Source: Alphaproteobacteria bacterium (GTDB lineage: Bacteria; Pseudomonadota; Alphaproteobacteria; MPNO01; UBA830). From it: 64,000 nt of DNA. The notes beneath the pieces were generated by a model, which was not told the origin of the DNA, searched no databases, and worked only from the letters and a program-made list of their open reading frames with translations. This document shows positions 1 through 64,000 of the stretch, piece after piece. A program made the position numbers and the translations under genes. The stretch lies in the NCBI GenBank assembly GCA_965243135.1, contig OZ251539.1, positions 2,080,001-2,144,000 on the forward strand, in the 5' to 3' direction. Position 1 is the first letter of the stretch. Each line of letters opens with the position of its first letter.

Positions 1-639
1 CCGGAGAAGCGAAAGCGTCTTGAGACGCTGTGGGGAGCGGAAATGTACGACCAGTTCGGTTGCACGGAAGGCTCGTTCATGGCGAGCGAGTCCGAACGCC
101 ATGACGGCCTGCATTTCTGGACGGACATGTTCGACCTCGAGGTCGTCGACGAAGAAACCCGCGAGCCGGTTTCCGAAGGCGGCACCGGCCTTCTTGTCAT
201 GACGCCCTACTGGAACAACGAGATGACCCCGTTCCTTCGCTGGGAAACCGGCGACTACGTGTCCGGCCCCTCGCGGGGCGCGACGGCCGGACCGCTATCG
301 GTGTACCCGGTGATCCGCCACGCCGCCCGCACGGCCGGCTTCTTCAAGGTGCGCGGCGTGAACGTCGGCCACGCCGATTTCGAGGACTTCATGCATCGCA
401 GGCTCGAGGTCGCGGATTTCAGGGTCGAGATCGTCGAGACGGACGGGCTCGACGCGATGCGGCTGGAGGTCGAGCTGCGGGAGGAAGCGACGCCCGAAGC
501 GGCGTCCAGCGCGCTTGTGTCCGACATTCGGCGGACGTTCGAGCTGACGCCCGAGTTGGAGTTGCTCAACCCCGGAACGCTGGAAAGGGAGTTCCGGACC
601 CAGGTCAAGCAGCAGCGCTTTGTCGACCGGCGCGGATGA
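1..639 (+). CDS. Phenylacetate-CoA ligase (PaaK)-like adenylate-forming enzyme, 5'-truncated by window edge
   Basis: Frame is open from base 1 (PEKRKRLETLWGAEMYDQFGCTE); motifs PFLRWETGD and R..FFKVRGVNV typical of the PaaK family. Confidence 0.8.
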   Translation, partial: PEKRKRLETLWGAEMYDQFGCTEGSFMASESERHDGLHFWTDMFDLEVVDEETREPVSEGGTGLLVMTPYWNNEMTPFLRWETGDYVSGPSRGATAGPLSVYPVIRHAARTAGFFKVRGVNVGHADFEDFMHRRLEVADFRVEIVETDGLDAMRLEVELREEATPEAASSALVSDIRRTFELTPELELLNPGTLEREFRTQVKQQRFVDRRG

Positions 640-1840
640 CGTCCCGCCCGCGGACGGGCGAGCCGACGGACCGGGAGTTTTCGTCGTCGGCACGGTTCTG
701 ACGCTTCTGATCGGCATTAACGCGGTCAGCACCGACACCCTCGCCCCGGGCGTGCCCGCGCTTCGCGACTACTTCGGTACGACCACGAGCGCAGCCAATC
801 TGGTCTTCACCGTTTACGTCTTCGCGTTCGGCGTCATGCAATTGCTTTACGGCCCGATCGCCGATCGCCTGGGACGGAGGCCGGTGCTGCTGGGCGCGAT
901 GGCCGTCTACGCCGTTGCGACGCTGCTGTGCAGCGTCGCCGAGGAGTTCGAACTTCTCCTCGCCGCCCGCTGTCTGCAAGGCGCCAGCGCGGGCGCCGCC
1001 CCTGCGCTGGCGCGGGCGGTGATCCGCGATCTCTACGGCCCCGAACGGTCCCGAAGCGTGATGAGTTACGTGATGTCGGCCTTCGGATTCGTGGCCGTCG
1101 CAGGTCCCCTTATCGGCGGATGGCTGGTCGCTTGGTACGGGTGGCGAACGTCCTTCTATTTCTGCGCGGTCTACGCGGTCGTCACGATCGTCGCGATCTA
1201 CGCGTTCCTCAAGGAATCCCGTCCCGCGGACGCGCCGACGGACTTCGCGTCCACTTTCGCCAGCTACGCGCGCATCGCTCCCTCGCCCGCGTTCCTGACG
1301 TATTGCTGCACCAACCTGTTCATGTACGCCGGAATGTACGCCTGGCTTGCGGGAAGCATGCTGGTTCTCGTGGACGCCTACGGATACCGCGAAGACGTTG
1401 CCGGAGCGCTCTTCGCAGTGAGTTCCGGCGGCTTCATGCTGGGAGCGTGGTCGGCGGGCCGACTCGGAGTACGCGTCGGCACCCCAAGGCTGATCCTGTC
1501 GGGCGCCGCGTGCGCCGTGTCGGCGGCCATCGTTCTCGTCGCCCTCGCCCTTGCGGGCGTTCGTTCCGGGACGGCCGTCGCGATCCCGGCCGCCGTCTGG
1601 ATGTTCGGCCACGGATTGCACTATCCGCATTCGATGGCCGCCGCCGTCTCCCCGTTTCCGCAATCGGCGGGGGCCGCCTCTTCATTGATCGGCTTCTTCC
1701 AAACTTCCGCCGGCGCGGTCGCCGCTTTCCTGGCAGGCCTGACCTACGACGGGACAGCCGTGCCGCTGGCCGCTCTGTTGCTGTCCTTCAGCGGCCTGGC
1801 GTTCCTCGCCTACGCGCCGTTCTTCCGTCGCTCCCCCTGA
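620..1840 (+). CDS. MFS efflux transporter, Bcr/CflA family
   Basis: About 12 hydrophobic segments; motif A GPIADRLGRRPVL; ARAVIRDLY. Confidence 0.85.
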   Translation: MSTGADDVPPADGRADGPGVFVVGTVLTLLIGINAVSTDTLAPGVPALRDYFGTTTSAANLVFTVYVFAFGVMQLLYGPIADRLGRRPVLLGAMAVYAVATLLCSVAEEFELLLAARCLQGASAGAAPALARAVIRDLYGPERSRSVMSYVMSAFGFVAVAGPLIGGWLVAWYGWRTSFYFCAVYAVVTIVAIYAFLKESRPADAPTDFASTFASYARIAPSPAFLTYCCTNLFMYAGMYAWLAGSMLVLVDAYGYREDVAGALFAVSSGGFMLGAWSAGRLGVRVGTPRLILSGAACAVSAAIVLVALALAGVRSGTAVAIPAAVWMFGHGLHYPHSMAAAVSPFPQSAGAASSLIGFFQTSAGAVAAFLAGLTYDGTAVPLAALLLSFSGLAFLAYAPFFRRSP

Positions 1841-1859
1841 GAACGGCCGCGCGGCGGCG

Positions 1860-2825
1860 TCACGCGCCGTCCTCGAAACGGTAGTAGTTGGCGAAGCGCA
1901 TCAGGAATTCATCCGTCATCGCGAAAAGGACGGAATCCTCGTCCGCGCTATGTTCGATCCAGTTCCAGATGGGCGCGACGAAGGCATCGCCGCGCGACCA
2001 TTCGATGGTCTCGTCGCCGATGCGCGACGTGCCGGAACCCATCATCGGACTGTAGACGACGTTCGCCGAATGACGGAATTTCCGCGTGGCGCAACCGCCG
2101 TCCAGCCTCTCGACGTAAATCCCGATGGTGGGCATCTCGTCCGCTTCCAGCCGCACGCGGGGCCCGAAGAAGCCTTCAGGGTCGGGTTCCGCGTCCTCGA
2201 TCCGTCCCAGGATCGTTTCCCAGGCGAAGCGGTAAGGCGAGTCGGGCGTGACCCGTTCGACGGGCGCGAAACCCTGCGGATGCTCCTCGAAGAACATCGG
2301 TTCGAGCAGGTGCGTCAACGGAACGTCGAGACCGTCCAGCCAATAGGCCGGCCGGTCGCCGTCGTGTCCGTGCCCGTGCCAGCACCAGCCCGGCGTGAGC
2401 ACGATGTCGCCCGTCTGCATCGGGTGCTTTTCGCCGTTGACGACGGAGTAGGAGTCCTCGCTGTCGATGATGACCCGCAGGGCGTGCGGCGCATGGCGAT
2501 GCGTTCGGGCCCGTTCCCCGGGCAGTATCATCTGATAGGCGTTGATCAGTGTTCTGGCGGTCGAGATGTCGTTGCCTTCCACCGGATTGCGCAGAATCAG
2601 GTTGCGGCGCTCGGCGAGTTCCGTGTTGATCAACCGCCCGGCGGCGTTCAGGGCGGCGAGGCATTCTTCGTAGCGCCAGTGCATCGGCTTGAACCGGGTG
2701 CCGGGTTCCGCGCGAAGAATCGCCCGTCGCCGGTCGATCCAGCCCGGCGTCATGTCCAGCGGTTCGAGGGCGGCGTAGAGTTGATCGAGGTTGCCCGCGT
2801 CCCGCAGCGTTTCGACCTTTTCCAT
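1860..2825 (-). CDS. Gentisate 1,2-dioxygenase-like bicupin ring-cleavage dioxygenase
   Basis: AERRNLILRNP, HRH and WHGH metal ligands, WLDGLDVP; start taken at MEKVETL. Confidence 0.85.
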   Translation of the reverse strand: MEKVETLRDAGNLDQLYAALEPLDMTPGWIDRRRAILRAEPGTRFKPMHWRYEECLAALNAAGRLINTELAERRNLILRNPVEGNDISTARTLINAYQMILPGERARTHRHAPHALRVIIDSEDSYSVVNGEKHPMQTGDIVLTPGWCWHGHGHDGDRPAYWLDGLDVPLTHLLEPMFFEEHPQGFAPVERVTPDSPYRFAWETILGRIEDAEPDPEGFFGPRVRLEADEMPTIGIYVERLDGGCATRKFRHSANVVYSPMMGSGTSRIGDETIEWSRGDAFVAPIWNWIEHSADEDSVLFAMTDEFLMRFANYYRFEDGA

Positions 2826-2946
2826 CTTTTCCTCCCTTTCGCCCGAAAACGCCGACCGTTTCGCGGCGTCGTTCCGCATGGTAGGCTGCGGCGGGCGGCC
2901 CGAATGATACCGGGTCGAGTCGACGGACGGAACAAGGACGAACGAA

Positions 2947-3669
2947 ATGGCCGAAGCGCGAAGCCGGGACGAGTTCCTCGCCGAGATGGAGAGGCGTTTC
3001 GAGGGGAAACGGCACTCGGATCACGCCATGGTCAAGATGATCGCCGACGGTACGGCGTCGCGCGCGCAGATCGGCTATCTGGCCGTGCTCTTCTACCATT
3101 TCACGAAATGGACGCCGCAGGTGATTTCGACCATTCATTCCCGCTGCGACGACCGCGCCGTGCGACGGCGCATCATGGACACGCTGATCGACGAGGACAC
3201 CGAACTCCGCTGCGGCTCCGCGGGACACGACGTGCTGGCCATGGATTTCGCGACTCGCTTCACGCGCCTTTCGCAGGAAGAGGTTGAACGCCACCCGGTG
3301 CCGGCCTGCCTCGAGAACATGACCGCCTACCGCTTCAGGATCGCTCGCGAGATGCCGGTCACGATCGCGCTGGGCAATTCCGGCGTCGCGTCGGAAAGCC
3401 ACGCGCCCGAAATGTGCCGGATGATCTCGGACGGGCTCCGCGAGCACTACGGCGTCGACGACGAACACCAGGAAAGCTGGATCGTGCATATCGAAGGCGA
3501 CGAAGACCATTCCGAGACCGCCTTGAAGACGGTCCTGGAGTTCTGCACCACGCGGGATCTTCAGGATCGGATGCTCTGGTGCATCGACGAATATCTTTCC
3601 CATTGGGCCAACTTCTGGAACGAGTGTCTCGCGGGAAAGTTGCGCGCTGCCGCGACGGCCGCCGAGTGA
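2947..3669 (+). CDS. Heme-oxygenase-like diiron oxidase (PqqC/CADD/TenA-like iron-containing redox enzyme)
   Basis: Helical protein with DED...GH, E..H and HIEGDEDH ligand pattern. Confidence 0.7.
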   Translation: MAEARSRDEFLAEMERRFEGKRHSDHAMVKMIADGTASRAQIGYLAVLFYHFTKWTPQVISTIHSRCDDRAVRRRIMDTLIDEDTELRCGSAGHDVLAMDFATRFTRLSQEEVERHPVPACLENMTAYRFRIAREMPVTIALGNSGVASESHAPEMCRMISDGLREHYGVDDEHQESWIVHIEGDEDHSETALKTVLEFCTTRDLQDRMLWCIDEYLSHWANFWNECLAGKLRAAATAAE

Positions 3670-4010
3670 AGGCCGTTCTTCGCCCGCTTCCGGCGAACGC
3701 GTCGGGAATTCCCCGCCTGACCGTCTGCGTGAACGATCGCGGACCGGACGCGATAACCCCGTCGTGCGGCCGGCGCAGCGGAACGCGCCTTCGCGACGCG
3801 ATCGCGGCCGCGGCGCGCGAAACGGGGATGGAAGTGCAGACGATCAGATGCCTCGGACTGTGCGACAAGGGGCCGAACGTGCGGCTCGCGCCCGGCAACA
3901 ACTGGTTTCACGCCGTCGATCCGTCCGACGCGCCGGCGCTCGTCGAGGCCGCGGTCGAACACATGGCGCCGCTTGCGGGGGCGGCGCGCGGCGCCGAAAC
4001 CAGTTCCTGA
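3666..4010 (+). CDS. Thioredoxin-like [2Fe-2S] ferredoxin
   Basis: GTG start overlaps the upstream TGA (GTGA); CVNDR...SCG...CLGLCDKGPNV cysteine pattern. Confidence 0.75.
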   Translation: MKAVLRPLPANASGIPRLTVCVNDRGPDAITPSCGRRSGTRLRDAIAAAARETGMEVQTIRCLGLCDKGPNVRLAPGNNWFHAVDPSDAPALVEAAVEHMAPLAGAARGAETSS

Positions 4011-4028
4011 GAAAATCGTTTTTCCCGC

Positions 4029-4056
4029 TGGAATTTTCCGGTCGGCGTGCTATATT
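4029..4056 (+). promoter_or_regulatory. Probable sigma70 promoter of tRNA-Asn
   Basis: TGcTATATT extended -10 at 4048-4056, 16 nt upstream of the tRNA; weak -35. Confidence 0.45.
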
Positions 4057-4072
4057 CCTTTCGTCCTGCTGA

Positions 4073-4148
4073 TCCTCGGTAGCTCAGCTGGTAGAGCAAG
4101 CGGCTGTTAACCGCTGGGTCGGGGGTTCGAGTCCCTCCCGGGGAGCCA
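4073..4148 (+). tRNA. tRNA-Asn (GTT)
   Basis: 76 nt cloverleaf: TCCTCGG acceptor, AGCTCAGCTGGTAGAGC D-arm, CTGTTAA anticodon loop, GGTTCGAGTCC T-arm, encoded CCA. Confidence 0.97.
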
Positions 4149-4155
4149 ATATCGA

Positions 4156-4188
4156 AAAGCGGCCGGAACCGGCGGTTCCGGCCGCTTT
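4156..4188. terminator. Bidirectional intrinsic terminator after tRNA-Asn
   Basis: Perfect 15-bp stem AAAGCGGCCGGAACC / GGTTCCGGCCGCTTT. Confidence 0.8.
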
Positions 4189-4429
4189 GACTTGACGACC
4201 GAGCTCCGCACAGCAAGCTGGCACCGGTCACGGATGGGCGCATCGTTCTCTGCCGGGTCGAAATGCCCGCCATAACCCTGTCAGCCCCTATACCGGCTAA
4301 TCGAACCTCGCACGGTTCGCTCGAAATGACTTCGCCGCAATGCGCTGTCACGGTAGGTCTTCTATGCGTCTGTGCTTCGACGGCGCAACGGCAATCTCAA
4401 GGGCGTACGGGCTCGCCCTGTTATCCCTC

Positions 4430-4669
4430 CTACACCGAATTACCATCTGGAGAAGTCTCGGGCCATCTGCCTACCGTCCAAACGGGCAGCGTCCCATCCT
4501 CGGCGCAGATGACCTTCAGCCACTCGTCCACTATCTCGCACAGTCGGTACACCGCCACTTCGTCGGTACCGTGACTGCACGGGCTGATGACCCCGGGGCA
4601 GGAACCGACAAAACATTGATCTTCGTCCGACCACTCGGCCCGTTTGACGTATCTCGCGCTGTCCTTCAC
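4430..4669 (-). CDS. HicB-like (RNase H-like fold) antitoxin-family small protein, orphan
   Basis: VKDSARYVKRAEWSDEDQCFVGSCPG...HGTDE...IVDEWL...DGTLP matches the HicB N-terminal pattern. Confidence 0.65.
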   Translation of the reverse strand: MKDSARYVKRAEWSDEDQCFVGSCPGVISPCSHGTDEVAVYRLCEIVDEWLKVICAEDGTLPVWTVGRWPETSPDGNSV

Positions 4670-4894
4670 GTTCGCGCTTCTTCTATCTTCAGCCGCACCT
4701 CTCGTTCCTGAAAGGGTTTGGCACCGTCCCCCTGATTTCCTGAGATCGTAACGCGCTGCGCCCTCGGGTGCCGACAATTCCTGTGGTGGTCCACTGTCCC
4801 GGCGATCCCCCGGCCATCCTGCCCAGAGATTGCCGACCGCCTGCCGTACGCTTCGGAATTAATCATGGGAGTTGAAAGGTGCGGGCGAGGAATA

Positions 4895-4952
4895 CGCACG
4901 TTCCCCCTTCTGGCGAAAATCTGGGCATCTTCGCCAGAAGGGGGAACGTGCG
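4895..4952. repeat. Perfect 23-bp inverted repeat with 12-nt loop
   Basis: CGCACGTTCCCCCTTCTGGCGAA (4895-4917) / TTCGCCAGAAGGGGGAACGTGCG (4930-4952), just downstream of the Type ISP stop. Confidence 0.9.
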
Positions 4953-4978
4953 GCTTCGGGTTATTCTATGTTAGACGC

Positions 4979-5611
4979 TCAGAAGGGATTGGGCAGCCCT
5001 TTGACTATCTCCACAGTGCGAACGCTCACCGTCGTCACTCTCTTTATCAGGTCCAAGATGTAACGAGGGTCGCCGATTTCGGTCGCCCAGTCGTTCGGAT
5101 CGTTGGTTATGCCGCTCTCCTTATGTGTTCTCATTCGATAGCGCTCGATTAGCCAGTCCAGTGCCGAGCGCGTTCCGAGGACGTATTCGTGAGCCTGGGG
5201 CGGTATGCCCGCTAGTGTCAGTCCCGCGTTGTATACGATCCGCGTCCTGTCTTGTTCATCACGTTTGCCCGGATACTTCATCTTGACAACTCTATAGGCG
5301 TCGGGCGAACGGGGATTCCATGCGCTGCTCCGGATTTCTTCCAGTGGGTATGGCTCGACGCTCTCGTAGCCGACATGCAATTCTGCCAATTTCAAGCCCG
5401 CTTGAGCGAAGGTGCGGAAGTCCTCGATGGAGGCTGTCATGGGAATCCGCGCTTGGGATTTCGCTAAATCATTGGCGAACGTTTCGCGCCATTGCGCCGA
5501 ATGTAAGACGCCATAGACGTAGTAGAAAAGGTCATCTTCGGTGATGCGGCTATCGCCGCATCGCGTGCGAAACTCCTCCAGCGCCCGCGGGTTGATGTTG
5601 CTGACGCGTTC
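4979..5611 (-). pseudogene. C-terminal part (target-recognition region) of the Type ISP R-M enzyme, out of frame with the main ORF
   Basis: Open frame ERVSNINPRAL...ITEDDLFYYVYGVLHS..WRETFANDLAKSQARIP...YVLGTRSALDWLIERY...SGITNDPNDW, the conserved Type ISP C-terminus, begins right after the homopolymer. Confidence 0.85.
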
Positions 5612-8600
5612 CGGGGGGGGGGGGGGGGGGGGGTAAGGGACGACCGCTGGTAGCGCCAGCGGGGGAGGTAAGGACTGGAACCGTTGCCACTGGTCAGTCC
5701 CGAATCCGAGATTGCGTTGGTCATTAGCGCCGAGAACGGAACGGAGGAGCCGGGACCGGTAATGTATATGCCTCGGTTTTCAGCTTCGATGTCAGGGTAG
5801 ATTTCTGGGAAGTCGCGGATGCTGTTGTTCAGCTTGCGATCGAAGTACAACCGCTGCTTGAAAAATGGGCGATAGGCACCGACGCGAAATCCGCTTTCGT
5901 CCACTCGGTAGCACTCGCCTTTGGCGAGGTCGCGGTAGTTTTTGGCGTCCCAATGGAATCGGCGCGGGTTTTTGGTAACGAATGCTTTTGCCTTGGCGGC
6001 TTGCACTGTCGCCAATCCGGACGAGTTGGTTTTTCGGAACTCCACTACCAGATCGTTGTAGTAAGCTATGCTACGGCGAATGTTATCTTGAAGTTGTTGT
6101 TGAGATGAGTTGAACGCCCAAGCGTCTCGGGAAGTCACCAGCCCCAGCGTTCTCTTCACGAAGATGGGCGCAGGTTCGCCCGGTGCTCCCGCAGCGTCGG
6201 ACGAGGAAAGAGGGTGAAACGTCTGGAAATCGTCACTTCGTTGCTCAATCCAGTCGCCATGCTTGTTTGGAACGACATCCGTCCAGTCGGTTTCGGCTAG
6301 ACTGCTCGCGCCCAGAATCTCAAGCTTCTGCTCTCGCGAGAGACAATCGCCGATATTTCGGTACCAGATACCGCGGCCTGCTGACTGCTTGACCAATATC
6401 AGGATGGCCACGCCTGCTTTGGTGGCACCTCCGAACACTCCGCCGCCTTCGCGCTGTCGCTTGTCGCCAGAAGTGTTCGCGTTTCCACGAAGGTTGTAGC
6501 AGTAGACGGCATCGAATTCCTCGGCCACCGCCTTGCGAAAGCCGTCGAAGGCGTTACTTCTAATGAACCCTCCGTTAGTGACGAAAGCGACTACTCCGCC
6601 CTTATCGTTCAGAATACGATCAGAGGCCAAGCGAATCGCCTTCACATAAGGATCATACAGCGCTGCCAGATGGTTCACATCGGACCTAGCCGCGTAACTC
6701 TCTTTCACCCTGCCGTCAATGCCCGGATATTCTCGATTGTTCGTTGCCGACCAAGGCGGATTGCCAATAACCACACGAATATCCAGTTTCCTCTGCCGTT
6801 CCATTCGCTCGTTGTTCGAAGGGATTAAGACGTCGTCCATCGGTGCCTTCGGCTCGTATGCTTGGAACGTGTCCGTCAAAACTCCGCCGCCGAATGGCGC
6901 ATACTCGTTGGCTCTCATGGCTTCATGGTAAGCGGATTCGATGTTGACCATGGCGATGTAGTATGCTAGCAACATTATTTCGTTGGCATGAAGCTCGCTT
7001 TCGTATTTGCGCTGCAGGTCTTCGCGCTCGATGAATCCGCTCTGGATCAGTCGCGTTATGAACGTCCCTGTTCCTACGAACGGATCTATAACGTGGACAT
7101 CCGCGTCTCCGAGCGACGCGCCGAACTTTGCATTCAACACGTTCTCTACGCTACGAATAATGTAGTCCACTACCTGAACCGGCGTGTAGGCGATACCTAG
7201 ATTTTTTGCGGTCTCCGGCAGCGCCTTCGTCAGGAATCGTTCATACAGCTCGGCGATTATCCTCTGTTTGCCCGCCGCTGTCGTCACGCCCTCCGCTCGG
7301 ATTCGCACGTCTCGATAGAACCGCTCCAGCCCCTCGGTTTCCCTCTCGAGCCCGTGGTCTTGGAGCGCATCTATCACGCCCTGCATGGCACGGGAGACGG
7401 GGTTACGTTTGACGAAGGCGTAATCCTCGAACAGTGCGTCGAACACAGGCTTTGACACCAGATGCTGGGAGAGCGTCCCAATAGCTTCGTCTTTGGTCAC
7501 GCCATCGTTCAGGTTGCTCCTCAGACCATTCAGAAATCGGTCAAACGCAGGGCGGACGCCGGAGTCGGGTATCGCCAGCAGCGCACGGATTCGCGCCTCG
7601 TGGCGCTCTGCTATCTCTCGAACCTTGTCCGCCCACTGCTCCCAGTAGTGCGGATTGGAGTATTTGTCCACAACCCTCGATAGAATAGCGTCTCGGAACT
7701 CTGGCGAGCCGCTGATTGCGAGCGGCAACTCCATCTGTTCGACGTCGATGACGACGTTTTCTCCAACGCCGATGTCCCCGCCTGCTGGGCTGCCTGTCGA
7801 CGGCTCCTCAGTCTTAGCGACCAGTTTCAGCTGGTTTATCTTCGCCTCGAACCTGTCGTCGTGCGCGGCGATGGCGTTGATGACCTGCCACACCGCCTTG
7901 TACGCCCCGTCGTTCACGGCATCCTGCGGCGACGAATCGGGTGCCCGTGCTATGGGCAGTATGATGTACCCGGCCCGCTTGCCCGCCGACTTCCGCATCA
8001 CTCTGCCCACCGCTTGCACTACGTCTATCTCCGAACTGCGCGGTTGCAGAAACATGATGGCGTCCAGCGCCGGGACGTCTATACCCTCCGTCAAACATCG
8101 GGCGTTGGTCAGGATGCGGGCACACCCCTCGTCCGGATCCTCCCGAAGCCACGCAAGGCTGGCCGAGCGTGTCATCGCGTTCTGCGTTCCGTCCACATGC
8201 CGAACTTCACAGCGGAGTTGGCCTTCGCTATCCCCCTCTTCCGCGTCCGCCGCCATGCAACTTTCGATCACCCGCGGGAAGTACTCCGCGAACGCTTCGG
8301 ACTGCGCTATCGAGTTGCTGAAGGCCACTGCTCGCTTGGCGGGCGAAAGGTCGCGTCCGAAGTCCAGCCCCGTCGCACCGCGCTTGCGGAGCGCGTTCCA
8401 GCACCCGACCATCCGAGCCCCGTTCTCCATGTTCAACTCGGAGCGGGATTCCGACAGCAACCCATGCAGATCCATCCCCACCTTCTGCAGGTCGACATCG
8501 AATATCAAGACCTTGTAGTCCGACAGGATGCTCATTTCGATGGCTTTGCCGAATCCGAGACGGTGAAACTCCGGCCCAAACATACCCTCGTCGTCCATCG

Positions 8601-9813
8601 AGGCGAGCGTGACCCTGCCATCGTCGTTCGCCTTTTGCTTCACGGCGTCTCCGTAGATGCGCGGGGTAGCGGTCATGTACAGCCGCTTTTCGCCAGCAAT
8701 GAAGCCGTTGTCGTGAACTCGACGAAAGTTGGACTCGGTTTCGCCGGCGAGAGTCGCACCGGTGGTTCGGTGCGCCTCGTCGCAAATTATCAGGTCGAAC
8801 TTCGGAAGCCCCATCCCCTGCGCTTCGGACACAGAGGGCAGCGATTGGTATGTGGAGAATACGACCGACATGGCGGAGTCGCTCTTGGCGTTGCGGAGTC
8901 GCTCCGCGAGAGTCGCCGCGTCGGTGGACGCGGGCAGAGGCAGGTCGAAAGGCGAGATATCGCCATCGTCGTCCCGCAGCCTGCTCGCGCTAGCGTCAGA
9001 GCATACCGCAAACGGCTTGAGGGGAATGTCCGCATCGTTCACCCAATCTCTGAGCGACTGCGACAGCAGCGATATGGACGGCGTGAGGAACAGAACGTCG
9101 CCGCCAACGCCAGCAACTCTCTCCGCTATGCGGAGCGCCGTGAAAGTCTTGCCGGAACCGCAGGCCATTATCAGCTTGCCGCGCTCATTTTTGGCGAAGC
9201 CTTTGAGCGTGTCTTCCAGTGCCAATTGCTGGTATTCGCGCAGTTCCTTGTTCGCTTTTCGGACCAGCGCTCTTGGACGTGCGAGGCTGAAATCTTCCCA
9301 GTTTATAGACGAATTCTCGAATACTTGCGGACCCCAGCGGGAGACGGGTTTATCACCTCGTCCGCGAAGGGCATCCTCGGAGTTTCTGCCCCATTTGTCG
9401 GTTGTGGAGACAAACACGCCGCCAACGAACTCGTCGGTGGAGTACGCGGCTAAGAATTTGTTGACCTCTGGGAGCGATATGGTCGCACTGGGCGCGTAGA
9501 ACTTACATTGGATGGCTACCAACCCGCCCCTGTCGCGCTCCCTCGCCACGAGGTCTATGCCCGTATCCTGCCGTCCCCTTCTATCTGGATACTCCGACCA
9601 CAGCCAAACCCTGTCGAACCGCAACGCCTGCCCCTTGTCCGTCTCGATGAACGCCTTGACCAGCGCCTCGAATACGCGCCCCTTCTCGGACGAGTTTCGA
9701 GATTTGGACGCCAGAACTTCGAGAACGTTCTGGAAAGAGGTCGGCGGTTCATGCTCGTACTGCGGAAAAAGGACGGACATTCGATTTTGCGGGTCGTTCA
9801 GGTTCATTATCAT
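5464..9813 (-). CDS. Type ISP restriction-modification enzyme (Mrr-like nuclease + SF2 helicase + N6-adenine MTase), frameshifted near the 3' end
   Basis: QDTGIDLVA...AIQCK nuclease; MACGSGKT and DEAH helicase motifs; DPFVGTGTF and NPPW MTase motifs; YNLRGN; LlaGI/LlaBIII architecture. Confidence 0.92.
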   Translation of the reverse strand: MIMNLNDPQNRMSVLFPQYEHEPPTSFQNVLEVLASKSRNSSEKGRVFEALVKAFIETDKGQALRFDRVWLWSEYPDRRGRQDTGIDLVARERDRGGLVAIQCKFYAPSATISLPEVNKFLAAYSTDEFVGGVFVSTTDKWGRNSEDALRGRGDKPVSRWGPQVFENSSINWEDFSLARPRALVRKANKELREYQQLALEDTLKGFAKNERGKLIMACGSGKTFTALRIAERVAGVGGDVLFLTPSISLLSQSLRDWVNDADIPLKPFAVCSDASASRLRDDDGDISPFDLPLPASTDAATLAERLRNAKSDSAMSVVFSTYQSLPSVSEAQGMGLPKFDLIICDEAHRTTGATLAGETESNFRRVHDNGFIAGEKRLYMTATPRIYGDAVKQKANDDGRVTLASMDDEGMFGPEFHRLGFGKAIEMSILSDYKVLIFDVDLQKVGMDLHGLLSESRSELNMENGARMVGCWNALRKRGATGLDFGRDLSPAKRAVAFSNSIAQSEAFAEYFPRVIESCMAADAEEGDSEGQLRCEVRHVDGTQNAMTRSASLAWLREDPDEGCARILTNARCLTEGIDVPALDAIMFLQPRSSEIDVVQAVGRVMRKSAGKRAGYIILPIARAPDSSPQDAVNDGAYKAVWQVINAIAAHDDRFEAKINQLKLVAKTEEPSTGSPAGGDIGVGENVVIDVEQMELPLAISGSPEFRDAILSRVVDKYSNPHYWEQWADKVREIAERHEARIRALLAIPDSGVRPAFDRFLNGLRSNLNDGVTKDEAIGTLSQHLVSKPVFDALFEDYAFVKRNPVSRAMQGVIDALQDHGLERETEGLERFYRDVRIRAEGVTTAAGKQRIIAELYERFLTKALPETAKNLGIAYTPVQVVDYIIRSVENVLNAKFGASLGDADVHVIDPFVGTGTFITRLIQSGFIEREDLQRKYESELHANEIMLLAYYIAMVNIESAYHEAMRANEYAPFGGGVLTDTFQAYEPKAPMDDVLIPSNNERMERQRKLDIRVVIGNPPWSATNNREYPGIDGRVKESYAARSDVNHLAALYDPYVKAIRLASDRILNDKGGVVAFVTNGGFIRSNAFDGFRKAVAEEFDAVYCYNLRGNANTSGDKRQREGGGVFGGATKAGVAILILVKQSAGRGIWYRNIGDCLSREQKLEILGASSLAETDWTDVVPNKHGDWIEQRSDDFQTFHPLSSSDAAGAPGEPAPIFVKRTLGLVTSRDAWAFNSSQQQLQDNIRRSIAYYNDLVVEFRKTNSSGLATVQAAKAKAFVTKNPRRFHWDAKNYRDLAKGECYRVDESGFRVGAYRPFFKQRLYFDRKLNNSIRDFPEIYPDIEAENRGIYITGPGSSVPFSALMTNAISDSGLTSGNGSSPYLPRWRYQRSSLTPPPPPPRNASATSTRGRWRSFARDAAIAASPKMTFSTTSMASYIRRNGAKRSPMI
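5613..5633. repeat. G21/C21 homopolymer inside the Type ISP gene
   Basis: 21 consecutive G on + strand; located at the frame switch. Confidence 0.95.
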
Positions 9814-9829
9814 GTTTCATTTCCCTTAA

Positions 9830-10030
9830 TGTGTTGCTAACCCTGAGCTACAGTTCGGTCACATCGTTCCGCGAATCGAAGATTTTTGCGCGGCAGCCCT
9901 CGCCGCTCGAGATTTCGCGCCGAGGGCGGCCTCGTATCGCCCTGTCATCACGCCCTGATGCCCGAACGAGGAATGGTCACGTCGCGACAGGATAACAGCG
10001 CGAGTCCGGGGGAACCATACCCAAAGTTAT
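9830..10030 (+). repeat. Structured dispersed repeat, copy A
   Basis: Shares AACC.(C/T)GAGC, CGTTCCGCGA, CTCGCCG, GCCCGAACG.GGAA.GGT and GCGCGAG.CCG blocks with copies B and C, and CCATACCC.AAGTTAT with copy C. Confidence 0.75.
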
Positions 10031-10563
10031 ATACTGTCGTTAACGGACGATATGACCGATCCATGTACCAAATGATCTGTCCAGATATGGAACGCTTCCA
10101 GACCAAGGCGGCGGCGGCGGGCGGAACAGTTACAGGGACTGAGGGGGGCGAGAGGTGTCGCACCCGTATGCCGAGCCAAGGCGAAGCGGCATGGGCGTTT
10201 CGGAGCGCACCTTCCGACAATGTCGCAGGGCGAGCCGCCGCGTCCGCGTGCGACACATCCGAAAAATGTCTGTCATCAGTCGGCCAGCCGTTCGCCGAAC
10301 CCCAGCATGATCGGGGACAACACCGGCAGAATCCCGCAGCGTGAACAGGCAGACATGCGCTCCGCCCGGCGCTGTCCTTCTCATTAACCCCGGCCGCCGA
10401 GTGCTGCGTGCCGTCTACGGTGCGGTTTCGTAGCGCCGGACTCGTACTTCGCCGCAATGCTGCTTCCAGGATGCCTCCAGCGTTGTCGACCGCGCCCGGC
10501 AGGTTGAAGGCGAAACTACGGACGGACTGGCCAAGTATCGAGATGCCGGGCTATCCTCGCTGC

Positions 10564-10884
10564 ATGTCAGACAACGTGGTAACGCTCGACCTCGCTCGTT
10601 TCACGGCGACCGACGCCAAAAAGATCGAGGAGCTGCAACGGAAGCTCCGGATGATGCGCAGATGGTGTCGCTTCGACCGGGTCGAGAAGGACGGCGCCGA
10701 GGCGGTCCATCTTTATTCCGGTGACCGGGGCCGGCAACCTTACGCAAGCTATCGGCTTTCCCGTTCGAAAACAGGCGTCTACGAGCTCTTCGACGGCCGA
10801 TCAGGCGACAAGCTGGCCGTCGGAAGAACGGTGGACGACGTCATCGACGCCCTTCCCGAGGATTTCTACCACTCGCGATATTAG
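10564..10884 (+). CDS. Hypothetical protein
   Basis: 106-aa ORF (MSDNVVTLDLARF...) with host-like codon usage. Confidence 0.65.
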   Translation: MSDNVVTLDLARFTATDAKKIEELQRKLRMMRRWCRFDRVEKDGAEAVHLYSGDRGRQPYASYRLSRSKTGVYELFDGRSGDKLAVGRTVDDVIDALPEDFYHSRY

Positions 10885-10928
10885 GGAGGACGCCCTTCCC
10901 CGACGGACTTCGCGCCGAAACCGCGCCG

Positions 10929-11432
10929 TCAGTGGTGGTCTCCCTTCATCGCCCCCGCTGCCTGGACGACGACTCTTGCGGTGCGTTTCCCGGCCTTTTC
11001 GAAAACGAGATCGAGATCGAACCGTTCTCCTTTTTCCAGTGGCTTCCGGAGCCCCATCAACATCAAGTGATACCCGCCCGGACGAAATTCCACCGTCCGG
11101 CCGGCGGGCACGTCCACGCCGTCGACCTTCCGCATGCGAAAGACGCCGTTATCCTCGACATGCGTATGGATCTCTGTGCGTCTCGCGATCTCGCACGCCG
11201 CCGCGATCAGGCGGTCGCTGCGGTTTCCTTCGCCGACCAGCGAAAAATAGACGGCGCTCGTCTTGCCGCGGGAGGCGCGGGCCCAGGGAACGCGGATCGA
11301 AGGGCCGGCCGTCTCGTCGCGCATGTGTTGCGCCTGCTTGCCCGCGCCGTGTTCGTGCGCCGACGCAGGCGCTTCGGCGAAGGCGGCTGCGCCTAGAAGG
11401 ACGCACGTCGCCAGCATGCGAATACTCGTCAT
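10929..11432 (-). CDS. Periplasmic copper chaperone PCu(A)C
   Basis: Signal peptide; WARAS, EIHTH...MRKV, PGGYHLMLMGL. Confidence 0.9.
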   Translation of the reverse strand: MTSIRMLATCVLLGAAAFAEAPASAHEHGAGKQAQHMRDETAGPSIRVPWARASRGKTSAVYFSLVGEGNRSDRLIAAACEIARRTEIHTHVEDNGVFRMRKVDGVDVPAGRTVEFRPGGYHLMLMGLRKPLEKGERFDLDLVFEKAGKRTARVVVQAAGAMKGDHH

Positions 11433-11570
11433 GTCCGACTTCTCCGTGTCTTGCGGCCCTGCGCAGGGCGGACGCGGCGGCCGAATGCGCCGCCGGCCCG
11501 CAACGCGCCGCGCCCGAACGGCGAAACGAATCACCCGCGTTGTCGCCTGCGCGGAACCCGAACGCCGGCG

Positions 11571-12764
11571 TCAGCGGGAAGCCGCGCTCGCCTTTCCTCC
11601 CTGCCGCAACAATTTCATTCCGGTCTCCAGCCCCTCGGTCGTCAGCGGGAACATTCGTCCGTCGAGTATCCTGTAGGTGATTCGTATGCTCGGGGTCGGC
11701 ATCCAGCGTTCGGGCGGCGTGGGATTGAACCAGACCGCATTGGGATAGGCGGCGAGGAACCGACGCAGCCAGACCTCGCCCGGCTCCTCGTTCCAATGCT
11801 CGATCGAACCGCCCACTTCGGAGATTTCGTATGGACTCATCGTGGCGTCGCCGACGAAGATGACCTTCCAGTCGGGACCGTAGGTATTCATCAGTTCCCA
11901 GGTCGGAATCCATTCGTTGTAGCCGCGCCTGTCATGCCGCCACACGCGTTCGTAAAGGAAATTGTGGAAATAGTAATACTCGAGATGCTTGAACTCGGAG
12001 CGCGCCGCGGAAAAAAGCTCCTCCGAAATCCTGACGAAGCTGTCCATCGAACCGCCGATATCGAACAGCGTGAGAACCTTGACCTTGTTCTTCCGCTCGG
12101 GCCGCATCTTTATGTCCAGCATGCCCGCGTGATCCGCGGTGGAACGGATCGTGCCGTCCAGGTCGAATTCCTCCTCGGCGCCCTCGCGAACGAACTTGCG
12201 CAACTTGCGCAAGGCGATCTTGATATTGCGGGTGCCGAGTTCCACGTCGCCCTTGAGGCTCCGGAACTCTCGCTTCTGCCACACCTTGGTCGCGCTCTTG
12301 CCGCCGCCCTCGCCGCCGATGCGCACGCCGGCGGGGTTGCGTCCGGAGTTTCCGAATGGCGAGGTGCCGCCGGTCCCGATCCACCTGTTGCCGCCGTGAT
12401 GGGCGCGATTCTGTTCCTGCAGCCGCTTGGCGAGTTCGTCCATCAGTTCGCGAAAGTTCATGGCCTCGATTTCGTTCTTGTCGAACAGTTCGCGCGCGAG
12501 GCCGCGCAGCCAGTCCTCGGGAATTTCCTCCTCCAGAAGTCCCGATGTCTTGTTCATCGCGCCCTTGAAGAAATTCTCGAACACGAGATCGAAGGTGTCG
12601 AACCAGCGCTCGTCCTTCACCAGGGCGGCGCGGGCCAGGAAATAGAACTCGTCGACCCCGGCGCGAGCCACTCCTTTGTCCAGCGCCTCGAGAAAGGTCA
12701 GATACTCCCGGATCGTAACCGGGATCCGGGCTGAGCGCAGTTGATAGAAGAAATCGACGAACAT
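11571..12764 (-). CDS. vWA-domain (CoxE-like) protein
   Basis: HHGGNRWIGTGGTSPFG, DIGGSM MIDAS motif, FVGDATMSPYE. Confidence 0.9.
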   Translation of the reverse strand: MFVDFFYQLRSARIPVTIREYLTFLEALDKGVARAGVDEFYFLARAALVKDERWFDTFDLVFENFFKGAMNKTSGLLEEEIPEDWLRGLARELFDKNEIEAMNFRELMDELAKRLQEQNRAHHGGNRWIGTGGTSPFGNSGRNPAGVRIGGEGGGKSATKVWQKREFRSLKGDVELGTRNIKIALRKLRKFVREGAEEEFDLDGTIRSTADHAGMLDIKMRPERKNKVKVLTLFDIGGSMDSFVRISEELFSAARSEFKHLEYYYFHNFLYERVWRHDRRGYNEWIPTWELMNTYGPDWKVIFVGDATMSPYEISEVGGSIEHWNEEPGEVWLRRFLAAYPNAVWFNPTPPERWMPTPSIRITYRILDGRMFPLTTEGLETGMKLLRQGGKASAASR

Positions 12765-12783
12765 GGAACGTCCTGCGGCGCGC

Positions 12784-13626
12784 CTACGCCCCCTGCCGTC
12801 GCGACATGAACGCGAGGCGCTCGAACAGATGCACGTCCTGCTCGTTCTTGAGCAGCGCGCCGTAGAGCTGAGGGATGGCTTTCGTGGAATCGGCGCGCAG
12901 CGCATCCGGATCGATGTCTTCGGCAAGCAGCAGCTTGATCCAGTCGAGAAGTTCCGATGTCGACGGTTTCTTTTTCAGTCCGTTGACGCCGCGAACGGAG
13001 AAAAACACTTCCAGCGATTCCTTGAGCAGGCGCTTCTTCATGCCGGGAAAATGGACCTCGACGATCTTTTCCATGGTCTCGCGTTCGGGAAAGCGGATGT
13101 AATGAAAGAAGCAACGGCGCAAAAACGCGTCCGGCAGTTCCTTTTCGTTGTTCGACGTGATGATCACGACCGGCCTGCATATCGCCCGAACCGTCTCCTG
13201 AGTTTCGTAGACGTAAAACTCCATGCGATCGAGTTCCCGCAGCAGATCGTTCGGGAACTCGATGTCGGCCTTGTCCACCTCGTCGATGAGCAGCACGGCC
13301 TGCTTCTCCGAGGTGAACGCCTCCCAAAGCATGCCCCTCTTGATGTAATTGCGGATGTCGTGGACGCGATCGTCGCCCAACTGGGAATCGCGCAGCCGCG
13401 ACACGGCATCGTACTCGTAGAGGCCGTGATTCGCCTTGGTGGTCGACTTCACGTGCCACTCGAAGAACGGCATGTCCAGCGCCGCCGCGACCTCCATCGC
13501 GAGCAGGGTTTTTCCCGTTCCGGGTTCGCCCTTGACGAGAAGCGGGCGTTCGAGGGTGATCGCGGCGTTCACCGCGGTCATTAGGTCGTCTGTCGCGACA
13601 TAGGTGTCGGTGCCGGTGAACTTCAT
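12784..13626 (-). CDS. MoxR-family AAA+ ATPase
   Basis: GEPGTGKT Walker A, LLIDEVDKAD Walker B, ELPDAFLRRC. Confidence 0.92.
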   Translation of the reverse strand: MKFTGTDTYVATDDLMTAVNAAITLERPLLVKGEPGTGKTLLAMEVAAALDMPFFEWHVKSTTKANHGLYEYDAVSRLRDSQLGDDRVHDIRNYIKRGMLWEAFTSEKQAVLLIDEVDKADIEFPNDLLRELDRMEFYVYETQETVRAICRPVVIITSNNEKELPDAFLRRCFFHYIRFPERETMEKIVEVHFPGMKKRLLKESLEVFFSVRGVNGLKKKPSTSELLDWIKLLLAEDIDPDALRADSTKAIPQLYGALLKNEQDVHLFERLAFMSRRQGA

Positions 13627-13702
13627 GCTGCGCACTTCTTGACTGGGGGAGGTTTCTGCAACCTAATGCACCCCCTGCCCTCGATCAAGCGAAACTGCTG
13701 CC

Positions 13703-14158
13703 ATGATATCCGTCGCCCTCGCTCTCCACCTGCTCGCCGCCACCGTCTGGGTGGGCGGCATGTTCTTCGCGATCTTGGTGCTGCGCCCGGCGGCCGGCGA
13801 GATGGAGCCTGCGGTGCGCGCGCCGCTCTGGGGGCGGGTGTTCGCGAAGTTCTTTCCATGGGTCTGGACGGCGGTGGCGATCCTGCTCGCGACCGGATAC
13901 TGGATGATCTTCAGCGTCTGGGGAGGTTTCGGCGCCCTGCCCCTCCACGGGCATCTGATGCACGGCATCGGATGGATCATGGTCGCCATCTACCTTCTTT
14001 TGTGGTTCGCGCCCTACAAGCGGTTCCGGACGGCACTGAGCGAAGGCGACATTCCGGGCGCTGGCCGGCAGCTCAACCGGATACGCCAACTGGTGACGAC
14101 GAATCTCGCGATAGGCCTGATCAACGCGGCGATCGGCGCGACCGGCCGGTACTGGTGA
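13703..14158 (+). CDS. CopD-like/DUF4149 membrane protein
   Basis: HLLAATVWVGGMFFA; four TM helices. Confidence 0.75.
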   Translation: MISVALALHLLAATVWVGGMFFAILVLRPAAGEMEPAVRAPLWGRVFAKFFPWVWTAVAILLATGYWMIFSVWGGFGALPLHGHLMHGIGWIMVAIYLLLWFAPYKRFRTALSEGDIPGAGRQLNRIRQLVTTNLAIGLINAAIGATGRYW

Positions 14159-14305
14159 AGAGGCTGGCGCGGAACGGCGCGTTGGGGCGGACGCGCCGAC
14201 AAACCCAGTTTCGGCCTCGGAAACGTCCGCCGCAGCCCTGTCGGCAGGGTTGCCCCGTTCGCCGGCGCGCTTCATAAAGAAGCGGTCTGCAACGGAGAAA
14301 GCCGC

Positions 14306-15289
14306 ATGAAAACACGCAAGCTCGGCAACAGCGACCTCGAGGTTTCGGAAATCGGCCTCGGCTGCATGACCATGACCGGAATCTACGGCCCCGCGGACGA
14401 TGGGGAATCGGTCGCGACGATACGTTCGGCGCTCGACGCTGGCGTCAACTTCGTCGATACGGCGGACGCCTACGGCAACGGCTCCAACGAGGAGCTCGTC
14501 GGCCGCGCGATCGCCGGGCGGCGCGACGAGACGGTGCTCGCGACCAAGTTCGGCAACATTTACGCGCGCGACCCGGACCGCGGCGCGGACGGCAGGCCGG
14601 AATACGTGCGGGAAGCTTGCGATGCCAGCCTTCGGCGCCTCGGCGTCGAGGTCATCGACCTCTACTTTCAGCACCGCGTCGACCGCGAGGTGCCGATCGA
14701 AGAAACGGTGGGCGCGATGGCCGATCTCGTGAAGGAAGGAAAGGTGCGCTGTCTCGGGTTGTCGGAGTGCTCGTCCGAAACCCTGCGCCGGGCGCACCGG
14801 GTCCACCCGATTTCGGCGCTCCAGAGCGAGTTGTCGCTTTGGACCCGGTTCGCGTTGACCGACCAGATCGTCGTCTGCCGCGAACTCGGCGTCACTTACG
14901 TGGCCTATTCCCCGCTCGGTCGCGGAATGCTGACCGGAGCCATCGGGAGCGAGGCCGACATGCCGGCGAAGGATCGGCGCCGCGATCACCCGCGCTTCCA
15001 GGGCGACAACCTGAAGCACAACGTGGCGATCGCCGCGCCGATCAAGGCGCTCGCCGCCGCGAAGGGCTGCACGCCCGCGCAGATCGCGCTCGCCTGGGTT
15101 CTCGCCCAGGGCCCGGATATCCTGCCCATTCCCGGATGCAAGCGAGTCCGGCACCTGGAACTCAACGTCGCGGCCGCGGAAATGGAACTCGCCGACGACG
15201 AACTTGAGGAACTGAACGACTCGATACCGCCGGACTTCGTCACGGGCAACCGCTATCCGGACGCGCAGATGTGGACGGTCGATCTCTGA
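14306..15289 (+). CDS. Aldo/keto reductase
   Basis: [30 protein letters not shown]. Confidence 0.95.
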
Positions 15290-15300
15290 AGAGCTCCCGC

Positions 15301-15885
15301 ATGCCCGACGGCGTCGAAATCGTCGAGCGGAAGTCCGTCCGCGACGGCTACGCGCAGGTCTGCGAGTACCGGCTGCGGCACCGGCTGTACGACGGAGGCT
15401 GGTCGGGCGAAATCAAGCGGGAACTGGTGGAGCGCGGAAACGCCGTCGCCGTGCTTCCCTACGACCCGCGGCGCGACCGGGTCGTGCTGGTCGAGCAGTT
15501 CCGCATCGGGGCTTACGCGGCGGGACTGCCGCCGTGGCAGCGGGAGATCCCGGCGGGCATGGTCGAAGGCGGCGAACCGGAAGACGGCGTCGCCCGGCGG
15601 GAAACGCGCGAGGAATGCGGCTGCGAAGTCCGGAAACTGCATCGAATCTGTCGCGTCCTTTCGAGTTCCGGGATATTGTCCGAAATCGTCGCCATCTACT
15701 GCGGCATAGTGGACGCTTCGGAAGCGGGCGCGGCCTGCGGGCTCGCCGACGAAGACATACGCGTGACGACGCTCGCGGCGGAAGACGCGCTGCGGCCGGA
15801 CGCCTCTTTCCATTACGCTCCAGGCGTCATCGCGCTTCAGTGGCTGGCGGCGAACCGCGCGAGGCTGCGGAAGGAGGAGTACTGA
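15301..15885 (+). CDS. nudF: ADP-ribose pyrophosphatase (NUDIX)
   Basis: RELVERGNAVAVLPYDP, EQFRIG, Nudix box GMVEGGE...ARRETREECG. Confidence 0.85.
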   Translation: MPDGVEIVERKSVRDGYAQVCEYRLRHRLYDGGWSGEIKRELVERGNAVAVLPYDPRRDRVVLVEQFRIGAYAAGLPPWQREIPAGMVEGGEPEDGVARRETREECGCEVRKLHRICRVLSSSGILSEIVAIYCGIVDASEAGAACGLADEDIRVTTLAAEDALRPDASFHYAPGVIALQWLAANRARLRKEEY

Positions 15886-15886
15886 C

Positions 15887-16723
15887 ATGGCCGCTCTCGT
15901 AGGAACCGACTGGCTGGGCCCGCGGCTCGGCCAACCCGGAATCAGGATCGTCGACGCCACCTGGTACCTGCCCGCCGCCGGGCGCATGAGCATCGAGGAC
16001 TACCGGGAAGGCCACGTTCCCGGCGCTGCGTTCTGGGACATCGATGCCGTCGCCGACCCGGATTCGCCGCTCCCCCATATGCTTCCGGACGAACCGGGGT
16101 TCTCCGCTCACATGGAACGCATGGGGATTTCGAACGACGACCATGTGGTGGTCTACGACAATGTCGGCATGATGACCTCGCCGCGCGCATGGTGGTCCCT
16201 GCGGGCCTTCGGTCACGAACGGGTCTCCGTGCTGGACGGCGGCATGTCCAAATGGCGCGCCGAGGGCAGGCCGATCGAAGCCGGCGCGCCGTCTGCAGCG
16301 CCGGGATCCTACGCGGCGCGGCTCGATCCTTCTCTGGTCCGGTCGATCGGCGACATATTCGACAATGTCGAAACCGGAACGGCGCAAATCCTCGACGCGC
16401 GCTCCGCCGGACGCTTTGCCGGCGCGGAGCCCGAACCCCGCCCTAACTGCCGGCCCGGACATATTCCGGGCAGCCTCAACCTGCCTTTCGGCGATCTGAT
16501 CGACCCCGAAACCGGCTCGTTCCGGCGCGGCGGAGATCTCGCGGCGCGCTTCGCCGCCTCGGGCCTCGACGCCGAAAGGCCGGTCATCGCCAGTTGCGGA
16601 TCGGGCGTAACCGCCTGCGTCCTCGCGCTCGGCCTCCACCTGCTCGACAGAGAGAACGTCGCGGTCTACGACGGATCGTGGTCGGAATGGGGAAGCCGCG
16701 ACGATACGCCGGTGGAAACCTGA
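15887..16723 (+). CDS. sseA: 3-mercaptopyruvate sulfurtransferase
   Basis: Two rhodanese domains; CGSGVTA active site; YDGSWSEW. Confidence 0.93.
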   Translation: MAALVGTDWLGPRLGQPGIRIVDATWYLPAAGRMSIEDYREGHVPGAAFWDIDAVADPDSPLPHMLPDEPGFSAHMERMGISNDDHVVVYDNVGMMTSPRAWWSLRAFGHERVSVLDGGMSKWRAEGRPIEAGAPSAAPGSYAARLDPSLVRSIGDIFDNVETGTAQILDARSAGRFAGAEPEPRPNCRPGHIPGSLNLPFGDLIDPETGSFRRGGDLAARFAASGLDAERPVIASCGSGVTACVLALGLHLLDRENVAVYDGSWSEWGSRDDTPVET

Positions 16724-16774
16724 GCCCGGAGACGCTATGGTGCGGCGACTTCCCGTCTCCCGGTTTCGGAATCC

Positions 16775-17950
16775 ATGAAAGAAGACACCAAGATCGCCCA
16801 TAAGGGACGCGATCCCGAATCAAATCACGGAATCATCAATCCGCCAGTCTACCACGCCTCGACCATCGCCTGGGGATCGGTCGCGGAAATGAAGCGCCGG
16901 CGCGCCCATCGCTGGGAACCCGGCGTCTACACCTACGGCCGCCACGGAACGCCGACCCACGACGCGCTCGAGGAGGCCTTCGCGGCGGTGTCGGGCGGAT
17001 ACAGGTCGGTCGCCGTCTCTTCCGGGCTCGCCGCGATCAACGCCGCCATGCTCGCCTTTCTGAAACAGGGCGACCACGTGTTGATGGTCGACAGCGTCTA
17101 CGGTCCCGCCCGGAATTTCTGCGACAACGTCGTCGGACGTTTCGGCGTCGAGACGACCTATTACGACCCCGCAGTCGGCGCCGGAATCGGAAACCTGATC
17201 CGCGACAACACGAAAATCGTCTACGTCGAAGCGCCGGGATCGCTGACGTTCGAGATGCAGGACATTCCGGCGATCTCGGAGGAAGCGCACCGGGCCGGCT
17301 GCGTGGTGATCATGGACGACACCTGGTCGTCCGGCATCTATTTCAAGCCGTTCGAACACGGAGTGGACGTATCGGCGCTGGCGGCGACGAAATACGTCGT
17401 CGGGCATTCGGACGTCATGATGGGACTGATCACGACGACCGAGGAATGCTGGGACCGCGTTCGCCCCTCGGCGGCCGTGCTGGGCGCGAATTCCGGTCCG
17501 GACGACGTCTACCTGACGCTCAGGGGACTCCGCACCGTCAAGGTGCGGCTGGCGCGTCACCAGGAAACGGGATTCGCTCTCGCCAGATGGCTCCAGGCGC
17601 GTCCCGAAGTGGACCGCGTCCTGCATCCCGGACTGCCCGAGTTTCCCGGTCACGATCTGTGGAAACGCGATTTCACCGGCGCGAGCGGATTGTTCTCGTT
17701 CGTTCTCGGGGACGGGCATTCCGAGGAACGGATCGCGGCGATGCTCGACGGCATGCGGTTCTTCGCGATGGGGGCGAGTTGGGGCGGCTTCGAGAGCCTG
17801 ATCATACCCGCGGATCCGAGTTCCAACAGGACCGCCACGGAATGGAAGGGTCCGGGCCAGCTGATCCGAGTCCACGCCGGCCTCGAGGATCCCGAGGACC
17901 TGATCGCCGATCTCGAAGCCGGCTTCCGCCGACTGAACGGCGATGCCTGA
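16775..17950 (+). CDS. metC: Cystathionine beta-lyase
   Basis: [29 protein letters not shown] (PLP lysine), SWGGFESL. Confidence 0.93.
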
Positions 17951-18992
17951 GCCGCCCGCCGAGTCGCCGATCCAGGTCTCCCTCCTGACGGGTTTTCTGG
18001 GCAGCGGAAAGACCACGCTGCTCAACCGCCTTCTGAAGCGCCCGGACATGGCCGAAACCGCCGTCCTCGTCAACGAATTCGGCGAAATCGGACTCGACCA
18101 TCAACTCATCGAGCGCATCGACGAAAACACCGTTCTTCTGAACGCCGGCTGCCTGTGCTGCACGGTGCAGGGCGACCTGGTCGAGGCGCTGTCCAACCTG
18201 TTCGTCAGGCGGATCAAGAAGGAAATTCCGGATTTTCGCCGGGTGCTGATCGAAACCACGGGTCTCGCGGATCCCGCGCCCGTCATCCACACGTTGATGA
18301 CCGCGCCGCTGATCTCAAGCCGCTACGCGCTCGACGGCATCATCGTCACGGTCGACGCGGTCAACGCGGACTTGCAACTCGACCGATACGCCGAATCCGT
18401 CAAGCAGGCCGCGGTCGCCGACCGCATCGTGATCACCAAGGCGGATCTCGAACCCGTTTCGGCAGCTCTCGACGCCCGGCTCGCGGGGATCAATCCGGGA
18501 GCGCCGCGCTACCGCGCCGTCATGGGGGACATCGATCCCGCGCTGCTTTTCGACGCCGGTCTCTACGATCCGGCGACCAAGACCATCGACGTGCAGCGCT
18601 GGCTGCGCGACGAGGCTTACGCGGAGAAAGCGCACCGTCACCATCATCACGACGTCAACCGTCACGACGACTCGATCTCCGCATTCTGCATGAACCGCGA
18701 CGAACCCGTCGACTGGGAAGCGTTCGTCGCCTGGATCCGCATACTGATCGGGCAGCACGGCGAGAAGCTGCTGAGAATCAAGGGCATTCTCAACATCGCC
18801 GGGCGCGACCGGCCGATCGCGATCCACGGCGTGCAGCACATGTTCCACGACCCGGCCGAATTGCCCGAGTGGCCCGACGGGGACCGGCGGTCCCGAATGG
18901 TCTTCATCACGAGAGACCTCGATCGCAGCGTAATCGAGGAAAAGCTCGACCAGTTGCAGGAGCAGGCGCGAACGCTGTCGGAAAAGGGATGA
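17943..18992 (+). CDS. COG0523/CobW-family metal-chaperone GTPase
   Basis: [22 protein letters not shown], His-rich linker, CobW_C domain. Confidence 0.93.
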
Positions 18993-19234
18993 CTTCGCCG
19001 GCCCGCGGACCGATTCCTCCGGGAGAGGGCAGTCGTTCTGTCGGAGTCGAAGACGGCGAGGCGAGCCGCTCGTTCGGACGGTCCGGCGGGTCGACGACGT
19101 TCCTTCGAACCGTCCGGCGATCTCGCTGCCCGAATCGAACGGTCTCGGGCGGGCGGCGAAAGGCGGCTCGGCGATTCCGGACGAACCGCTCCGCCGGCAT
19201 CGACAGCCGCCGCTCCCGGTGATATGCAGCGTCC

Positions 19235-19984
19235 ATGGCCCTGAAGATCGTCACGGGCGTCCTCGCGGTGGCTGCGGCGATGCAGGCGGCGCATGCGAAA
19301 CCGGTGATCGTGTTCGCCGCCGCCAGCACCCGGCAGGTGGTCGAGGAAATCGCCGCCGCATGGACGGCTTCTCGCGGCGAGCGCCTCGGCATGGTTTTCG
19401 CGTCAAGCGGCGCCCTCGCCCGCCAGATCGAGCGGGGAGCGCCCGCGAACGTCTTCATCTCGGCCAACGGGGCATGGATCGACTATCTCGTCTCGAAAAA
19501 CGAGGTGAATCCGTCGTTCCGGCGCGCCCTGTTCGGAAATCGGCTGGCCCTCGTCGCCCCCCGGGATGCGAGGGCAGGCAAGCCTGACGGCGACGCCATA
19601 CTGGCCCGGCTTGGATCCCGGGGCCGTCTGGCCATCGCCGATCCCCGCCATGCGCCCGCCGGCATCTACGCAAGGCAGGCGCTCGCGTCGATCGGCATCT
19701 GGAAATCCGTCGCGCCCCGAACGGCCCGGACACGGGACGTTCGCAGCGCGCTCGCCCTCGTCGAGCGCGGCGAAGCCCTTCTCGGCATCGTTTATCGAAC
19801 GGACGCAAGCGCAAGCGGCGCGGCGAGGATCCTGACCGTTTTCGACGCCGGCCTGCACGACCCCATCGTCTACCACGCCGCCCCCATCACCCGCGAAAAC
19901 CGATCCGTCCCGCGCCTGTTGGACTTCCTCTCCTCCCCGTCGGCGAAGGAAATCTATCTGCGCCACGGGTTCGTCGTCGACTGA
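19235..19984 (+). CDS. modA: Molybdate ABC transporter substrate-binding protein
   Basis: VFAAAS, ASSGALARQIERGAPA, PAGIYA. Confidence 0.92.
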   Translation: MALKIVTGVLAVAAAMQAAHAKPVIVFAAASTRQVVEEIAAAWTASRGERLGMVFASSGALARQIERGAPANVFISANGAWIDYLVSKNEVNPSFRRALFGNRLALVAPRDARAGKPDGDAILARLGSRGRLAIADPRHAPAGIYARQALASIGIWKSVAPRTARTRDVRSALALVERGEALLGIVYRTDASASGAARILTVFDAGLHDPIVYHAAPITRENRSVPRLLDFLSSPSAKEIYLRHGFVVD

Positions 19985-19987
19985 GCG

Positions 19988-20677
19988 ATGCTGTCTCCGG
20001 CCGAGATCGAAGCGGTGATCCTCAGCCTCCGCGTCTCCGCATGGGCGGTGGGCGTCAGCCTGCCCTTCGGGATCGCCGTCGCCTGGCTGCTCGCCCGTTG
20101 CGAGTTTCCGGGCAAGACGTTGCTCGACGCGCTCATCCATCTGCCGCTCGTCCTGCCTCCGGTCGTCGTCGGATACTTCCTTCTCGTTTTGCTGGGCCGC
20201 AGGGGCGCGGTCGGCGCCTGGCTGCACGACGCGTTCGGCCTGACGTTCGCGTTCTCGTGGCGCGGCGCCGCCGTCGCCGCCGCGGTGATGTCGTTTCCCC
20301 TGATGGTTCGGGCGATCCGGCTGTCCATCGAAGCGGTGGACCGGCGGCTCGAACAGGCCGCGCGCACGCTGGGCGCCAACGCGTTCGACGCGTTTTTCAA
20401 CGTCACCCTCCCGCTCTCCGGAAGCGGCGTCGTCGCCGGAGTGATTCTCGCCTTCGCGCGGTCGCTCGGCGAATTCGGCGCGACCATCACCTTCGTCGCG
20501 GCGATTCCCGGAGAAACGACGACGCTTCCGATATCGCTCTACGGCCTCGCGCAGGTTCCCGGCGAAGAAGCGTCGGCGATGCGGCTGGTCGCCCTTTCGA
20601 TCGCTGTCGCGCTCGCCGCCATGCTGGCCGCCGAAATCGCCGCCCGGCGCGTCCGCCGCCGAATAATCGGCCCGTGA
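19988..20677 (+). CDS. modB: Molybdate ABC transporter permease
   Basis: HLPLVLPPVVVGY, FARSLGEFGATI. Confidence 0.95.
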   Translation: MLSPAEIEAVILSLRVSAWAVGVSLPFGIAVAWLLARCEFPGKTLLDALIHLPLVLPPVVVGYFLLVLLGRRGAVGAWLHDAFGLTFAFSWRGAAVAAAVMSFPLMVRAIRLSIEAVDRRLEQAARTLGANAFDAFFNVTLPLSGSGVVAGVILAFARSLGEFGATITFVAAIPGETTTLPISLYGLAQVPGEEASAMRLVALSIAVALAAMLAAEIAARRVRRRIIGP

Positions 20678-21759
20678 CCGTCGAGGTCGACGTCAGGAAG
20701 ACGCTCGGCGACTTCGCGGTCGACGCGCGGTTCCGGGCCGGCTCCGGCGTAACGGCGCTGTTCGGAAAATCGGGCGCCGGAAAGACCAGCGTCGTGCAGA
20801 TGGTCGCAGGCCTGCTCGCGCCCGACGCCGGCAGGATTTCGGTCGCCGACGAGGTTCTTTTCGACGCCGCGCGGGGGATCGACGTCGCTCCCGAACGCCG
20901 CCGCGTCGGATGCGTGTTCCAGGACGCGAGGCTGTTTCCGCACATGACGGTGCGCCGCAACCTCGAGTTCGGCGCCCGGCGGTCGAAGCGCCTCGGCATC
21001 TTCGGAATCGACGCGGTCGCGGACGTCCTCGGCATCGAACGCCTTCTCGAAAGGCGCACGCACGGCCTCTCCGGCGGCGAACGCCAGCGGGTCGCGATCG
21101 GACGGGCGCTGCTCTCCGCGCCGCGCCTTCTCCTGATGGACGAGCCCCTCGCCTCGCTGGACGCCGAAAGAAAGCACGAGATCATTCCTTTCATCGACCG
21201 CGTTCGCCGCCGCTTCGCCGTGCCGATCGTCTACGTCAGCCACGCCGTGGAGGAAATCCTGCGACTCGCGGACGAAATGGTGCTTCTGGAAGGCGGCTCC
21301 GTGGCGGCCTCCGGCCCGGTCGAGGACGTGTTGAACCGCCCTCGCCTGGCCCGCATCGTCGGCGACGGCGACGCAGGCACGGTGATCCCCGTCGCGGTGT
21401 CCGATCCCGACGACGGCTACGGCATAGCGACGCTCTCCTTCGCGGGCGGCGCTTTCCGGATCGTTTCGTCCGACCTAGGCGGCGGCGAACGCCTGCGGAT
21501 TCGCGTGCGCGCCCGCGACGTGAGTCTCGCGCTCGTCCGTCCGCGAAGCGTGAGCGTCCTGAACGTCTTCGAGGGCCGCGTCGCCGAAATCGCGGGCGCG
21601 GACCGTCCGCAGGTGGACGTGTCGGTGCGGGTGGGCGGCATTCTTCTGTGGTCGCGGCTGACCAGGCGGTCGCTTCACGACCTGTCGCTCGCCCCGGGAA
21701 CGAAGGTCTACGCCATGGTCAAGGCGGTGGCGATCGACCGCCCGGCTTCGAGCGCCTGA
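20674..21759 (+). CDS. modC: Molybdate ABC transporter ATPase
   Basis: GTG start overlapping modB stop; GKSGAGKT, LSGGERQ, C-terminal TOBE domain. Confidence 0.93.
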   Translation: MTVEVDVRKTLGDFAVDARFRAGSGVTALFGKSGAGKTSVVQMVAGLLAPDAGRISVADEVLFDAARGIDVAPERRRVGCVFQDARLFPHMTVRRNLEFGARRSKRLGIFGIDAVADVLGIERLLERRTHGLSGGERQRVAIGRALLSAPRLLLMDEPLASLDAERKHEIIPFIDRVRRRFAVPIVYVSHAVEEILRLADEMVLLEGGSVAASGPVEDVLNRPRLARIVGDGDAGTVIPVAVSDPDDGYGIATLSFAGGAFRIVSSDLGGGERLRIRVRARDVSLALVRPRSVSVLNVFEGRVAEIAGADRPQVDVSVRVGGILLWSRLTRRSLHDLSLAPGTKVYAMVKAVAIDRPASSA

Positions 21760-21765
21760 GCGGCG

Positions 21766-22737
21766 TCACGCGGCCGCCGGAAAACGGTCGCGGTCGTGCG
21801 CCGCCGCCAGGTCGATCTCGGGCCCGACCGGCACGATTCCCGTCGGATTCACGTTGCGTTGTCCGCCATAATAGCCCTTCTTGATTCCTTCGACATCGAC
21901 GATCTCGGCGATGCCGGGCGTCTGGTAAAGGTCCAGCGCGTAATTCCATAGATTGGGATAGTCCTGGATTCGGCGGATATTGCACTTGAAATGGCTGAAG
22001 TAGACGAAATCGAAACGGATCAGGGTCACGAACAGCCGCCAGTCGGCTTCGGTCGGACGATCCGCGACGAGATACCGGCGCCCGGCGAGGCGCCGTTCGA
22101 GAAAATCCAGGGTCTCGAACAGCGGATAGACGGCTTCCTCGTAGGCTTCCTGGGTTTTCGAGAACCCGCACCTATACACGCCGTTGTTGAGAGTTCGATA
22201 GATTCGTTCGTTGAGCGCGTCGATCTCGGCGCGGTGCGCCGCCGGGTACAGGTCGAGCGACGGGTCGCCCCATTCGTCGAACTCCGCGTTCAACATTCTG
22301 AGGATTTCCGACGATTCGTTGTTCACGATCGTCCGGTTCCGGCGGTCCCACAGCGTCGGCACCGTCACCCGGCCGGTATAGCCGGGGTCCGCGGCGACAT
22401 AGACTTCATGGAGTTCGAGAAGTCCGTCCGCGCCGGGCCGGAGGTCGTCGATCCCCTGCGAGTACACCCAGCTGCGCCTGCGAGGCCTGTCGGAGAGCGT
22501 GATCGAAATCGCGTTTTCCAGCCCCTTGAGCCGTCGCGCGATCTGGGTGCGGTGCGCCCACGGGCAGGACGGCGCGAGAAACAGGTGGTAGCGGCCGGGT
22601 TCCGCTTTGAAGCCCGAGGAGCCGTCGGCGGTAACGAATTCGCGGAAGGACGACTCGGTACGCACGAACGCGCCCCCTTCGGGGTTGCGATATTTCGCGT
22701 CGTCTTCGATCCATTTGCCGTCGATCAACATGCCCAT
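21766..22737 (-). CDS. yqjG: Glutathionyl-hydroquinone reductase (GST Xi/omega-like)
   Basis: CPWAHR, VTVPTLWD, IVNNES, NNGVYRCGF, YFSHFKCN. Confidence 0.9.
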   Translation of the reverse strand: MGMLIDGKWIEDDAKYRNPEGGAFVRTESSFREFVTADGSSGFKAEPGRYHLFLAPSCPWAHRTQIARRLKGLENAISITLSDRPRRRSWVYSQGIDDLRPGADGLLELHEVYVAADPGYTGRVTVPTLWDRRNRTIVNNESSEILRMLNAEFDEWGDPSLDLYPAAHRAEIDALNERIYRTLNNGVYRCGFSKTQEAYEEAVYPLFETLDFLERRLAGRRYLVADRPTEADWRLFVTLIRFDFVYFSHFKCNIRRIQDYPNLWNYALDLYQTPGIAEIVDVEGIKKGYYGGQRNVNPTGIVPVGPEIDLAAAHDRDRFPAAA

Positions 22738-22961
22738 GCCAGCGCGCTCCTTATGCGTTCGGCCCGATATTACGGCGTCGCCGCGATCGGGCCAAGCCGC
22801 CGACGGCGCGAGGCGTGCGCGAACGCCGGCGGACGGAAAACGGCGAGCGGGACGGAGCTTTGCGGCGCCGTCGCGCGACCGCCCGGTTCAGGCGATTGAA
22901 CGAGGCTGCGGGTGCTTCCGGGCCGATGGCGCGACGGCCTGTTTGGGTGCCGTTCCGCCGT

Positions 22962-23185
22962 TGCGTAAGCAACCCCGAGCTAAAGCCACAAAAGACCGTT
23001 CCGCGAATCGACAATTTGTTTTGCGGCGGCGCTCGCCGAGTTCAAGAGCGCGACGCCGAAGGCTACCTCGCCTTGTCTTTCGCCGCGGCGCCCGAACGCG
23101 GAACGGTGATGTCGGCGCGCGACAGCGGCGCGAGGCCGACACCCAACATGCTACGGGGCGAGCAGGCGCGGATCACGAGAGTTTG
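22962..23185 (+). repeat. Structured dispersed repeat, copy B
   Basis: Internal perfect stem ACCGTTCCGCG (22995-23005) / CGCGGAACGGT (23097-23107); colinear with copies A and C. Confidence 0.8.
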
Positions 23186-23320
23186 CTCAGTTTCCCGGAA
23201 ATTTGCGCCATCCCGTGGAGATGCGCCGCCAGCCAGCCCGCCTCCCGGCCCAGCACCGGGCAGAATCGACGCCAAAAACGTCGCGAACGCCGCACCAAGC
23301 AGCCGCGCAATGGGCGCGCG

Positions 23321-24469
23321 TCATTTCGCCGATACGCGACATGAGTTATCCGCCGGAGCGGCGTAGCGCCGCCCTTTGGCGGACGCGACATCCTTTTCCC
23401 AAGCTTCGCGGCATCGAGGATCGTACAGGGCAACGTTTATTCCGGCGTTCTCCGAAAAGGCCGGCTGCCGGTCCTTCCAGGCCCATGCGCCGTCCCATTT
23501 CGCGTCGCCGAGCTCCCGCGCTCTGGCGAAATCCGCGCCGCTCAGGTTGGCGCGGGAAAAATCGGTCTCCCAAACGATGGCGCGAACGAACCGGGCGCCG
23601 GACAGGTCGGCGCCGACGAAACTCGCCCTCTCGAGGTCACCGTAGGTCAGATCGGCCTTGGCGAGACGTGCGGCGACGAAACGCGCGCCGCGAAAAATTC
23701 CGGTCGACAGATCGGCCTCGGTCAGATCGGCGCCGACAAAGGAGGCTTTCGACGCATCGGCTCGCCGGAGTTTGGCGTGCTTCATGGACGATCCGTCGAG
23801 CCTTGCGGAACGCATTGTGGCATCGATGAGGAACGCGCCATCGGCATCCGCGCCGACCAGAATCGCGTGCGACAGGTTGCTGTCGTTGAACCGTGCGCCC
23901 TTCAGCAAGGCGTTGCTCATGTCCGCCTTCTCGAACTGCGCGCCGCGTGCGCGCACGCGGGTGAGATCGGCATCCTTCAGGATCGCGTCGGTAAAATCCG
24001 TCCTGTCGAACCAAGCTTTTCGCAGGCTCGCTCCGCTCAGGTTAACCTCCCGCGCAACGGCCATAACGTCGTCGCCGGTTCGGGCCTCCACTTCGTCCGC
24101 GGCAAACGCGGTCGAAGTCGGACGCAGGTCGACCCAACGGAGATCCTCGCCTCTGGAATACAGATACTCCAGCGCTCCCGCGACGCCGGAATTTCCCGGA
24201 ACGTGGCTCGACACCCGGCCCCACGAATAATGCAGCCCCTGGTTCGAGTGGATGGACCACGACACGGCCAGCGAGATGCCGGCGATTACCAGCGAGGCGG
24301 CGGACACGATGATCGGCGCTCCGATGCCGAGGCGACCGGCGACCTTTCCCGACGGCGCAATAAGGAAGGTCCAGAACCTCATCCAGCCCCGTTTCACCCG
24401 AGCACCGCCATTATCACCGTCGTTCCGCATGCTTGGTAAGATCTGCGTTTCCCGCAGCATGTCAATCAA
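23321..24469 (-). CDS. Membrane-anchored pentapeptide-repeat protein
   Basis: One TM segment followed by about 30 A(D/N)LXX-type pentapeptide repeats; start uncertain (TTG 24469 or ATG 24460). Confidence 0.85.
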   Translation of the reverse strand: MIDMLRETQILPSMRNDGDNGGARVKRGWMRFWTFLIAPSGKVAGRLGIGAPIIVSAASLVIAGISLAVSWSIHSNQGLHYSWGRVSSHVPGNSGVAGALEYLYSRGEDLRWVDLRPTSTAFAADEVEARTGDDVMAVAREVNLSGASLRKAWFDRTDFTDAILKDADLTRVRARGAQFEKADMSNALLKGARFNDSNLSHAILVGADADGAFLIDATMRSARLDGSSMKHAKLRRADASKASFVGADLTEADLSTGIFRGARFVAARLAKADLTYGDLERASFVGADLSGARFVRAIVWETDFSRANLSGADFARARELGDAKWDGAWAWKDRQPAFSENAGINVALYDPRCREAWEKDVASAKGRRYAAPADNSCRVSAK

Positions 24470-24690
24470 ACTCTCATGACCTGCTCACCCCGATAACTTC
24501 GGGTATGGCTCTTCCGGCCTCGCGCCACTCGCCGACATAACCGTTCCGCGTTCGGGCGGCGCGGCGCGAAGACTGGGCGACGCGGGGCAGCCTTCGGCGT
24601 CACGCTCCCGAATTCTCGAACGGCGAGCGCCGCCGCGAAAAAATCTCGCGGAACGGTTTTGTGTGCCGGCGGCTCGTGGTTAGTTACACA
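24467..24690 (-). repeat. Structured dispersed repeat, copy C (inverted relative to B)
   Basis: Stem AACCGTTCCGCG (24539-24550) / CGCGGAACGGTT (24647-24658); reverse complement aligns with B including the tail GGGG(C/T)GAGCAGG..TCA(C/T)GAGAGTTTG. Confidence 0.8.
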
Positions 24691-24781
24691 AAGAATGGCG
24701 TGCGCAAACGCTTCCTGCATGGACAGAACGGGGCGGCTGCGCCATCATCGGTTGGCTACCCTATGCCGAAAAGGACGGTCG

Positions 24782-25939
24782 ATGGAATACGAGCTCCCCG
24801 AAGAACTGCGCATGCTCAAGGAAACGCTGCGGCGTTTCATCGACAACGAGGTCATTCCGATCGAGCGCGAGGCCTACGACGGCCCCGAAATGCTGCCCGA
24901 AGTCCGCGAAAAGCTGGAGCGCCGCGCCCAGGAGCTCGGCATCTGGGGCGTGGACGTGCCCGAGAGCCTGGGCGGACTCGGCATGGGATTGCTCGCCCGG
25001 GCCGTCATCTGGGAGGAAACCGGTCGCACGATCGCCTTCCCTCGCCGCAAGAAGTGGATATTCGGTCCGGACGTCAGTCCGCTCCTCGCGGAATACGCCA
25101 ACGAAGAGCAGACGGAACGGTACCTGAAGCCCTGCATCTCCGGGGACAAAAAGCCCGGCTTCGCGCAGACCGAACCCGATGCCGGCGGCGACCCGTCGGG
25201 CATGAAGACGACGGCCGTCCGCGACGGCGACCATTACGTCATCAATGGAACCAAGCGGTTCATTACCGGCGCCGACACCGCCGACTTCTTCCAGGTCATC
25301 TGCGTCACCGATCCCGAAAAAGGGGTTCGCGGCGGCATTTCCTGCATATTGGTCGATGCGGACGCGCCGGGCGTGAAGATACTCCGGAAGCAGCGGACCA
25401 TGATGGACGACCAGCCCTGCGAAATGGCGTTCGACGACGTGCGCGTGCCGGCCGGCAACCTCGTCGGCAAGGAGGGCGACGGGTTCCGCATGGCGCAGAC
25501 CTGGATCACCATGGGGCGCATCCGCCACGGCGCCATCGGCGTCGGCACGATGGAGCGCTGCCTGGAACTCGGCGCGTCCTACGCAAAGGACAGGGTCACC
25601 TTCGGCAAGCCGCTCGCCGAGCGGCAAGCGGTCCAGTGGATGTTGGTCGACACGTTCGCCGACATCCACATGGTGCGGCTAATGATCTACGCGGCCGCCG
25701 CGAGGCACGACGCCGGAGAGGACATTCGCTGGGACTCGTACATGTGCAAGTACATCGGCGACCGCAAGGCGTTCGAGGCAACCGACCGCTGCTTGCAGAT
25801 CCACGGCGGCCTCGGGCTGACCACCGATCTTCCGATCGAAAAGCTGTGGCGGGACGCGCGCTCGTTCATGATCACCGAAGGGCCGGAAGAAATCCTGAAA
25901 CACGCCCTTCAGCGCCACGTGCTGAACCTTTACGGCTGA
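24782..25939 (+). CDS. Acyl-CoA dehydrogenase
   Basis: FAQTEPDAGGD, INGTKRFIT, RVTFGKPL, QIHGGLG, ITEGPEEI. Confidence 0.93.
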   Translation: MEYELPEELRMLKETLRRFIDNEVIPIEREAYDGPEMLPEVREKLERRAQELGIWGVDVPESLGGLGMGLLARAVIWEETGRTIAFPRRKKWIFGPDVSPLLAEYANEEQTERYLKPCISGDKKPGFAQTEPDAGGDPSGMKTTAVRDGDHYVINGTKRFITGADTADFFQVICVTDPEKGVRGGISCILVDADAPGVKILRKQRTMMDDQPCEMAFDDVRVPAGNLVGKEGDGFRMAQTWITMGRIRHGAIGVGTMERCLELGASYAKDRVTFGKPLAERQAVQWMLVDTFADIHMVRLMIYAAAARHDAGEDIRWDSYMCKYIGDRKAFEATDRCLQIHGGLGLTTDLPIEKLWRDARSFMITEGPEEILKHALQRHVLNLYG

Positions 25940-25963
25940 CGGGCGCGGCAGGCGGGCGCCGGA

Positions 25964-27184
25964 CTACTTGCCTTCCGGCCGTTCGAGACCGAACAGCTTG
26001 AGCGCGTTCTCGCCGAGAACGTTCTTCTTCGCCTGCTCGTCCAGCATCGGAAGATTCCAGATCACGCTCGGCGCGTCGAAATCCCAGTGCGGCCAGTCGG
26101 ACGAATACAGCAACCGATCCTTCGCGTTGATCATCTTGAGCGTGACGGCGAGCGCTTCCGGATGATCGGTCTCCATCGGCTGGCAGGTGAAATACATCTC
26201 GCGCATGTATTCGCTCGGCAGGCGGCGCAGCAGCGGCGCTTCCGAAGAGCGCATCAGGTAAGTGTGATCCAGGCGCTGCATCAGCCACGGCACCCAGGCG
26301 AGGCCGGATTCGATCCAGATGACGTCGAGTTTCGGGAACCGTTCCGGCAGGCCGTTCATGATCCAGTTGCTCATGTGGACCACGCTGCACCAGACGAACG
26401 ACAACGCATGCATCGTGCCGAAGCGGTTGATCTGCATCATGGACGGATCCTGCCAGTTGTAGCCGGCGTGGAATCCCAGCGGCTTGCCCGACGATTCGAT
26501 GGCCCGGTACAGCTTCATGTAGTCGTTATGGTGAACGGGTTTGTGCCGCACCGACGTCACCATGAAACCGACCACCCCGGGATGGTCCCCGAGTTCCTCG
26601 ACGGTCTTGAGGGCGGCGTTCGGATCGCTAAACGGTAGGTAGAGAAGCGTCTTCATTCGAGGATCGGTCGGGAGAATGTTCTCGCAGAACCACCGGTCGT
26701 AGGCGCGTCCGAGCAATGCCTCCATGTCGAACTGCGGGTGCATTCCCAAGTTCAGCATCGGCGTCGGAAAGACCACCATGTAGTCGAGGTGGAACGATTC
26801 GATCGCGCGGCGAATGAGCGTGACGTCGCGATGAACCGAAGCGTCGGCAACTTGTTCGCCGAGTTTCGACTGATGGGGAATGCGGCTGCCGCAGTCCTGG
26901 TACCTGAGCGCGTGGTCGCCGTTCAGGCCGTAAGGCGGCGACCCCGTCCTGTTCTTCAGGTGGTCGAGCGCCTGCGCGCGCTGAACCTCGTCCTCGATGT
27001 ATTCGCAGATATCCCTCCACGATTCGACTTCCATGTGGTGCGCGTCGGTGTCCACAATAACGATTTCGTCGAATCTGAAGGCGTCTCCCTGCGCCTTGCA
27101 ATGGGCGAGAATGTCTCTCGTATCGGTCGCGGTGGTGATCTCCCTGATCGGAAGTTCGCGAAGACGTTCGACGCCTGTATCCAT
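25964..27184 (-). CDS. Amidohydrolase_2 family metal-dependent hydrolase/decarboxylase
   Basis: DTDAHH, FHAG, WIESG, YSSDWPHWDFD. Confidence 0.9.
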   Translation of the reverse strand: MDTGVERLRELPIREITTATDTRDILAHCKAQGDAFRFDEIVIVDTDAHHMEVESWRDICEYIEDEVQRAQALDHLKNRTGSPPYGLNGDHALRYQDCGSRIPHQSKLGEQVADASVHRDVTLIRRAIESFHLDYMVVFPTPMLNLGMHPQFDMEALLGRAYDRWFCENILPTDPRMKTLLYLPFSDPNAALKTVEELGDHPGVVGFMVTSVRHKPVHHNDYMKLYRAIESSGKPLGFHAGYNWQDPSMMQINRFGTMHALSFVWCSVVHMSNWIMNGLPERFPKLDVIWIESGLAWVPWLMQRLDHTYLMRSSEAPLLRRLPSEYMREMYFTCQPMETDHPEALAVTLKMINAKDRLLYSSDWPHWDFDAPSVIWNLPMLDEQAKKNVLGENALKLFGLERPEGK

Positions 27185-27324
27185 TGTTTCCTCCTACCGC
27201 CGGAATCGCGGCGCAATGGTAGGATGAAATGCGGCGCTTCGCCACAACCGTCGCGAAAGCGTCCTGCCACGCCCGTCCGATTCCGTGTCAGGATGCCTCG
27301 GCGCGGAAAAAACGGAGGATTCGA

Positions 27325-28230
27325 ATGCGGCCTTTCATGATCGGAGATATCCTGATTTCGAGTTTCGTCGAGCGCGACGGACCGTGGCGCAAGCCGACGG
27401 CGATGTTTCCCACCGCCGACATGGACGTCGCGCTCGCCCATCTCCGGGAAATGCCGCCGCTGGTCTACGACGAGAACCGGAACCTGCTCGTAATCACTTA
27501 CCAGACCTTCGTCGTGCGAACGGCCAGGCACACGATCCTGATCGACACTTGCGTCGGCGAGAACAAACCGGGACGCGGCTCCGCGCTGGACTATCCCAAG
27601 CAGTCCTGGCTGAACGGCTTCGCGGCCCACGGTCTGCGGTTCGAGGACGTGGACTACGTCTTCTGCACGCATCTGCATGTCGATCATTGCGGATGGAACA
27701 CGCGGCTCGTCGACGGAAAATGGAAACCGACCTTTCCCAACGCCACTTACGTATTCGGCGGGAAGGAGTACGAGGCCTGGGAAGCGGACGCCTTATCCGG
27801 CGGGCGCTCGACGATCTGGGAGGACAGTTGCCTGCCCGTCGTGGAGGCGGGACAGGCGCGGCTGGTGGATGCGGATTTCGAGCTTGAAGACGGCATCTGG
27901 CTTACGCCCGCGTTCGGCCACTCGCCGGGCCAGGTCTGCGTCAATTTCAGGTCGCAGGGCCGGCGCGCGATCTTCACCGGCGACATGATGCACCACCCGC
28001 TTCAATGCCGGGAACCGGACTGGAGCACTTGCTTTTGCACCGACCCGAAGGAAGCCGCCGCGAGCCGGAAACGGATTCTCGCCGAGGTCGCGGACAGCGG
28101 CACCGTGGTCGTACCGGCGCATTTTCCGGGGCAGACGGCCGGCTGGGTGCGCGCCGACGGCGACGTCTGGCGCTGGCGCTTCATGAGCTTCGAGGAGCGC
28201 GTCTGGACCACCGAGGGCTTCGCCGCCTGA
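27325..28230 (+). CDS. MBL-fold metallo-hydrolase
   Basis: THLHVDHCGWN, GHSPG, FTGDMMH, PAHF. Confidence 0.9.
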   Translation: MRPFMIGDILISSFVERDGPWRKPTAMFPTADMDVALAHLREMPPLVYDENRNLLVITYQTFVVRTARHTILIDTCVGENKPGRGSALDYPKQSWLNGFAAHGLRFEDVDYVFCTHLHVDHCGWNTRLVDGKWKPTFPNATYVFGGKEYEAWEADALSGGRSTIWEDSCLPVVEAGQARLVDADFELEDGIWLTPAFGHSPGQVCVNFRSQGRRAIFTGDMMHHPLQCREPDWSTCFCTDPKEAAASRKRILAEVADSGTVVVPAHFPGQTAGWVRADGDVWRWRFMSFEERVWTTEGFAA

Positions 28231-28235
28231 CGGAA

Positions 28236-29105
28236 TCAGCCGCGGAAGCCGTACAGCGCCGCGGGATTGTCCACGAGCAACTTGCGCCGGGTCGCCGGGT
28301 CGGGCGCGTAACGCGGCAGAAGATCGACGAGGTCTCCGTCGTCCGGCATGCCCGTCCAGAGATTCGGGTGCGGCCAATCCGTTCCCCACAGGACGCGGTC
28401 CGAACCGGCCTCGATGACCGCTTGGGCGAAAGGGACCACATCGTCGTAGGGCGGCCCTCCGCGCGAAAGACGTTCGGCGCAGGAAATCTTGACCCACGCG
28501 TTCTCGTTCCGCATGAAGTCGAGCAGCAGGCGAAACGGTTCCGATTCGACGCCTTCGGCGACGTCGACGCGAATCATGTGGTCGAAGACCAGCGGCAATC
28601 GAAAGTCGCGCAATTCCCTTTCGAAGGCAACGATGTCCCGCGCTTCGATATAGACTACGATATGCCATCCGAATTGCTCCACCCTCTCCGCGACCCGGCG
28701 CACCCGGTCGAAATCGGGAGAGCCGCCGAGATGGCGCGCGAAACTGAAGCGAACGCCGCGAATACCGCCTGCATGGAGTTCCGCGAAGTCCTCCTCCGCG
28801 AAGCTTTCGTCGACGATCGCGACGCCGCGCCAACGTCCGCCCGAAGCGGCGACGGCTTCGAGCGTGGCGGAATTGTCGGTTCCGTGGCAGGTCGCCTGCA
28901 CGATGACGGCCCTGTCCAGACCGAGAAGGCCATGCAATCTGCGCAGCCGTTCCCCGGGCGCGTCGACCGGTCGGTAGGTGGCGTCCGGATGGTAAGGAAA
29001 CCGCTCCGAAGGCCCGAACACATGTACATGGCTGTCGCATGCGCCGGGCGGAGGAACGAATTCCGGTTTTCGCGGACATGGATGAGGCGGCGGCGGATAT
29101 TTCAT
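28236..29105 (-). CDS. LigI-like amidohydrolase (2-pyrone-4,6-dicarboxylate lactonase family)
   Basis: CDSHVHVFGP, QATCHGTDN, FDHM, WGTDWPHPN. Confidence 0.85.
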   Translation of the reverse strand: MKYPPPPHPCPRKPEFVPPPGACDSHVHVFGPSERFPYHPDATYRPVDAPGERLRRLHGLLGLDRAVIVQATCHGTDNSATLEAVAASGGRWRGVAIVDESFAEEDFAELHAGGIRGVRFSFARHLGGSPDFDRVRRVAERVEQFGWHIVVYIEARDIVAFERELRDFRLPLVFDHMIRVDVAEGVESEPFRLLLDFMRNENAWVKISCAERLSRGGPPYDDVVPFAQAVIEAGSDRVLWGTDWPHPNLWTGMPDDGDLVDLLPRYAPDPATRRKLLVDNPAALYGFRG

Positions 29106-29229
29106 CGCATGGTCCCGGCAGGTTCTCGCGCCGGACTCTTAGGCGATGCCTTTTCCGGTCGCAAGGAACGGCCGACCCGCCTCCTTGACGGGCGCTTTCG
29201 ACAGCACAGCGGCAAGGAAAGCGTTTCCC

Positions 29230-30000
29230 GGGACTGCGGCGCTCGTCGTTCTCGTCGTTCTTCCCTTCGGGTTCCTTTCCTACTTCCTCCGCAACGTGAA
29301 TGCCGTCGTCGCGCCGCAGATCGTCGCGGACCGCCCGCCCCGGAAATCGGTTCACTGAGGAGCCTGTAATTCCTTTCCGCCGCGTTGGTTCTCGTTCCTG
29401 TCGCTGTCGCGCTCGATCGCTACGGACCGCGTCGCGTCCTGATGGCGCAAACGGCGATCGCCGCTTCAGGCCGCATTCTCTTCGCCGCCGGGAACGGCGT
29501 CGAGACATTGGCCTGCGGCCGCGCCGCTTCGGCGTCGCGGATCGCCTGACCACCGCGTTCAAGGCCGTAACCGTGCCGCGCAACCGGTGGGCGACGGGAA
29601 ATTCGCTCGTGCCGACCATCGGCGGTCTCGGCGTGCGGCACGCGTCCGCTTCAATGGGGCCTCAAGACCGCCGGTTGGCGCGAAGTCTTCTTGTTGACCG
29701 GGGCAACGCGTCCGGCGGCGCTCGCCGCCGTCGTGCCGGAAAGAAACGCCGAGGTCCGCGGAGGCGGTGCGTCCAGCGTTTCAATCAACCGCGCATCCCG
29801 CGTCCCGGCGACTCATGCCCGTGGCGTCCCTGACGATGGCGGACTTCTTTTCGCTTCAGGGACTCTGGGCCAACGGATGGGCCGGCCTGACGCAGGCCGG
29901 AGCCCGGCTTCCGGCGGTCGCGACGTCGCTCGGCGCAACGTTCGTTCTCCGGATCGGCCGTTTCGCATGGTTTCTCGCCGCGCGCGAAGCCTGGCGTCCG
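29230..30000 (+). pseudogene. Heavily decayed MFS transporter
   Basis: Fragments in different frames: FLSYFLRNVNAVVAPQI*, LTTAFKA...NSLVPTIGGLG, LMPVASLTMADFFSLQGLWANGW. Confidence 0.65.
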
Positions 30001-30312
30001 CCCGGCGACGTTTCCGCGGAGCAACGCCGCAACGTGATATGATCCTCGAACGTGCGGAAGCGTCCCTGTCGGGTGCGGACGGCGCGCGGTACGGCGCTCA
30101 CGCTTGCGGGCCATCGTTCCTGCGAGACCGGCGCCGCGAAGACGCGGGCGGTCGGCCGGCGGACTTTCCCGGCGCCGGAAACAGTCCGAGCGTCGTCGGC
30201 GCGTTGCCGGCGCAGCGCGTCGAATGCCGGAAGGGTCTCGGGCTCGGGGCCTCCGGTTTGGGAACTTGCGGACGCCGGAACGCAGTAACCGGAACAGTTG
30301 CGGGGCACGGCC

Positions 30313-31227
30313 GTGAATCACGCGAACCAAAGGATTTGCATCGAGGGCGAGGATTACGGCGCGATCGACATCGTCTGCAACGCCTTCACTCCCGAAGCCT
30401 CGCGGAACGGATGGATGGCGGTCGACCGGAAATTTCGCGAAAGGGTGCGCGTGCGCCCGGAGCACCGCGACGGCGTTCCGCCCGACGTCCATGTGGAAAT
30501 GATGGAGCGCGCCGGCATAGAACGCTCCTTCCTGGTGGCGTCTCGTTCCGGCGATCTGCGGATCCAGGGTTCGGCGCACATGCCCGCCGAATACGTCGCC
30601 CGCCTCGTCCGCGACCGTCCCGACAGATATTCCGGACTGATCGGCATCGACGCCTCGCGCATTATGGACAGCCTCGCCGAGGTCGAGCGCGCCGTCCGCG
30701 AAATGGGCTTCGTCGGCGCTCATCTCTATCCGCATTGGTTCGAAGAACCGCCCGATGCCCCGAGATTCTACCCGTTCTACGCCAAATGCTGCGAACTCGA
30801 CGTGCCGGTCATGATCCAGGTCGGCCATTGCCTGGTCTACAACCCGCATCGCCGCCTGCCGAGCGTCGGACGGCCGATCTGTCTCGACCGGATCGCGATC
30901 GACTTTCCCGAATTAACTCTGATCGGCATTCATATCGGGTATCCATGGCACGAGGAAATGGTATCGGTGGCCTGGAAGCACGAAAACGTCCATATCGGTC
31001 TGGACGCGCACGCTCCCGCGCACTGGCCGGAGGCGACCCGACGTTTCATGAATTCGTTGGGGCAAGAGAAGGTGCTGTTCGGCACGGACTGGCCGGTGGT
31101 CGATCCGGAACGCGCCATGCGCGAGGTCGCGGAACTGTCGTGGAAATCCGAGGCGAAGCGCAAGGTGCTGCGGGACAACGCGATGAAATTGTTTGACTTG
31201 CCAGCTACGGAGATCGCCGTACCGTAG
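30313..31227 (+). CDS. Amidohydrolase_2 family protein
   Basis: HLYPHWF, PFYAKCCELDVP, HIGYPW, FGTDWP. Confidence 0.88.
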   Translation: MNHANQRICIEGEDYGAIDIVCNAFTPEASRNGWMAVDRKFRERVRVRPEHRDGVPPDVHVEMMERAGIERSFLVASRSGDLRIQGSAHMPAEYVARLVRDRPDRYSGLIGIDASRIMDSLAEVERAVREMGFVGAHLYPHWFEEPPDAPRFYPFYAKCCELDVPVMIQVGHCLVYNPHRRLPSVGRPICLDRIAIDFPELTLIGIHIGYPWHEEMVSVAWKHENVHIGLDAHAPAHWPEATRRFMNSLGQEKVLFGTDWPVVDPERAMREVAELSWKSEAKRKVLRDNAMKLFDLPATEIAVP

Positions 31228-31436
31228 GTTGCGGACGGCGAACTGTCCGTCTCGACGAAACGGCAGGCGTGAGAAAGCCGGTTTTTCCTTGGCGTCCACG
31301 GCATGGCGCGGCCCGCGAACGCGATCCGTCGAGCCCGCCCGCCGGTCATGTCCGACCGGAGCGACAAGAACGGCCGCAATTTTCCAGACAGGCCGGTACG
31401 GCCGACTATCGCATGAACTGAAAGGCCGCCGCGCGA

Positions 31437-32060
31437 TTAAGCGCGCGTTTCCGGGGCGTCGAACGCTTCCGCCACCTTTACCGAGAAGCCGTCGAGCAGC
31501 GCGGAGTGCGTCACCTCGCCGCGCCGGAACACGCCGCGCTCCGAATAGGCGACGCCATCGAGCGTAAGCACGGTGATCGTTTCATCGCGCGGATCGACAA
31601 TCCAGTACTCTTGGATGCCTGCTTCGGCATAGTCGGCGCGCTTATCAACCAGATCCCTGTCCGGGTCGTCGGGGCTGACGATTTCGACCGCCAGATCCGC
31701 ACCCAGCCAGTAGCGGTCCTGGCGCCGTGGATCCGAGCGGTCTCGCAGAAGCAACAGATCGGGTTCGCGGAATTTGCCCTCGCGAACGCGCATCCGCAGG
31801 ACCGAAAACCTGACGACGCCGCCGCGCGGACCCAGCCAGGCGCGAAACAGGTCGTTAAGGAATGCAAGGACGGCTTGGTGCGCATCCGTGGGCGCAGGTA
31901 ATTCCTCGATATAGCCGTCGGTGAATTCGACCGAGCGACGACTATGGTCGGTGAGCCATAGATACGCCTGATCGCTCCAGCATCCCTGGCGAGGCAACAG
32001 GTCTCCCAGCAAAGCGTTGAATGCGGCATCAACCCCGGACACCGCCGCATCGGGCGCCAT
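31437..32060 (-). CDS. Uma2-family PD-(D/E)XK endonuclease-like protein
   Basis: EFTDG, REPDL, DLAVEIVSP, KRADYAEAGIQEYWIVDP. Confidence 0.9.
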   Translation of the reverse strand: MAPDAAVSGVDAAFNALLGDLLPRQGCWSDQAYLWLTDHSRRSVEFTDGYIEELPAPTDAHQAVLAFLNDLFRAWLGPRGGVVRFSVLRMRVREGKFREPDLLLLRDRSDPRRQDRYWLGADLAVEIVSPDDPDRDLVDKRADYAEAGIQEYWIVDPRDETITVLTLDGVAYSERGVFRRGEVTHSALLDGFSVKVAEAFDAPETRA

Positions 32061-32479
32061 CCGGGCTGAATCGACCGTCACCTCTTTGTCTCCCCCGCGA
32101 CCTCCCAAGGATTCATCGGAACTGTAATTATGCGCCTTGTCGGCATGCCGCATCACCCCCTTCATCCTTCCGGCGCAAGGCGGCGGTCCTTTCGAACGCT
32201 ACGGCCACGCCCAGTTGCTTGCTCCAACGATTATCCCGCCTTCGGCTGCTTCGGCACGATCCCTCGCCGCGGCTCCGCTGGCGATCACGCACCGGACATG
32301 TCGCTGCGATCCCCGGTTTCCGTTCCATGTCCTTTTCAACGCGCAGCCGCTTCCCGGTCTGCAACGGAAGCGTTCGACATAGCCTTGCGCTGCACGACCG
32401 TCGGCGGCGAGACGCCAGCCCTGCCGCCGCTCGTCCCGAAACCCTGATACCGGCAGACGTTTTCCGCGCAAACAACCGG

Positions 32480-33940
32480 TCAGGAACGCTCTTCCGAATC
32501 CGCGAATCGAACGCGGGAAAAGCGTTCCGCAAGGTCGGCCTTCCGAATCTTTCCGAGCGCGTTTCTCGGCAGGTTCTCGACCCGAAGGATTCGCCGGGGA
32601 ACCTTGTACGGCGCAAGACCGCTCCGGCAGTGCGCCATCAGCTCGTCCACTGAAGCGGCGCCCACGAAGCATGCGGCAATTTCCTCGCCCAGCTCGGTAG
32701 ACGGAACCCCGACCACCGCAGCGTCCGTCACCTCGGGATGCGCCAGAAGAACGGCCTCCACGTCCACCGGATACACCGTCACGCCGCCGCGGTCGATCGT
32801 CTCCCTGCCGCGTCCCGCAAGATGGAGGAATCCGTTTCGGTCGAATTTTCCCAGATCGCCGGGATAGAACCAGCCGTCTCGAAACGCGCCGCTCTCCGGT
32901 TCGCGAAAGAATTCGGTCGCGACTCCGGGTCCGCGATAACGGATGCGGCCGGTTTCCTCCGCGGGCACCTCCTCGTGGTCGCCGTCCACGATCTGAACAT
33001 CCGTACCGAACACGACCCGGCCCACCGACCCCGCAGCCTCCGGGCCGTGAACGGGAGTCAGAATCGAGACGCCGCCTCCTTCCGTCGATCCGTAATAGTT
33101 GACGAAAAACGGACACAGGTTCTGCATCACGCTGCGCCGTTCGCTTTCGTGCAAGACAGCTCCGGTGGACAGCAACAGACGCAACCCCGGAAAAAGCGGC
33201 GCGGCGCCGGCCGCTTCCGCCAGCAAACGGCGCAGAATCGTCGGCACCAGCAGCGTCGTCGTCGCTCCCGTTGCGCCCGCGGCTTCGACCAGCCCGCGCG
33301 CGTCGTACGGCGGGGGAAACATGACGGCGGTGGCGCCGCACCAGATCGCGCTCATGGAGAACGAGCGTCCGCCCCCGAAATACAGAGGCGTGGCGGAGAG
33401 ATAGCGATCGTGCTCGGTAAATCCCAGCGAAACGAACTGCGTCATCCACCGCGCCCGCATCTGATCGTGGGTCAGCGCCGGCCCTTTCGGCGTTCCCGTG
33501 GTGCCCGACGACAGGCAAAGCGCCATCGGAGCGGAGCCGTCCTCGGGAAACGTCCCGCCTGCATCCGCCGCGTCCGCCTCGGCGCGGAAGCGTTCGTCGA
33601 CCGCGATGCCTCCGCCCTCCTCCGCTTCGACAAGCGTGGCCGCGGCTCCGAAGCCCTCGGCGACGTTCCGCTTCTCGTATGCGCTCCAACGATGATCGAC
33701 AGGCAGGATGATTCCGCCCATGCGAGCGATGGCCCAGTTCGCGACCAGGTGGTCGGCGGTATCGCGAAGCGCGACCGCGACGACATCGCCCGGCGAGAAC
33801 CCCGAATCGAGCAAATGCCCGGCCCACCTGCGAACCCTGACCGCCAGCGCTCTATGGGTGACGACGCGCCCGCCCTCGATTATCGCAGGGTGAGCGGGTC
33901 TGCGCCGAGCCTGATGGTCGAGCATGGAGGCAAGATTCAC
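32480..33940 (-). CDS. AMP-binding acyl-CoA synthetase
   Basis: SSGTTGTPKG, YGSTEG, GDLG, PRNALGK. Confidence 0.9.
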   Translation of the reverse strand: MNLASMLDHQARRRPAHPAIIEGGRVVTHRALAVRVRRWAGHLLDSGFSPGDVVAVALRDTADHLVANWAIARMGGIILPVDHRWSAYEKRNVAEGFGAAATLVEAEEGGGIAVDERFRAEADAADAGGTFPEDGSAPMALCLSSGTTGTPKGPALTHDQMRARWMTQFVSLGFTEHDRYLSATPLYFGGGRSFSMSAIWCGATAVMFPPPYDARGLVEAAGATGATTTLLVPTILRRLLAEAAGAAPLFPGLRLLLSTGAVLHESERRSVMQNLCPFFVNYYGSTEGGGVSILTPVHGPEAAGSVGRVVFGTDVQIVDGDHEEVPAEETGRIRYRGPGVATEFFREPESGAFRDGWFYPGDLGKFDRNGFLHLAGRGRETIDRGGVTVYPVDVEAVLLAHPEVTDAAVVGVPSTELGEEIAACFVGAASVDELMAHCRSGLAPYKVPRRILRVENLPRNALGKIRKADLAERFSRVRFADSEERS

Positions 33941-34430
33941 GGCGGACGCTCCGGTCCGAACGGAAGATCCCGCGTTATACGATTCTTCGCTCGCGCTTTT
34001 CCCGAAACGTTCCTGCAGGCGCGATTCCTGACGGCGCTGCCTCGGTCGGCGGGCCGCCGGCTACGCCGAGGAAACGACCGACGGCCTTCGGGGCAACCCG
34101 CGCCGCTGCGAGGCGATCCTTCGAACGCGCTGCGGTAGCCGGAACGCGCCCACGCTCCGAAACGGAAAGGCGTCTCCGGAATTCCCCTCGCCGGACGTCC
34201 TTCGTTCTCCCGGAAAGGCCTGCGTTCCGGATTCGTAGCCTCCCCGCATCGACGAAACCGAAACGAACGGCGGCGCGGGAGCCGCGACCGCTTCCGAATC
34301 CCGGTCGAATGTCCGCAACCTCCTTTGGGCCGCAGCGCGTTGTCCGGCGCCATAACGGACGACCGCCGCTCGACGGCCGCCCTGCCCCGAAGTTCCCGTT
34401 GTCGGCAAGAAAACCGGCAGGCAGGCCGCA

Positions 34431-35450
34431 TCAAAGGGAACTTTCCGCATCGCCCTCGGCAAACATGCGCTTCCATATTTCCCGCGCCAAATTATGAAAA
34501 TCTTTTTTGGCAGCTACAACCGCAGCTGCATGCGCGCCGATGGCTCCGTCGGCCGGCGTCAACTTGAATATCGGTTTCCGCGCTTCCCGAGCCATCGAAA
34601 CGAGACTTCGATAATGCTTTACGGTCGCTAGGCAGTTATGATCGTCCGAAGGAGTTCCAAGATATTGGCGTTCTCCCTTCTCACCGAACCGCAACGCATA
34701 TTCCGTCGGCATTTTGTTGACCCACTTATCGCAAGCCTTCACCGGATTTCCCAAGCGATATCCATGCTGTTGAACGGTGTAGCCGATCGGCTTCATATAG
34801 CCATTGGGCAACTTCATGTCCGCCGAGCCCGATGGATTCCAGCCATTGCGGCGCGTTAACCATCCGCTCCGCCATCCGTTCAAGGTTGGCCCCAGGTTGC
34901 GCAGTCCCCGAAAGGAAAAAAGATCCGCGCCGAGAGGCGTGACGACGAAGTCGGTTGCGATCAGGACGGAACGGTTGAGCGCGTCGAGATTGGGACCGAC
35001 GTCCGCAAGAACGACATTGGCATTCACGCTCTTCGCCCCGTTCTGCATTACCTGCCAGAACGCCGTAAGCGCGCGAAACGCCGACTCAACGTTGCCGAGC
35101 GCATTCCGCCATTCGATCGACAGGTTGTCTTCGAGGCCCGAGAGGGCTGGATCGCCGGGAACGAGGCCCAGGGTTTCGGAAATCATGCGGACTTCCGGTT
35201 CGTTGAGATCGCCCTCCCGGATCGACGGCGCCGCGCATTGATGAATTGTGCGATTTTTTTGGTCGCCGCGCCAAAGCGCTTCCAGAGCATCCTCGTCGAG
35301 AAAGGAAGCCGTCAACCCGGCCTGCGGATCGAGATCGCAGGCAAGGACTCGCTTGCCTTTTTCCGAAAGCATCCATGCCAAATGGTAGACGAGCGAGGTC
35401 TTGCCGACTCCGCGCCTGTCGCTGAAGAAGGTAAGGACAGGAACCGTCAC
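34431..35450 (-). CDS. ParA/AAA_31-family ATPase with altered deviant Walker A
   Basis: RRGVGKTS (canonical KGGVGKT), CDLDPQ, ADVGPNL. Confidence 0.85.
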   Translation of the reverse strand: MTVPVLTFFSDRRGVGKTSLVYHLAWMLSEKGKRVLACDLDPQAGLTASFLDEDALEALWRGDQKNRTIHQCAAPSIREGDLNEPEVRMISETLGLVPGDPALSGLEDNLSIEWRNALGNVESAFRALTAFWQVMQNGAKSVNANVVLADVGPNLDALNRSVLIATDFVVTPLGADLFSFRGLRNLGPTLNGWRSGWLTRRNGWNPSGSADMKLPNGYMKPIGYTVQQHGYRLGNPVKACDKWVNKMPTEYALRFGEKGERQYLGTPSDDHNCLATVKHYRSLVSMAREARKPIFKLTPADGAIGAHAAAVVAAKKDFHNLAREIWKRMFAEGDAESSL

Positions 35451-36670
35451 CGACGAGTTTCCTCCGTCCGGGATGCTCGCACAGTGGCGAGAACATGGGT
35501 TGGCTGCGCCTCGAACTCCGCTTCGGGGCAGCCGGAATCCCGCAACGACCGTTGCGCAATTGGAATGCCGACCCCGAACCTCTGAACGAAGCCCAGCGCC
35601 TTCATCGCCTCGGCCAGATTAGGATTTCGATAATCGGTGATCCCTGGATCTCCGAAATTCTCCCGGGTAACGGCCCCGAAAGGACCGCCGGGATTCTGGA
35701 TCTCGATCCGGTCGTCGAACCAGGTCACCCGAACCGGGGCGTTCGTCGCATCGTAACTGCGATGCATGACGGCGTTTCGCACCAGTTGCTGCAGAGCCGC
35801 CAGAGGAAAGTTTTCCGTTCGAACTTCCAGCTGCCGACTTACCAGGTCGACGCCGCGACGATTGTGAGCGCGCAGCTTTTCCTCGATACCCCGCAGCATC
35901 TCTGAAACCGTTCCGTCGTATTCGGCCGAATCGACGATCTCGTCGGCAAGAGTCGCGCCTTCGATGCGCAGAAACTGGATATAGGCTCCAGGAATGAAGT
36001 CGCGCGGGCATACGCCGAGCACGAGCAGGCCCAATGCCGTTGCGGTTTCTTCGTCGACCGACGAGATCATCTTGGCCGCCGCCAGACGCTGGACAAGACT
36101 GCGGTCGTTCTCCGCCAACGTCTCCGAACTTACCGAATTCGGCAGATATTCGTCCTCGAATCGGCGGGCGCTGAGGTCCGCGATGCCGGAACTCGGCACC
36201 GGACGGAGGTCGAACGGCCGATCGCCGAAGCGCCTTCGCTCGTTCAGAATTCTCTCTTCCTGGGCAGTCGCCATTCCCCGCCGCGGACCGCTTCGCACAT
36301 GGATGGCTCCCCTATATCGAACCGGGGGCGAATCCGAAGGCGATACGGTCGCCACCGCGATCTCTTCGCCTCTCCATGAGCGTTTTTCGACCAGCAGCAC
36401 GGGCGGCGGCAAGATGCTCCCTTCGCTCCGGATATTGGTCAGCGCAAGGAGCGTTTCGTCGGCGACCTCGACCGTCGTCAGATCGTCTCTGAGACCGACC
36501 ACGACGATCCCGGGTTCTTGGGTGCCCGCGAGATCGTTCGCAAAAGCGCAGATGGCTTCCCTGATCTTTTTCGGGGCGCTCCCCTCAAGCCCTTCCTTGA
36601 ATTCGACCCGCGGGCCTTCCCCTCCTTCGATAAGCCGCGCGAGTTCCGCATCGTCGAGTCTCAACGTCAC
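35447..36670 (-). CDS. Schlafen/AlbA_2 domain + HATPase_c_4 (RecG-C-like) protein
   Basis: EGPRVEFKE...ICAFAND; LVRNAVMHRSY, IQNPGG, YRNPNLAE, VQRFGVGI. Confidence 0.85.
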   Translation of the reverse strand: MTLRLDDAELARLIEGGEGPRVEFKEGLEGSAPKKIREAICAFANDLAGTQEPGIVVVGLRDDLTTVEVADETLLALTNIRSEGSILPPPVLLVEKRSWRGEEIAVATVSPSDSPPVRYRGAIHVRSGPRRGMATAQEERILNERRRFGDRPFDLRPVPSSGIADLSARRFEDEYLPNSVSSETLAENDRSLVQRLAAAKMISSVDEETATALGLLVLGVCPRDFIPGAYIQFLRIEGATLADEIVDSAEYDGTVSEMLRGIEEKLRAHNRRGVDLVSRQLEVRTENFPLAALQQLVRNAVMHRSYDATNAPVRVTWFDDRIEIQNPGGPFGAVTRENFGDPGITDYRNPNLAEAMKALGFVQRFGVGIPIAQRSLRDSGCPEAEFEAQPTHVLATVRASRTEETRR

Positions 36671-36925
36671 CTCGCCCTCGCCTGTTCAAAGCCCTCCCGG
36701 AGGCGCGCGAAACTTCGATGCGCTTCGCGTTGACGCCGGCATGAAACGAGGTGCCGCGCGCCGTCCCGTCGCCGCCCGCTTTCCTGGATCCGCAGCGCGC
36801 GCCAAAGCCGCGGATCCGCCTCTGGAAAAAGGCATTTTTCCGATTCCCCATGCATTGCTCGCCCGTTCGCGCGGCAGGGGCCGAGGGCGGAAGCCGGCGC
36901 AGCGCCCGCTCCCGCCCGCACGGGA

Positions 36926-38092
36926 TCAGAGCTTGGTCGGATCGACCTTCGTATAAATGTGCTCGCGCATCAGCCGCTCGTAGACGGCCGTCGCGTCGTC
37001 GAGCTTCGAAGGATCGGGACCGGCCGACGAGAGAATGCCCGCAAGACCGGCATCCTTCACGATTTTCGTCCACTTTCCGATGTTCTTCTGAAACGCCGCG
37101 GCGATCTTCTCCGGATCCTGAGCCTTGAGCTTCCTGGCGTTGTCGATGGCGGTCTTCACTTCGTTCTTCTTGTGCTCTTCCCATAGAGCCCGGATGTCGT
37201 CCCCGCCCTTGCTGACCGCAATTCCCAATGCCGCGGCGGCCTTCTTGGCGGCGATATCGTCGCCTATGTAGCCCTTGACCACGGTTCGCGCGATAGCGCC
37301 AGGCAGAGCGTCCCAGACGATCCGCTTCTGCTCGTCGGTGTAGGCGTCCCAGGCCTTGCGGTTCATTACCATCAGCCCGAGGCCGGAATAGGATCCGAAC
37401 TGATAGTTGATCACCGACTTGAGGGCGTCGTCGATGGGATAGGACTTGATCCACGCCATGGGCCCGATGATGCAATCGATCTGGCCGCGCTTGATCGCTT
37501 CCGGCACGTCCGACATCGTCATGGAAACCGGGGTGCCTCCCAGCGCTCTCGCCCAGCGGCCGAGCGCGCCCGTGGTGCGGAGCTTGAGGTCCTTGAGATC
37601 GGCCACCCTGGCGATCCCCGGCTTGCGGCAAAGAAGCGAGTAGCCTCCCACCCCGTACCCGGCGAGATAGATCGTGCCGTTTTTCTTGTAGTCGTTCAGG
37701 CATTCGGGACAGTCGAAGAAATACGTCTGGTGCGCGGCGCCGTTCATGATCAGCTCGTTCTCGCCCAACATCATCATGTCGGCGATGACGAACGCGTGCT
37801 TGAGGCCGGTCCGCGAATAGCTGGGCACGATCAGCCCCGCCTCCGCCGTGCCGTTGCCGACGGACTTGAGGGTGGCCTTGGCGCTGAAGAGCTGCCCCCC
37901 GGCCACCAGCTTCCAGGGAACGCCTTTCCGGGTCAGCTCTTCGACGAGCGGGGCGATGCCGTGGCGGTTCACGTTGTGCTTCGGCGGCAGCCACTGTCCG
38001 TAAGTGTATGTTTTCTGAGACAACGCGGCGCCGGAACCGGCGATCGTCAGCCCGAAGACGGCCGCGCCGGCAAGTGCGGATCTGAGCTTCAT
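36926..38092 (-). CDS. TRAP transporter substrate-binding protein (DctP family)
   Basis: Signal peptide, DLKDLKLRT, PEAIKRGQID. Confidence 0.88.
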   Translation of the reverse strand: MKLRSALAGAAVFGLTIAGSGAALSQKTYTYGQWLPPKHNVNRHGIAPLVEELTRKGVPWKLVAGGQLFSAKATLKSVGNGTAEAGLIVPSYSRTGLKHAFVIADMMMLGENELIMNGAAHQTYFFDCPECLNDYKKNGTIYLAGYGVGGYSLLCRKPGIARVADLKDLKLRTTGALGRWARALGGTPVSMTMSDVPEAIKRGQIDCIIGPMAWIKSYPIDDALKSVINYQFGSYSGLGLMVMNRKAWDAYTDEQKRIVWDALPGAIARTVVKGYIGDDIAAKKAAAALGIAVSKGGDDIRALWEEHKKNEVKTAIDNARKLKAQDPEKIAAAFQKNIGKWTKIVKDAGLAGILSSAGPDPSKLDDATAVYERLMREHIYTKVDPTKL

Positions 38093-38160
38093 GTTCGTTC
38101 TCCCTCCTGTCCCGTCCTGCGGAACCGATCGATGTTGCGCCTCGCCGCGGAACCGAAGCC

Positions 38161-39468
38161 TCAGTTCATGAGGCCCGGCAAATAAAGCGAGATGCCCGGA
38201 AAAGCGGCCAGCAACAGTACCACGAACACCTCGCAGACCAGAAACCAGCCCACTCCCTTGAAGATCGTCTCGAGCGATATGTCGGCGCCGACCACGCTCT
38301 TGATGACGTAAACGTTGAGCCCCACCGGCGGCGTCAGCAATCCGATCTCGATGTACTTGACGACGAGCACGCCGAACCAGATCAGATCCAGGTTGAGCGC
38401 CTCGAACATCGGCAGCAGCAGCGGCAACGTGATCAGGAGCAATCCGAGCGGATCGAGAAACATGCCGAGGATGACGTATATGATCGATGCCGCGAGCACG
38501 AGCAGAACCGGATCGGCCGCCCAGCTGCCCACCATGTCCTTGAGAAAGCTTTCCGCTCCCGTCATGGCCAGGAACCGGGTCAGCAGCACGGCGCCGATGG
38601 CGACCCAGAAGATCCGGGCCGTGCCGGACAGCGCCTCGAAAACGCTGTCCCTGAAGACTTTGAAGGAAAGCCGGCCCTGCGCGGCCGCGATGACGAAGGA
38701 CACGAACGCTCCGAAGGCGCCGGCTTCGGTCGCGGTGAAGACGCCCGCGTAGAGGCCGCCGATGATGGTGACGACAAGCGCGAGCAGCGGCCAGACTTCG
38801 CCTAGCGCCGCGAAGCGTTCCGCGCGATTCGCGTCCTGCATCTGCGGCGGCCCGAGGGACGGATTGATCCGGCAGCGGACGATGATCATCGTGGTGTAGA
38901 TCGCCGCCGTCATCAATCCCGGCAGCACGCCGGCGATGAAGAGCTTGCTGATCGAGACTTCGGCGAAAATCCCGTAGAGCACGAAGGCGATCGAAGGCGG
39001 AATCATGGCGCCCAGCGTGCCGGCGCTGGCGACCGTTCCGGTCGACAGGCCCGGATCGTAACCGGCTCGCGTCATTTCCGGCACGCTGATGCGGCCGAGC
39101 GCGGCGGCGGTCGCGGTGCTCGAGCCGGAGGCCGCCGCGAAACCGGCGCAGGCCAGATTGGCGGCGACGGCGAGCCCGCCCGGCAGGCCGCCCAGCCACA
39201 GCTTCGCGGCCTTGAACAACGAGGCCGATATGCCGGAATGATGCGCCACCGCGCCCATCAGCAGGAACATCGGAATCGCGGAGAACGACCAGTGCGCCGC
39301 AAAGTCGAACGGCTCGGTCCGCAGCATGCCGCCCGCCACGTCCCATCCCTTGAGCGCCGCGACGCCGGTTATCGAAACCAGCATAAGCGCAAAGCCCACA
39401 GGCATGCGCAGCGCGATGAGGACGAGGAGCGCCCCGAGACCGGCGAACCCGATCTGCAGTTCGGTCAC
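38161..39468 (-). CDS. TRAP transporter large permease (DctM)
   Basis: AIPMFLLMG, ASGSSTAT, GAMIPPS, TPPVGLNVY. Confidence 0.93.
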   Translation of the reverse strand: MTELQIGFAGLGALLVLIALRMPVGFALMLVSITGVAALKGWDVAGGMLRTEPFDFAAHWSFSAIPMFLLMGAVAHHSGISASLFKAAKLWLGGLPGGLAVAANLACAGFAAASGSSTATAAALGRISVPEMTRAGYDPGLSTGTVASAGTLGAMIPPSIAFVLYGIFAEVSISKLFIAGVLPGLMTAAIYTTMIIVRCRINPSLGPPQMQDANRAERFAALGEVWPLLALVVTIIGGLYAGVFTATEAGAFGAFVSFVIAAAQGRLSFKVFRDSVFEALSGTARIFWVAIGAVLLTRFLAMTGAESFLKDMVGSWAADPVLLVLAASIIYVILGMFLDPLGLLLITLPLLLPMFEALNLDLIWFGVLVVKYIEIGLLTPPVGLNVYVIKSVVGADISLETIFKGVGWFLVCEVFVVLLLAAFPGISLYLPGLMN

Positions 39469-39472
39469 GCCG

Positions 39473-39991
39473 TCACTCCCATCGCGCGGGTTCGCGCCGG
39501 CCGAGGGCGACCAGGAAGTCGTCGACGATCCGGAACGCCATGTAGACTCCCATGAGAAACACGCCCGCAGGCAAAAGGAACCGGCTCGGCCAGATCGTGA
39601 TCAGATCGTCGGACGTCTCCCACATCTCCCCCGAAGCGTGGCTCTCGAGCGCGGCGATCCAGGTCTCGCGCACCAGCCAGGCGGTGAAGGCGAGGCACGC
39701 CGCCCCCAGCGCGGCTTCGAGCAGGGCGAGCGCCCTCGGCGACAGGCCGCGCGTGAAGAGTTCGACGTGAATGTGTCCCTCGTGATGCGCCACGTAGGCG
39801 AGCGGCAGGAACGTCACGGCGACCATGTCGTAGAACGAAACGATTTCGATCGTGCCGTCGAGCGGCGACGCGACGATTTCCCGCATCGCGACGTCGACCA
39901 CCACATGGAACATGATAAGAAGTATCGCGATCCCGGCGATCCACGAGAAGAGATTTGAGGGGATCCGGATTGACCAGTGGTCAGGTCGCAT
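39473..39991 (-). CDS. TRAP transporter small permease (DctQ)
   Basis: Four TM segments, GHIHVELF. Confidence 0.85.
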   Translation of the reverse strand: MRPDHWSIRIPSNLFSWIAGIAILLIMFHVVVDVAMREIVASPLDGTIEIVSFYDMVAVTFLPLAYVAHHEGHIHVELFTRGLSPRALALLEAALGAACLAFTAWLVRETWIAALESHASGEMWETSDDLITIWPSRFLLPAGVFLMGVYMAFRIVDDFLVALGRREPARWE

Positions 39992-40149
39992 TCAGAGACT
40001 CCGCGTGTCCCGGCGGACAACGCAGCGCCCGCGGAACGACTATAGCGCAGCCCGGAACCGGACGGAAACCGGGTCGCGAACCGGGGTTTCCCGAAAGCCG
40101 CCGCGGCATGTTATTTGTATCCGCCTACGCTACCGGAAAGGATGATGTC

Positions 40150-40974
40150 ATGACCGCAGCGCCCGGCCCGACCGTTCCCGGCGTCCTACAGTTCACCGTG
40201 AAGACCGGCGAGATTCCGACCACCCAGGTCTCGGACGGCGGCGGCCGCAGCGATCCGAAGACCGGCGCCTACGAAATGAAGGAGGTCGCCGTCCATGACG
40301 GCCGGCCGAGAGCGAACGAGTTCGATCTCGAAACCCAGGGCTTCAAGTTCATGCGGCACGAAACGGCCGTTACGGACTTCACCGACGGCGAACAGGTGGA
40401 AGCCGTCTACTACCCGGAACTCGAGGAGTTGCTTCGGAGCGCGACGGGGGCGGAGAAGATCCTGATCTTCGATCACACCATTCGGATCGGCGACCCCGAA
40501 AAGCGCGCGGCGCTCGGCGTGCGCGACCCGGTGCGCAACGCGCATAACGACTTCACCGACGAGTCCGCGCCGCAGCGCGTGCGCGACCTGTTGCCGCCGG
40601 ACGAGGCGGAGGAGCGATTGAAGCGGCGTTTCGCCTCGATCAACGTCTGGCGCCCGCTGACGGGGCCGGTAAAAACCGATCCCATCGCGATCTGCGAATG
40701 GAACAGCATCGGCCCCGACGACATGGTCGTCGCCAAGCGGGTGTACAAGGATCGCGTGGGCGGCATTCTCAACCTCAGCTACAACCCGAATCAGCGTTGG
40801 CACTACTTCCCCGACATGGAGACGGACGAGGTCATCCTGCTCAAGTGCTTCGATTCCGAACGCGACGGCCGCGCCCGCTGGACTGCGCATGCGGCGTTCG
40901 AGGATCCGGCCGGCCCCGACCCGGACCTGCCGGCGCGCGAAAGCATCGAGGTCAGAACCCTGCTGTTCTACTGA
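40150..40974 (+). CDS. CmcJ/NvfI/AsaB-family Fe(II)/2OG-like oxidoreductase
   Basis: FDHTIR, AHNDFT (HxD), INVWRP, HAAF, RESIEVR. Confidence 0.82.
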   Translation: MTAAPGPTVPGVLQFTVKTGEIPTTQVSDGGGRSDPKTGAYEMKEVAVHDGRPRANEFDLETQGFKFMRHETAVTDFTDGEQVEAVYYPELEELLRSATGAEKILIFDHTIRIGDPEKRAALGVRDPVRNAHNDFTDESAPQRVRDLLPPDEAEERLKRRFASINVWRPLTGPVKTDPIAICEWNSIGPDDMVVAKRVYKDRVGGILNLSYNPNQRWHYFPDMETDEVILLKCFDSERDGRARWTAHAAFEDPAGPDPDLPARESIEVRTLLFY

Positions 40975-40983
40975 CGCCGTTCT

Positions 40984-41388
40984 TCAGTCGAACATCGCCA
41001 CGCAGTCGATCTCGACGTTGACGCCGACGCGGTGGGGCGTGCCGCCGATGCAGGTGCGCGTCACCTTCTCTCCCTGCATGAACTGCGTGAAGGCCTCGTT
41101 GAAGCGGGGAAAGTCCGCGACGTCCCGAAGGCAGACGCGCATGTTCACCACGTTGGCCATCGTCGCTCCGGCCGCGGCGAGCACGTTCTCGATGTTGGCG
41201 AGGGTCCGGCGCGTCTGCTCTCCGATGTCGCCGGAAACCACCTCGCGCGTCTCGGGATCGAGCGGCCCCTGACCCGAGACGAACAGCATGTTGCCGAACC
41301 GCGCGCCCTGGGCGAGCGGCGAGGGAGTCGCCTTGTCGGTGAATCCGGTCGTCGGCGACTTGCTGGAAGTCACGATTTGCTTGGGCAT
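40984..41388 (-). CDS. RidA/YjgF family protein (candidate 2-aminomuconate deaminase)
   Basis: LFVSGQGP, QTRRTLANI, TRTCIG, VEID. Confidence 0.88.
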   Translation of the reverse strand: MPKQIVTSSKSPTTGFTDKATPSPLAQGARFGNMLFVSGQGPLDPETREVVSGDIGEQTRRTLANIENVLAAAGATMANVVNMRVCLRDVADFPRFNEAFTQFMQGEKVTRTCIGGTPHRVGVNVEIDCVAMFD

Positions 41389-41425
41389 GCCTTTCGCCTT
41401 GCAGGTTTTCCGGTCGCGGGACTCG

Positions 41426-41935
41426 CTACGGGCGCGGCGCGACCGCGCCGCAGCTTCCGCAGGTGCGGCTCTCCTCCGAATCGAAATAACGGGCGTAGGC
41501 TTTCGAAACGGGATCCTTGGCGTAATCGTCCACCACGAAGGTCTCTTCATGGAGGAAAGCGTCGCAGGACGGACAATACCAGTGAAAGCGGTCGATTTCG
41601 CCGGGGCGCCGCATGCGCTCGCTGACGAGCAGGTACGCGTCGGGAGGGAAGCGCGGCGAATGGGGTATCCCGGCCGCGGTGTATATCGTGCAGCCCTGCC
41701 GGACCACGGACACCTCCTCCCCGCCTCCGGGCGCGCGGTAGTGAAGGTTCATGTCGCCCTTCAGCATGGTCATCGTCTCGTCGCCCGGATTGATGTGGAA
41801 CTCGCTTCGATATTCCCGGCCGCGAGCGACGAACACGAGGGATTCCGGCCTCTGCCACAACACGTGAACCCGCCTGCCCGTCCTCCCGAGTTCCTCGGAG
41901 ACGGCGTCGAGATCGGCAATCGGCATGGGAAGCAT
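41426..41935 (-). CDS. 3-hydroxyanthranilate 3,4-dioxygenase-like cupin
   Basis: RSEFHINPGDE, IPHSPR, two CxxC (WYCPSC, TCGSC) rubredoxin-like Fe site. Confidence 0.85.
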   Translation of the reverse strand: MLPMPIADLDAVSEELGRTGRRVHVLWQRPESLVFVARGREYRSEFHINPGDETMTMLKGDMNLHYRAPGGGEEVSVVRQGCTIYTAAGIPHSPRFPPDAYLLVSERMRRPGEIDRFHWYCPSCDAFLHEETFVVDDYAKDPVSKAYARYFDSEESRTCGSCGAVAPRP

Positions 41936-42083
41936 CGGCGTTCTCCAACCGTTTCGGCAATCATTCTCGGCATATCCGGGCGCCGGATCAAGCCCGGCGC
42001 GAACGAGCGCGAAAGACGCGCCGGCGGACGCGGCGCCGTCTTCGGACTTCGCAGGCCTCGCCGGACGGGCCGCGCGCAGGCCG

Positions 42084-42887
42084 TCACGTCCGCCATTTCA
42101 GCAGCGCGCGTTCGGCGCGCCCGATCAGCCAGTTAACGGACAATCCCATCACGGAGAGTATGGCGACCCCGGCGACCAGTTCGTCGGTCGCCATCAGACT
42201 GCCCGCGAGGAGCACGTAGGCGCCGACGCCGAATTCGGCGCCGATCATTTCGGCGGCGACGAGCAGCACGATCGCGATCGCGGCCGATATCCTGAACCCC
42301 GGCAGGATCGCCGGCATCGCGCCGGGCAGGATGATCTTGCGCACGATCGACAACCAGGACAGGCCGAAGGACTGCCCCATTCGAATCAGGCCCCTGTCCA
42401 CGTTGTCCACGCCGCCGTAGGTCGCGACCACGGTCGGGAAGAAAGTGCCGAAAAGAATCGTCGCGATCTTCGACCCCTCGCCGATGCCGAACCAGATGAT
42501 GAACAGCGGCAACAAGGCGATCTTCGGTATCGGGAAGATCGCGGCGACGATCGGCGCCATTCCGGCGCGGGCCAGAGAGAACAATCCGATGCAAAAGCCG
42601 ACCGCGATCCCGAGAACGGTCCCGAGCGTCCAGCCGACGATCAGCCGTTGCAGCGACGCCCCGACATGCTTCCAGAACAGTCCGCTCTCGAATAGATCGA
42701 CGAGAGCGGCCAGAACCAGCGACGGCGGCGGCAGCGCCAGCGGCGGTATGAAGCCGGTGCGCGACCCCGTTTCCCACAACGCCACGGCGCAAAAAAAGAC
42801 CAGGGGCCCGACGACGCCGAGCGGCCTGGGAGAAAAACCGCCCCCCCGAAACGGAATCGGCCGGCCGCGCGCCGTTCGACTATCCAT
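42084..42887 (-). CDS. ABC transporter permease (NitT/TauT/SsuC family)
   Basis: PIPKIALLPL, LVAAEMIGA. Confidence 0.92.
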   Translation of the reverse strand: MDSRTARGRPIPFRGGGFSPRPLGVVGPLVFFCAVALWETGSRTGFIPPLALPPPSLVLAALVDLFESGLFWKHVGASLQRLIVGWTLGTVLGIAVGFCIGLFSLARAGMAPIVAAIFPIPKIALLPLFIIWFGIGEGSKIATILFGTFFPTVVATYGGVDNVDRGLIRMGQSFGLSWLSIVRKIILPGAMPAILPGFRISAAIAIVLLVAAEMIGAEFGVGAYVLLAGSLMATDELVAGVAILSVMGLSVNWLIGRAERALLKWRT

Positions 42888-43647
42888 CCACCAGCTCCAT
42901 CTCCGCGGCCTGAGCCTCGTCCCGGATCAGCCGCCAAAGTCGCCGCTGGTGCTCTTCGAGTTCGGCCCCGCAAGCTGCGCGGCGGTCGAGAGGGATGTCG
43001 ATTTCCAGAATCTCCCGAACCGCGCCCGGCCGGCGCGACAGAACGATCACCCGGTGGCCGAGGCGCACCGCCTCCTGAAGATTGTGGGTGATGTAGACGG
43101 CGGAGAAGCGTTCGCGCGCCCAGAGTTCGATCAGATCGTCCATCAACAGTTCGCGGGTCTGGGCGTCCAGCGCCGAGAGCGGCTCGTCCATCAGCAGAAA
43201 GGCGGGCGAAACGGCCAGGGCGCGGGCGATGGCCACCCGCTGCTTCATGCCGCCCGAAAGTTGCCTGGGCAGCGCCTTCCGGAACTCCGAGAGCTTGGTG
43301 CGGGAAAGCACGTCGCTCACGATCCGCTCCGCCTCTTCCCGCCCGATCGGGTGATCCTCGAGAACCAGGCGGACGTTGCCCTCCACGGACCGCCAGGGCA
43401 GCAACGCGAAGTCCTGGAAGATGTAGGTGAGCGGATTGAGGGAATCCGGAGGCGGGTCGCCGATCTGGAAGATGCTGCCCGCCTCCGGGCGTTCGAGTCC
43501 GCCGATCAGGCGAAGCAGCGTCGACTTGCCGCAACCGGAAGGCCCGACGATGCACGCGATGCGGCCGGCCGGGATCGAAAGGTCGATCCCCCGCAACACC
43601 TCGACGTCGCCGTAAGCGTGGCGGAGGCCGGCGAGGCGCAACTCCAC
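42880..43647 (-). CDS. ABC transporter ATPase (NitT/TauT family)
   Basis: GPSGCGKS, LSGGMKQR, DEPLSALD. Confidence 0.93.
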   Translation of the reverse strand: MELRLAGLRHAYGDVEVLRGIDLSIPAGRIACIVGPSGCGKSTLLRLIGGLERPEAGSIFQIGDPPPDSLNPLTYIFQDFALLPWRSVEGNVRLVLEDHPIGREEAERIVSDVLSRTKLSEFRKALPRQLSGGMKQRVAIARALAVSPAFLLMDEPLSALDAQTRELLMDDLIELWARERFSAVYITHNLQEAVRLGHRVIVLSRRPGAVREILEIDIPLDRRAACGAELEEHQRRLWRLIRDEAQAAEMELVDG

Positions 43648-43666
43648 CCGCGCGGCCTCCTCCCGG

Positions 43667-44701
43667 TCAGTAGGTCTCCACGTAGCTCTTGTCGACCAAC
43701 TTGTCGATGCCGATGTCGCCCTTGACCAGGCCCTCGGCCTTGAACCAGTCGAGTTGCGCCTGAACGTTCGAGACGTTCAGTTTGGCGTTCTCGTTGAGGC
43801 GCATCGCGCCGTTCCGAATCGACGGAGCGGCTTTTTCGTAGGGTCGGCTGCTGTAGACGTATTTGTGAATGAGCTTGACCGTCGCTTCGGCGGCGGCCTC
43901 GCCGGCCGTCTTGTCCACGAGCGCCGCGTTGAAGTCGGCCGCGCCGCGCGAAAAGGCCGCGAGAAACTTCCTGGTCCGCTCTCGTTCGTCGGCGGCCGTC
44001 TTCGCCGAAGTGAAAACGACCGTGACCTGGTAGTCGGGCGCGTAATCGCTGATCCAGCCGATAACGTGGACGTTGCCCTTGGCGAGCGCCTTGGCGATAT
44101 GGGGCACGATGGCCCAGGCGTCGATCTGGCCGGACTTCAGAGCGCCCACGATCGCCCCGACCTTCTGCAGCGGCCGCAGCTTGATGCTGTTCATCGGAAT
44201 GCCTTCCTTGGCGGCGATGCGCGCCGCCATGTAGTGAAAGGACGATCCTGTCTGGGTGATCCCGAAACTGCGGCCTCCGAGCTTGGCCGGCGAGGTCAGG
44301 CCCGCCTTGAACGCCGCGTCCGACGCGAGGATCGCCGACCCGTCGATGCCTTTCTCCTCGTGAAGCGCGCCGCCGATCACCTTGATCGCGCCCTTGTCGG
44401 CGAGATTGATCAGGCCGCCCGTAATCGCAGTGACGCCGTAGTCGATATCGCCGGAAGCGATGGCGACCGCCATTGGAGCCGCCGCCTGGAAGAACTTGAA
44501 CTCGACGTCGAGTCCGGCTTCCTTGAAGTAACCCTTCTCGTAGGCGACGAAGCTGGCGGCATGCGACGTGAAGCGCAGCGCGCCCACCCGGGTCTTGTCG
44601 TCGGCGCTCGCCGCGTTCGCCGCGCCCGCCAGCGAGGCCGCGCCGGCCAGCGCCGCAAGAAACAGGCGCCGAATGACGGCGCCGGACATATTGACTCGCA
44701 T
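43667..44701 (-). CDS. ABC transporter substrate-binding protein (SsuA/THI5-like)
   Basis: RR-containing signal peptide; EKGYFKEAGLDVE. Confidence 0.9.
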   Translation of the reverse strand: MRVNMSGAVIRRLFLAALAGAASLAGAANAASADDKTRVGALRFTSHAASFVAYEKGYFKEAGLDVEFKFFQAAAPMAVAIASGDIDYGVTAITGGLINLADKGAIKVIGGALHEEKGIDGSAILASDAAFKAGLTSPAKLGGRSFGITQTGSSFHYMAARIAAKEGIPMNSIKLRPLQKVGAIVGALKSGQIDAWAIVPHIAKALAKGNVHVIGWISDYAPDYQVTVVFTSAKTAADERERTRKFLAAFSRGAADFNAALVDKTAGEAAAEATVKLIHKYVYSSRPYEKAAPSIRNGAMRLNENAKLNVSNVQAQLDWFKAEGLVKGDIGIDKLVDKSYVETY

Positions 44702-44853
44702 CGATCAGGATCTCCTCGTTCGTTGGTCGCCGCATAATACACGACTGATCGGAACCGGCGGAACCGGTCTCGCGGCGTTCGCGAAAGCGGGTCGCCCGCG
44801 GCAGCGTCGCGGCGCGCTCGTCGACGGGATCCGTCCCGGGGCGGCGAAACGCT

Positions 44854-46479
44854 TCACGCCGCGGCCGGCCGTCCGAGAATGAGATCCGACGCCTTCTCGG
44901 CGACCATGACCACGACCGCATTGATGTTGCCGCCGACGAGATCCGGAAAGATCGACGCGTCGGCCACCCGAAGATTGCCGACTCCTCGCACGCGCAGTTC
45001 GCCGTCGACCACGGCGCCGTCGTCGTTTCCCATGCGGCAGGTGCTGGCCGGATGATAGACCGTATTCAGCGTCTCGCGCACGAAGGCGTCGACTTCGTCG
45101 TCGCTTTCCGCGTCGTCGCCCGGCGCTAGCTCCCGGCCGCGCACCCCGTCGAAAGCGGGCTGACGGGCGAGCTTGCGAATGACGCGGAAGCTTTCGCGCT
45201 GCACGAACCGGTCGGTTTCCGTCGACAGAAAATTGTTGCGAATGCGGACGGGCTCGAGCGGATCCGCGGAACTCAACCGCACGGCGCCGCGACTCTCGGG
45301 ACGCAGATGACAGGTGCGGAACGCGAAAGATTCCGCAACGGGCGGTCTGATCAGCGGAAACCACTCGCGCGCGGTCACCGCCACCGGCCGGAAGAACATC
45401 TGTATGTCGGGCAGTTCGAGATCCGGCCTGCTCTTGAAGAACCCGGTCAGGGACGACGGCGGCGTCGCGACCCGGCCCGTTCCGAACAGGCGCGCGCGAA
45501 GGGCGTGCAACGCAAGGCGGTCCATTCGCAGGTCGCGATGGAAACGGGAGGGCGTCGCGTATTCGTACTCCACTCCGATGGACGGGTGATCCTGCAAATT
45601 GCCGCCGACCTCGCCGCGGTCGCAGGCGACCTCCACGCCAATCTCCGCGAGGTGGTCGCCGGGGCCGATCCCGGACAGCATCAGCACCTGCGGCGAGTTG
45701 ATCGCGCCGCCTGCCAGCACGACCTCGCGCAGCGCCCGGACGCGATGCGTTTCTCCGTCGCGGCGGTATTCCACGCCGACCGCGCGTCCCTCCTCGAACA
45801 GGATCCTCGTGACGTGGGCGCGAACTTCCAGTTCGAGATTGGAGCGCTGCATCGCCGGATGAAGATAGGCGACTGCGGCGCTCTGCCGCCGTCCGCGGTG
45901 AACGTTGATCTGAAGCCGGGCGAAGCCCTCCTGCACGGCGCCGTTGTAGTCGGGCGTTTCCGGATACCCGGCCGAGCTGATCGCGTCGAAAAGCGTATCG
46001 ACGATCGGATCCGCAATGTCCGTGGTTCGAATTTTCCAGGGTCCGTCCGCGCCGTGGTAAGGGTCGTTCTTGTCTTCGAACGATTCCGCCCGCTTGAAAT
46101 ACGGAAGCACGTCGTCGTACGACCAGCCCGCCAGCCCCATCTGCCGCCAGCGGTCGAAATCGCCGCGGTTTCCGCGAACGTAAGCCATCATGTTTATGGA
46201 GGAGCCGCCGCCGAGAACCTTGCCGCGCGGATGGAAAACCCGGCGCCCGCCAAGCGTCGGCTCCGGCTCCGACATGTAGGACCAGTTGAAACGCGGATCG
46301 TTCCATACCTTCCCGACGCCGAGCGGCATGTGGATCATCATGCTGGAATCCCGATCGCCGGCCTCCAGCACGAGAACGCGGCTGGCGCCGTCTTCGGTCA
46401 GCCTGTTGGCCAAAACGCAGCCGGCAGTGCCGGCTCCGACGACCACGAAATCGCAGGTACGGATGTTTCTTCCTCCCAA
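44854..46479 (-). CDS. GMC oxidoreductase (choline dehydrogenase-like)
   Basis: VVGAGTAG, RGKVLGGGSSIN, NLQDH, YHPASTCRMG; start uncertain (TTG 46479 or ATC 46464). Confidence 0.9.
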   Translation of the reverse strand: MGGRNIRTCDFVVVGAGTAGCVLANRLTEDGASRVLVLEAGDRDSSMMIHMPLGVGKVWNDPRFNWSYMSEPEPTLGGRRVFHPRGKVLGGGSSINMMAYVRGNRGDFDRWRQMGLAGWSYDDVLPYFKRAESFEDKNDPYHGADGPWKIRTTDIADPIVDTLFDAISSAGYPETPDYNGAVQEGFARLQINVHRGRRQSAAVAYLHPAMQRSNLELEVRAHVTRILFEEGRAVGVEYRRDGETHRVRALREVVLAGGAINSPQVLMLSGIGPGDHLAEIGVEVACDRGEVGGNLQDHPSIGVEYEYATPSRFHRDLRMDRLALHALRARLFGTGRVATPPSSLTGFFKSRPDLELPDIQMFFRPVAVTAREWFPLIRPPVAESFAFRTCHLRPESRGAVRLSSADPLEPVRIRNNFLSTETDRFVQRESFRVIRKLARQPAFDGVRGRELAPGDDAESDDEVDAFVRETLNTVYHPASTCRMGNDDGAVVDGELRVRGVGNLRVADASIFPDLVGGNINAVVVMVAEKASDLILGRPAAA

Positions 46480-46589
46480 TCGTCCCGGCCTCGCGGCCGG
46501 CGCCGAACGTTTCGGGCGCGCCGGGGCGTTCCCTGCTCCGCTTTCCGCGGAAGGGCGGACCGGAAAACCCGTTCGGCATCTTATGCGAG

Positions 46590-46820
46590 TACGCCGGAGA
46601 CCGCCATAGACCGCCCGAAAGCGCATTGGCCCGCCGACGAAAATCAATCCGGACACCGCCGTCTCCGGCCGCGACGTCCTGCCGAAGCCATGGCGGCTCT
46701 CGGCGAACTCGTCCGCGCCGGCCGGCGCCAGGCCGCCGCGCGCGGCGCCGCGAAACAATTCGCGGAAACGGGTCTGCGCGAATCGCGAGGACTCCCGGTC
46801 ATTCGTCAGGCAAACCGACA
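46590..46820 (+). pseudogene. Probable remnant of a Tas-like aldo/keto reductase
   Basis: ETAIDRPKAHWP...AEAMAALGELVRAG...ESRGLPVIRQ resembles the AKR segment DYIDLYQLHWP...ETLAALGELVRAGK...GLPRI. Confidence 0.45.
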
Positions 46821-46958
46821 TTGTGCCCGGCTTCGCGAACGGACCTCGGTTTCGCGCACCGCGAGCAGGGGACGCCTTGTCCGGCAGGAAAACGGACGCC
46901 AGGAGCGGAGAACCGCCATTCCGGACCGAGATCGCCCGGACTTTTCGGCAGGGAGTGC

Positions 46959-47035
46959 TGGCGCGCCCGGAAGGATTCGAACCCTCGACCTGCGGATTAG
47001 AAGTCCGCCGCTCTATCCGGCTGAGCTACGGGCGC
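46959..47035 (-). tRNA. tRNA-Arg (TCT)
   Basis: 77 nt: GCGCCCGTAGCTCAGCCGGATAGAGC...CTTCTAA anticodon loop...GGTTCGAATCC...GCGCGCCA. Confidence 0.97.
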
Positions 47036-47433
47036 AAGAAGCCATCGCATCGTAGCACAGTCGCGTCCGCCCGGCGAGCGCGGAGCGGCGGCATGCGCCC
47101 GGTCAGCCCGGCTTCGCGGCGCTTCGCCCGCCTGTCCGGGACGGTCCCGGCGGCGAAAGCCGCAATAACGGCGACGCGCGACGTCTCGAACGAGAGGTTC
47201 GGGCAAACGGAAGGACGCGGCCTTCCGCGTCCCGAACGGGAGCGCGAAGTCGCGCGATTCCGGAAAACGGTTCGACCGGCAGTCGGCATGCGCGCCTGTC
47301 GACTGTCGAGAAAGAAACTGCGAACCGTCGGTCGCAGGCGCCCCGGCCGCGTCCGGGCGCGAAACCGGGGATTTCGGCGCGGACGAGCTTTTTCCGGTAC
47401 GATGCGCAACCATGGCATGAGGAGAAGGCGAAA

Positions 47434-48195
47434 ATGGCGGGACGGCTCGAGGGCAAGCTTGCGTTGATCGCGGGCGGCGGCGGCGGCATCGGCGGCGCGA
47501 CGGCGCGGCGCTTCCGCGCGGAGGGAGCCGGCGTCGGCATCCTCGACGCGAACCGGGAAGCGGCGGAACGGACGGCGGCCTCCTTGCCGGACGGAAACGG
47601 CGCGGTCTTCGCGCTGGACGCCGATATCGGCGATCCGGACGCGGCCAGGGCCGCCGTCGACCGCGCGGCCTCGGAACTCGGCGGCCTCGACATCGTCGTT
47701 CACTCGGCGGCGGCGCGCGAACCGACCGCCACGGTCGAAGAACTGTCCATCGAGGATTGGAACGAGGCGGTGCGCGTCAATCTCACCAGCATGTTTTTGC
47801 TCTGCAAGTTCGCGCTTCCGCATCTGCGCGCCCGGGGCGGCGGCGTGATCGTCAACATCGCGTCCCAGTTCGGCAGCGTGGCGACCGCGGGGAGGCCCGC
47901 CTATCACGCGACGAAGGGCGCGGCGATCCAGCTGACCAGGGCCATCGCCGTGGAGAACGCCGCCCGCAACGTCCGGGCGGTCACCGTTTCGCCGGGCGCG
48001 GTCGAGACCGACCGCCTGCTGGCGCGGCACAAGACCTTCGAGAAAGTCCGCGAGCGGCTCGTCCCCAACCATCCGATCGGGCGGCTCGGCCAACCGGAGG
48101 AAATCGCCGCCGCCGTGCTGTTCGCCGCCAGCGACGACGCTTCCTTCATGACCGGTTCCGACCTGATCGTCGACGGCGGCTACACCGCCGTCTGA
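47434..48195 (+). CDS. SDR-family oxidoreductase
   Basis: GGGGGIG, YHATK, SPG, VDGG. Confidence 0.93.
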   Translation: MAGRLEGKLALIAGGGGGIGGATARRFRAEGAGVGILDANREAAERTAASLPDGNGAVFALDADIGDPDAARAAVDRAASELGGLDIVVHSAAAREPTATVEELSIEDWNEAVRVNLTSMFLLCKFALPHLRARGGGVIVNIASQFGSVATAGRPAYHATKGAAIQLTRAIAVENAARNVRAVTVSPGAVETDRLLARHKTFEKVRERLVPNHPIGRLGQPEEIAAAVLFAASDDASFMTGSDLIVDGGYTAV

Positions 48196-48230
48196 CCGAG
48201 CCGTCGCGCCGCTCCGGACGCAAGCGGCGC

Positions 48231-50162
48231 TCAGGTGAGGAAGAGACTGATCTCGGGAACGACGATCAACAGGACGGTGACCGCCAACATGACCGCCGCG
48301 AACGGAGCCGCGCCGAGAAAGATCTGGTTGAGCGTGATCCGGTCGTCGTTGAGCGTCGACTTGACCACGTAGCACGTGATGCCGAGGGGCGGCGTCAACA
48401 GCCCGATCTCGACCGCGATCACGGTCACGATGCCGAACCAGATGGGATCCCCTCCGAACTGAGCCAGCACCGGAAGCGCCAGCGGCAGAATGATCAGCAT
48501 GATCGAGATCGAGTCGAGGATCATGCCGAGGAGGATCAGCACGACGACGTAGAGCGCGACGAACCCGGCGAAACCGAGGCCGATCGCCCCGATGAACTCC
48601 GCCATCTGCTGCGGCAGCCCGGAAAGCGCCAGCATTCGGGCGTAGATGTTGGCGGCCAGTATGAGAAACAGGATCGAGACCGAGATGTGGCCTGTCTCGA
48701 TCACGACGTCCCGCAACGCTTTCCAGTCGAGGCGCCGCTTCGCCAGTCCGATGACCAGCGCGCCGGCCGCGCCGGCCGCGCCGGCTTCCGTCGGCGTGAA
48801 AATGCCGCCGTAGATGCCGCCGATGACGAGCGCGACGAGCAGAACGATCGGAAACAGTTTGAGAAACGCCGACAGGACCGATTCGTCGTCGGCGGCGGCG
48901 TCCCGTCCCGCGGCCGCGTCCCCGACCCATCCCGGGCGCCATCTGGCCATGCCGAGTATCAGCAGCGCGAAGGCGCCGGAAAGCAGCAACCCGGGAACGA
49001 CCGCCGCGATGAACAGGATGCCGACGGACTGCTCCGCCAGAAACCCGTAGACGATCAGAAGCAGGCTCGGCGGGATGAGCATCCCGAGAACGGACGATCC
49101 GGCGACGACGCCGACCGAAAACCGCGGGGTGTAGCCGTGGGACAGCATCTCCGGGGTGGCGACCCGGGTGAAGACGGCGGCCGACGCGATCGACGAACCG
49201 GTGATGGCGGCGAACACGGCGTTGGCCGCGACGGTCGCTATTCCCAGGCCGCCTTTCACGCGCCGCAGCGCCCAGCGGGCGACCTGGAACGTCTCCTTGC
49301 CGACGTTCGACGCGCTGACCAGCAATCCCATAAGAACGAAGAGCGGCACCACCCCGAAGAAATAGTTTCTCAGATATTCCGACGCGGCGAGCGCCAGCGT
49401 CCGCTCGGCGATCAGGGTATCGCCCTTGATCGCCCAGATCCCCGCGAACCCGAGAACGATCAGCGCGAGGCCGATGGGCATCCCCGCATAGATCAGGATC
49501 AGCATGCACAGGACGGACAGGGCCCCGATCTCGGCATTCGCCAGATCGCCGGTCGCGATCAGATAGGCTGCGGCGACGAAGGCCGCGAGCATCGCGAGCC
49601 AGCCCCACCCGGCACCGGCGGTTCCGCGGTTCCCGGCGCTCCGGGCGGCGTCGCGGACGCACCGGATCGCGAACTCGACCGTGGTCGCAGCGGCGCCGGC
49701 GACGATCAACAGCTTGAACGGCCAGATGATGAACGAGAAGTCGCCGGGCACTCCCGCGACCTCGTTTTCCGTCCATGCCTCCACGAACCCGGGCCATACG
49801 CCGGCGGTGATCAGGCCGAAGACGACGGCGCCGACCAGGTTGAAGACGGTCCCGAACGCGTGCCCTGCGAACGGATGGCGCGCCTCGAGCCAGTCGATGA
49901 ACAGCTCGGCGCGAGTGAAGCGGCCCGCCTGCAGGGTGTTGGCGAGCTGCAGATAGACCGTGCCGACGATCGAGTAGCCCACGATCTCCGACACGCCCCG
50001 GATCGGCGCGGAAAACAGGTTCCTCGCCACGATGTCGGCGCAGATGAGGAAAGTCAGGCCGGCGACCCAGAAGGTGCCGGCTCCGTTCATGGCGCGGGTG
50101 AGACCCGCAAACAGCGAAACGGGGCGCCGAAGCGCCCCGCCGCGGACGTCCGGAGAAGCCAC
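48231..50162 (-). CDS. TRAP transporter fused DctQ-DctM permease
   Basis: N-terminal 4-TM DctQ part followed by VPLFVLMG, GMLIPPS, TPPLG. Confidence 0.9.
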   Translation of the reverse strand: MASPDVRGGALRRPVSLFAGLTRAMNGAGTFWVAGLTFLICADIVARNLFSAPIRGVSEIVGYSIVGTVYLQLANTLQAGRFTRAELFIDWLEARHPFAGHAFGTVFNLVGAVVFGLITAGVWPGFVEAWTENEVAGVPGDFSFIIWPFKLLIVAGAAATTVEFAIRCVRDAARSAGNRGTAGAGWGWLAMLAAFVAAAYLIATGDLANAEIGALSVLCMLILIYAGMPIGLALIVLGFAGIWAIKGDTLIAERTLALAASEYLRNYFFGVVPLFVLMGLLVSASNVGKETFQVARWALRRVKGGLGIATVAANAVFAAITGSSIASAAVFTRVATPEMLSHGYTPRFSVGVVAGSSVLGMLIPPSLLLIVYGFLAEQSVGILFIAAVVPGLLLSGAFALLILGMARWRPGWVGDAAAGRDAAADDESVLSAFLKLFPIVLLVALVIGGIYGGIFTPTEAGAAGAAGALVIGLAKRRLDWKALRDVVIETGHISVSILFLILAANIYARMLALSGLPQQMAEFIGAIGLGFAGFVALYVVVLILLGMILDSISIMLIILPLALPVLAQFGGDPIWFGIVTVIAVEIGLLTPPLGITCYVVKSTLNDDRITLNQIFLGAAPFAAVMLAVTVLLIVVPEISLFLT

Positions 50163-50177
50163 GCTTCTCTTGCGGGC

Positions 50178-51245
50178 TTACAGCTCCTTGTCCCAATCGC
50201 GCGCGGGCTTTCCGCCCCGGGCCCGAACGCCGTCCATGAACGCCCTGAGCGTCTCGCCCGCAGGCACGCCCTTCGCCTCGTTGGCCTTCACCCATTCGCC
50301 GGCCACGTTCGGCATGCTTTGCGCCCACTTGCGGCGTTCCGCCGCCGGCAACGTCGAGACGACCGCGCCCTGCCCGGCCATCATCCCGAGAAACTTCTCC
50401 GCGTTCTTGGCGACGATGCCGCTCTGGACCTTCGCGTACTCCTTGCCCAGCTTCGTGAAGATGTCCTGCATGTAAGGCGGCAGCGAGTTCCAGGTGTCCT
50501 TGTTGATGGTCAGCGCGCCGGAAATCGGGCCGCCCATGTCGACGACGGTCACGTACTTTCCGACCTCATGGAGCTTGAACGGCAGCATTCCGGTCGTGAT
50601 GACGATTCCGCCATCGGCGACGCCGGTCTTTATGCCGTTGTAGTAGACCGGCAGCCCGCCGTTGATGCCGACCGCGCCCGTCCCCTTCAGCCAGTTGGCG
50701 ACGGCGCCGGGGGTGTAGAGCTTCTTTCCCTTGAGATCGGCCATCGACTTCAGCGGAAACTTGCTCACCACGTTATAGGTGTCGGCGACCTGAACGCCCA
50801 GATACACTTGGTTGTACTTGTCCCAGGCCGCGTTCAGCGCGGGAACCTTCGCGTGAAGTTCCTCGCCGACCTCGACCAGCGCCTCGACGTCGCCGGTCGC
50901 GAAGGGGGCGTAGAAGGTGACGTTCATCAGCGGCATCTTCACCGGTTCCCAAAGCGTGCCGACCCACCCGATGTCGGCAAGCCCGTTCTCGATCCCCTCG
51001 AGGGTGTTCTTGAAGTTGTACAGGGCTCCCGCGTAGGCCTCCGTCCACTGGATGCTGTCGCCCTTCCCCATGGCTGCGACGCGCTTCGCCGATTCCGGCA
51101 CCACGAGCGTCTTGATCGTCGCGACCCAGGGAACGATCGGAGGATGGCTGGATCCCGCGGTCAGCTTGTACACCTTCGCCGTCGCGGGCGTCAGCCCCGC
51201 GGCCACCACGGTCGCCGCGATCGCGACGCCTACGGAAATTTTCAT
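50178..51245 (-). CDS. TRAP transporter substrate-binding protein (DctP family)
   Basis: Signal peptide MKISVGV..., DLKGKKL, YNGIKTGVADG. Confidence 0.9.
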   Translation of the reverse strand: MKISVGVAIAATVVAAGLTPATAKVYKLTAGSSHPPIVPWVATIKTLVVPESAKRVAAMGKGDSIQWTEAYAGALYNFKNTLEGIENGLADIGWVGTLWEPVKMPLMNVTFYAPFATGDVEALVEVGEELHAKVPALNAAWDKYNQVYLGVQVADTYNVVSKFPLKSMADLKGKKLYTPGAVANWLKGTGAVGINGGLPVYYNGIKTGVADGGIVITTGMLPFKLHEVGKYVTVVDMGGPISGALTINKDTWNSLPPYMQDIFTKLGKEYAKVQSGIVAKNAEKFLGMMAGQGAVVSTLPAAERRKWAQSMPNVAGEWVKANEAKGVPAGETLRAFMDGVRARGGKPARDWDKEL

Positions 51246-51354
51246 GGAATCGTCTCCTTCCTGTAAGATCGTTCGAACGCTTGTACAGAAATGCCGCGCC
51301 GCGATCATCGTTTTTGCGAGCGCAACGCCAACCACCTGACGGGACCCGAACGAC

Positions 51355-52704
51355 ATGGGAAGAATACTAATCAAGGGCGGCGCAGTTGTCACGATGGACA
51401 GCGAGATCGGCGATTTCGACAAGGCCGACGTCCTCGTCGACGGCGAAGCGATCCGGAAGATCGGAAAGAGGATTCGCGCGTCCGACGCCAAGGTGATCGA
51501 CGCTTCCGGCAAGATCGTCATGCCCGGACTGGTGAACGCTCACCTTCATACCTGGCAGACGGGGATACGCGGCATCGCCGGCAACTGGTCGATCCCGGAA
51601 TACTTGCACCGGATGCACGCCGCGATCGCGCCGCGTTACACCGCGCAGGACACCTATCTCGGCAACCTCGTCGGCGCGCTCAACCAGATTTCCGCGGGCG
51701 CGACGACGATCTTCGACTGGTGCCACAACAACGCGACCCCGGCTCACACGGACGCGGCGATCGCGGGCCTTCGAGAAGCGGGCATCCGCGCCGTCTTCGG
51801 CCACGGCTCTCCCAAGCCCGACGCGGCCGAGGGCGCGGCGCCCTTCACCCACGTGCCGCACCCGCGCTCGGAACTGGAGCGGCTGCGGAAGACCGAGTTC
51901 GTCGGCGACGACGGCCTGATAACGCTCGCCATGGCGGCTCTGGGCGTCGACTTTTCCGTCTGGGAGGTCGTCGAGCACGACTTCCGCCTTGCCGAAGAGC
52001 TCGATCTCATGATCAGCGCCCATGTCTGGGGCGCCCCGAACCGCCTCAATCCGGACGGATACGCCAAGCTGTCCGCGCTCGGACTGCTCACGGCCCGCCA
52101 CAACATGGTGCACGGAAACTACCTTTCGGACGACGAACTGAAGCTGGTGGTCGATTCCGGCGCCTCGGTCACCGTCACGCCCGAAGTGGAGCTGCAGATG
52201 GGCCACGGAACGCCGCTGACGGGCCGGCTGCGGGCGCTGGGCGCGCGGCCGTCGCTCGGCGTCGACGTCGAATCCAACATATCCGGCGACATGTTCACGG
52301 TGATGCGCATGGCGCTGCAGCCGCAGCGCCAGCTCGACAACCGGGAGGCCGCGGCGCGAACCGGCGCCCCGGTCGCGACGCTATCCGTCTCTCCCCGCGA
52401 GGCGCTGGAATGGGCGACCATCGATTCGGCGAGGGCGCTCGGGCTGGACCGGAAGACCGGCTCGCTGACGCCCGGAAAGCAGGCCGACATCGTCATGCTG
52501 AACGCGCGGGACCTGAACCTGTTTCCCGTGCACGACCCGATCCAGTCCATCGTTTTCCAAGCCAACGGCGGCAACGTCGACACCGTCATGGTCGCGGGCC
52601 GGATCCGGAAGCGGAACCGGAGGCTGACCTATCGCAAACTGGACGAAAAGATGGACCAGTTGGCGCGGTCCGGGCGACGAATTCTCAGAAGCGTCGCCGC
52701 CTGA
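51355..52704 (+). CDS. Amidohydrolase_1 (MTA/SAH-deaminase / AtzA-like)
   Basis: PGLVNAHLH, SAH, MVHG, PEVE, LGVD, GKQAD. Confidence 0.9.
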   Translation: MGRILIKGGAVVTMDSEIGDFDKADVLVDGEAIRKIGKRIRASDAKVIDASGKIVMPGLVNAHLHTWQTGIRGIAGNWSIPEYLHRMHAAIAPRYTAQDTYLGNLVGALNQISAGATTIFDWCHNNATPAHTDAAIAGLREAGIRAVFGHGSPKPDAAEGAAPFTHVPHPRSELERLRKTEFVGDDGLITLAMAALGVDFSVWEVVEHDFRLAEELDLMISAHVWGAPNRLNPDGYAKLSALGLLTARHNMVHGNYLSDDELKLVVDSGASVTVTPEVELQMGHGTPLTGRLRALGARPSLGVDVESNISGDMFTVMRMALQPQRQLDNREAAARTGAPVATLSVSPREALEWATIDSARALGLDRKTGSLTPGKQADIVMLNARDLNLFPVHDPIQSIVFQANGGNVDTVMVAGRIRKRNRRLTYRKLDEKMDQLARSGRRILRSVAA

Positions 52705-52787
52705 GCGTCCGTTCCTTCGTCGGCGGAAAGCAGACGGCGCGCGGCGGCGGATGGACAGCGAACCCCGGTTCCGTCATTTTCCCCGCC

Positions 52788-53873
52788 ATGTCGCCCGCCG
52801 AATACTTCCCCGACGACTATCGAAGCGGCCGTTCGGCCTTCCGCGCCGCGGCCGCGAACGCGGGCGCTCGGCTCGCAACCTACGACGCGCCGTCGACCGG
52901 ACCCGACGGCGGGCCGCTTCACACCGACGTAGCCATCCTCGGGCGCGACGACGCGCCGCGCGTGCTGCTCTGCAACTCCGCGACCCACGGCGTGGAAGGC
53001 TTCTGCGGGTCGGGAGTGTTCACCGGCTGGCTCCGCAACGCTCCGGATATCCCGCAGACCGTCAAGGTAGTGCTGATCCATGCGCTCAACTGCCACGGCT
53101 TCGCATGGCTCCGCCGGACGACCGAAGAAAACGTCGACCTCAACCGCAACTTCGTCGACCATGCGGCCGGACTCCCCCGGAACGCGGAATACGCCGAACT
53201 CCACTCGCACCTCTTGCCGAAGCGCTGGAACGAACGAACGGTCGCCGCCCTCAAGGAGACTCTCGAAAGCTATGCGGCCGAGCACTCGTTCTACAGGCTG
53301 CAATGCGTCCTGACCGGCGGACAATACGATCGCGCCGACGGAATCTTCTTCGGCGGACGGGAGCCTGCGACGGCAAGGGAGCGCTTCCTGAAGATCGTCG
53401 AGGATCATGCGGCCGGGGCAAGGCACGTCCTTTTTCTCGACTGGCATACCGGCCTGGGCCCCTACGGCGCCGCCGAGCTGATCGGCATGACGCGGCCGGG
53501 CAGCCCGCACGGCGACCGGGTCAACGCGTGGTTCCTGAACGGTCTGACCTCGCCGTCGGACGGAAGCTCGTCTTCCGCGCCGGTCACGGGCACGATCGGT
53601 TCCGGGCTGCGTCGGCGGCTGGCGGAATTCGGAACGGAGATCACCAGCCTGACCGTGGAGTTCGGCACGTATCCGCCGCGCGAGGTGCTGATGGCGCTGA
53701 TCGCGGACAACTGGCTTCACGCCAGGGGAGATCCGGAGAGCGCGCTCGGCCGCGAGATCAAGAAGCAGGTTCGCCGCGCGCTCTACCCGGACGAAGACGA
53801 CTGGAAGGAACTCGTCTGGGTGCGGGGTCGCCAGCTCATGCGCCGTTCCGTAGAAGGCCTGTCGGGACTCTGA
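52788..53873 (+). CDS. DUF2817 / M14-like zinc carboxypeptidase-fold protein
   Basis: THGVEG, NVDLNRNF, DWHTG, VEFGT. Confidence 0.85.
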   Translation: MSPAEYFPDDYRSGRSAFRAAAANAGARLATYDAPSTGPDGGPLHTDVAILGRDDAPRVLLCNSATHGVEGFCGSGVFTGWLRNAPDIPQTVKVVLIHALNCHGFAWLRRTTEENVDLNRNFVDHAAGLPRNAEYAELHSHLLPKRWNERTVAALKETLESYAAEHSFYRLQCVLTGGQYDRADGIFFGGREPATARERFLKIVEDHAAGARHVLFLDWHTGLGPYGAAELIGMTRPGSPHGDRVNAWFLNGLTSPSDGSSSSAPVTGTIGSGLRRRLAEFGTEITSLTVEFGTYPPREVLMALIADNWLHARGDPESALGREIKKQVRRALYPDEDDWKELVWVRGRQLMRRSVEGLSGL

Positions 53874-53943
53874 CTCCGACCGGCGGCCTGCCGGAAGGAC
53901 GTCGCACCGGGCAAGACGCTCCGACGGGAAAACGCCCGCCGCG

Positions 53944-54252
53944 TCAGTGGGTCCAGTTCTTCTCGCGCCCGAAGCGAAAGTTGTCGGCGTAGCTCTTGGT
54001 CTGCAGTCTCCGCGGACGGGGTTCGATCACCTGAAAGTCGAGACCCTGCCTTTCGCAATAGGCGATCGCCTCGTCGCGCGTATCGAACCGCATGCGCAGC
54101 TGGTTTCTCGTGTCGCCGCGGCCGGCCCACCCCATCAGCGAGTCGCCAACCTGCCTCGCGCCGGGTTCGAATTCGACGACCCAGTGCCGGGTTCCGGCGC
54201 GGCCGGACTGCATCGCGGTTTTTCGAGGCTGGTATACGCGGACGGACGGCAT
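53944..54252 (-). CDS. ETC complex I subunit (NDUFS4-like)
   Basis: KTAMQSG, LMGW, QLRMRF, KSYADNF. Confidence 0.92.
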   Translation of the reverse strand: MPSVRVYQPRKTAMQSGRAGTRHWVVEFEPGARQVGDSLMGWAGRGDTRNQLRMRFDTRDEAIAYCERQGLDFQVIEPRPRRLQTKSYADNFRFGREKNWTH

Positions 54253-54383
54253 GCTGAACGATCCCGGCTGGCGTGAAGGCAACCGCCATTAAGCGAATGG
54301 CGGCGGCGGCGTCAAGTTGCGAACGCGCGCTTCCGGTGCTATCGACCGGCAGCTGCTGCCGAACGAGCGACGCGGGCCGGAGA

Positions 54384-55532
54384 ATGACGATCTACAAATA
54401 CAATTCGGCCGACAACCACATCGATCAGAGATGGATTCCCGCCCGGCTCTGGCAGGACCGGGTCGGGGAGCGCTTCAGGCGCGACGCGCCCATGGTCGTC
54501 GAGGCCGACGGCGGATGGTTCTGGCAATGGGAGGGGCAGATATTCGGCGGCCGCGACGGCGGCGCCGCCGACAGTCCCGACAACCGGCGCATTCTCGAAG
54601 AGCATTACGGCCAACGCGCGAAGGATTTGCCCGACGGCGCCCTCCCGCCGGCGGATCCCGAGATCATCCTCGATCACATGGACATGGCCGGAATCTGGGC
54701 CTACGTCGGATACGGCTCCGTCCGAAAATGGAAAGTGAGGGACCTCGCCCTGCGGAACGAGATTCACCGGGTGTACAACGACTGGATGATGGAACTGAAC
54801 GCGGCGAATCCGGATCGTCTGCTGATGTTGCCCATCATGCCGGTTTACGACCCGGAAACGGCGCTCTCGGAACTGGAACGCATGAAGGCGCTCGACTGCA
54901 AGGCCGTCGAGTTTCCCGTCGCGGACCTCGCGCGGGAGATCTGGGAGGAGTGCTGGGATCCCTTCTGGTCGTCCTGCGAGGACGGCGGCGTCACGGTGTG
55001 CAGCCACATCGGCGACAGCGCCGGCGCCCCCTACCCGCCCGTCGAACGCGGCGTGCGCATGGCCTATTTCTCCTGCGTGCCCTTCAGCGCGGCGAAACCG
55101 ATCTCGCAGCTGGCCTATTCCGGAACGCTGATGCGCCACCCGAAACTGCACTACAATTACGGCGAGTGCCGCGCCGGATGGGGACCGATGCTGCTTCAGT
55201 GGATGGACCGGCAGGCGATCGAGCGCCCTGCGCTGTTCGCCGATACCGGTCTCAGGGAGATGCCGAGCGCATACGTGAGGCGCCAGGTCACGATCACCTA
55301 CGAGGAGGATTACGTCGCCGGAATGCTGCTGCGTCATCCGGAGTCCGGCATGGCGGACATTCTGATGTGGGGCGCGGATTACCCTCACGGCCAGGGCGTC
55401 TGGCCGGACGCCGATCCGGTGATGGACAGAATGTTCGCGGGCGTCGATCCGCAGGTGAGGCGGCGCGTGGTCTTCGACCGCTGCCTCGAAACGTTTCGAT
55501 TGCAGGGCCCGCCCCGGGCCTCTGCCGCATGA
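54384..55532 (+). CDS. Amidohydrolase_2 family protein
   Basis: SADNH, YNDW, CSHIG, WGADYPH. Confidence 0.88.
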   Translation: MTIYKYNSADNHIDQRWIPARLWQDRVGERFRRDAPMVVEADGGWFWQWEGQIFGGRDGGAADSPDNRRILEEHYGQRAKDLPDGALPPADPEIILDHMDMAGIWAYVGYGSVRKWKVRDLALRNEIHRVYNDWMMELNAANPDRLLMLPIMPVYDPETALSELERMKALDCKAVEFPVADLAREIWEECWDPFWSSCEDGGVTVCSHIGDSAGAPYPPVERGVRMAYFSCVPFSAAKPISQLAYSGTLMRHPKLHYNYGECRAGWGPMLLQWMDRQAIERPALFADTGLREMPSAYVRRQVTITYEEDYVAGMLLRHPESGMADILMWGADYPHGQGVWPDADPVMDRMFAGVDPQVRRRVVFDRCLETFRLQGPPRASAA

Positions 55533-55545
55533 GGAGGAACCGACA

Positions 55546-56046
55546 ATGGCAAAACTCAGGCACATCGCGCTTTCCGTTCCGGATCCCGAAAAGGCCGCCG
55601 ATTTCTATTGTGAAGCGTTCGACATGGTGCGGGTGGGCAAGACGGATTCGCCCCTCGCCCGGGGCTGCTACGTCTCCGACGGCGTCATCACCGTCGCGCT
55701 TCTCGACTACAAGTCGGACGAATGGGCCGGCTACGTCGAAGGCGAGGACGAGCGCGGCAAGGACTGGCAGGGCTTGCACCACATCGGCTTCTGGGTCGAC
55801 GACCTCGCGGAGGCGGAAAGGAAGATCGAAAAGGCGGGCGGCAAGTATTTCATGGGCCGTCCCGAGGAGGACTCCCCCAGCACGTTCTACGAGATGAAGT
55901 TTCGCGATCCCCACGGGGTGATCGTCGATTGCACGCATCTCGGCTGGGGCGGCTCGGTCAAGGACGTCGTGCCGGCCGACGAGAGCGAACGCGAGAAGTT
56001 CGACAACCGTTTCGGCGCGAAGCTGGCCGCGCAGGCGGCCGAATAG
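55546..56046 (+). CDS. VOC/glyoxalase family protein
   Basis: LRHIAL, GLHHIGFWVDD, FYEMKFRDP; good SD (GGAGG). Confidence 0.9.
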   Translation: MAKLRHIALSVPDPEKAADFYCEAFDMVRVGKTDSPLARGCYVSDGVITVALLDYKSDEWAGYVEGEDERGKDWQGLHHIGFWVDDLAEAERKIEKAGGKYFMGRPEEDSPSTFYEMKFRDPHGVIVDCTHLGWGGSVKDVVPADESEREKFDNRFGAKLAAQAAE

Positions 56047-56359
56047 CGTTCGCCGGTTCCGGCCTTTTCCGCTCGAACGTTCCGCCCGGCGAGCCGGACG
56101 CCCTTCCGGGCTTTCCGGCCGGCCGCCCGGAAGGCGCGGGTCTCCCTCGTCGCGCGCCGCCCTCGGGAAAAAGCGCCGCAAACCGGACGGAAGTCGTTCG
56201 AGCGAACGGTTTCCGAACCTGTCGCGCTCCCGCCCTGCGTTTCCGGCGGCGAGATTCGCGGTCGCTTGACGCCGGGGCCGTTGCCGACCGCACGGCGCGC
56301 CGACCGAGAAGCAGGAAGGCCTCGACGCCGCCGGACGGCGCATCGGGAGCGCCGGGCCT

Positions 56360-58318
56360 TCACCACACGAGGCGTCCGCGGTCGAACGCCCTCCAGGCGG
56401 CGATGGCGTCGAAGGCGAGGCAACGCTCGAGCTCTTCGGCATCGCCGAGCGCGGGATCCCCGATCCGGGTTCCGGCCTCGAAGATGCGGAAGAAGTCCTT
56501 CACTGCCCGCCTCCGTTCGTACCAGGCAAGGATGCGCGAAGCGTTTTCCGGCGTCGCGTCGCCCTCCGTGCACAGCAGCGTCAAGGACGACGCGCGGCCG
56601 TTCCTGGGCGGCGACCGTTCGGTTGCGCGGACCGCCGTCGTTTCAAGCGTTTCGCCGCTTGCGCCGGGCGCGCGCAAAGCGATTTTCGCGACGCGCAACT
56701 CGATGCGAGCTGCGCGCTTCCCGCGCGCATGTCGTCCGCCGGGCGCCGCGCATGGAGCGATCCCCTCCATGCATTCCCGCAAACCGAGCGCGGAATCGCC
56801 ATTCGCGACTCTGTGTCCGTGATGGTTCCGGCCAACGCGAATGAGAAGCCCCGCTTCCTCGGGCGCCGCGGCCTGCGCCTCGAACAGGCCGTAGATGTCA
56901 GCCACGGGATCGCAGACGCTTATGACGCGGCGCCCGCGGCAGGCCCGCCCCAGCTCTTTCGCCGCAGCCAGCCCCGCCAACCAGCGGTTGCCTTCTTTTT
57001 CCTCGGGCATTTCTGACGACGCGCCGGCCGGCTCGCGCGCGCCGACCTCCAGCGCCAGCACCCCAAGCGGACGACCGCCCTCGGTCAACGCCAGCGACGC
57101 GCGCACTCCCCGTCCGCCGAAGGCATTGTCCCTGCGCGAGACATGGCTGAGCATGACGGCGCCATGGGCGACCAGGATCGTGCGCTCCTGTCGACAGCGT
57201 TCCGTCAACGCTTCACGATGAGGCTCCAGAACGTCGTCCATCGTCACCTGTTCGTTCGACAGAAACCGGTACGCAGCCTTCTGGTCGGCGCGCTGCGGAC
57301 AAATCGCGCCAACCGGCGCCCCTGGACTCTTCTCCCATTGCCGCCCCATGCAGACCAGCCGGGCGCGCAGCCGTCCGTCCGGGATGCTGGAGCGAGCGTA
57401 TTCCGTCGCCGCCCAATCCTCCGTTTCCGAGAGCGGCGGCGCGGTTCCGAGTTCGCGGCGCGTTGGCGCGCGCAAGACCTGCCGCCAGTCCGCGCAAAGC
57501 GGTTTCATCCAGACCGACCGGCCCCGGACCGTCCTCTCCTCGCACCGCTCCCAGCCAGTGGCCGCGTAGCAGGTCCCCGCCTGCCCGGCATCCACGTAAG
57601 TGTAGGCGAGCACCGGACGGATCCCGTAGGCCGATTGCCAGTCGTCCGCAAGGCGGGACAACGCAAGGCCAATCCCCCGCGAGGCGAGAGACGGCACGCG
57701 AACGCCGGGCAGGATCAGAAGACGCGCGTTGTTCACGACCCGCCCGAGATGCGCCGCCAGCTCGCGCTGCGTCCAGCCGATGTAGCTGTCCCGCGCCCGC
57801 TGATGCCAGCCTGCGGCGCAGAAGCTTAGGCCGCCCAAGCGACCGCGACGCGACGAAACGATCCAATACAGAAGCCGCGCCCCGGGTTGGCGCCTCTCGC
57901 CTTGGGGGTGGTGCGACGCCATCATCGAGCGCCACAACGTCACGTCCTTCGGCGCAACCGGTTCCGCTCTTACGTCTCCGAGTTCCTTCAACCCGCAGGA
58001 CAACGCGACATCGGGATACGCCTCAAGAGGGCGGGCGTTCGGCCGCCGTAACGGCGGCGGCAAGAGCAGCCCCAGCCTGTCGGCCAGCCTCGGCAACACC
58101 TTCCGCGCGGACGCCAGACATAGTTCGCCCGCAGAATTGCGCCAGTCCTCGATCTCGCAGAGCCCGCGCGCCAACGACGCCCGGCTGTGCTTTCCCGAAG
58201 CGGCCGCTTCCCGCAGCCATGCAATCGAGCCCGGCGAAAACTGATGTAGGCCGACCTGCATGGCCCGTTCAATAAAGCGAATCGGCTCCCGAAGTAAATC
58301 ACGGCCGACGAGAGGCAT
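56360..58318 (-). mobile_element. DUF4338 (DruA-like)-IS4/IS50 transposase fusion with degenerate DDE site
   Basis: N-half: RDSYIGW, VVNNARLLILP, LAS, DWQSAYG.RP, GTCYAA.GW. C-half: WA..EY..DGRL, KAAYRFLSN, EPH, E..RW, VCD..ADIY; start may be ATG 58261. Confidence 0.8.
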
Positions 58319-58323
58319 TCGCG

Positions 58324-58416
58324 CCGCGCCGCTTGCGGGGCCGAAGCCGGGGGAAGGCCGGGCAACTTCTGCCCCCGGACCTCCGGAGCGCGGCGAGCGG
58401 CAGCCGCGAAAGGGCT
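58324..58416. repeat. ~90-bp imperfect direct repeat, copy 1
   Basis: CCGCGCCGCTTGC...GCCGAAGCCGGGGGA...CCCCGGA.CTCCG...CGCGGC...GCCGCGA shared with 58981-59067. Confidence 0.8.
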
Positions 58417-58450
58417 GGCCGGCGAATCCCGGCGTCGAGGCGGGGCGCCG

Positions 58451-58879
58451 CTATTCCGTCGCCTCGGCCGGCGGCTCCTTCCGGTGCTCGACGAAAGTCT
58501 CGAGCAGATCGAACTTGCCCTCGACGCGCGCCACGCGCTCGCTCAACGTCCGGAACTGCTCGTTCATCTGCCGGAATTGCTCGTTCATCTGATCGGTCAG
58601 CTGCCGGAACCGTTCGTTGGTCTCTTCGTTCTGTTGCCGGAACCGTTCGTTTATCTGATCGGTCAGCTGCCGGAACCGTTCGTTCGTCTGGTCGGTCAGC
58701 TGCCCGAGCTGGTCATCCGTCCGCCGGTCCCGTTCGTCCATGCGCAGGGCAAGGGCGTCGATCCGGCGGTCGAGCCGACGGCCCTGCTGAAGAACGAGCC
58801 TGATAACGGCAATGCCGCCGCCAAGCATGGTGGCGCCGACGCCGAGAATGGCGATGAGTTCGGAAGAGAACTGTTCCAT
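58451..58879 (-). CDS. Membrane-anchored coiled-coil repeat protein (CCDC90/DUF1640-like)
   Basis: N-terminal TM; repeats QLTDQTNERFR/QLTDQINERFR/QQNEETNERFR/QLTDQMNEQFR/QMNEQFR; ERVARVEG C-terminus. Confidence 0.75.
   Translation of the reverse strand: MEQFSSELIAILGVGATMLGGGIAVIRLVLQQGRRLDRRIDALALRMDERDRRTDDQLGQLTDQTNERFRQLTDQINERFRQQNEETNERFRQLTDQMNEQFRQMNEQFRTLSERVARVEGKFDLLETFVEHRKEPPAEATE
58550..58705. repeat. Intragenic 33-bp/21-bp tandem repeats
   Basis: Recurrent CCGGAAC(C/T)G(T/C)TCGTT...CTGATCGGTCAGCTG units. Confidence 0.85.
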
Positions 58880-58980
58880 TAGGTACCCCCGCGAATTCGG
58901 AAACACGAACGTATGCGAAACGTTCGCGCCGCGCAACTATCCTATCGGCCGCCGTTCGGTCGGCGGCGCGGCGCGAATTT

Positions 58981-59067
58981 CCGCGCCGCTTGCTGCGCCG
59001 AAGCCGGGGGAGGGCTGGACAAACTCCCCGGAACTCCGAACCGCGGCCGGCCCGCCGCGAGCGGACT
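58981..59067. repeat. ~90-bp imperfect direct repeat, copy 2
   Basis: Aligns with 58324-58416. Confidence 0.8.
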
Positions 59068-59096
59068 CGAAAGCCGCGACCGTCCGTTCCCTTACG

Positions 59097-60581
59097 CTAC
59101 CCGGCCGGCCGCCTGTCGGCACTATCGTGCAATCGCGACAATACTGCCGGCAGCGCCTCGCAGATGTCTTCGGCGACCAGCCCGGGACCGAACTCGCTCG
59201 CCGCCGCGCCGTGCAGCCAGGTTCCGGCGCAGGCGGCCTCGAACGGCGGCATGCCCTGCGCCAACAGACCGACAATCAGGCCAGCAAGCACGTCGCCGGA
59301 ACCTGCGGTAGCCAATGCGGGGGGAGCGTTCCGATTGATCGCGGCGCGACCGTCCGCCGCCGCTATCACGCTGTCGGCCCCCTTCAGCAGGATTACCGCG
59401 CCCGACAACTCAGCTGCCTTCCTCGCCCTCGACAACTTGTCGCCGCTCATGCTGAACAATCTCGGGAATTCCCCTTCATGAGGCGTAAGGACGCACGGAG
59501 CGCCCCTCAGAGCGCCGAACAAATCGTCCGGCGCCTCGCCGAAGACGGTCAGCGCGTCGGCGTCGAGAACCAGGCAACGGCCGCGGCTGGCGGCGGTCAG
59601 CGCCACATCGCGGGTCGTCCGGTTCACGCCGTTCCCGGGCCCGACGAGAACCGCGTTCTTTCGGCTGTCGTCGAGAATCGTTCCGAATTCCTCCGCCGTC
59701 GCGAACGGAAGAGTGAGAAGTCCCGGCGCATCCGCAGCGTAAGCGGGCAGGCTGTCGGGGCTGCTCGCCACGGTGACCAGGCCGGCCCCGACCCGCCGCG
59801 CCGCGCGGGCCGCCAGCCTGCCGGCCCCCGTCATCGCCGACCCGCCTGCGATCAATGCATGTCCTCGCGTGTATTTGTGATCCGCGAGACGCGGCCACCG
59901 AAAATCGTTCAACCAAAGCGGCGGCCGGTTCGCCGACGTCGCCGGCCGGATCGATCCGAGAACGCTTTCGGGAATGCCTATATCGGAAACGACAAGTTCG
60001 CCGGCATGGACGCGGCCCGGCAACAACAGATGGCCCGGTTTTGGACGAAAGAACGTGACGGTAAGATCCGCATGCGGCGCAGCGCCGAGAATCTGACCCG
60101 TATCTCCGTGCACTCCGCTCGGCACGTCGACCGCGACGCAAGGAACGGACGCCTCGTCGATCGCGCGGACAGCGGCCAACGCCGCCCCTTCGAGCGGACG
60201 CGCGAGTCCAGCTCCGAACAAGGCGTCGACGACGAGGCTGGCGCCGCCGAGCGGTTCGGCCTCGAGCGGAGCGGTCTCTCCTGACCAGCGGTCGGCGTTG
60301 ACGCGAGCGTCGCCCTTCAGCGAGTCGCGCGCTCCGAGCAGTCCGACTTTCACGGACCAACCCGCTTCCTGGAGAATTCGCGCGACGACGAATCCGTCGC
60401 CCCCGTTGTTGCCCGGACCGCAAAGAACCGCGACAGGGCGGCTCGCCCATCTGCGGGCGATCTCGTCCGCGACCGCGCGACCGGCCGCCTCCATCAGGCG
60501 CTCGCCCGAAATTCCCGAGTCGACGGCGAACCGGTCAGCCGCGTACATTTCCTGCACGGTCAGCAGTTCGCAACGGTCCAT
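59097..60581 (-). CDS. nnr: Bifunctional NAD(P)HX epimerase/dehydratase
   Basis: LMEAAG, GPGNNGGDG, DALFGAG, DVPSG, HKYTRG, DADAL, TPHEGEF, ATAGSGDVL. Confidence 0.95.
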   Translation of the reverse strand: MDRCELLTVQEMYAADRFAVDSGISGERLMEAAGRAVADEIARRWASRPVAVLCGPGNNGGDGFVVARILQEAGWSVKVGLLGARDSLKGDARVNADRWSGETAPLEAEPLGGASLVVDALFGAGLARPLEGAALAAVRAIDEASVPCVAVDVPSGVHGDTGQILGAAPHADLTVTFFRPKPGHLLLPGRVHAGELVVSDIGIPESVLGSIRPATSANRPPLWLNDFRWPRLADHKYTRGHALIAGGSAMTGAGRLAARAARRVGAGLVTVASSPDSLPAYAADAPGLLTLPFATAEEFGTILDDSRKNAVLVGPGNGVNRTTRDVALTAASRGRCLVLDADALTVFGEAPDDLFGALRGAPCVLTPHEGEFPRLFSMSGDKLSRARKAAELSGAVILLKGADSVIAAADGRAAINRNAPPALATAGSGDVLAGLIVGLLAQGMPPFEAACAGTWLHGAAASEFGPGLVAEDICEALPAVLSRLHDSADRRPAG

Positions 60582-60642
60582 CGCCGGCCTCGCCGCAGGC
60601 GCGAAACGATTCGCGAGGACATCGGCTTTCCGGGCGAGCGGT

Positions 60643-61317
60643 TCAGAAGGCGTTGAGAATTTCAACGATTTCCTCGACATGCATGACGTCCGCGTATTTG
60701 TGGTGCAGATCGAACAGATTGACCTTGTGGGACAGCGTCGAGCGATCGAAGACGCATTCCTCGGCTATCGTAACGTGATACCCGGAAGAATAGGCATCGA
60801 CGACGCTGGCGCGCACGCAACCCGACGTGCTTTCGCCGCACACGATCAGGCTGTCCGCGCCGCGCCGGTTAAGTTCGGGCAGCAGCGGCGTGCCGTAGAA
60901 CGCGCTTGCGCGCTCCTTGACGACAACAGCGTCCCCCTCTTCCGGCGCGAACGCCTCGAATATTTCGTAATCCCGCTCGTCGCGACCGAGTCCTGCTCGG
61001 CGGTTCGTCGCGACGACGGCGGAACCCGTCGGCGCGGTGGTGTAGAACACCGGCAGTCCTGCGGCCCGGGCCGCCGCGAACAACGCCTGCGTCGGCGCCA
61101 CCGCTTCCCAGGCGTAGCGTCCGCAACTGCTGGGAAACGCCTCGACAAGCTCGTGAGGCTCCCGTTCTCCGCCGCGATATACGAGGTTGTAGAGATCGAT
61201 CGCCAACAACGCAGGCCGGTTTCCCACCCGCACCTCGCGACGATACGGACGATAGACCTTCAGAATCTCGTCGGACACGACGTCTTTCCAGCAATGGTCC
61301 TCGAAACCGTCGAACAT
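60643..61317 (-). CDS. Isochorismatase-family cysteine hydrolase
   Basis: ALLAID, KERASAF, GESTSGCVRASVVDA. Confidence 0.9.
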   Translation of the reverse strand: MFDGFEDHCWKDVVSDEILKVYRPYRREVRVGNRPALLAIDLYNLVYRGGEREPHELVEAFPSSCGRYAWEAVAPTQALFAAARAAGLPVFYTTAPTGSAVVATNRRAGLGRDERDYEIFEAFAPEEGDAVVVKERASAFYGTPLLPELNRRGADSLIVCGESTSGCVRASVVDAYSSGYHVTIAEECVFDRSTLSHKVNLFDLHHKYADVMHVEEIVEILNAF

Positions 61318-61524
61318 CGCTTCTCTCCTTTTCCAGCCGCCGGGTCCGCAAGGGACGCCGGGACGCCAGGCGGCGACCCGCCTTCGCGACCATGGTATCT
61401 TTGAGGGAATTTTCCCGTTTCGGACCCGCCTCCGCAACGTCCCGCTTCAGGTGCGCTACATGTCGACACAACCGCTTTCCCCTGACGGATACCGTCGGCA
61501 TCCCGCCGCCCGCTCCCTGCGCGC

Positions 61525-62292
61525 GTGACGGAGACCTTGCGAACGCTCTCGCTGACGGCGCCGTCAGGCCTGCCGGAAATCCGGACGGGAGCGGACCTCG
61601 CCGCCATCCTCATAGCGGCGCTCGGCAGCGCGGGCGCTCAGCCCGCGGACGGCGACATATTCGTCGTCGCCCAGAAGGTGGTATCGAAATCCGAAGGGAG
61701 AACGGTTCGGCTCGACGACGTCCGTCCCGGCATCCGCGCTCTCGACCTCGCCCAACGGACGGGCAAGGACCCGAGGATCGCCGAACTGATCCTTCGAGAG
61801 GCGGACGAGCTCGTGAGGGTGCGCGACGGACTGATAATCGCCCGTCACAGGAACGGCTGCGTTCTGGCCAACGCGGGCATCGATCTGTCCAACGCCGGCG
61901 CGCCCGATACGGCGGTGCTGCTCCCCGAAGACCCGGATCGGAGCGCACGGGAGTTGCGCGCTCGCGTCGAACGCGAAACGGGACGTTCCGTCGGGGTGAT
62001 CGTCAACGACAGCATGGGCCGGGCGTGGCGGCTGGGAACGACCGGCACCGCCATCGGCGCGAGCGGGATCGGAAGCCTGATGGACCGCAGAGGCGAGGAC
62101 GACCGGGACGGCATGACCCTGCAATCCAGCGTCATCGCCGCCGCGGACGAGGTCGCCGCCGCCGCTTCTCTGCTCATGGGGCAAGGGAAGGAAAGCCTGC
62201 CTTTCGTCGTGGTTCGGGGCGCGACATGGCTTAGGGGGGACGGCAGCGCGAGCGATCTCGTTCGTCCGCTCGAACGCGACCTGTTCAGGTAA
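61525..62292 (+). CDS. cofE: Coenzyme F420-0:L-glutamate ligase
   Basis: QKVVSKSEGR, ANAGIDLSN, LPEDPD.SA, DSMGRAWR, RDLFR. Confidence 0.93.
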   Translation: MTETLRTLSLTAPSGLPEIRTGADLAAILIAALGSAGAQPADGDIFVVAQKVVSKSEGRTVRLDDVRPGIRALDLAQRTGKDPRIAELILREADELVRVRDGLIIARHRNGCVLANAGIDLSNAGAPDTAVLLPEDPDRSARELRARVERETGRSVGVIVNDSMGRAWRLGTTGTAIGASGIGSLMDRRGEDDRDGMTLQSSVIAAADEVAAAASLLMGQGKESLPFVVVRGATWLRGDGSASDLVRPLERDLFR

Positions 62293-62298
62293 CGCCCG

Positions 62299-63231
62299 AT
62301 GCATGTCGCGCTTGCGGGAGGGGTCGGCGGAGCCAAGCTGGCGTTGGGACTCGCCCGAATACTGCCCCCGGAAGATCTCCTCATCGTCGTAAACATCGGC
62401 GACGACTTCACCCATCTGGGGATGCGGATATGCCCCGATCTCGACACCGTCGCCTATACCCTTGCCGGCATAGCCAATCCGGAAACCGGATGGGGCGTCC
62501 GCGACGAAACATGGAAATTCATGGAACGGACCGCCGAGGCGGGCGGCGAAACATGGTTCCGGATAGGGGACCGCGATCTTGAAACCCATCGAACCCGAAC
62601 GGCGGCGCTCGCGGCGGGAGAATCGCTGTCGAGCGTGACCGATAATTTGCGGCGTTCTTTCGGAATACGTCATCGAATCGCGCCCGCGAGCGACGACGAA
62701 ATCCGCACGATCGTATTGAGCGAAGGCAAGAAGATTCCGTTCCAGGAGTACTTCGTTCGCCGCGCCTGCGAGCCGCCCGTTGCCGGGTTCGAGTTCGAAG
62801 GCGCGGAGATCGCGGCGCCTGCGCCCGCCGTGCTGGAAGCGCTTCCGACCGCGACGAGCCTCGTGATCTGTCCGTCTAATCCCTTCGTCAGCATCGGGCC
62901 GATCCTCGCGATCCCGGCCTTTCGCGCCATTCTTGAGGATCGATCCTTTCCGGCGGTCGCCGTGTCCCCCATCGTGGGATCGAGAGCCTTGAAGGGTCCG
63001 GCGGCGAAGATGATGCGGGAACTGGGCATGCCCGTGAGCGTCGCGGCGCTCGCGCGGCATTATCGAGGGCTGATCGACGGCCTGATCGTGGACGAAACCG
63101 ACCGCGCCGAGTCCGCCGAAATCGAGCGCATGGGACAAAGCGCGCTTGCGACGGATATCGTCATGAACACCGATGCGGACAAGGCGCGGGTCGCATCGCA
63201 AACGCTGGATTTCGCCAGCGGCCTCTCATGA
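62299..63231 (+). CDS. cofD: 2-phospho-L-lactate/PEP transferase (F420 biosynthesis)
   Basis: GGVGGAK, CPDLDTV, WFRIGDRD, PSNPFVSIGPIL, KGPAAKMM. Confidence 0.95.
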   Translation: MHVALAGGVGGAKLALGLARILPPEDLLIVVNIGDDFTHLGMRICPDLDTVAYTLAGIANPETGWGVRDETWKFMERTAEAGGETWFRIGDRDLETHRTRTAALAAGESLSSVTDNLRRSFGIRHRIAPASDDEIRTIVLSEGKKIPFQEYFVRRACEPPVAGFEFEGAEIAAPAPAVLEALPTATSLVICPSNPFVSIGPILAIPAFRAILEDRSFPAVAVSPIVGSRALKGPAAKMMRELGMPVSVAALARHYRGLIDGLIVDETDRAESAEIERMGQSALATDIVMNTDADKARVASQTLDFASGLS

Positions 63232-63806
63232 GTCGACGAACGAATCTGGTAATTCCGGTGAAGGGTTTCCGCAAGGGAAAGTCCCGGCTGTCTCCTCTCC
63301 TCGACGAAGCGGGCAGAGCCGCGCTGATGCGGCGGCTCACGATCCGCACCATCGAGCAGGCGCGAGCCGTAGTCGATCCGTCGGCGATCCATCTGGTGAG
63401 TCCCGACGACGAAGCGCTCGGCGTCGCCGAGTCGGCCGGCGTTCGCGCCGTTCGCCAGCGATCGTCCGGCCTGAACGCGGGGCTTCGGGACATCTGCCGA
63501 AAACTCGCGGCGATCCGCACGCTCGTTCTGCCAGCCGACTTGCCCCTCTTAACTGCCGAAGACATCCTGTTTCATTGTCGGGCGGAAGGAATCGGGATCT
63601 CGCCCGACGAGAACGAGATTGGAACGAACGCTCTCAGCCTCCCCTCGCCGAACGCGATTCCCTTTCGTTTCGGACGCAACAGCTTCGTTGCCCATATGAA
63701 ATTGGCGACCGAAGCCAGCGTCGACATCGTCGTAATCGACCGTCCCAACCTTCGGTTCGATCTCGACACTCCTGAAGATCTAAAGATGATGGAATCGTTT
63801 TCGTAA
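63228..63806 (+). CDS. cofC: 2-phospho-L-lactate/PEP guanylyltransferase
   Basis: IPVK...KSRLS, GLN, PADLPL, GTNAL, FRFG..SF..H, DLDTPEDL. Confidence 0.92.
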   Translation: MSRRTNLVIPVKGFRKGKSRLSPLLDEAGRAALMRRLTIRTIEQARAVVDPSAIHLVSPDDEALGVAESAGVRAVRQRSSGLNAGLRDICRKLAAIRTLVLPADLPLLTAEDILFHCRAEGIGISPDENEIGTNALSLPSPNAIPFRFGRNSFVAHMKLATEASVDIVVIDRPNLRFDLDTPEDLKMMESFS

Positions 63807-64000
63807 CGCATAAGATCGCAAAGCGAAATTTCCCTTGTAGTTCCGACAGAATATCTGCAAACAATGCCAAAATTCCTGCCGGTTCTCCGATATTTTACGA
63901 CGCAACTAATTCGTAGACGATGACGGAAACCCGCTGAGTGAAATCTCTATAGAGACGCTCTCACGATCACTTTTTTTGGGAAAGAAAGCGCGATCCGCTT

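Follow-up and report, generated by a model that had tools for sequence, protein, structure and literature searches.

We found that a Type ISP restriction-modification (R-M) gene of a large-genome, 65% GC alphaproteobacterium, which is not a classical small-genome, host-adapted pathogen, is broken exactly at a run of 21 cytosines (C21). We propose that the gene encodes an intact Type ISP enzyme, that its hypermutable C run may act as a slipped-strand on/off switch, and that the switch was assembled in the off position, a reading to which we assign a probability of about 75% on the basis of sequence comparisons. Comparative evidence supports the view that this gene would be genuinely phase variable.

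The C21 run and its reading frames

The run (5613-5633), read as C21 in the direction of the gene and as G21 on the (+) strand, stands out from the window, i.e., the whole 64-kb stretch of DNA that was analyzed. Specifically, the window contains 10 overlapping 12-mer matches, each of them inside C21 (shuffle mean, 0.05), and the second-longest homopolymer of the window measures 7 nt. Analysis of the reading frames revealed that the upstream ORF (5464-9813 on the (−) strand; 1449 aa) reads ...SSLT PPPPPP RNAS... across the run, while the frame from 5611 reads ERVSNINP...NDPNDW... for 210 aa before a stop at 4979 and corresponds to positions 166-342 of the Pfam profile Type_ISP_C. Both observations bear out the initial annotation, which had described an ORF breaking at C21 and a conserved C-terminus in another frame past the run. 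The coordinates of all features are collected in Table 1.

Next to frame, length: we translated the gene in silico with runs of C17 to C25, leaving the rest of the sequence unchanged. Changing the run alone, C19, C22, and C25 each yielded a single open frame (1610, 1611, and 1612 aa, respectively), C18, C21, and C24 led to truncation with a stop at ~1449 aa, and C17, C20, and C23 to truncation at ~1420 aa. In these translations the product toggles between full-length and truncated forms on gain or loss of one repeat unit, and the assembled C21 state is off. The rule proposed at the outset, that the run must be 3n+1 long and that C19 or C22 restores a protein of ~1610 aa with no other lesion, held in these translations. 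C21 inside the ORF also exceeds the threshold of a survey of phase-variable R-M genes (PMC7383803), which in its stated form is a mononucleotide run of at least 9 nt within an ORF or promoter.

Table 1. Features of the Type ISP gene and its C run (window coordinates)
Feature	Position	Strand	Basis or remark
Whole Type ISP R-M gene, two frames joined at the C run	4979..9813	−	LlaBIII 4xqk, E 1.9e-284
Mrr-like nuclease domain, residues 62-180	9274..9630	−	Pfam Mrr_cat_2, E 6.4e-33
SF2 helicase-like ATPase; ResIII residues 189-385, Helicase_C 530-608	7990..9249	−	Pfam; GSGKT, DEAH read
ISP coupler domain, residues 723-847	7273..7647	−	Pfam ISP_coupler, E 2.2e-45
N6-adenine methyltransferase, Pfam-matched part, residues 851-1028	6730..7263	−	N6_Mtase; DPFVGTGTF, GNPPW read
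TRD first half, residues 1217-1392, upstream of the run	5638..6165	−	Type_ISP_C profile positions 2-157
C21 homopolymer, candidate slipped-strand switch	5613..5633	−	Codes P6-P7 if in frame
Upstream ORF as assembled, off-state product, 1449 aa	5464..9813	−	Last 49 residues out of frame, after the run
Downstream frame, 210 aa plus stop: TRD core end and guide subdomain	4979..5611	−	
16-bp inverted repeat, 33 nt past the stop codon	4901..4946	−	Possible transcript-end hairpin, without a T run

Domain architecture and integrity of the gene

Type ISP enzymes carry, on one polypeptide, an Mrr-family nuclease followed by an SF2 helicase-like ATPase, a coupler, a gamma-class N6-adenine MTase, and a C-terminal TRD. 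Once both frames are joined, the gene displays this domain order: Mrr_cat_2, ResIII/Helicase_C, ISP_coupler, N6_Mtase, and Type_ISP_C. The last of these is split by the run, with profile positions 2-157 upstream and 166-342 downstream (downstream E 5.4e-57). The alignment with LlaBIII covers residues 41-1391 of the upstream piece and 22-207 of the downstream piece, and the 210-aa tail matches the C-termini of LlaGI (E 3.5e-39) and LlaBIII (E 1.1e-34). The catalytic motifs are intact (GIDLV...IQCK, GSGKT, DEAH, FVGTGTF, and GNPPW), which we take to be the nuclease D...QxK, Walker A, DEAH, MTase FxGxG, and NPPW motifs, respectively, and in a 35-sequence alignment Q102 C103 K104, G219-T223, D345-H348, G914-G916, and N1018-P1020 were invariant.

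Could this ISP gene instead have arrived by horizontal transfer, lost its activity, and begun to decay, with the run incidental to its fate? We consider this the least probable of the explanations weighed here. A GC content of 58%, compared with 65% for the genome, and a solitary position among housekeeping-type genes would fit such a history, as would the precedent of non-repeat frameshifted ISP genes reported for Helicobacter pylori (PMC3936762). However, we saw no second lesion over the 4.8 kb of the gene, the out-of-frame tail is free of stops and matches Type_ISP_C at E 5.4e-57, the catalytic motifs are preserved, the 21-nt run is far past chance expectation, and the run site recurs in a 90% identical orthologue and in more distant homologues (see below).

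None of the 33 ORFs at window positions 1-18073 was recognised as a partner R-M gene, an integrase, or a transposase. The promoter and terminator scan gave nothing exceeding shuffle expectation, and the terminator scan made no call at the inverted repeat that follows the stop codon.

Position of the run within the TRD

The C21 stands in place of a variable linker of the TRD, the stretch between LPRWRY and ERVSNINP, which ranges from 11 to 21 aa in the homologues compared (L001, L002, L003, L156, L157, P0122, and P0125). The first TRD half maps to LlaBIII as far as residue 1377, and C21 itself falls between residues 1377 and 1402 of that enzyme. The guide subdomain of LlaBIII begins at residue 1448 (PMC4872093). 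By this mapping, the run falls downstream of recognition loops IV-VI and upstream of the conserved guide subdomain.

The initial annotation had suggested an on/off switch acting on the specificity region. The slipped-strand on/off part of this claim is supported by paralogues and orthologues, while the part concerning specificity gave way: a specificity switch was rejected since the run lies past TRD loops IV-VI, as these are placed in PMC4872093, and the part that is lost is the conserved guide subdomain. As a point against loss of function, the truncated protein retains all three TRD recognition loops. Because truncation removes the TRD core end and the guide subdomain, the predicted effect is whole-enzyme on/off rather than altered specificity, and the truncated form most likely loses both methylation and restriction.

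Similar runs elsewhere in the genome

We then placed the run in the context of the genome (6.1 Mb, one contig). The claim that C21 is the only long homopolymer holds within the 64 kb but not genome-wide, where G/C runs of 9-21 nt number 62 and A/T runs of ≥9 nt only 8. The lengths of G/C runs are bimodally distributed, with 80 runs at 7 nt, 5 at 10-11 nt, and 45 at 12-21 nt. This genome-wide set is a stronger argument than the homopolymer of the window considered by itself.

Two of the run-bearing genes are Type III mod genes (G18 and C21), and others are of Type IIG, including one that is split at C16, or encode HmaB, a C5 methyltransferase, or one of three Mrr-helicase fusions; beyond the ISP genes, runs lie in no fewer than 10 R-M or defence genes. 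Surface genes are also represented, with two giant adhesins, two GT2 glycosyltransferases, and five autotransporters. The R-M/defence run loci occupy ~46 kb (~0.75% of the genome) and hold 13 of the 62 runs, although this group was defined post hoc; a cleaner measure of enrichment comes from the ISP genes themselves, since all three full Type_ISP_C genes of this genome carry a run, compared with 1 of 84 Type ISP loci elsewhere (intragenic G/C run of ≥8 nt). Furthermore, loci L029 and L041, which are 90.4% identical over 4856 nt, differ at one site, with G11 (frameshifted) in the former and G17 (in frame) in the latter. Because this bacterium has dozens of similar runs in genes for defence and for the cell surface, the C21 break is most likely a reversible on/off switch that was captured while off.

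The genome also encodes intact mutS and mutL. As a counterpoint to a switch, their products would be expected to damp slippage.

Orthologues and relatives

The comparison of orthologues that the initial annotation had called for gave a divided answer. On the one hand, a metagenomic orthologue that is 90% identical (P0003) is truncated at the same run and ends ...PPPPPGGARQQH*, i.e., in the other wrong frame. P0027 stops at this site too, directly past PPPPP. Among more distant homologues, one 90% cluster contains both a truncated protein of 1390 aa (P0053) and a full-length one of 1607 aa (P0122), which differ at a poly-P in the linker. Run lengths for these four proteins were inferred from the protein ends only, and the on/off differences among database proteins rest on assemblies, several of them probably long-read MAGs, in which homopolymer length errors are common. 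On the other hand, no close orthologue was found in 40 relatives, the best match outside the genome itself being 48% identical, so conservation of the run within the lineage cannot be followed. In a genus-mate (G004), a G9 breaks an ISP gene that also has a C13 placed 38 nt 5′ of its ATG, and an order-mate (G033) has G7 and a frame break at the site shared by L029 and L041.

A scan of JGI metagenomes with the protein P0001 found no relative. In addition, a search for at least 9 C's within 30 nt 5′ of an RVSNIN-coding motif returned no ISP genes in genome contigs and JGI metagenomes; its matches (one in genome contigs and two in metagenomes) were all due to chance.

Ribosomes stall on poly-proline, and long homopolymers are subject to transcriptional slippage, for which the evidence comes mainly from A/T runs. 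One may ask if RNA polymerase slippage or ribosomal frameshifting at C21/poly-Pro produces some full-length enzyme at any DNA length, so that the run would tune the level of the enzyme instead of switching it. We regard this as improbable, if marginally less so than decay of the gene: paralogues and orthologues show a mixture of in-frame and out-of-frame states that fits switching at the DNA level, slippage is to our knowledge poorly documented for G/C runs, and none of the 8 public sequencing runs listed for the stretch was an RNA run.

Run length in public sequence data

We compared run lengths at the site on assembled contigs. A Logan contig from run X4 (3783 nt, depth 25) crosses the site as G21 with 0 differences and 0 gaps, although X4 may be the source data of the assembly itself, whereas the Logan contigs of X5 and X6 go no further than the homopolymer, and such breaks at homopolymers may be technical. 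Sequencing runs X1-X3 are sponge and other metagenome runs with word shares of 0.09-0.26. High depth in the bin 5585-5761 is due to poly-G contigs from other loci and is uninformative.

These data bear on the possibility of a length miscall, in which the dominant length would in truth be in frame (C22 or C19), the gene expressed, and the break an assembly or consensus error. This is unlikely, if less so than the other two alternatives. The single 6.1 Mb contig suggests a long-read assembly, of a kind that mis-sizes 21-nt homopolymers, and the termination of the X5 and X6 contigs at the run is compatible with such an error, but the X4 contig reads exactly G21. Moreover, run-bearing genes L041 (G17), L075 (C21), and L034 (G18) are in frame in the same assembly, which indicates that the assembly has no systematic bias toward breaking genes. 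Even if correct, a miscall would alter the assembled state only and leave the switch reading unchanged.

Proposed mechanism

In the proposed switch, the gene would encode an intact single-polypeptide enzyme consisting of an Mrr nuclease, an SF2 translocase, a coupler, an N6-adenine methyltransferase, and a TRD, with expression governed by the hypermutable C run in a length-tolerant TRD linker. Slipped-strand mispairing at replication would alter the length of the run: 3n+1 lengths would yield a complete enzyme whose linker is P6-P7, and other lengths would give a protein that ends before the TRD core end and the entire guide subdomain. As a member of its class, the complete enzyme would be predicted to recognise an asymmetric site, to place m6A on one strand, to translocate by means of ATP, and to cleave when enzymes in head-to-head orientation collide. 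Switching would presumably be reversible. The locus would then be one among ~60 G/C-run contingency loci, at least 13 of which lie within R-M or defence genes, and the population would probably be a shifting mix of restriction barriers. The benefit at the population level may lie in phage defence traded against DNA uptake and the cost of self-restriction.

More tentatively, and with odds that we put slightly below even, the ~60 loci may form a G/C-run phasome in a large-genome, repair-proficient lineage, in which all ISP genes and at least 10 other R-M/defence genes would be independent stochastic switches. If so, defence and methylome states could combine in thousands of ways within each population. 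Since nuclease and methylase share one chain, each off-to-on event of an ISP gene would expose an unmethylated chromosome to the cell's own enzyme, and survival of such events would imply a built-in safety margin, either methylate-first or collision-limited.

Comparison with known systems

Repeat-driven switching of Type I, IIG, and III R-M genes is textbook knowledge in host-adapted pathogens with small genomes. In the literature searched, we found no report of repeat-driven switching of a Type ISP gene. The closest characterized relatives are LlaGI and LlaBIII from Lactococcus plasmids (PDB 5ffj and 4xqk), which share the six-domain single-polypeptide architecture and the same Pfam set, including ISP_coupler and Type_ISP_C, and align near full length (E 1.9e-284 for LlaBIII and 1.3e-280 for LlaGI). 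However, the lactococcal enzymes read uninterrupted at this point (~8 residues in LlaGI), whereas the present gene has a frame-breaking C21 after loop VI.

Likewise, in Type III mod phasevarions of Haemophilus, Neisseria, Helicobacter, and Moraxella, a repeat within the ORF toggles the frame of a methyltransferase, and the two run-bearing mod genes noted above are homologues of this kind. In Type III systems, however, Mod is a protein distinct from Res and can methylate by itself, whereas ISP enzymes hold nuclease, motor, methylase, and TRD in one chain, so that a switch would remove all of them together. The phasevarion that the initial annotation raised as a possibility would be a candidate extension of the switch, in which the on/off state of the methyltransferase would alter the expression of a set of genes.

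Campylobacter runs measure ~8-13 nt, and the genus is not known to have mutS/mutL-type repair. Its genome is small and low in GC, unlike the 6.1 Mb, 65% GC genome with runs to 21 nt and mutS plus mutL described here. As portrayed in two reports (PMC6321876, PMC8355987), the Campylobacter poly-G phasome similarly comprises many G/C runs in surface, glycosylation, and R-M genes, including Type IIG. Repeats in Type I R-M genes (hsdS, hsdM, and hsdR) often lie between TRD halves, and frameshifts likewise truncate the product (PMC7383803). A truncated HsdS can dimerise with altered specificity, for which the monomeric ISP enzyme has no counterpart. The scope of the PMC7383803 survey is hsdR, hsdM, and hsdS, and the term 'ISP' does not appear in its main text. 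The H. pylori Type ISP genes HP0667-HP0669 / JHP0612-0613 are frameshifted in sequenced strains in a manner described in PMC3936762 as 'not due to sequence repeats', whereas the break reported here lies exactly at a 21-nt repeat.

If confirmed, our findings would extend switching to Type ISP systems, in which restriction, translocation, methylation, and recognition are fused and one slippage event would remove or restore the whole system. They would raise the question of how a cell survives when the enzyme turns on over an unmethylated genome, and contingency loci would have to be expected more broadly, including in a 6.1 Mb, 65% GC, mutS/mutL-positive alphaproteobacterium with runs of up to 21 nt. 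A culturable model would also be on offer, because isolate runs exist. In practice, annotators should not label 'frameshifted' R-M genes of such genomes as pseudogenes.

The C21 run and the reading frames of the Type ISP gene

The Type ISP gene (window 4979–9813, [−] strand) contains the Pfam domains Mrr_cat_2, ResIII/DEAD/Helicase_C, ISP_coupler (E 2.2e-45), N6_Mtase, and Type_ISP_C, in that order, with the Type_ISP_C profile split by the C21 run (profile positions 2–157 upstream and 166–342 downstream). Its best solved relatives are the lactococcal enzymes LlaBIII (4xqk; E 1.9e-284, residues 41–1391) and LlaGI (5ffj), and its catalytic motifs (Mrr D...QxK, GSGKT, DEAH, FVGTGTF, and NPPW) are readable and coincide with invariant columns of a 35-sequence alignment. 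The run itself, G21 at window 5613–5633 on the (+) strand and C21 on the gene strand, holds all ten overlapping 12-mer matches in the window (mean in dinucleotide-preserving shuffles: 0.05), and the second-longest homopolymer in the 64 kb measures 7 nt. Specifically, the ORF at 5464–9813 on the (−) strand spans 1449 aa and ends with ...RWRYQRSSLT-PPPPPP-RNAS... and out-of-frame residues, while the frame from 5611 (ERVSNINP...) continues for 210 aa to a stop at 4979, and this piece aligns to the C-termini of LlaBIII and LlaGI. When run length alone was altered in silico, C19, C22, and C25 gave one open frame of 1610, 1611, and 1612 aa, respectively; C18, C21, and C24 led to a stop near residue 1449, and C17, C20, and C23 to a stop near residue 1420. 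The facts stated in the initial annotation (the C21 run, the 1449-aa ORF, the ERVSNINP tail in another frame, and the restoration of one frame by C19 or C22) were all borne out.

We consider the best explanation to be that C21 acts as a slipped-strand on/off switch, assembled here in the off state (probability about 75%). Transcriptional or translational slippage at the run, tuning expression, would be a different reading and appears quite improbable.

The gene is solitary among ordinary genes: to one side are an MFS transporter, a cupin, and a haem-oxygenase-like gene; to the other, PCuAC, a MoxR-like AAA/VWA pair, and an aldo-keto reductase. Its GC content of 58%, against 65% for the genome, points to probable horizontal acquisition. 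The nearest homologues among species-representative genomes (61–63% identity) belong to Chloroflexota/Dehalococcoidia MAGs. Downstream, 33 nt past the ISP stop codon, lies a perfect 16-bp inverted repeat (window 4901–4946; loop of 14 nt) that lacks a T run, which a terminator scan did not call.

Position of the run in the target-recognition domain

Alignment of both protein pieces maps the run between LlaBIII residues 1377 and 1402. A structural study assigns the target-recognition domain (TRD) of LlaBIII to a core (1205–1244 and 1291–1448), a jaw (1245–1288), and a guide (1448–1578), places recognition loops IV–VI at LlaGI residues 1223–1230, 1324–1331, and 1365–1374, and describes the guide as reading no bases and the core as packing against it (PMC4872093). 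The run therefore falls in the TRD core, directly after loop VI. A switch of specificity was rejected, since the predicted off-state product keeps every recognition loop and is missing the last part of the core together with the entire guide. We infer that this truncated product would lose target binding, and hence both methylation and restriction; a C21 switch would act on the whole enzyme, on or off. The initial annotation had proposed an on/off switch in the specificity region, and the core of that interpretation is supported, with refinements concerning the place of the run in the TRD, the part lost on truncation, and the kind of organism that carries it. Among homologues, the segment from LPRWRY to ERVSNINP is 11–21 aa long and unconserved, the kind of site that would tolerate a P6–P7 insert.

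Runs in other Type ISP genes

A search of the own genome (G000) with tblastn and PF18135 revealed three full ISP genes, all of which bear runs. The two paralogues, L029 and L041, share 90.4% identity across 4856 nt, with the lowest identity (76–83%) in the TRD core region, and both carry a G run at one methyltransferase-domain site (...IEEAFHG-Gn-YEPFNG...). The gene in the window has no run at that site, and runs have therefore arisen at at least two different sites in the ISP genes of this genome. In a genus-mate, the frame of the ISP gene L006 breaks at G9 (L006 4019–4027) at the coupler/methyltransferase junction, and C13 (1464–1476) lies 38 nt before the ATG, making two runs in one gene. 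An order-mate carries G7 at the L029/L041 site, where its frame breaks, and the ISP gene of another relative (G039) has no run.

We also searched for homologues with query residues 1150–1449 and examined the best 120 of 287 matches. Among the matches listed, P0003, from a 7.3-kb metagenome contig and 90% identical overall, ends in IPRWRYQRSPLAAPPPPPGGARQQH and a stop, i.e., it is truncated at the same site as the C21-bearing gene in the other wrong frame; P0027 ends in HLPSHIYTPPPPPQLV and a stop. P0053 (1390 aa), which ends in RYLRPSVPPPAIPIV and a stop, and P0122 (1607 aa), which reads RYLRPSAPPPPQSQLFDNSQLQRVSNINP, fall in one 90%-identity cluster and would represent an on/off pair at the linker of the C21 site. 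In a Dehalococcoidia MAG, locus L002 carries C9 at the same linker site with two frame changes (7050–7330), and a 43-aa TRD segment is present twice (query residues 1346–1388/1397), which could reflect recombination between ISP genes or an assembly error. A decaying pseudogene is a very improbable account of the broken gene in the window; both the intactness of the 210-aa tail and the reappearance of the run site in other organisms contradict it. Overall, few ISP genes carry runs: L002 is the only one of 84 loci from other species with a G/C run of at least 8 nt inside the gene, and one further locus has G9 just upstream.

The differences in P0003, P0053/P0122, and L002 exist at the level of assemblies and could be imitated by homopolymer errors in long-read MAGs; that runs occur at this shared site is independent of exact length calls. 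Eight public sequencing runs match the stretch or part of it, all as contigs and none from RNA, and four were compared. In X4, which may be the assembly's own data, one 3783-nt contig (depth 25) spans the run as G21 with no differences. X5 has two contigs ending at 5633 and 5616, X6 has contigs ending at 5630 and 5635, and the nearest contig among the pieces listed for X8 ends at 5588. This pattern is compatible with run-length heterogeneity. That the length was simply miscalled and the gene is in fact on is unlikely and, even if right, would leave the switch reading standing.

G/C runs across the genome

The strongest evidence for the slipped-strand switch comes from the genome context. The window lies within a single-contig genome of 6,103,318 bp, which RpoB places in Alphaproteobacteria (best matches: a Thalassospiraceae MAG at 76% and Azospirillum at 75%). 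It contains 62 G/C runs of at least 9 nt (9–21 nt) versus 8 A/T runs (9–10 nt). G/C run lengths are bimodal (7 nt, 80; 8 nt, 14; 9 nt, 7; 10 nt, 5; 11 nt, 5; 12–21 nt, 45), with a second mode beyond what composition alone yields, and mutS and mutL are both present and uninterrupted. G/C 12-mer windows number 198 in this genome and 448, 61, 1, and 0 in four genus-mates; at least one occurs in 19 of 41 genomes, a patchy distribution across relatives.

Pfam and PADLOC were used to identify the genes whose open frames touch each run (see the table). They make up classical phasome content, in which in-frame and out-of-frame states both occur, and the set has the appearance of a large collection of contingency loci outside classical host-adapted pathogens. 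The three Mrr-nuclease/helicase fusions are 30–37% identical to the N-terminal half of the C21-bearing gene, and their N-terminal parts match the PADLOC fusion profile REase_MTase_IIG; at its run, the frame of L030 shifts into an ORF that weakly matches a methyltransferase, and no family was matched by the C-terminal ORF of L015. Type IIG genes also bear runs, among them L040, whose PADLOC profile is continuous over both frames. The two Type III mod homologues are classical phasevarion candidates. For the Type ISP gene, a phasevarion role is conceivable.

Features at G/C runs in the own genome (G000, contig C1)
Feature	Locus	Coordinates	Run and state	Profile match
ISP paralogue	L029	G000:C1:737937-743196	G11, frameshifted	
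ISP paralogue	L041	G000:C1:2857555-2862462	G17, in frame	
Mrr-nuclease + helicase fusion	L015	G000:C1:81570-86130	15-17 nt G/C	
Mrr-nuclease + helicase fusion	L017	G000:C1:177247-179100	15-17 nt G/C	
Mrr-nuclease + helicase fusion	L030	G000:C1:791417-796034	15-17 nt G/C	
Type III mod homologue	L034	G000:C1:1264794-1267868	G18 inside 1023-aa open frame	PADLOC MTase_III, E 1e-147
Type III mod homologue	L075	G000:C1:6056192-6060114	C21 inside 1081-aa open frame	PADLOC MTase_III, E 5.5e-283
Type IIG R-M gene	L040	G000:C1:2226038-2230509	split exactly at C16	PADLOC profile 2-340 before, 368-1104 after
HmaB/DUF1156 methylase			run-bearing	
C5 methylase			run-bearing	
ISP_C fragment			run-bearing	
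Autotransporter genes (n = 5)	L019, L031, L032, L069, L071		in or at end of open frame	
LapA/Calx-beta giant adhesin-like genes (n = 2)	L016, L018		in or at end of open frame	
GT2 glycosyltransferases (n = 2)			run-bearing	
RmlD-like gene			run-bearing	
Small nitrile-hydratase-alpha-like ORFs			promoter-like positions ahead of ORFs	
ttttgtcacgatggc-Gn context (six sites)	L024-L026, L062, L065, L073	G000:C1 ~419006, 448899, 477004, 5407825, 5425744, 5759341	12-18 nt	
aaattagggtt... context	L019, L039, L049, L052, L059, L060	G000:C1 ~230426, 2208758, 3781408, 3806182, 4921345, 5147512	11-16 nt	

The kind of mechanism is already known; what is new, as far as our literature search reaches, is the class of enzyme as well as the phasome's scale and setting. 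That search, with subscription journals outside its scope, found no report of repeat-driven switching of any Type ISP gene. Helicobacter pylori ISP genes differ, their frameshifts being described as 'not due to sequence repeats' (PMC3936762). A review notes phase variation in Type I and III systems (PMC12707154), and a REBASE survey covers hsdR, hsdM, and hsdS, with 'ISP' occurring 0 times in its main text (PMC7383803).

Two sequence contexts recur beside runs. The first, ...ttttgtcacgatggc-Gn-cg(cg)aaaaaaggaat..., lies at the 5′ ends of ORFs of ~160–330 aa, none with a Pfam match, which would be members of a paralogous family whose promoter or leader runs vary. At three sites of the second (aaattagggtt...), the adjoining frames weakly match nitrile-hydratase-alpha and may resemble RiPP leader peptides. 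Next to another run (L050) is a C39-peptidase ABC exporter.

Follow-up and report, generated by a model that had tools for sequence, protein, structure and literature searches.

The IS110 family comprises insertion sequences (IS) with DEDD recombinases that use bridge or seek RNAs. One of its members, IS492 of Pseudoalteromonas atlantica, has the target CTTGT / CTTGTTA, and to our knowledge no high-copy miniature derivative of it has been described. Elements of the IS1111 group are described as having inverted repeats of 7-17 bp in subterminal position, with their long non-coding region on the downstream side of the gene (PMC11208160, PMC11187229). A precedent for a short derivative is MITEPpu9 of ISPpu9, which is moved by an IS110-family transposase (PMC12288879). 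In the literature covered by our search, published miniature IS110-family derivatives are few (MITEPpu9 and one ISfinder entry), and the words 'MITE' and 'miniature' are absent from the main texts of the two founding papers on bridge and seek RNAs.

Here we consider a repeat family that is represented by three copies in a window of 64,000 nucleotides from an alphaproteobacterial genome (assembly GCA_965243135.1, contig OZ251539.1, positions 2,080,001 to 2,144,000). The repeat is very probably a MITE-like, non-autonomous internal-deletion derivative of an IS110-family IS with a DEDD recombinase, since the ends of intact relatives of this IS are homologous to the outer ends of the repeat. The term 'MITE-like' is used here as it is for MITEPpu9, because the terminal inverted repeats of the strict MITE definition are missing; the other attributes of a MITE are present, as the element is short, non-coding and multicopy, its ends are common to a long form and to the IS of relatives, and TTTG stands at both junctions.

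Repeat copies in the window and in the genome

The three colinear, non-coding copies described in an earlier note on this DNA are real and lie nearly where they had been placed, with a mean column identity of 73% over 303 columns. Copies B and C are, as the note had said, inverted and flank a pentapeptide-repeat gene. The features of the locus are the following:

9823-10050, plus strand: copy A of the repeat (nhmmer profile positions 3-234, E 6.4e-48)
21766-22737, minus strand: GST-like (yqjG-type) gene, left border of the variable spot (PF13410, PF13409)
22958-23187, plus strand: copy B of the repeat (nhmmer profile positions 6-246, E 2.9e-48)
22995-23107, plus strand: long hairpin of copy B (sequence reading; fold)
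23321-24469, minus strand: pentapeptide-repeat protein gene (ORF list; PF00805, E 3.5e-40); the listed start is the element's TTG, the first ATG is at 24460
24465-24694, minus strand: copy C of the repeat (nhmmer profile positions 6-246, E 3.9e-67)
24539-24658, minus strand: long hairpin of copy C (sequence reading; fold z -3.2)
24782-25939, plus strand: acyl-CoA dehydrogenase gene, right border of the variable spot (Pfam)

Copy A has the right-end (RE) terminus of the parent IS at 9823, while its left-end (LE) terminus is degenerate in the alignment, the final ~12 nt being gone. In copy B the RE terminus (22958) lies on the side of the GST-like gene and the LE terminus (...GAGAGTTTG, at 23187) on that of the pentapeptide gene; this copy is old and diverged, its closest family member being 73% identical. 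Copy C has its RE terminus at 24694, on the acyl-CoA dehydrogenase side, and its LE terminus at 24465, adjoining the pentapeptide ORF, and is 90% identical over 198 nt to the genome copy at 1399878-1400075. The statement that copy C ends at the start codon of this gene proved to be an artefact of ORF definition: the TTG at 24469 is the terminal TTG of the element, and the first ATG is found 9 nt further in.

The copies in the window are part of a far larger family than the three members first reported. An nhmmer profile built from copies A, B and C gave 84 matches in the 6.1-Mb genome (52 on the plus and 32 on the minus strand), of which 40 are full length (~245 bp), 19 are confined to the left end, 14 to the right end and 11 to the interior; truncated, nested and tandem copies all occur. 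The borders of the element are sharp (TTTG / YTGTGTAACTA ... CATGAGMGTTTG). Among the 46 left flanks that are unique and non-tandem, 28 have TTTG as the four bases preceding the element and 13 more have one mismatch to it; TTTG closes the element in 37 of 42. Tandem arrays run head to tail, with a single TTTG in common between neighbouring copies. The ends are asymmetric, as YTGTGTAACTA at one terminus and CAAACKCTCATGAT at the other do not form an inverted repeat. One pair of mini-element copies is 99.6% identical and has unrelated flanks. The 252-nt family consensus contains one reading frame without a stop; indels between copies come in blocks of 5, 6 and 1 nt, and those of 5 nt and 1 nt argue against coding.

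The family was not found in the genomes of 40 relatives. Exact-motif scans of public collections gave 0 and 4 matches in genome contigs and 0 and 0 in metagenome contigs, the four matches not being recognised by the family profile; diverged relatives could escape these scans, since all four used exact motifs. Within the genome, 17 of the 84 matches touch a gene call and five overlap one by more than 50 nt, according to crude GC3-based calls that cover 67% of the genome and are too rough for testing a tie between repeat copies and accessory genes.

Mobility, long forms and intact relatives

Empty and filled sites of the repeat are preserved within copies of the IS. Those at genome positions 331748, 1986811 and 2995731 have the unoccupied site ...CAG TTTG TTTTCGGGAAACC, whereas in two other IS copies one element stands exactly 3' of that TTTG. 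The empty and the filled site differ by one element, with one TTTG in the former and TTTG on both sides in the latter. The repeat is a mobile insertion placed after TTTG (CAAA in gene orientation), with the tetranucleotide at both junctions.

Four composites of 1.7 kb consist of the left ~175 bp of the repeat, 1.45 kb with remnants of an IS110-type gene and the right ~65 bp of the repeat. Two of them, at 331574-333269 and 1986987-1985295, are 99.5% identical, including the repeat halves, and their flanks are unrelated from TTTG outward, which shows that the long form moved as one unit. The inner junctions of the composites lack the family end motifs, and no copy of the 1.45-kb IS without repeat halves and with a core of its own at the borders was present among the blastn matches in the genome. 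The gene for the IS110-family (DEDD) recombinase is frameshifted in all four composites. The genome has six matches to PF02371, four inside composites and two short ones elsewhere, and two to PF01548, both within composites; all of these are fragments, and the assembled genome holds no intact recombinase gene. The earlier remark that no recombinase is adjacent to the copies was thus correct, IS110-type remnants being found only far outside the window and all broken. A query of a plasmid collection with the recombinase fragment returned only matches from Bacillus and Peribacillus, 39-45% identical.

Intact relatives of the IS are found in other genomes. The element of genome G054 (1768 bp, two 100% identical copies) carries an open gene of 461 aa with both PF01548 (E 3e-22) and PF02371 (E 4e-23), and that of G004 is 1744 bp long. 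In full-length alignments, the independently defined ends of these two elements map to the outer ends of the composite, with the shared patterns YAAAC..CATG..CCCCGTnGCATGWAAC in LE and GTTWCACnGCAAA in RE, and the homology continues across the junction between repeat and 'insert'. The subterminal pairing is altered on both arms together (GTGTAAC/GTTACA here, GTGAAAC/GTTTCA in G054). The 7-nt subterminal repeat TGTAACT/AGTTACA, one arm of which lies ~38 nt inside LE, shows one compensatory change between the lineages. The end homology rests on gene-anchored terminal alignments of ~50 nt and ~20 nt and on motif position, as the mini-element profile misses the IS of the relatives (nothing at E 10 or better with nhmmer); a counterpart of the long RE hairpin is absent from the relatives' RE. 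The 330-bp tandem units of genome G053 were considered as an analogous mini-element and rejected; a related IS sits inside the unit at about position 36, and the unit is for this reason a target repeat.

Guide-like segments and target preference

The LE of the IS is ~290-370 nt long and contains conserved blocks. Seven copies, three composites of this genome and four IS from other genomes, were examined for guide-like segments in the interior of LE, which the mini-element lacks. With a left-junction query of 2-4 flank nt, the core and the first IS nt (matches 6-9 nt long), the best sense-strand match fell at a homologous place, 133-164 nt in, in all seven copies, while the RE end plus core matched best at 200-228 nt, likewise in 7/7. 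Some single junction matches are weak when taken alone, shuffles reaching up to 75/500 (left) and 215/500 (right). In the composite at 3708776 the second guide-like segment has A where the RE end has G. Both of the elements found inside IS copies lie exactly in the core of the first guide-like segment. The flanks of the mini-elements have T or G at +1 in 36 of 42 and T or C at +2 in 38 of 42, the same bases as in the guide variants; a preference for G at +5 (26/42) is not accounted for by the guide reading. In their position upstream of the gene, the guide-like segments agree with the IS110 group.

The junction-matching segments in LE suggest mobilisation in trans by the recombinase together with a bridge RNA. 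In the reading that we consider very probable, the recombinase gene was lost through an internal deletion, along with most of the non-coding LE that preceded it, and what is left, in gene orientation, is an LE portion comprising its first ~70 nt joined to an RE of ~175 nt with the long hairpin. Excision and insertion would be carried out in trans by the recombinase with a putative RNA encoded in the LE interior, and the mini-element would retain only the donor sequences recognised by this RNA and the enzyme. Target choice would require little beyond the core of 4 nt and two further nt on one side, and such loose choice would make ~84 copies, tandem arrays and nested insertions possible. A more tentative extension, to which we would give somewhat less than an even chance, is that the repeat serves in nature as a mini-substrate of the donor-only type for a bridge-RNA recombinase, and that it reached ~84 copies because the helper accepts a 4-nt core and ~2 matched bases on one side only.

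The family is probably a fossil in this genome, as all four chromosomal recombinase genes are frameshifted, and an intact copy of the recombinase could reside on an unassembled replicon. The presence of 99.5-99.6% identical pairs without an intact recombinase calls for a helper that was recently lost or is unassembled, or for gene conversion.

The intergenic spot around copies B and C

The pentapeptide-repeat gene is present in a single copy without a paralogue in the genome, hence no second bracketed copy exists, and has a GC3 of 0.75 versus 0.80-0.86 in its neighbours. None of the four congeners has a homologue of it at the matching site. The bordering genes, on the other hand, have orthologues in all four, 78-85% identical for the GST-like gene and 88-92% for the acyl-CoA dehydrogenase gene. 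The gap between them measures 157-184 bp in two congeners, and in G002 and G001 the spot is occupied by unrelated genes, without the repeat. An exact empty site for B or C was not recovered in the congeners, because their intergenic DNA is too diverged to be aligned except for a short block preceding the dehydrogenase gene. The contigs of four sequencing runs derive from the same strain and from one strain ~97-98% identical that has the same B-gene and C-ACAD pieces, and they contain no empty B/C site. In two runs (X2 and X4), one contig joint connects 23148 and 24583 on opposite strands, with short sides (28-38 nt) inside repeat sequence; this joint was not taken as an inversion, as contigs from other family copies may produce a joint of the same appearance. 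Copies B and C go back to two independent and old insertion events next to an accessory gene in this variable spot, since their mutual identity is 65% and each has closer relatives elsewhere in the family.

Alternative explanations

Single-strand transposition of the HUH type (IS608, IS91) also fits tetranucleotide ends, asymmetric termini and head-to-tail arrays. It is nonetheless improbable that the repeat is an independent element of another class (e.g. an HUH-type IS200/IS605 or IS91 derivative) and the IS110-type gene a passenger. An element of this kind would account for a tetranucleotide that flanks one end and closes the other, for the absent terminal inverted repeats and the orientation of the arrays, and for an IS110 gene that is broken in all four long forms. 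However, matches to Y1 transposase, TnpB and Y2 transposase are all absent from the genome (PF01797 and PF07282 gave 0 matches each, where positive controls rang; the blank for Y2 is weak because the control genomes did not ring for it), the outer ends align with intact IS110-family ends, the homology crosses the supposed insertion junction, and the inner junctions carry no family end motifs. A parent of the IS200/IS605 or IS91 type, suggested by TTTG at both ends, was rejected on account of the missing Y1, TnpB and Y2 and of the IS110 end homology. The repeat might instead be a REP-like landing site of the host that is used by an IS110-family IS, as IS621 and ISPpu9 use REP sequences, and is not derived from that IS. 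Consistent with this, all four near-complete IS copies lie in a repeat copy, each at the same point and in the same direction, the related IS of G053 lies inside a different 330-bp repeat, and IS110 elements are described as often targeting repeats (PMC11208160, PMC12288879). Yet the IS moved whole together with the repeat halves, as its two 99.5% identical copies have unrelated flanks, the IS ends of the relatives coincide with the outer ends of the repeat and not with the inner junctions, and the repeat itself has an empty and a filled site. An IS110 insertion into a host repeat was rejected on the basis of the first two of these observations, and we judge the landing-site explanation very improbable.

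The earlier note had proposed either a structured RNA or leader, or the ends or recombination sites of a non-autonomous gene-capture or inversion system. The closing stems that it described were recovered, 11 bp in copy B (ACCGTTCCGCG, 22995-23005, with CGCGGAACGGT, 23097-23107) and 12 bp in copy C (24539-24550 with 24647-24658). The family consensus folds at -110 kcal/mol, the fold of copy C beats its shuffles (z -3.2, 0/200 as good), paired cells amount to 97.0% across 23 copies, and copy C lies immediately upstream of a gene, all of which would suit non-coding RNA genes or cis-acting leaders or terminators under selection on RNA structure. But shuffles also reach 97.0%, a compensatory change occurs in one of 53 pairs, covariation is no better than in shuffles, and the fold of copy B is not clearly better than its shuffles (z -1.35, 24/200). 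Furthermore, Rfam 15 recognised two tRNAs only in the window (best E 2.5 in 22800-24800, all hits there below the gathering score), a corresponding search of the IS loci gave nothing relevant, and the copies occur on both strands as well as truncated, nested and in tandem. This makes selection on RNA structure highly improbable as the origin of the family, and individual copies may have a secondary use. The possibility that B and C are the ends of a gene-capture cassette or of an invertible segment carrying the pentapeptide-repeat gene appears extremely slight. Their inverted arrangement, with the same ends inward around a gene, the lack of this gene at the site in 4/4 congeners, two of which have the flanking genes 157-184 bp apart, and the opposite-strand joint in runs X2 and X4 are what such a system would produce; against this stand the 65% identity of B and C and the greater similarity of each to other members, the unrelated genes without the repeat in the same spot of G002 and G001, the ~97-98% identical strain in whose contigs the B-gene and C-ACAD pieces recur, and the brevity of the joint's sides within repeat sequence, which other copies could mimic. 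IS110-type excision, moreover, requires the left and the right end that it joins to be in direct order. Of the earlier proposals, the ends of a non-autonomous element survive, in that the repeat consists of two ends of an IS110-family IS without its recombinase gene, whereas the gene-capture or inversion system and the RNA or leader are not supported.

Significance

A conspicuous, unannotated family of ~84 pieces in a 6.1-Mb genome is explained as ordinary mobile DNA, and thereby ceases to be a candidate for a new RNA or recombination system. What interest remains concerns the IS110-family bridge recombinases, which are under development as programmable genome-editing enzymes. The many natural insertion sites, with their 4-nt core, one-sided preference, arrays and insertions in guide DNA, make the donor and target rules of one clade readable, and indicate that elements of this type are able to spread with far less target selectivity than the REP-specific ones studied so far. 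If the donor-only reading is true, insertion would occur even in the sequence coding for the target guide of the helper itself, and also next to resident copies, giving rise to tandem arrays. The family would then record the minimal cis requirements of such a recombinase in vivo (LE, ~70 nt; RE, no more than 175 nt) and offer an example from nature of target recognition on one side only ('half-match').

Comparison with known systems

Like the Correia, ERIC, RUP and REPIN elements, the repeat is short, non-coding, mostly intergenic and hairpin-forming, and such families likewise have tens to hundreds of copies. Those elements have terminal inverted repeats and DDE-type parents, or RAYT partners, whereas the repeat differs from classical MITEs and REPs in its asymmetric ends, which come from an IS with a DEDD recombinase, and in the fixed tetranucleotide at both junctions. 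With IS492 it shares a short, T-rich, specific target that is found on both sides of the element; unlike the repeat, IS492 is a full-length, autonomous IS.

The parent IS resembles IS621 and the IS110 group, as far as these are characterised in PMC11208160 and PMC11187229, in its DEDD recombinase (PF01548 and PF02371), in the long non-coding LE upstream of the gene, in a short core at both junctions without true terminal inverted repeats, and in candidate guide segments of LE that match donor and target. The 7-nt subterminal inverted repeat and the long RE are, by contrast, reminiscent of the IS1111 group as outlined in the same two papers. For IS621, the core given there is CT, and specific targets such as REP are recognised through 8-14 nt of base pairing, while in the repeat the core is 4 nt long and only ~2 flank positions are constrained, on one side.

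The closest counterpart is MITEPpu9 (the ssr9 module of ISPpu9 in Pseudomonas putida KT2440). According to its description in PMC12288879, it is likewise short and non-autonomous, has the ends of an IS110-family IS, is found singly, in tandem and next to the recombinase gene, and is presumed to move with the IS recombinase acting in trans. The same description gives eight copies for MITEPpu9, its own sRNA gene, variant end boxes and an AG core inside REP. The repeat studied here differs in its 84 matches, its origin in a plain internal deletion of the IS, its 4-nt core (CAAA/TTTG) with little further target need, and parent copies that are all broken.

Repeat copies and family

The three colinear non-coding repeat copies that had been reported in the window (G000:C1:2080001-2144000; G000, the source genome, is a single 6.10-Mb contig, C1, of 65% G+C) are real, and align at a mean column identity of 73%. 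A profile was built from them and iterated once against the complete genome; it assigns them these window positions.

9823-10050, plus strand: copy A, profile match E 6.4e-48
22958-23187, plus strand: copy B, profile match E 2.9e-48
24694-24465, minus strand: copy C, profile match E 3.9e-67

Identity between copies B and C is 65%, whereas it reaches 73% (B) and 85% (C) with their nearest family members. With a cut-off of E 1e-5 or better the profile matches G000 at 84 places (52 on the plus and 32 on the minus strand), comprising 40 full-length copies (about 245 bp), 19 left ends, 14 right ends and 11 internal fragments. Full copies (n = 40) show a median pairwise identity of 78%, with 99.6% for the closest pair, and subfamilies are distinguished by block indels. 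The copies cluster in C1 around 1.33-1.40 Mb, 1.93-2.10 Mb, 2.99-3.02 Mb and 3.70-3.83 Mb, coinciding with regions of sparse gene calls (by crude GC3-based calling), possibly genomic islands or graveyards of mobile elements; one of the clusters borders on the window. A run of about 18 G directly adjoins one copy (left flank, G000:C1:3154239-3154260).

No member of the family was found outside G000. In 40 relatives at genus, family and order level, blastn with copy C returned only four hits (E about 1e-4). A collection of 185,579 species genomes, scanned with exact motifs, yielded no match and then four that the repeat profile does not recognise, and two motif scans of a metagenome collection returned none each. 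Rfam 15 identifies two tRNAs and nothing else in the window, and no family matched the repeat, the best E-value within 22800-24800 being 2.5.

The closing stems on which a structured-RNA reading had been based, of 11 bp and 12 bp, are present, and the single-strand fold of copy C beats 200/200 shuffles (z -3.2); that of copy B is unremarkable (z -1.35, equalled by 24/200 shuffles). For 23 copies RNAalifold predicts 53 pairs, with a compensatory change in only one and a covariation term of -0.04 kcal/mol. Paired cells in the predicted structure amount to 97.0%, against 97.0% in shuffles (243/500 as high), and covariation scores 0.093, less than the average of the shuffles (0.097). These tests on the 23 copies give no sign of selection for the hairpin, which the copies owe to their common ancestor; with covariation no better than in shuffles, the structured-RNA reading is unsupported by the present evidence.

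Insertion borders and target

The repeat is an insertion. Its borders are sharp, with a flank ending in TTTG followed by YTGTGTAACTA ... CATGAGMGTTTG and then by unrelated flank. Of 46 unique non-tandem left flanks, 28 have TTTG directly before the element and 13 more are one base off; TTTG also forms the element terminus in 37 of 42 unique right ends, while neighbours in head-to-tail arrays have one TTTG in common. The empty site, ...GGCACAG TTTG TTTTCGGGAAACC..., is found in three copies of an insertion sequence in G000, and two other copies of the same insertion sequence carry one repeat element exactly 3' of TTTG, the element's own terminal TTTG restoring the continuation of the host sequence. 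In the flanks of the short elements T or G stands at +1 in 36/42 and T or C at +2 in 38/42, and no base preference was found on the opposite side of the target.

Several copies have both flanks in common (...GCGGCAACACTCGCC TTTG on the left, TTCTGAAGACYGAGCACCCGCGAGGCC on the right), and are therefore embedded either in a larger repeat of a second kind or in a highly favoured target sequence that occurs repeatedly. They lie in C1 near the following positions.

2000173-2000417
1332421-1332645
928367-928607
4059625-4059841
2994444-2994517

Two split copies (G000:C1:1970991-1971492 and 1990111-1992261), with identical left and identical right flanks, are interrupted at profile positions ~93-135 by about 264 bp in one and about 1.9 kb in the other; the pattern resembles a segmental duplication of this locality to which more insertions were added.

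Probable derivation from an IS110-family insertion sequence

Several other split copies contain 1.45 kb between profile positions ~175 and ~171, and this insert carries remnants of an IS110-family recombinase gene. PF02371 has six matches in G000, four within such inserts and two short ones elsewhere, and both PF01548 matches fall within the inserts; all four near-complete copies of the 1.45-kb sequence lie inside a repeat copy at constant position and orientation. The composites at 331574-333269 and 1986987-1985295 of the genome are 99.5% identical, repeat halves included, and their flanks are unrelated from TTTG outward; the moving unit is therefore 1.7 kb bounded by the repeat ends. The composite genes are dead: compared with an intact homologue, each is split across two to three frames and has a stop and a small deletion. 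Y1 transposase, TnpB and Y2 transposase were sought in G000 and none was found, although the Y2 control also gave no match. Directly after the tandem partner of composite 2995518-2997183 lies a more diverged IS110-like fragment in opposite orientation (G000:C1:2997179-2997777; 64% identity over IS positions 386-818), which may represent a second, older IS lineage.

A search of 77 other genomes from the order with a pseudogene fragment yields open homologues in six, with about 60% amino-acid identity and frames of 429-528 aa. One of them, G054, has two IS copies that are 100% identical over 1768 bp and diverge beyond (gene of 461 aa, PF01548 + PF02371), and in the congener G004 two copies match at 97.9% along 1744 bp. 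Full-length alignments place these ends, which were defined independently, exactly at the outer ends of the G000 composite, the conserved ends being YAAAC..CATG..CCCCGTnGCATGWAAC upstream and GTTWCACnGCAAA downstream of the gene; similarity also extends across the junction of short repeat and 1.45-kb insert, and end motifs are absent from the inner junctions. The short repeat is therefore best read as this IS with its interior deleted: in gene orientation, the initial ~70 nt of the left end (LE) are fused to the ~175-nt right end (RE). A 7-nt subterminal pairing varies jointly on both sides (GTGTAAC/GTTACA in G000, GTGAAAC/GTTTCA in G054). Two results call for caution: the repeat profile gives no nhmmer hit to the relatives' IS at E 10 or better, and no counterpart of the long RE hairpin was found there.

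A different, 330-bp repeat, located at L038:3464-4596 (G053:C1:545863-546852) and elsewhere in G053, has 74 matches in that genome, 22 in G054, 20 in G056 and 10 in G049 (genomes used for comparison), and includes a perfect three-unit tandem array. Each of the 8 recombinase-gene matches in G053 has, no more than about 1 kb away, a fragment of this unit that begins near position 36. In aligned loci the IS abuts the unit at about position 36, so the IS targets a repeat in that genus.

Guide-like segments and probable movement

IS110-family recombinases are described as using an RNA from the long non-coding end, the loops of which pair with donor and target around a short core (PMC11208160, PMC11187229). 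Seven IS copies were compared: three G000 composites and one each from G054, G004, G002 and G056. In all seven, the left junction has its best sense-strand match within the interior of the LE at a single homologous position, 133-164 nt in; this match of 6-9 nt takes in 2-4 bases of flank, the core and one base of the IS, its first. For the RE end together with the core, the best match is at 200-228 nt, again in 7/7. The bases before the core co-vary (CC, AC and GA in the composites; CT, CC, CA and AA in the other four genomes), and the preferred +1/+2 flank bases are those carried by the guide variants. Taken singly the matches are partly weak, being equalled by shuffles in up to 75/500 and 215/500, and one composite has a mismatch in the second segment. 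The two repeat elements found within IS copies are both placed precisely at the core of segment one, where the DNA resembles its own target.

The deletion that distinguishes the short repeat from the IS removes both guide-like segments, so that the repeat would have to rely on a helper for enzyme and RNA alike. A preprint describes IS621 recombining with only half of the RNA match, the donor site being left intact (10.64898/2026.08.31.748434); such a reaction would fit the one-sided targets, tandem arrays and high copy number seen here.

The bracketed pentapeptide-repeat gene

Copies B and C bracket a pentapeptide-repeat gene in the following interval.

22738-24781: variable intergenic spot between the GST-like and acyl-CoA dehydrogenase genes

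Orthologues of both neighbours are present in 4/4 congeners, and the distance between them is 157 bp in G003 and 184 bp in G004, compared to 2044 bp in G000. The spot holds a PIN-domain gene in G002 (L033, 2.0 kb) and a periplasmic binding protein gene in G001 (L034, 3.4 kb), both without the repeat; the spot is thus variable. All the aligned genomes retain a short block (TGGACA ... ATCATC/GG) 5' of the dehydrogenase gene. The pentapeptide gene has a GC3 of 0.75 against 0.80-0.86 in its neighbours, no paralogue in G000 and no homologue at the site in the four congeners, the only two weak matches lying elsewhere in G002.

It had been suggested that B and C are the ends of a gene-capture or inversion system. 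However, the copies are diverged and face inward with their LE termini, an arrangement that IS110-type excision could not move as a unit. Contigs of a 97-98% identical strain span the same B-to-gene and C-to-dehydrogenase pieces. Neither an empty site nor a convincing inversion was seen among the contigs examined.

Comparison with known elements

The closest precedent is MITEPpu9, the ssr9 module of ISPpu9, described as a MITE-like element moved by an IS110-family transposase, with eight copies, circles of its own and tandem duplication in some strains (PMC12288879). The ISfinder entry 'ISNme5_IS110' is also counted among known MITEs (PMC11602168). The words 'MITE' and 'miniature' are both absent from the main texts of the two founding bridge-/seek-RNA papers, and no further IS110-derived miniature element was found in the literature beyond these two. 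IS110-derived MITE-like elements are hence already known from MITEPpu9, and the G000 repeat joins them; it is noteworthy for its copy number, for a core of 4 nt, for a target that is loose and constrained on one side, and for insertion into the guide-coding DNA of its own parent.
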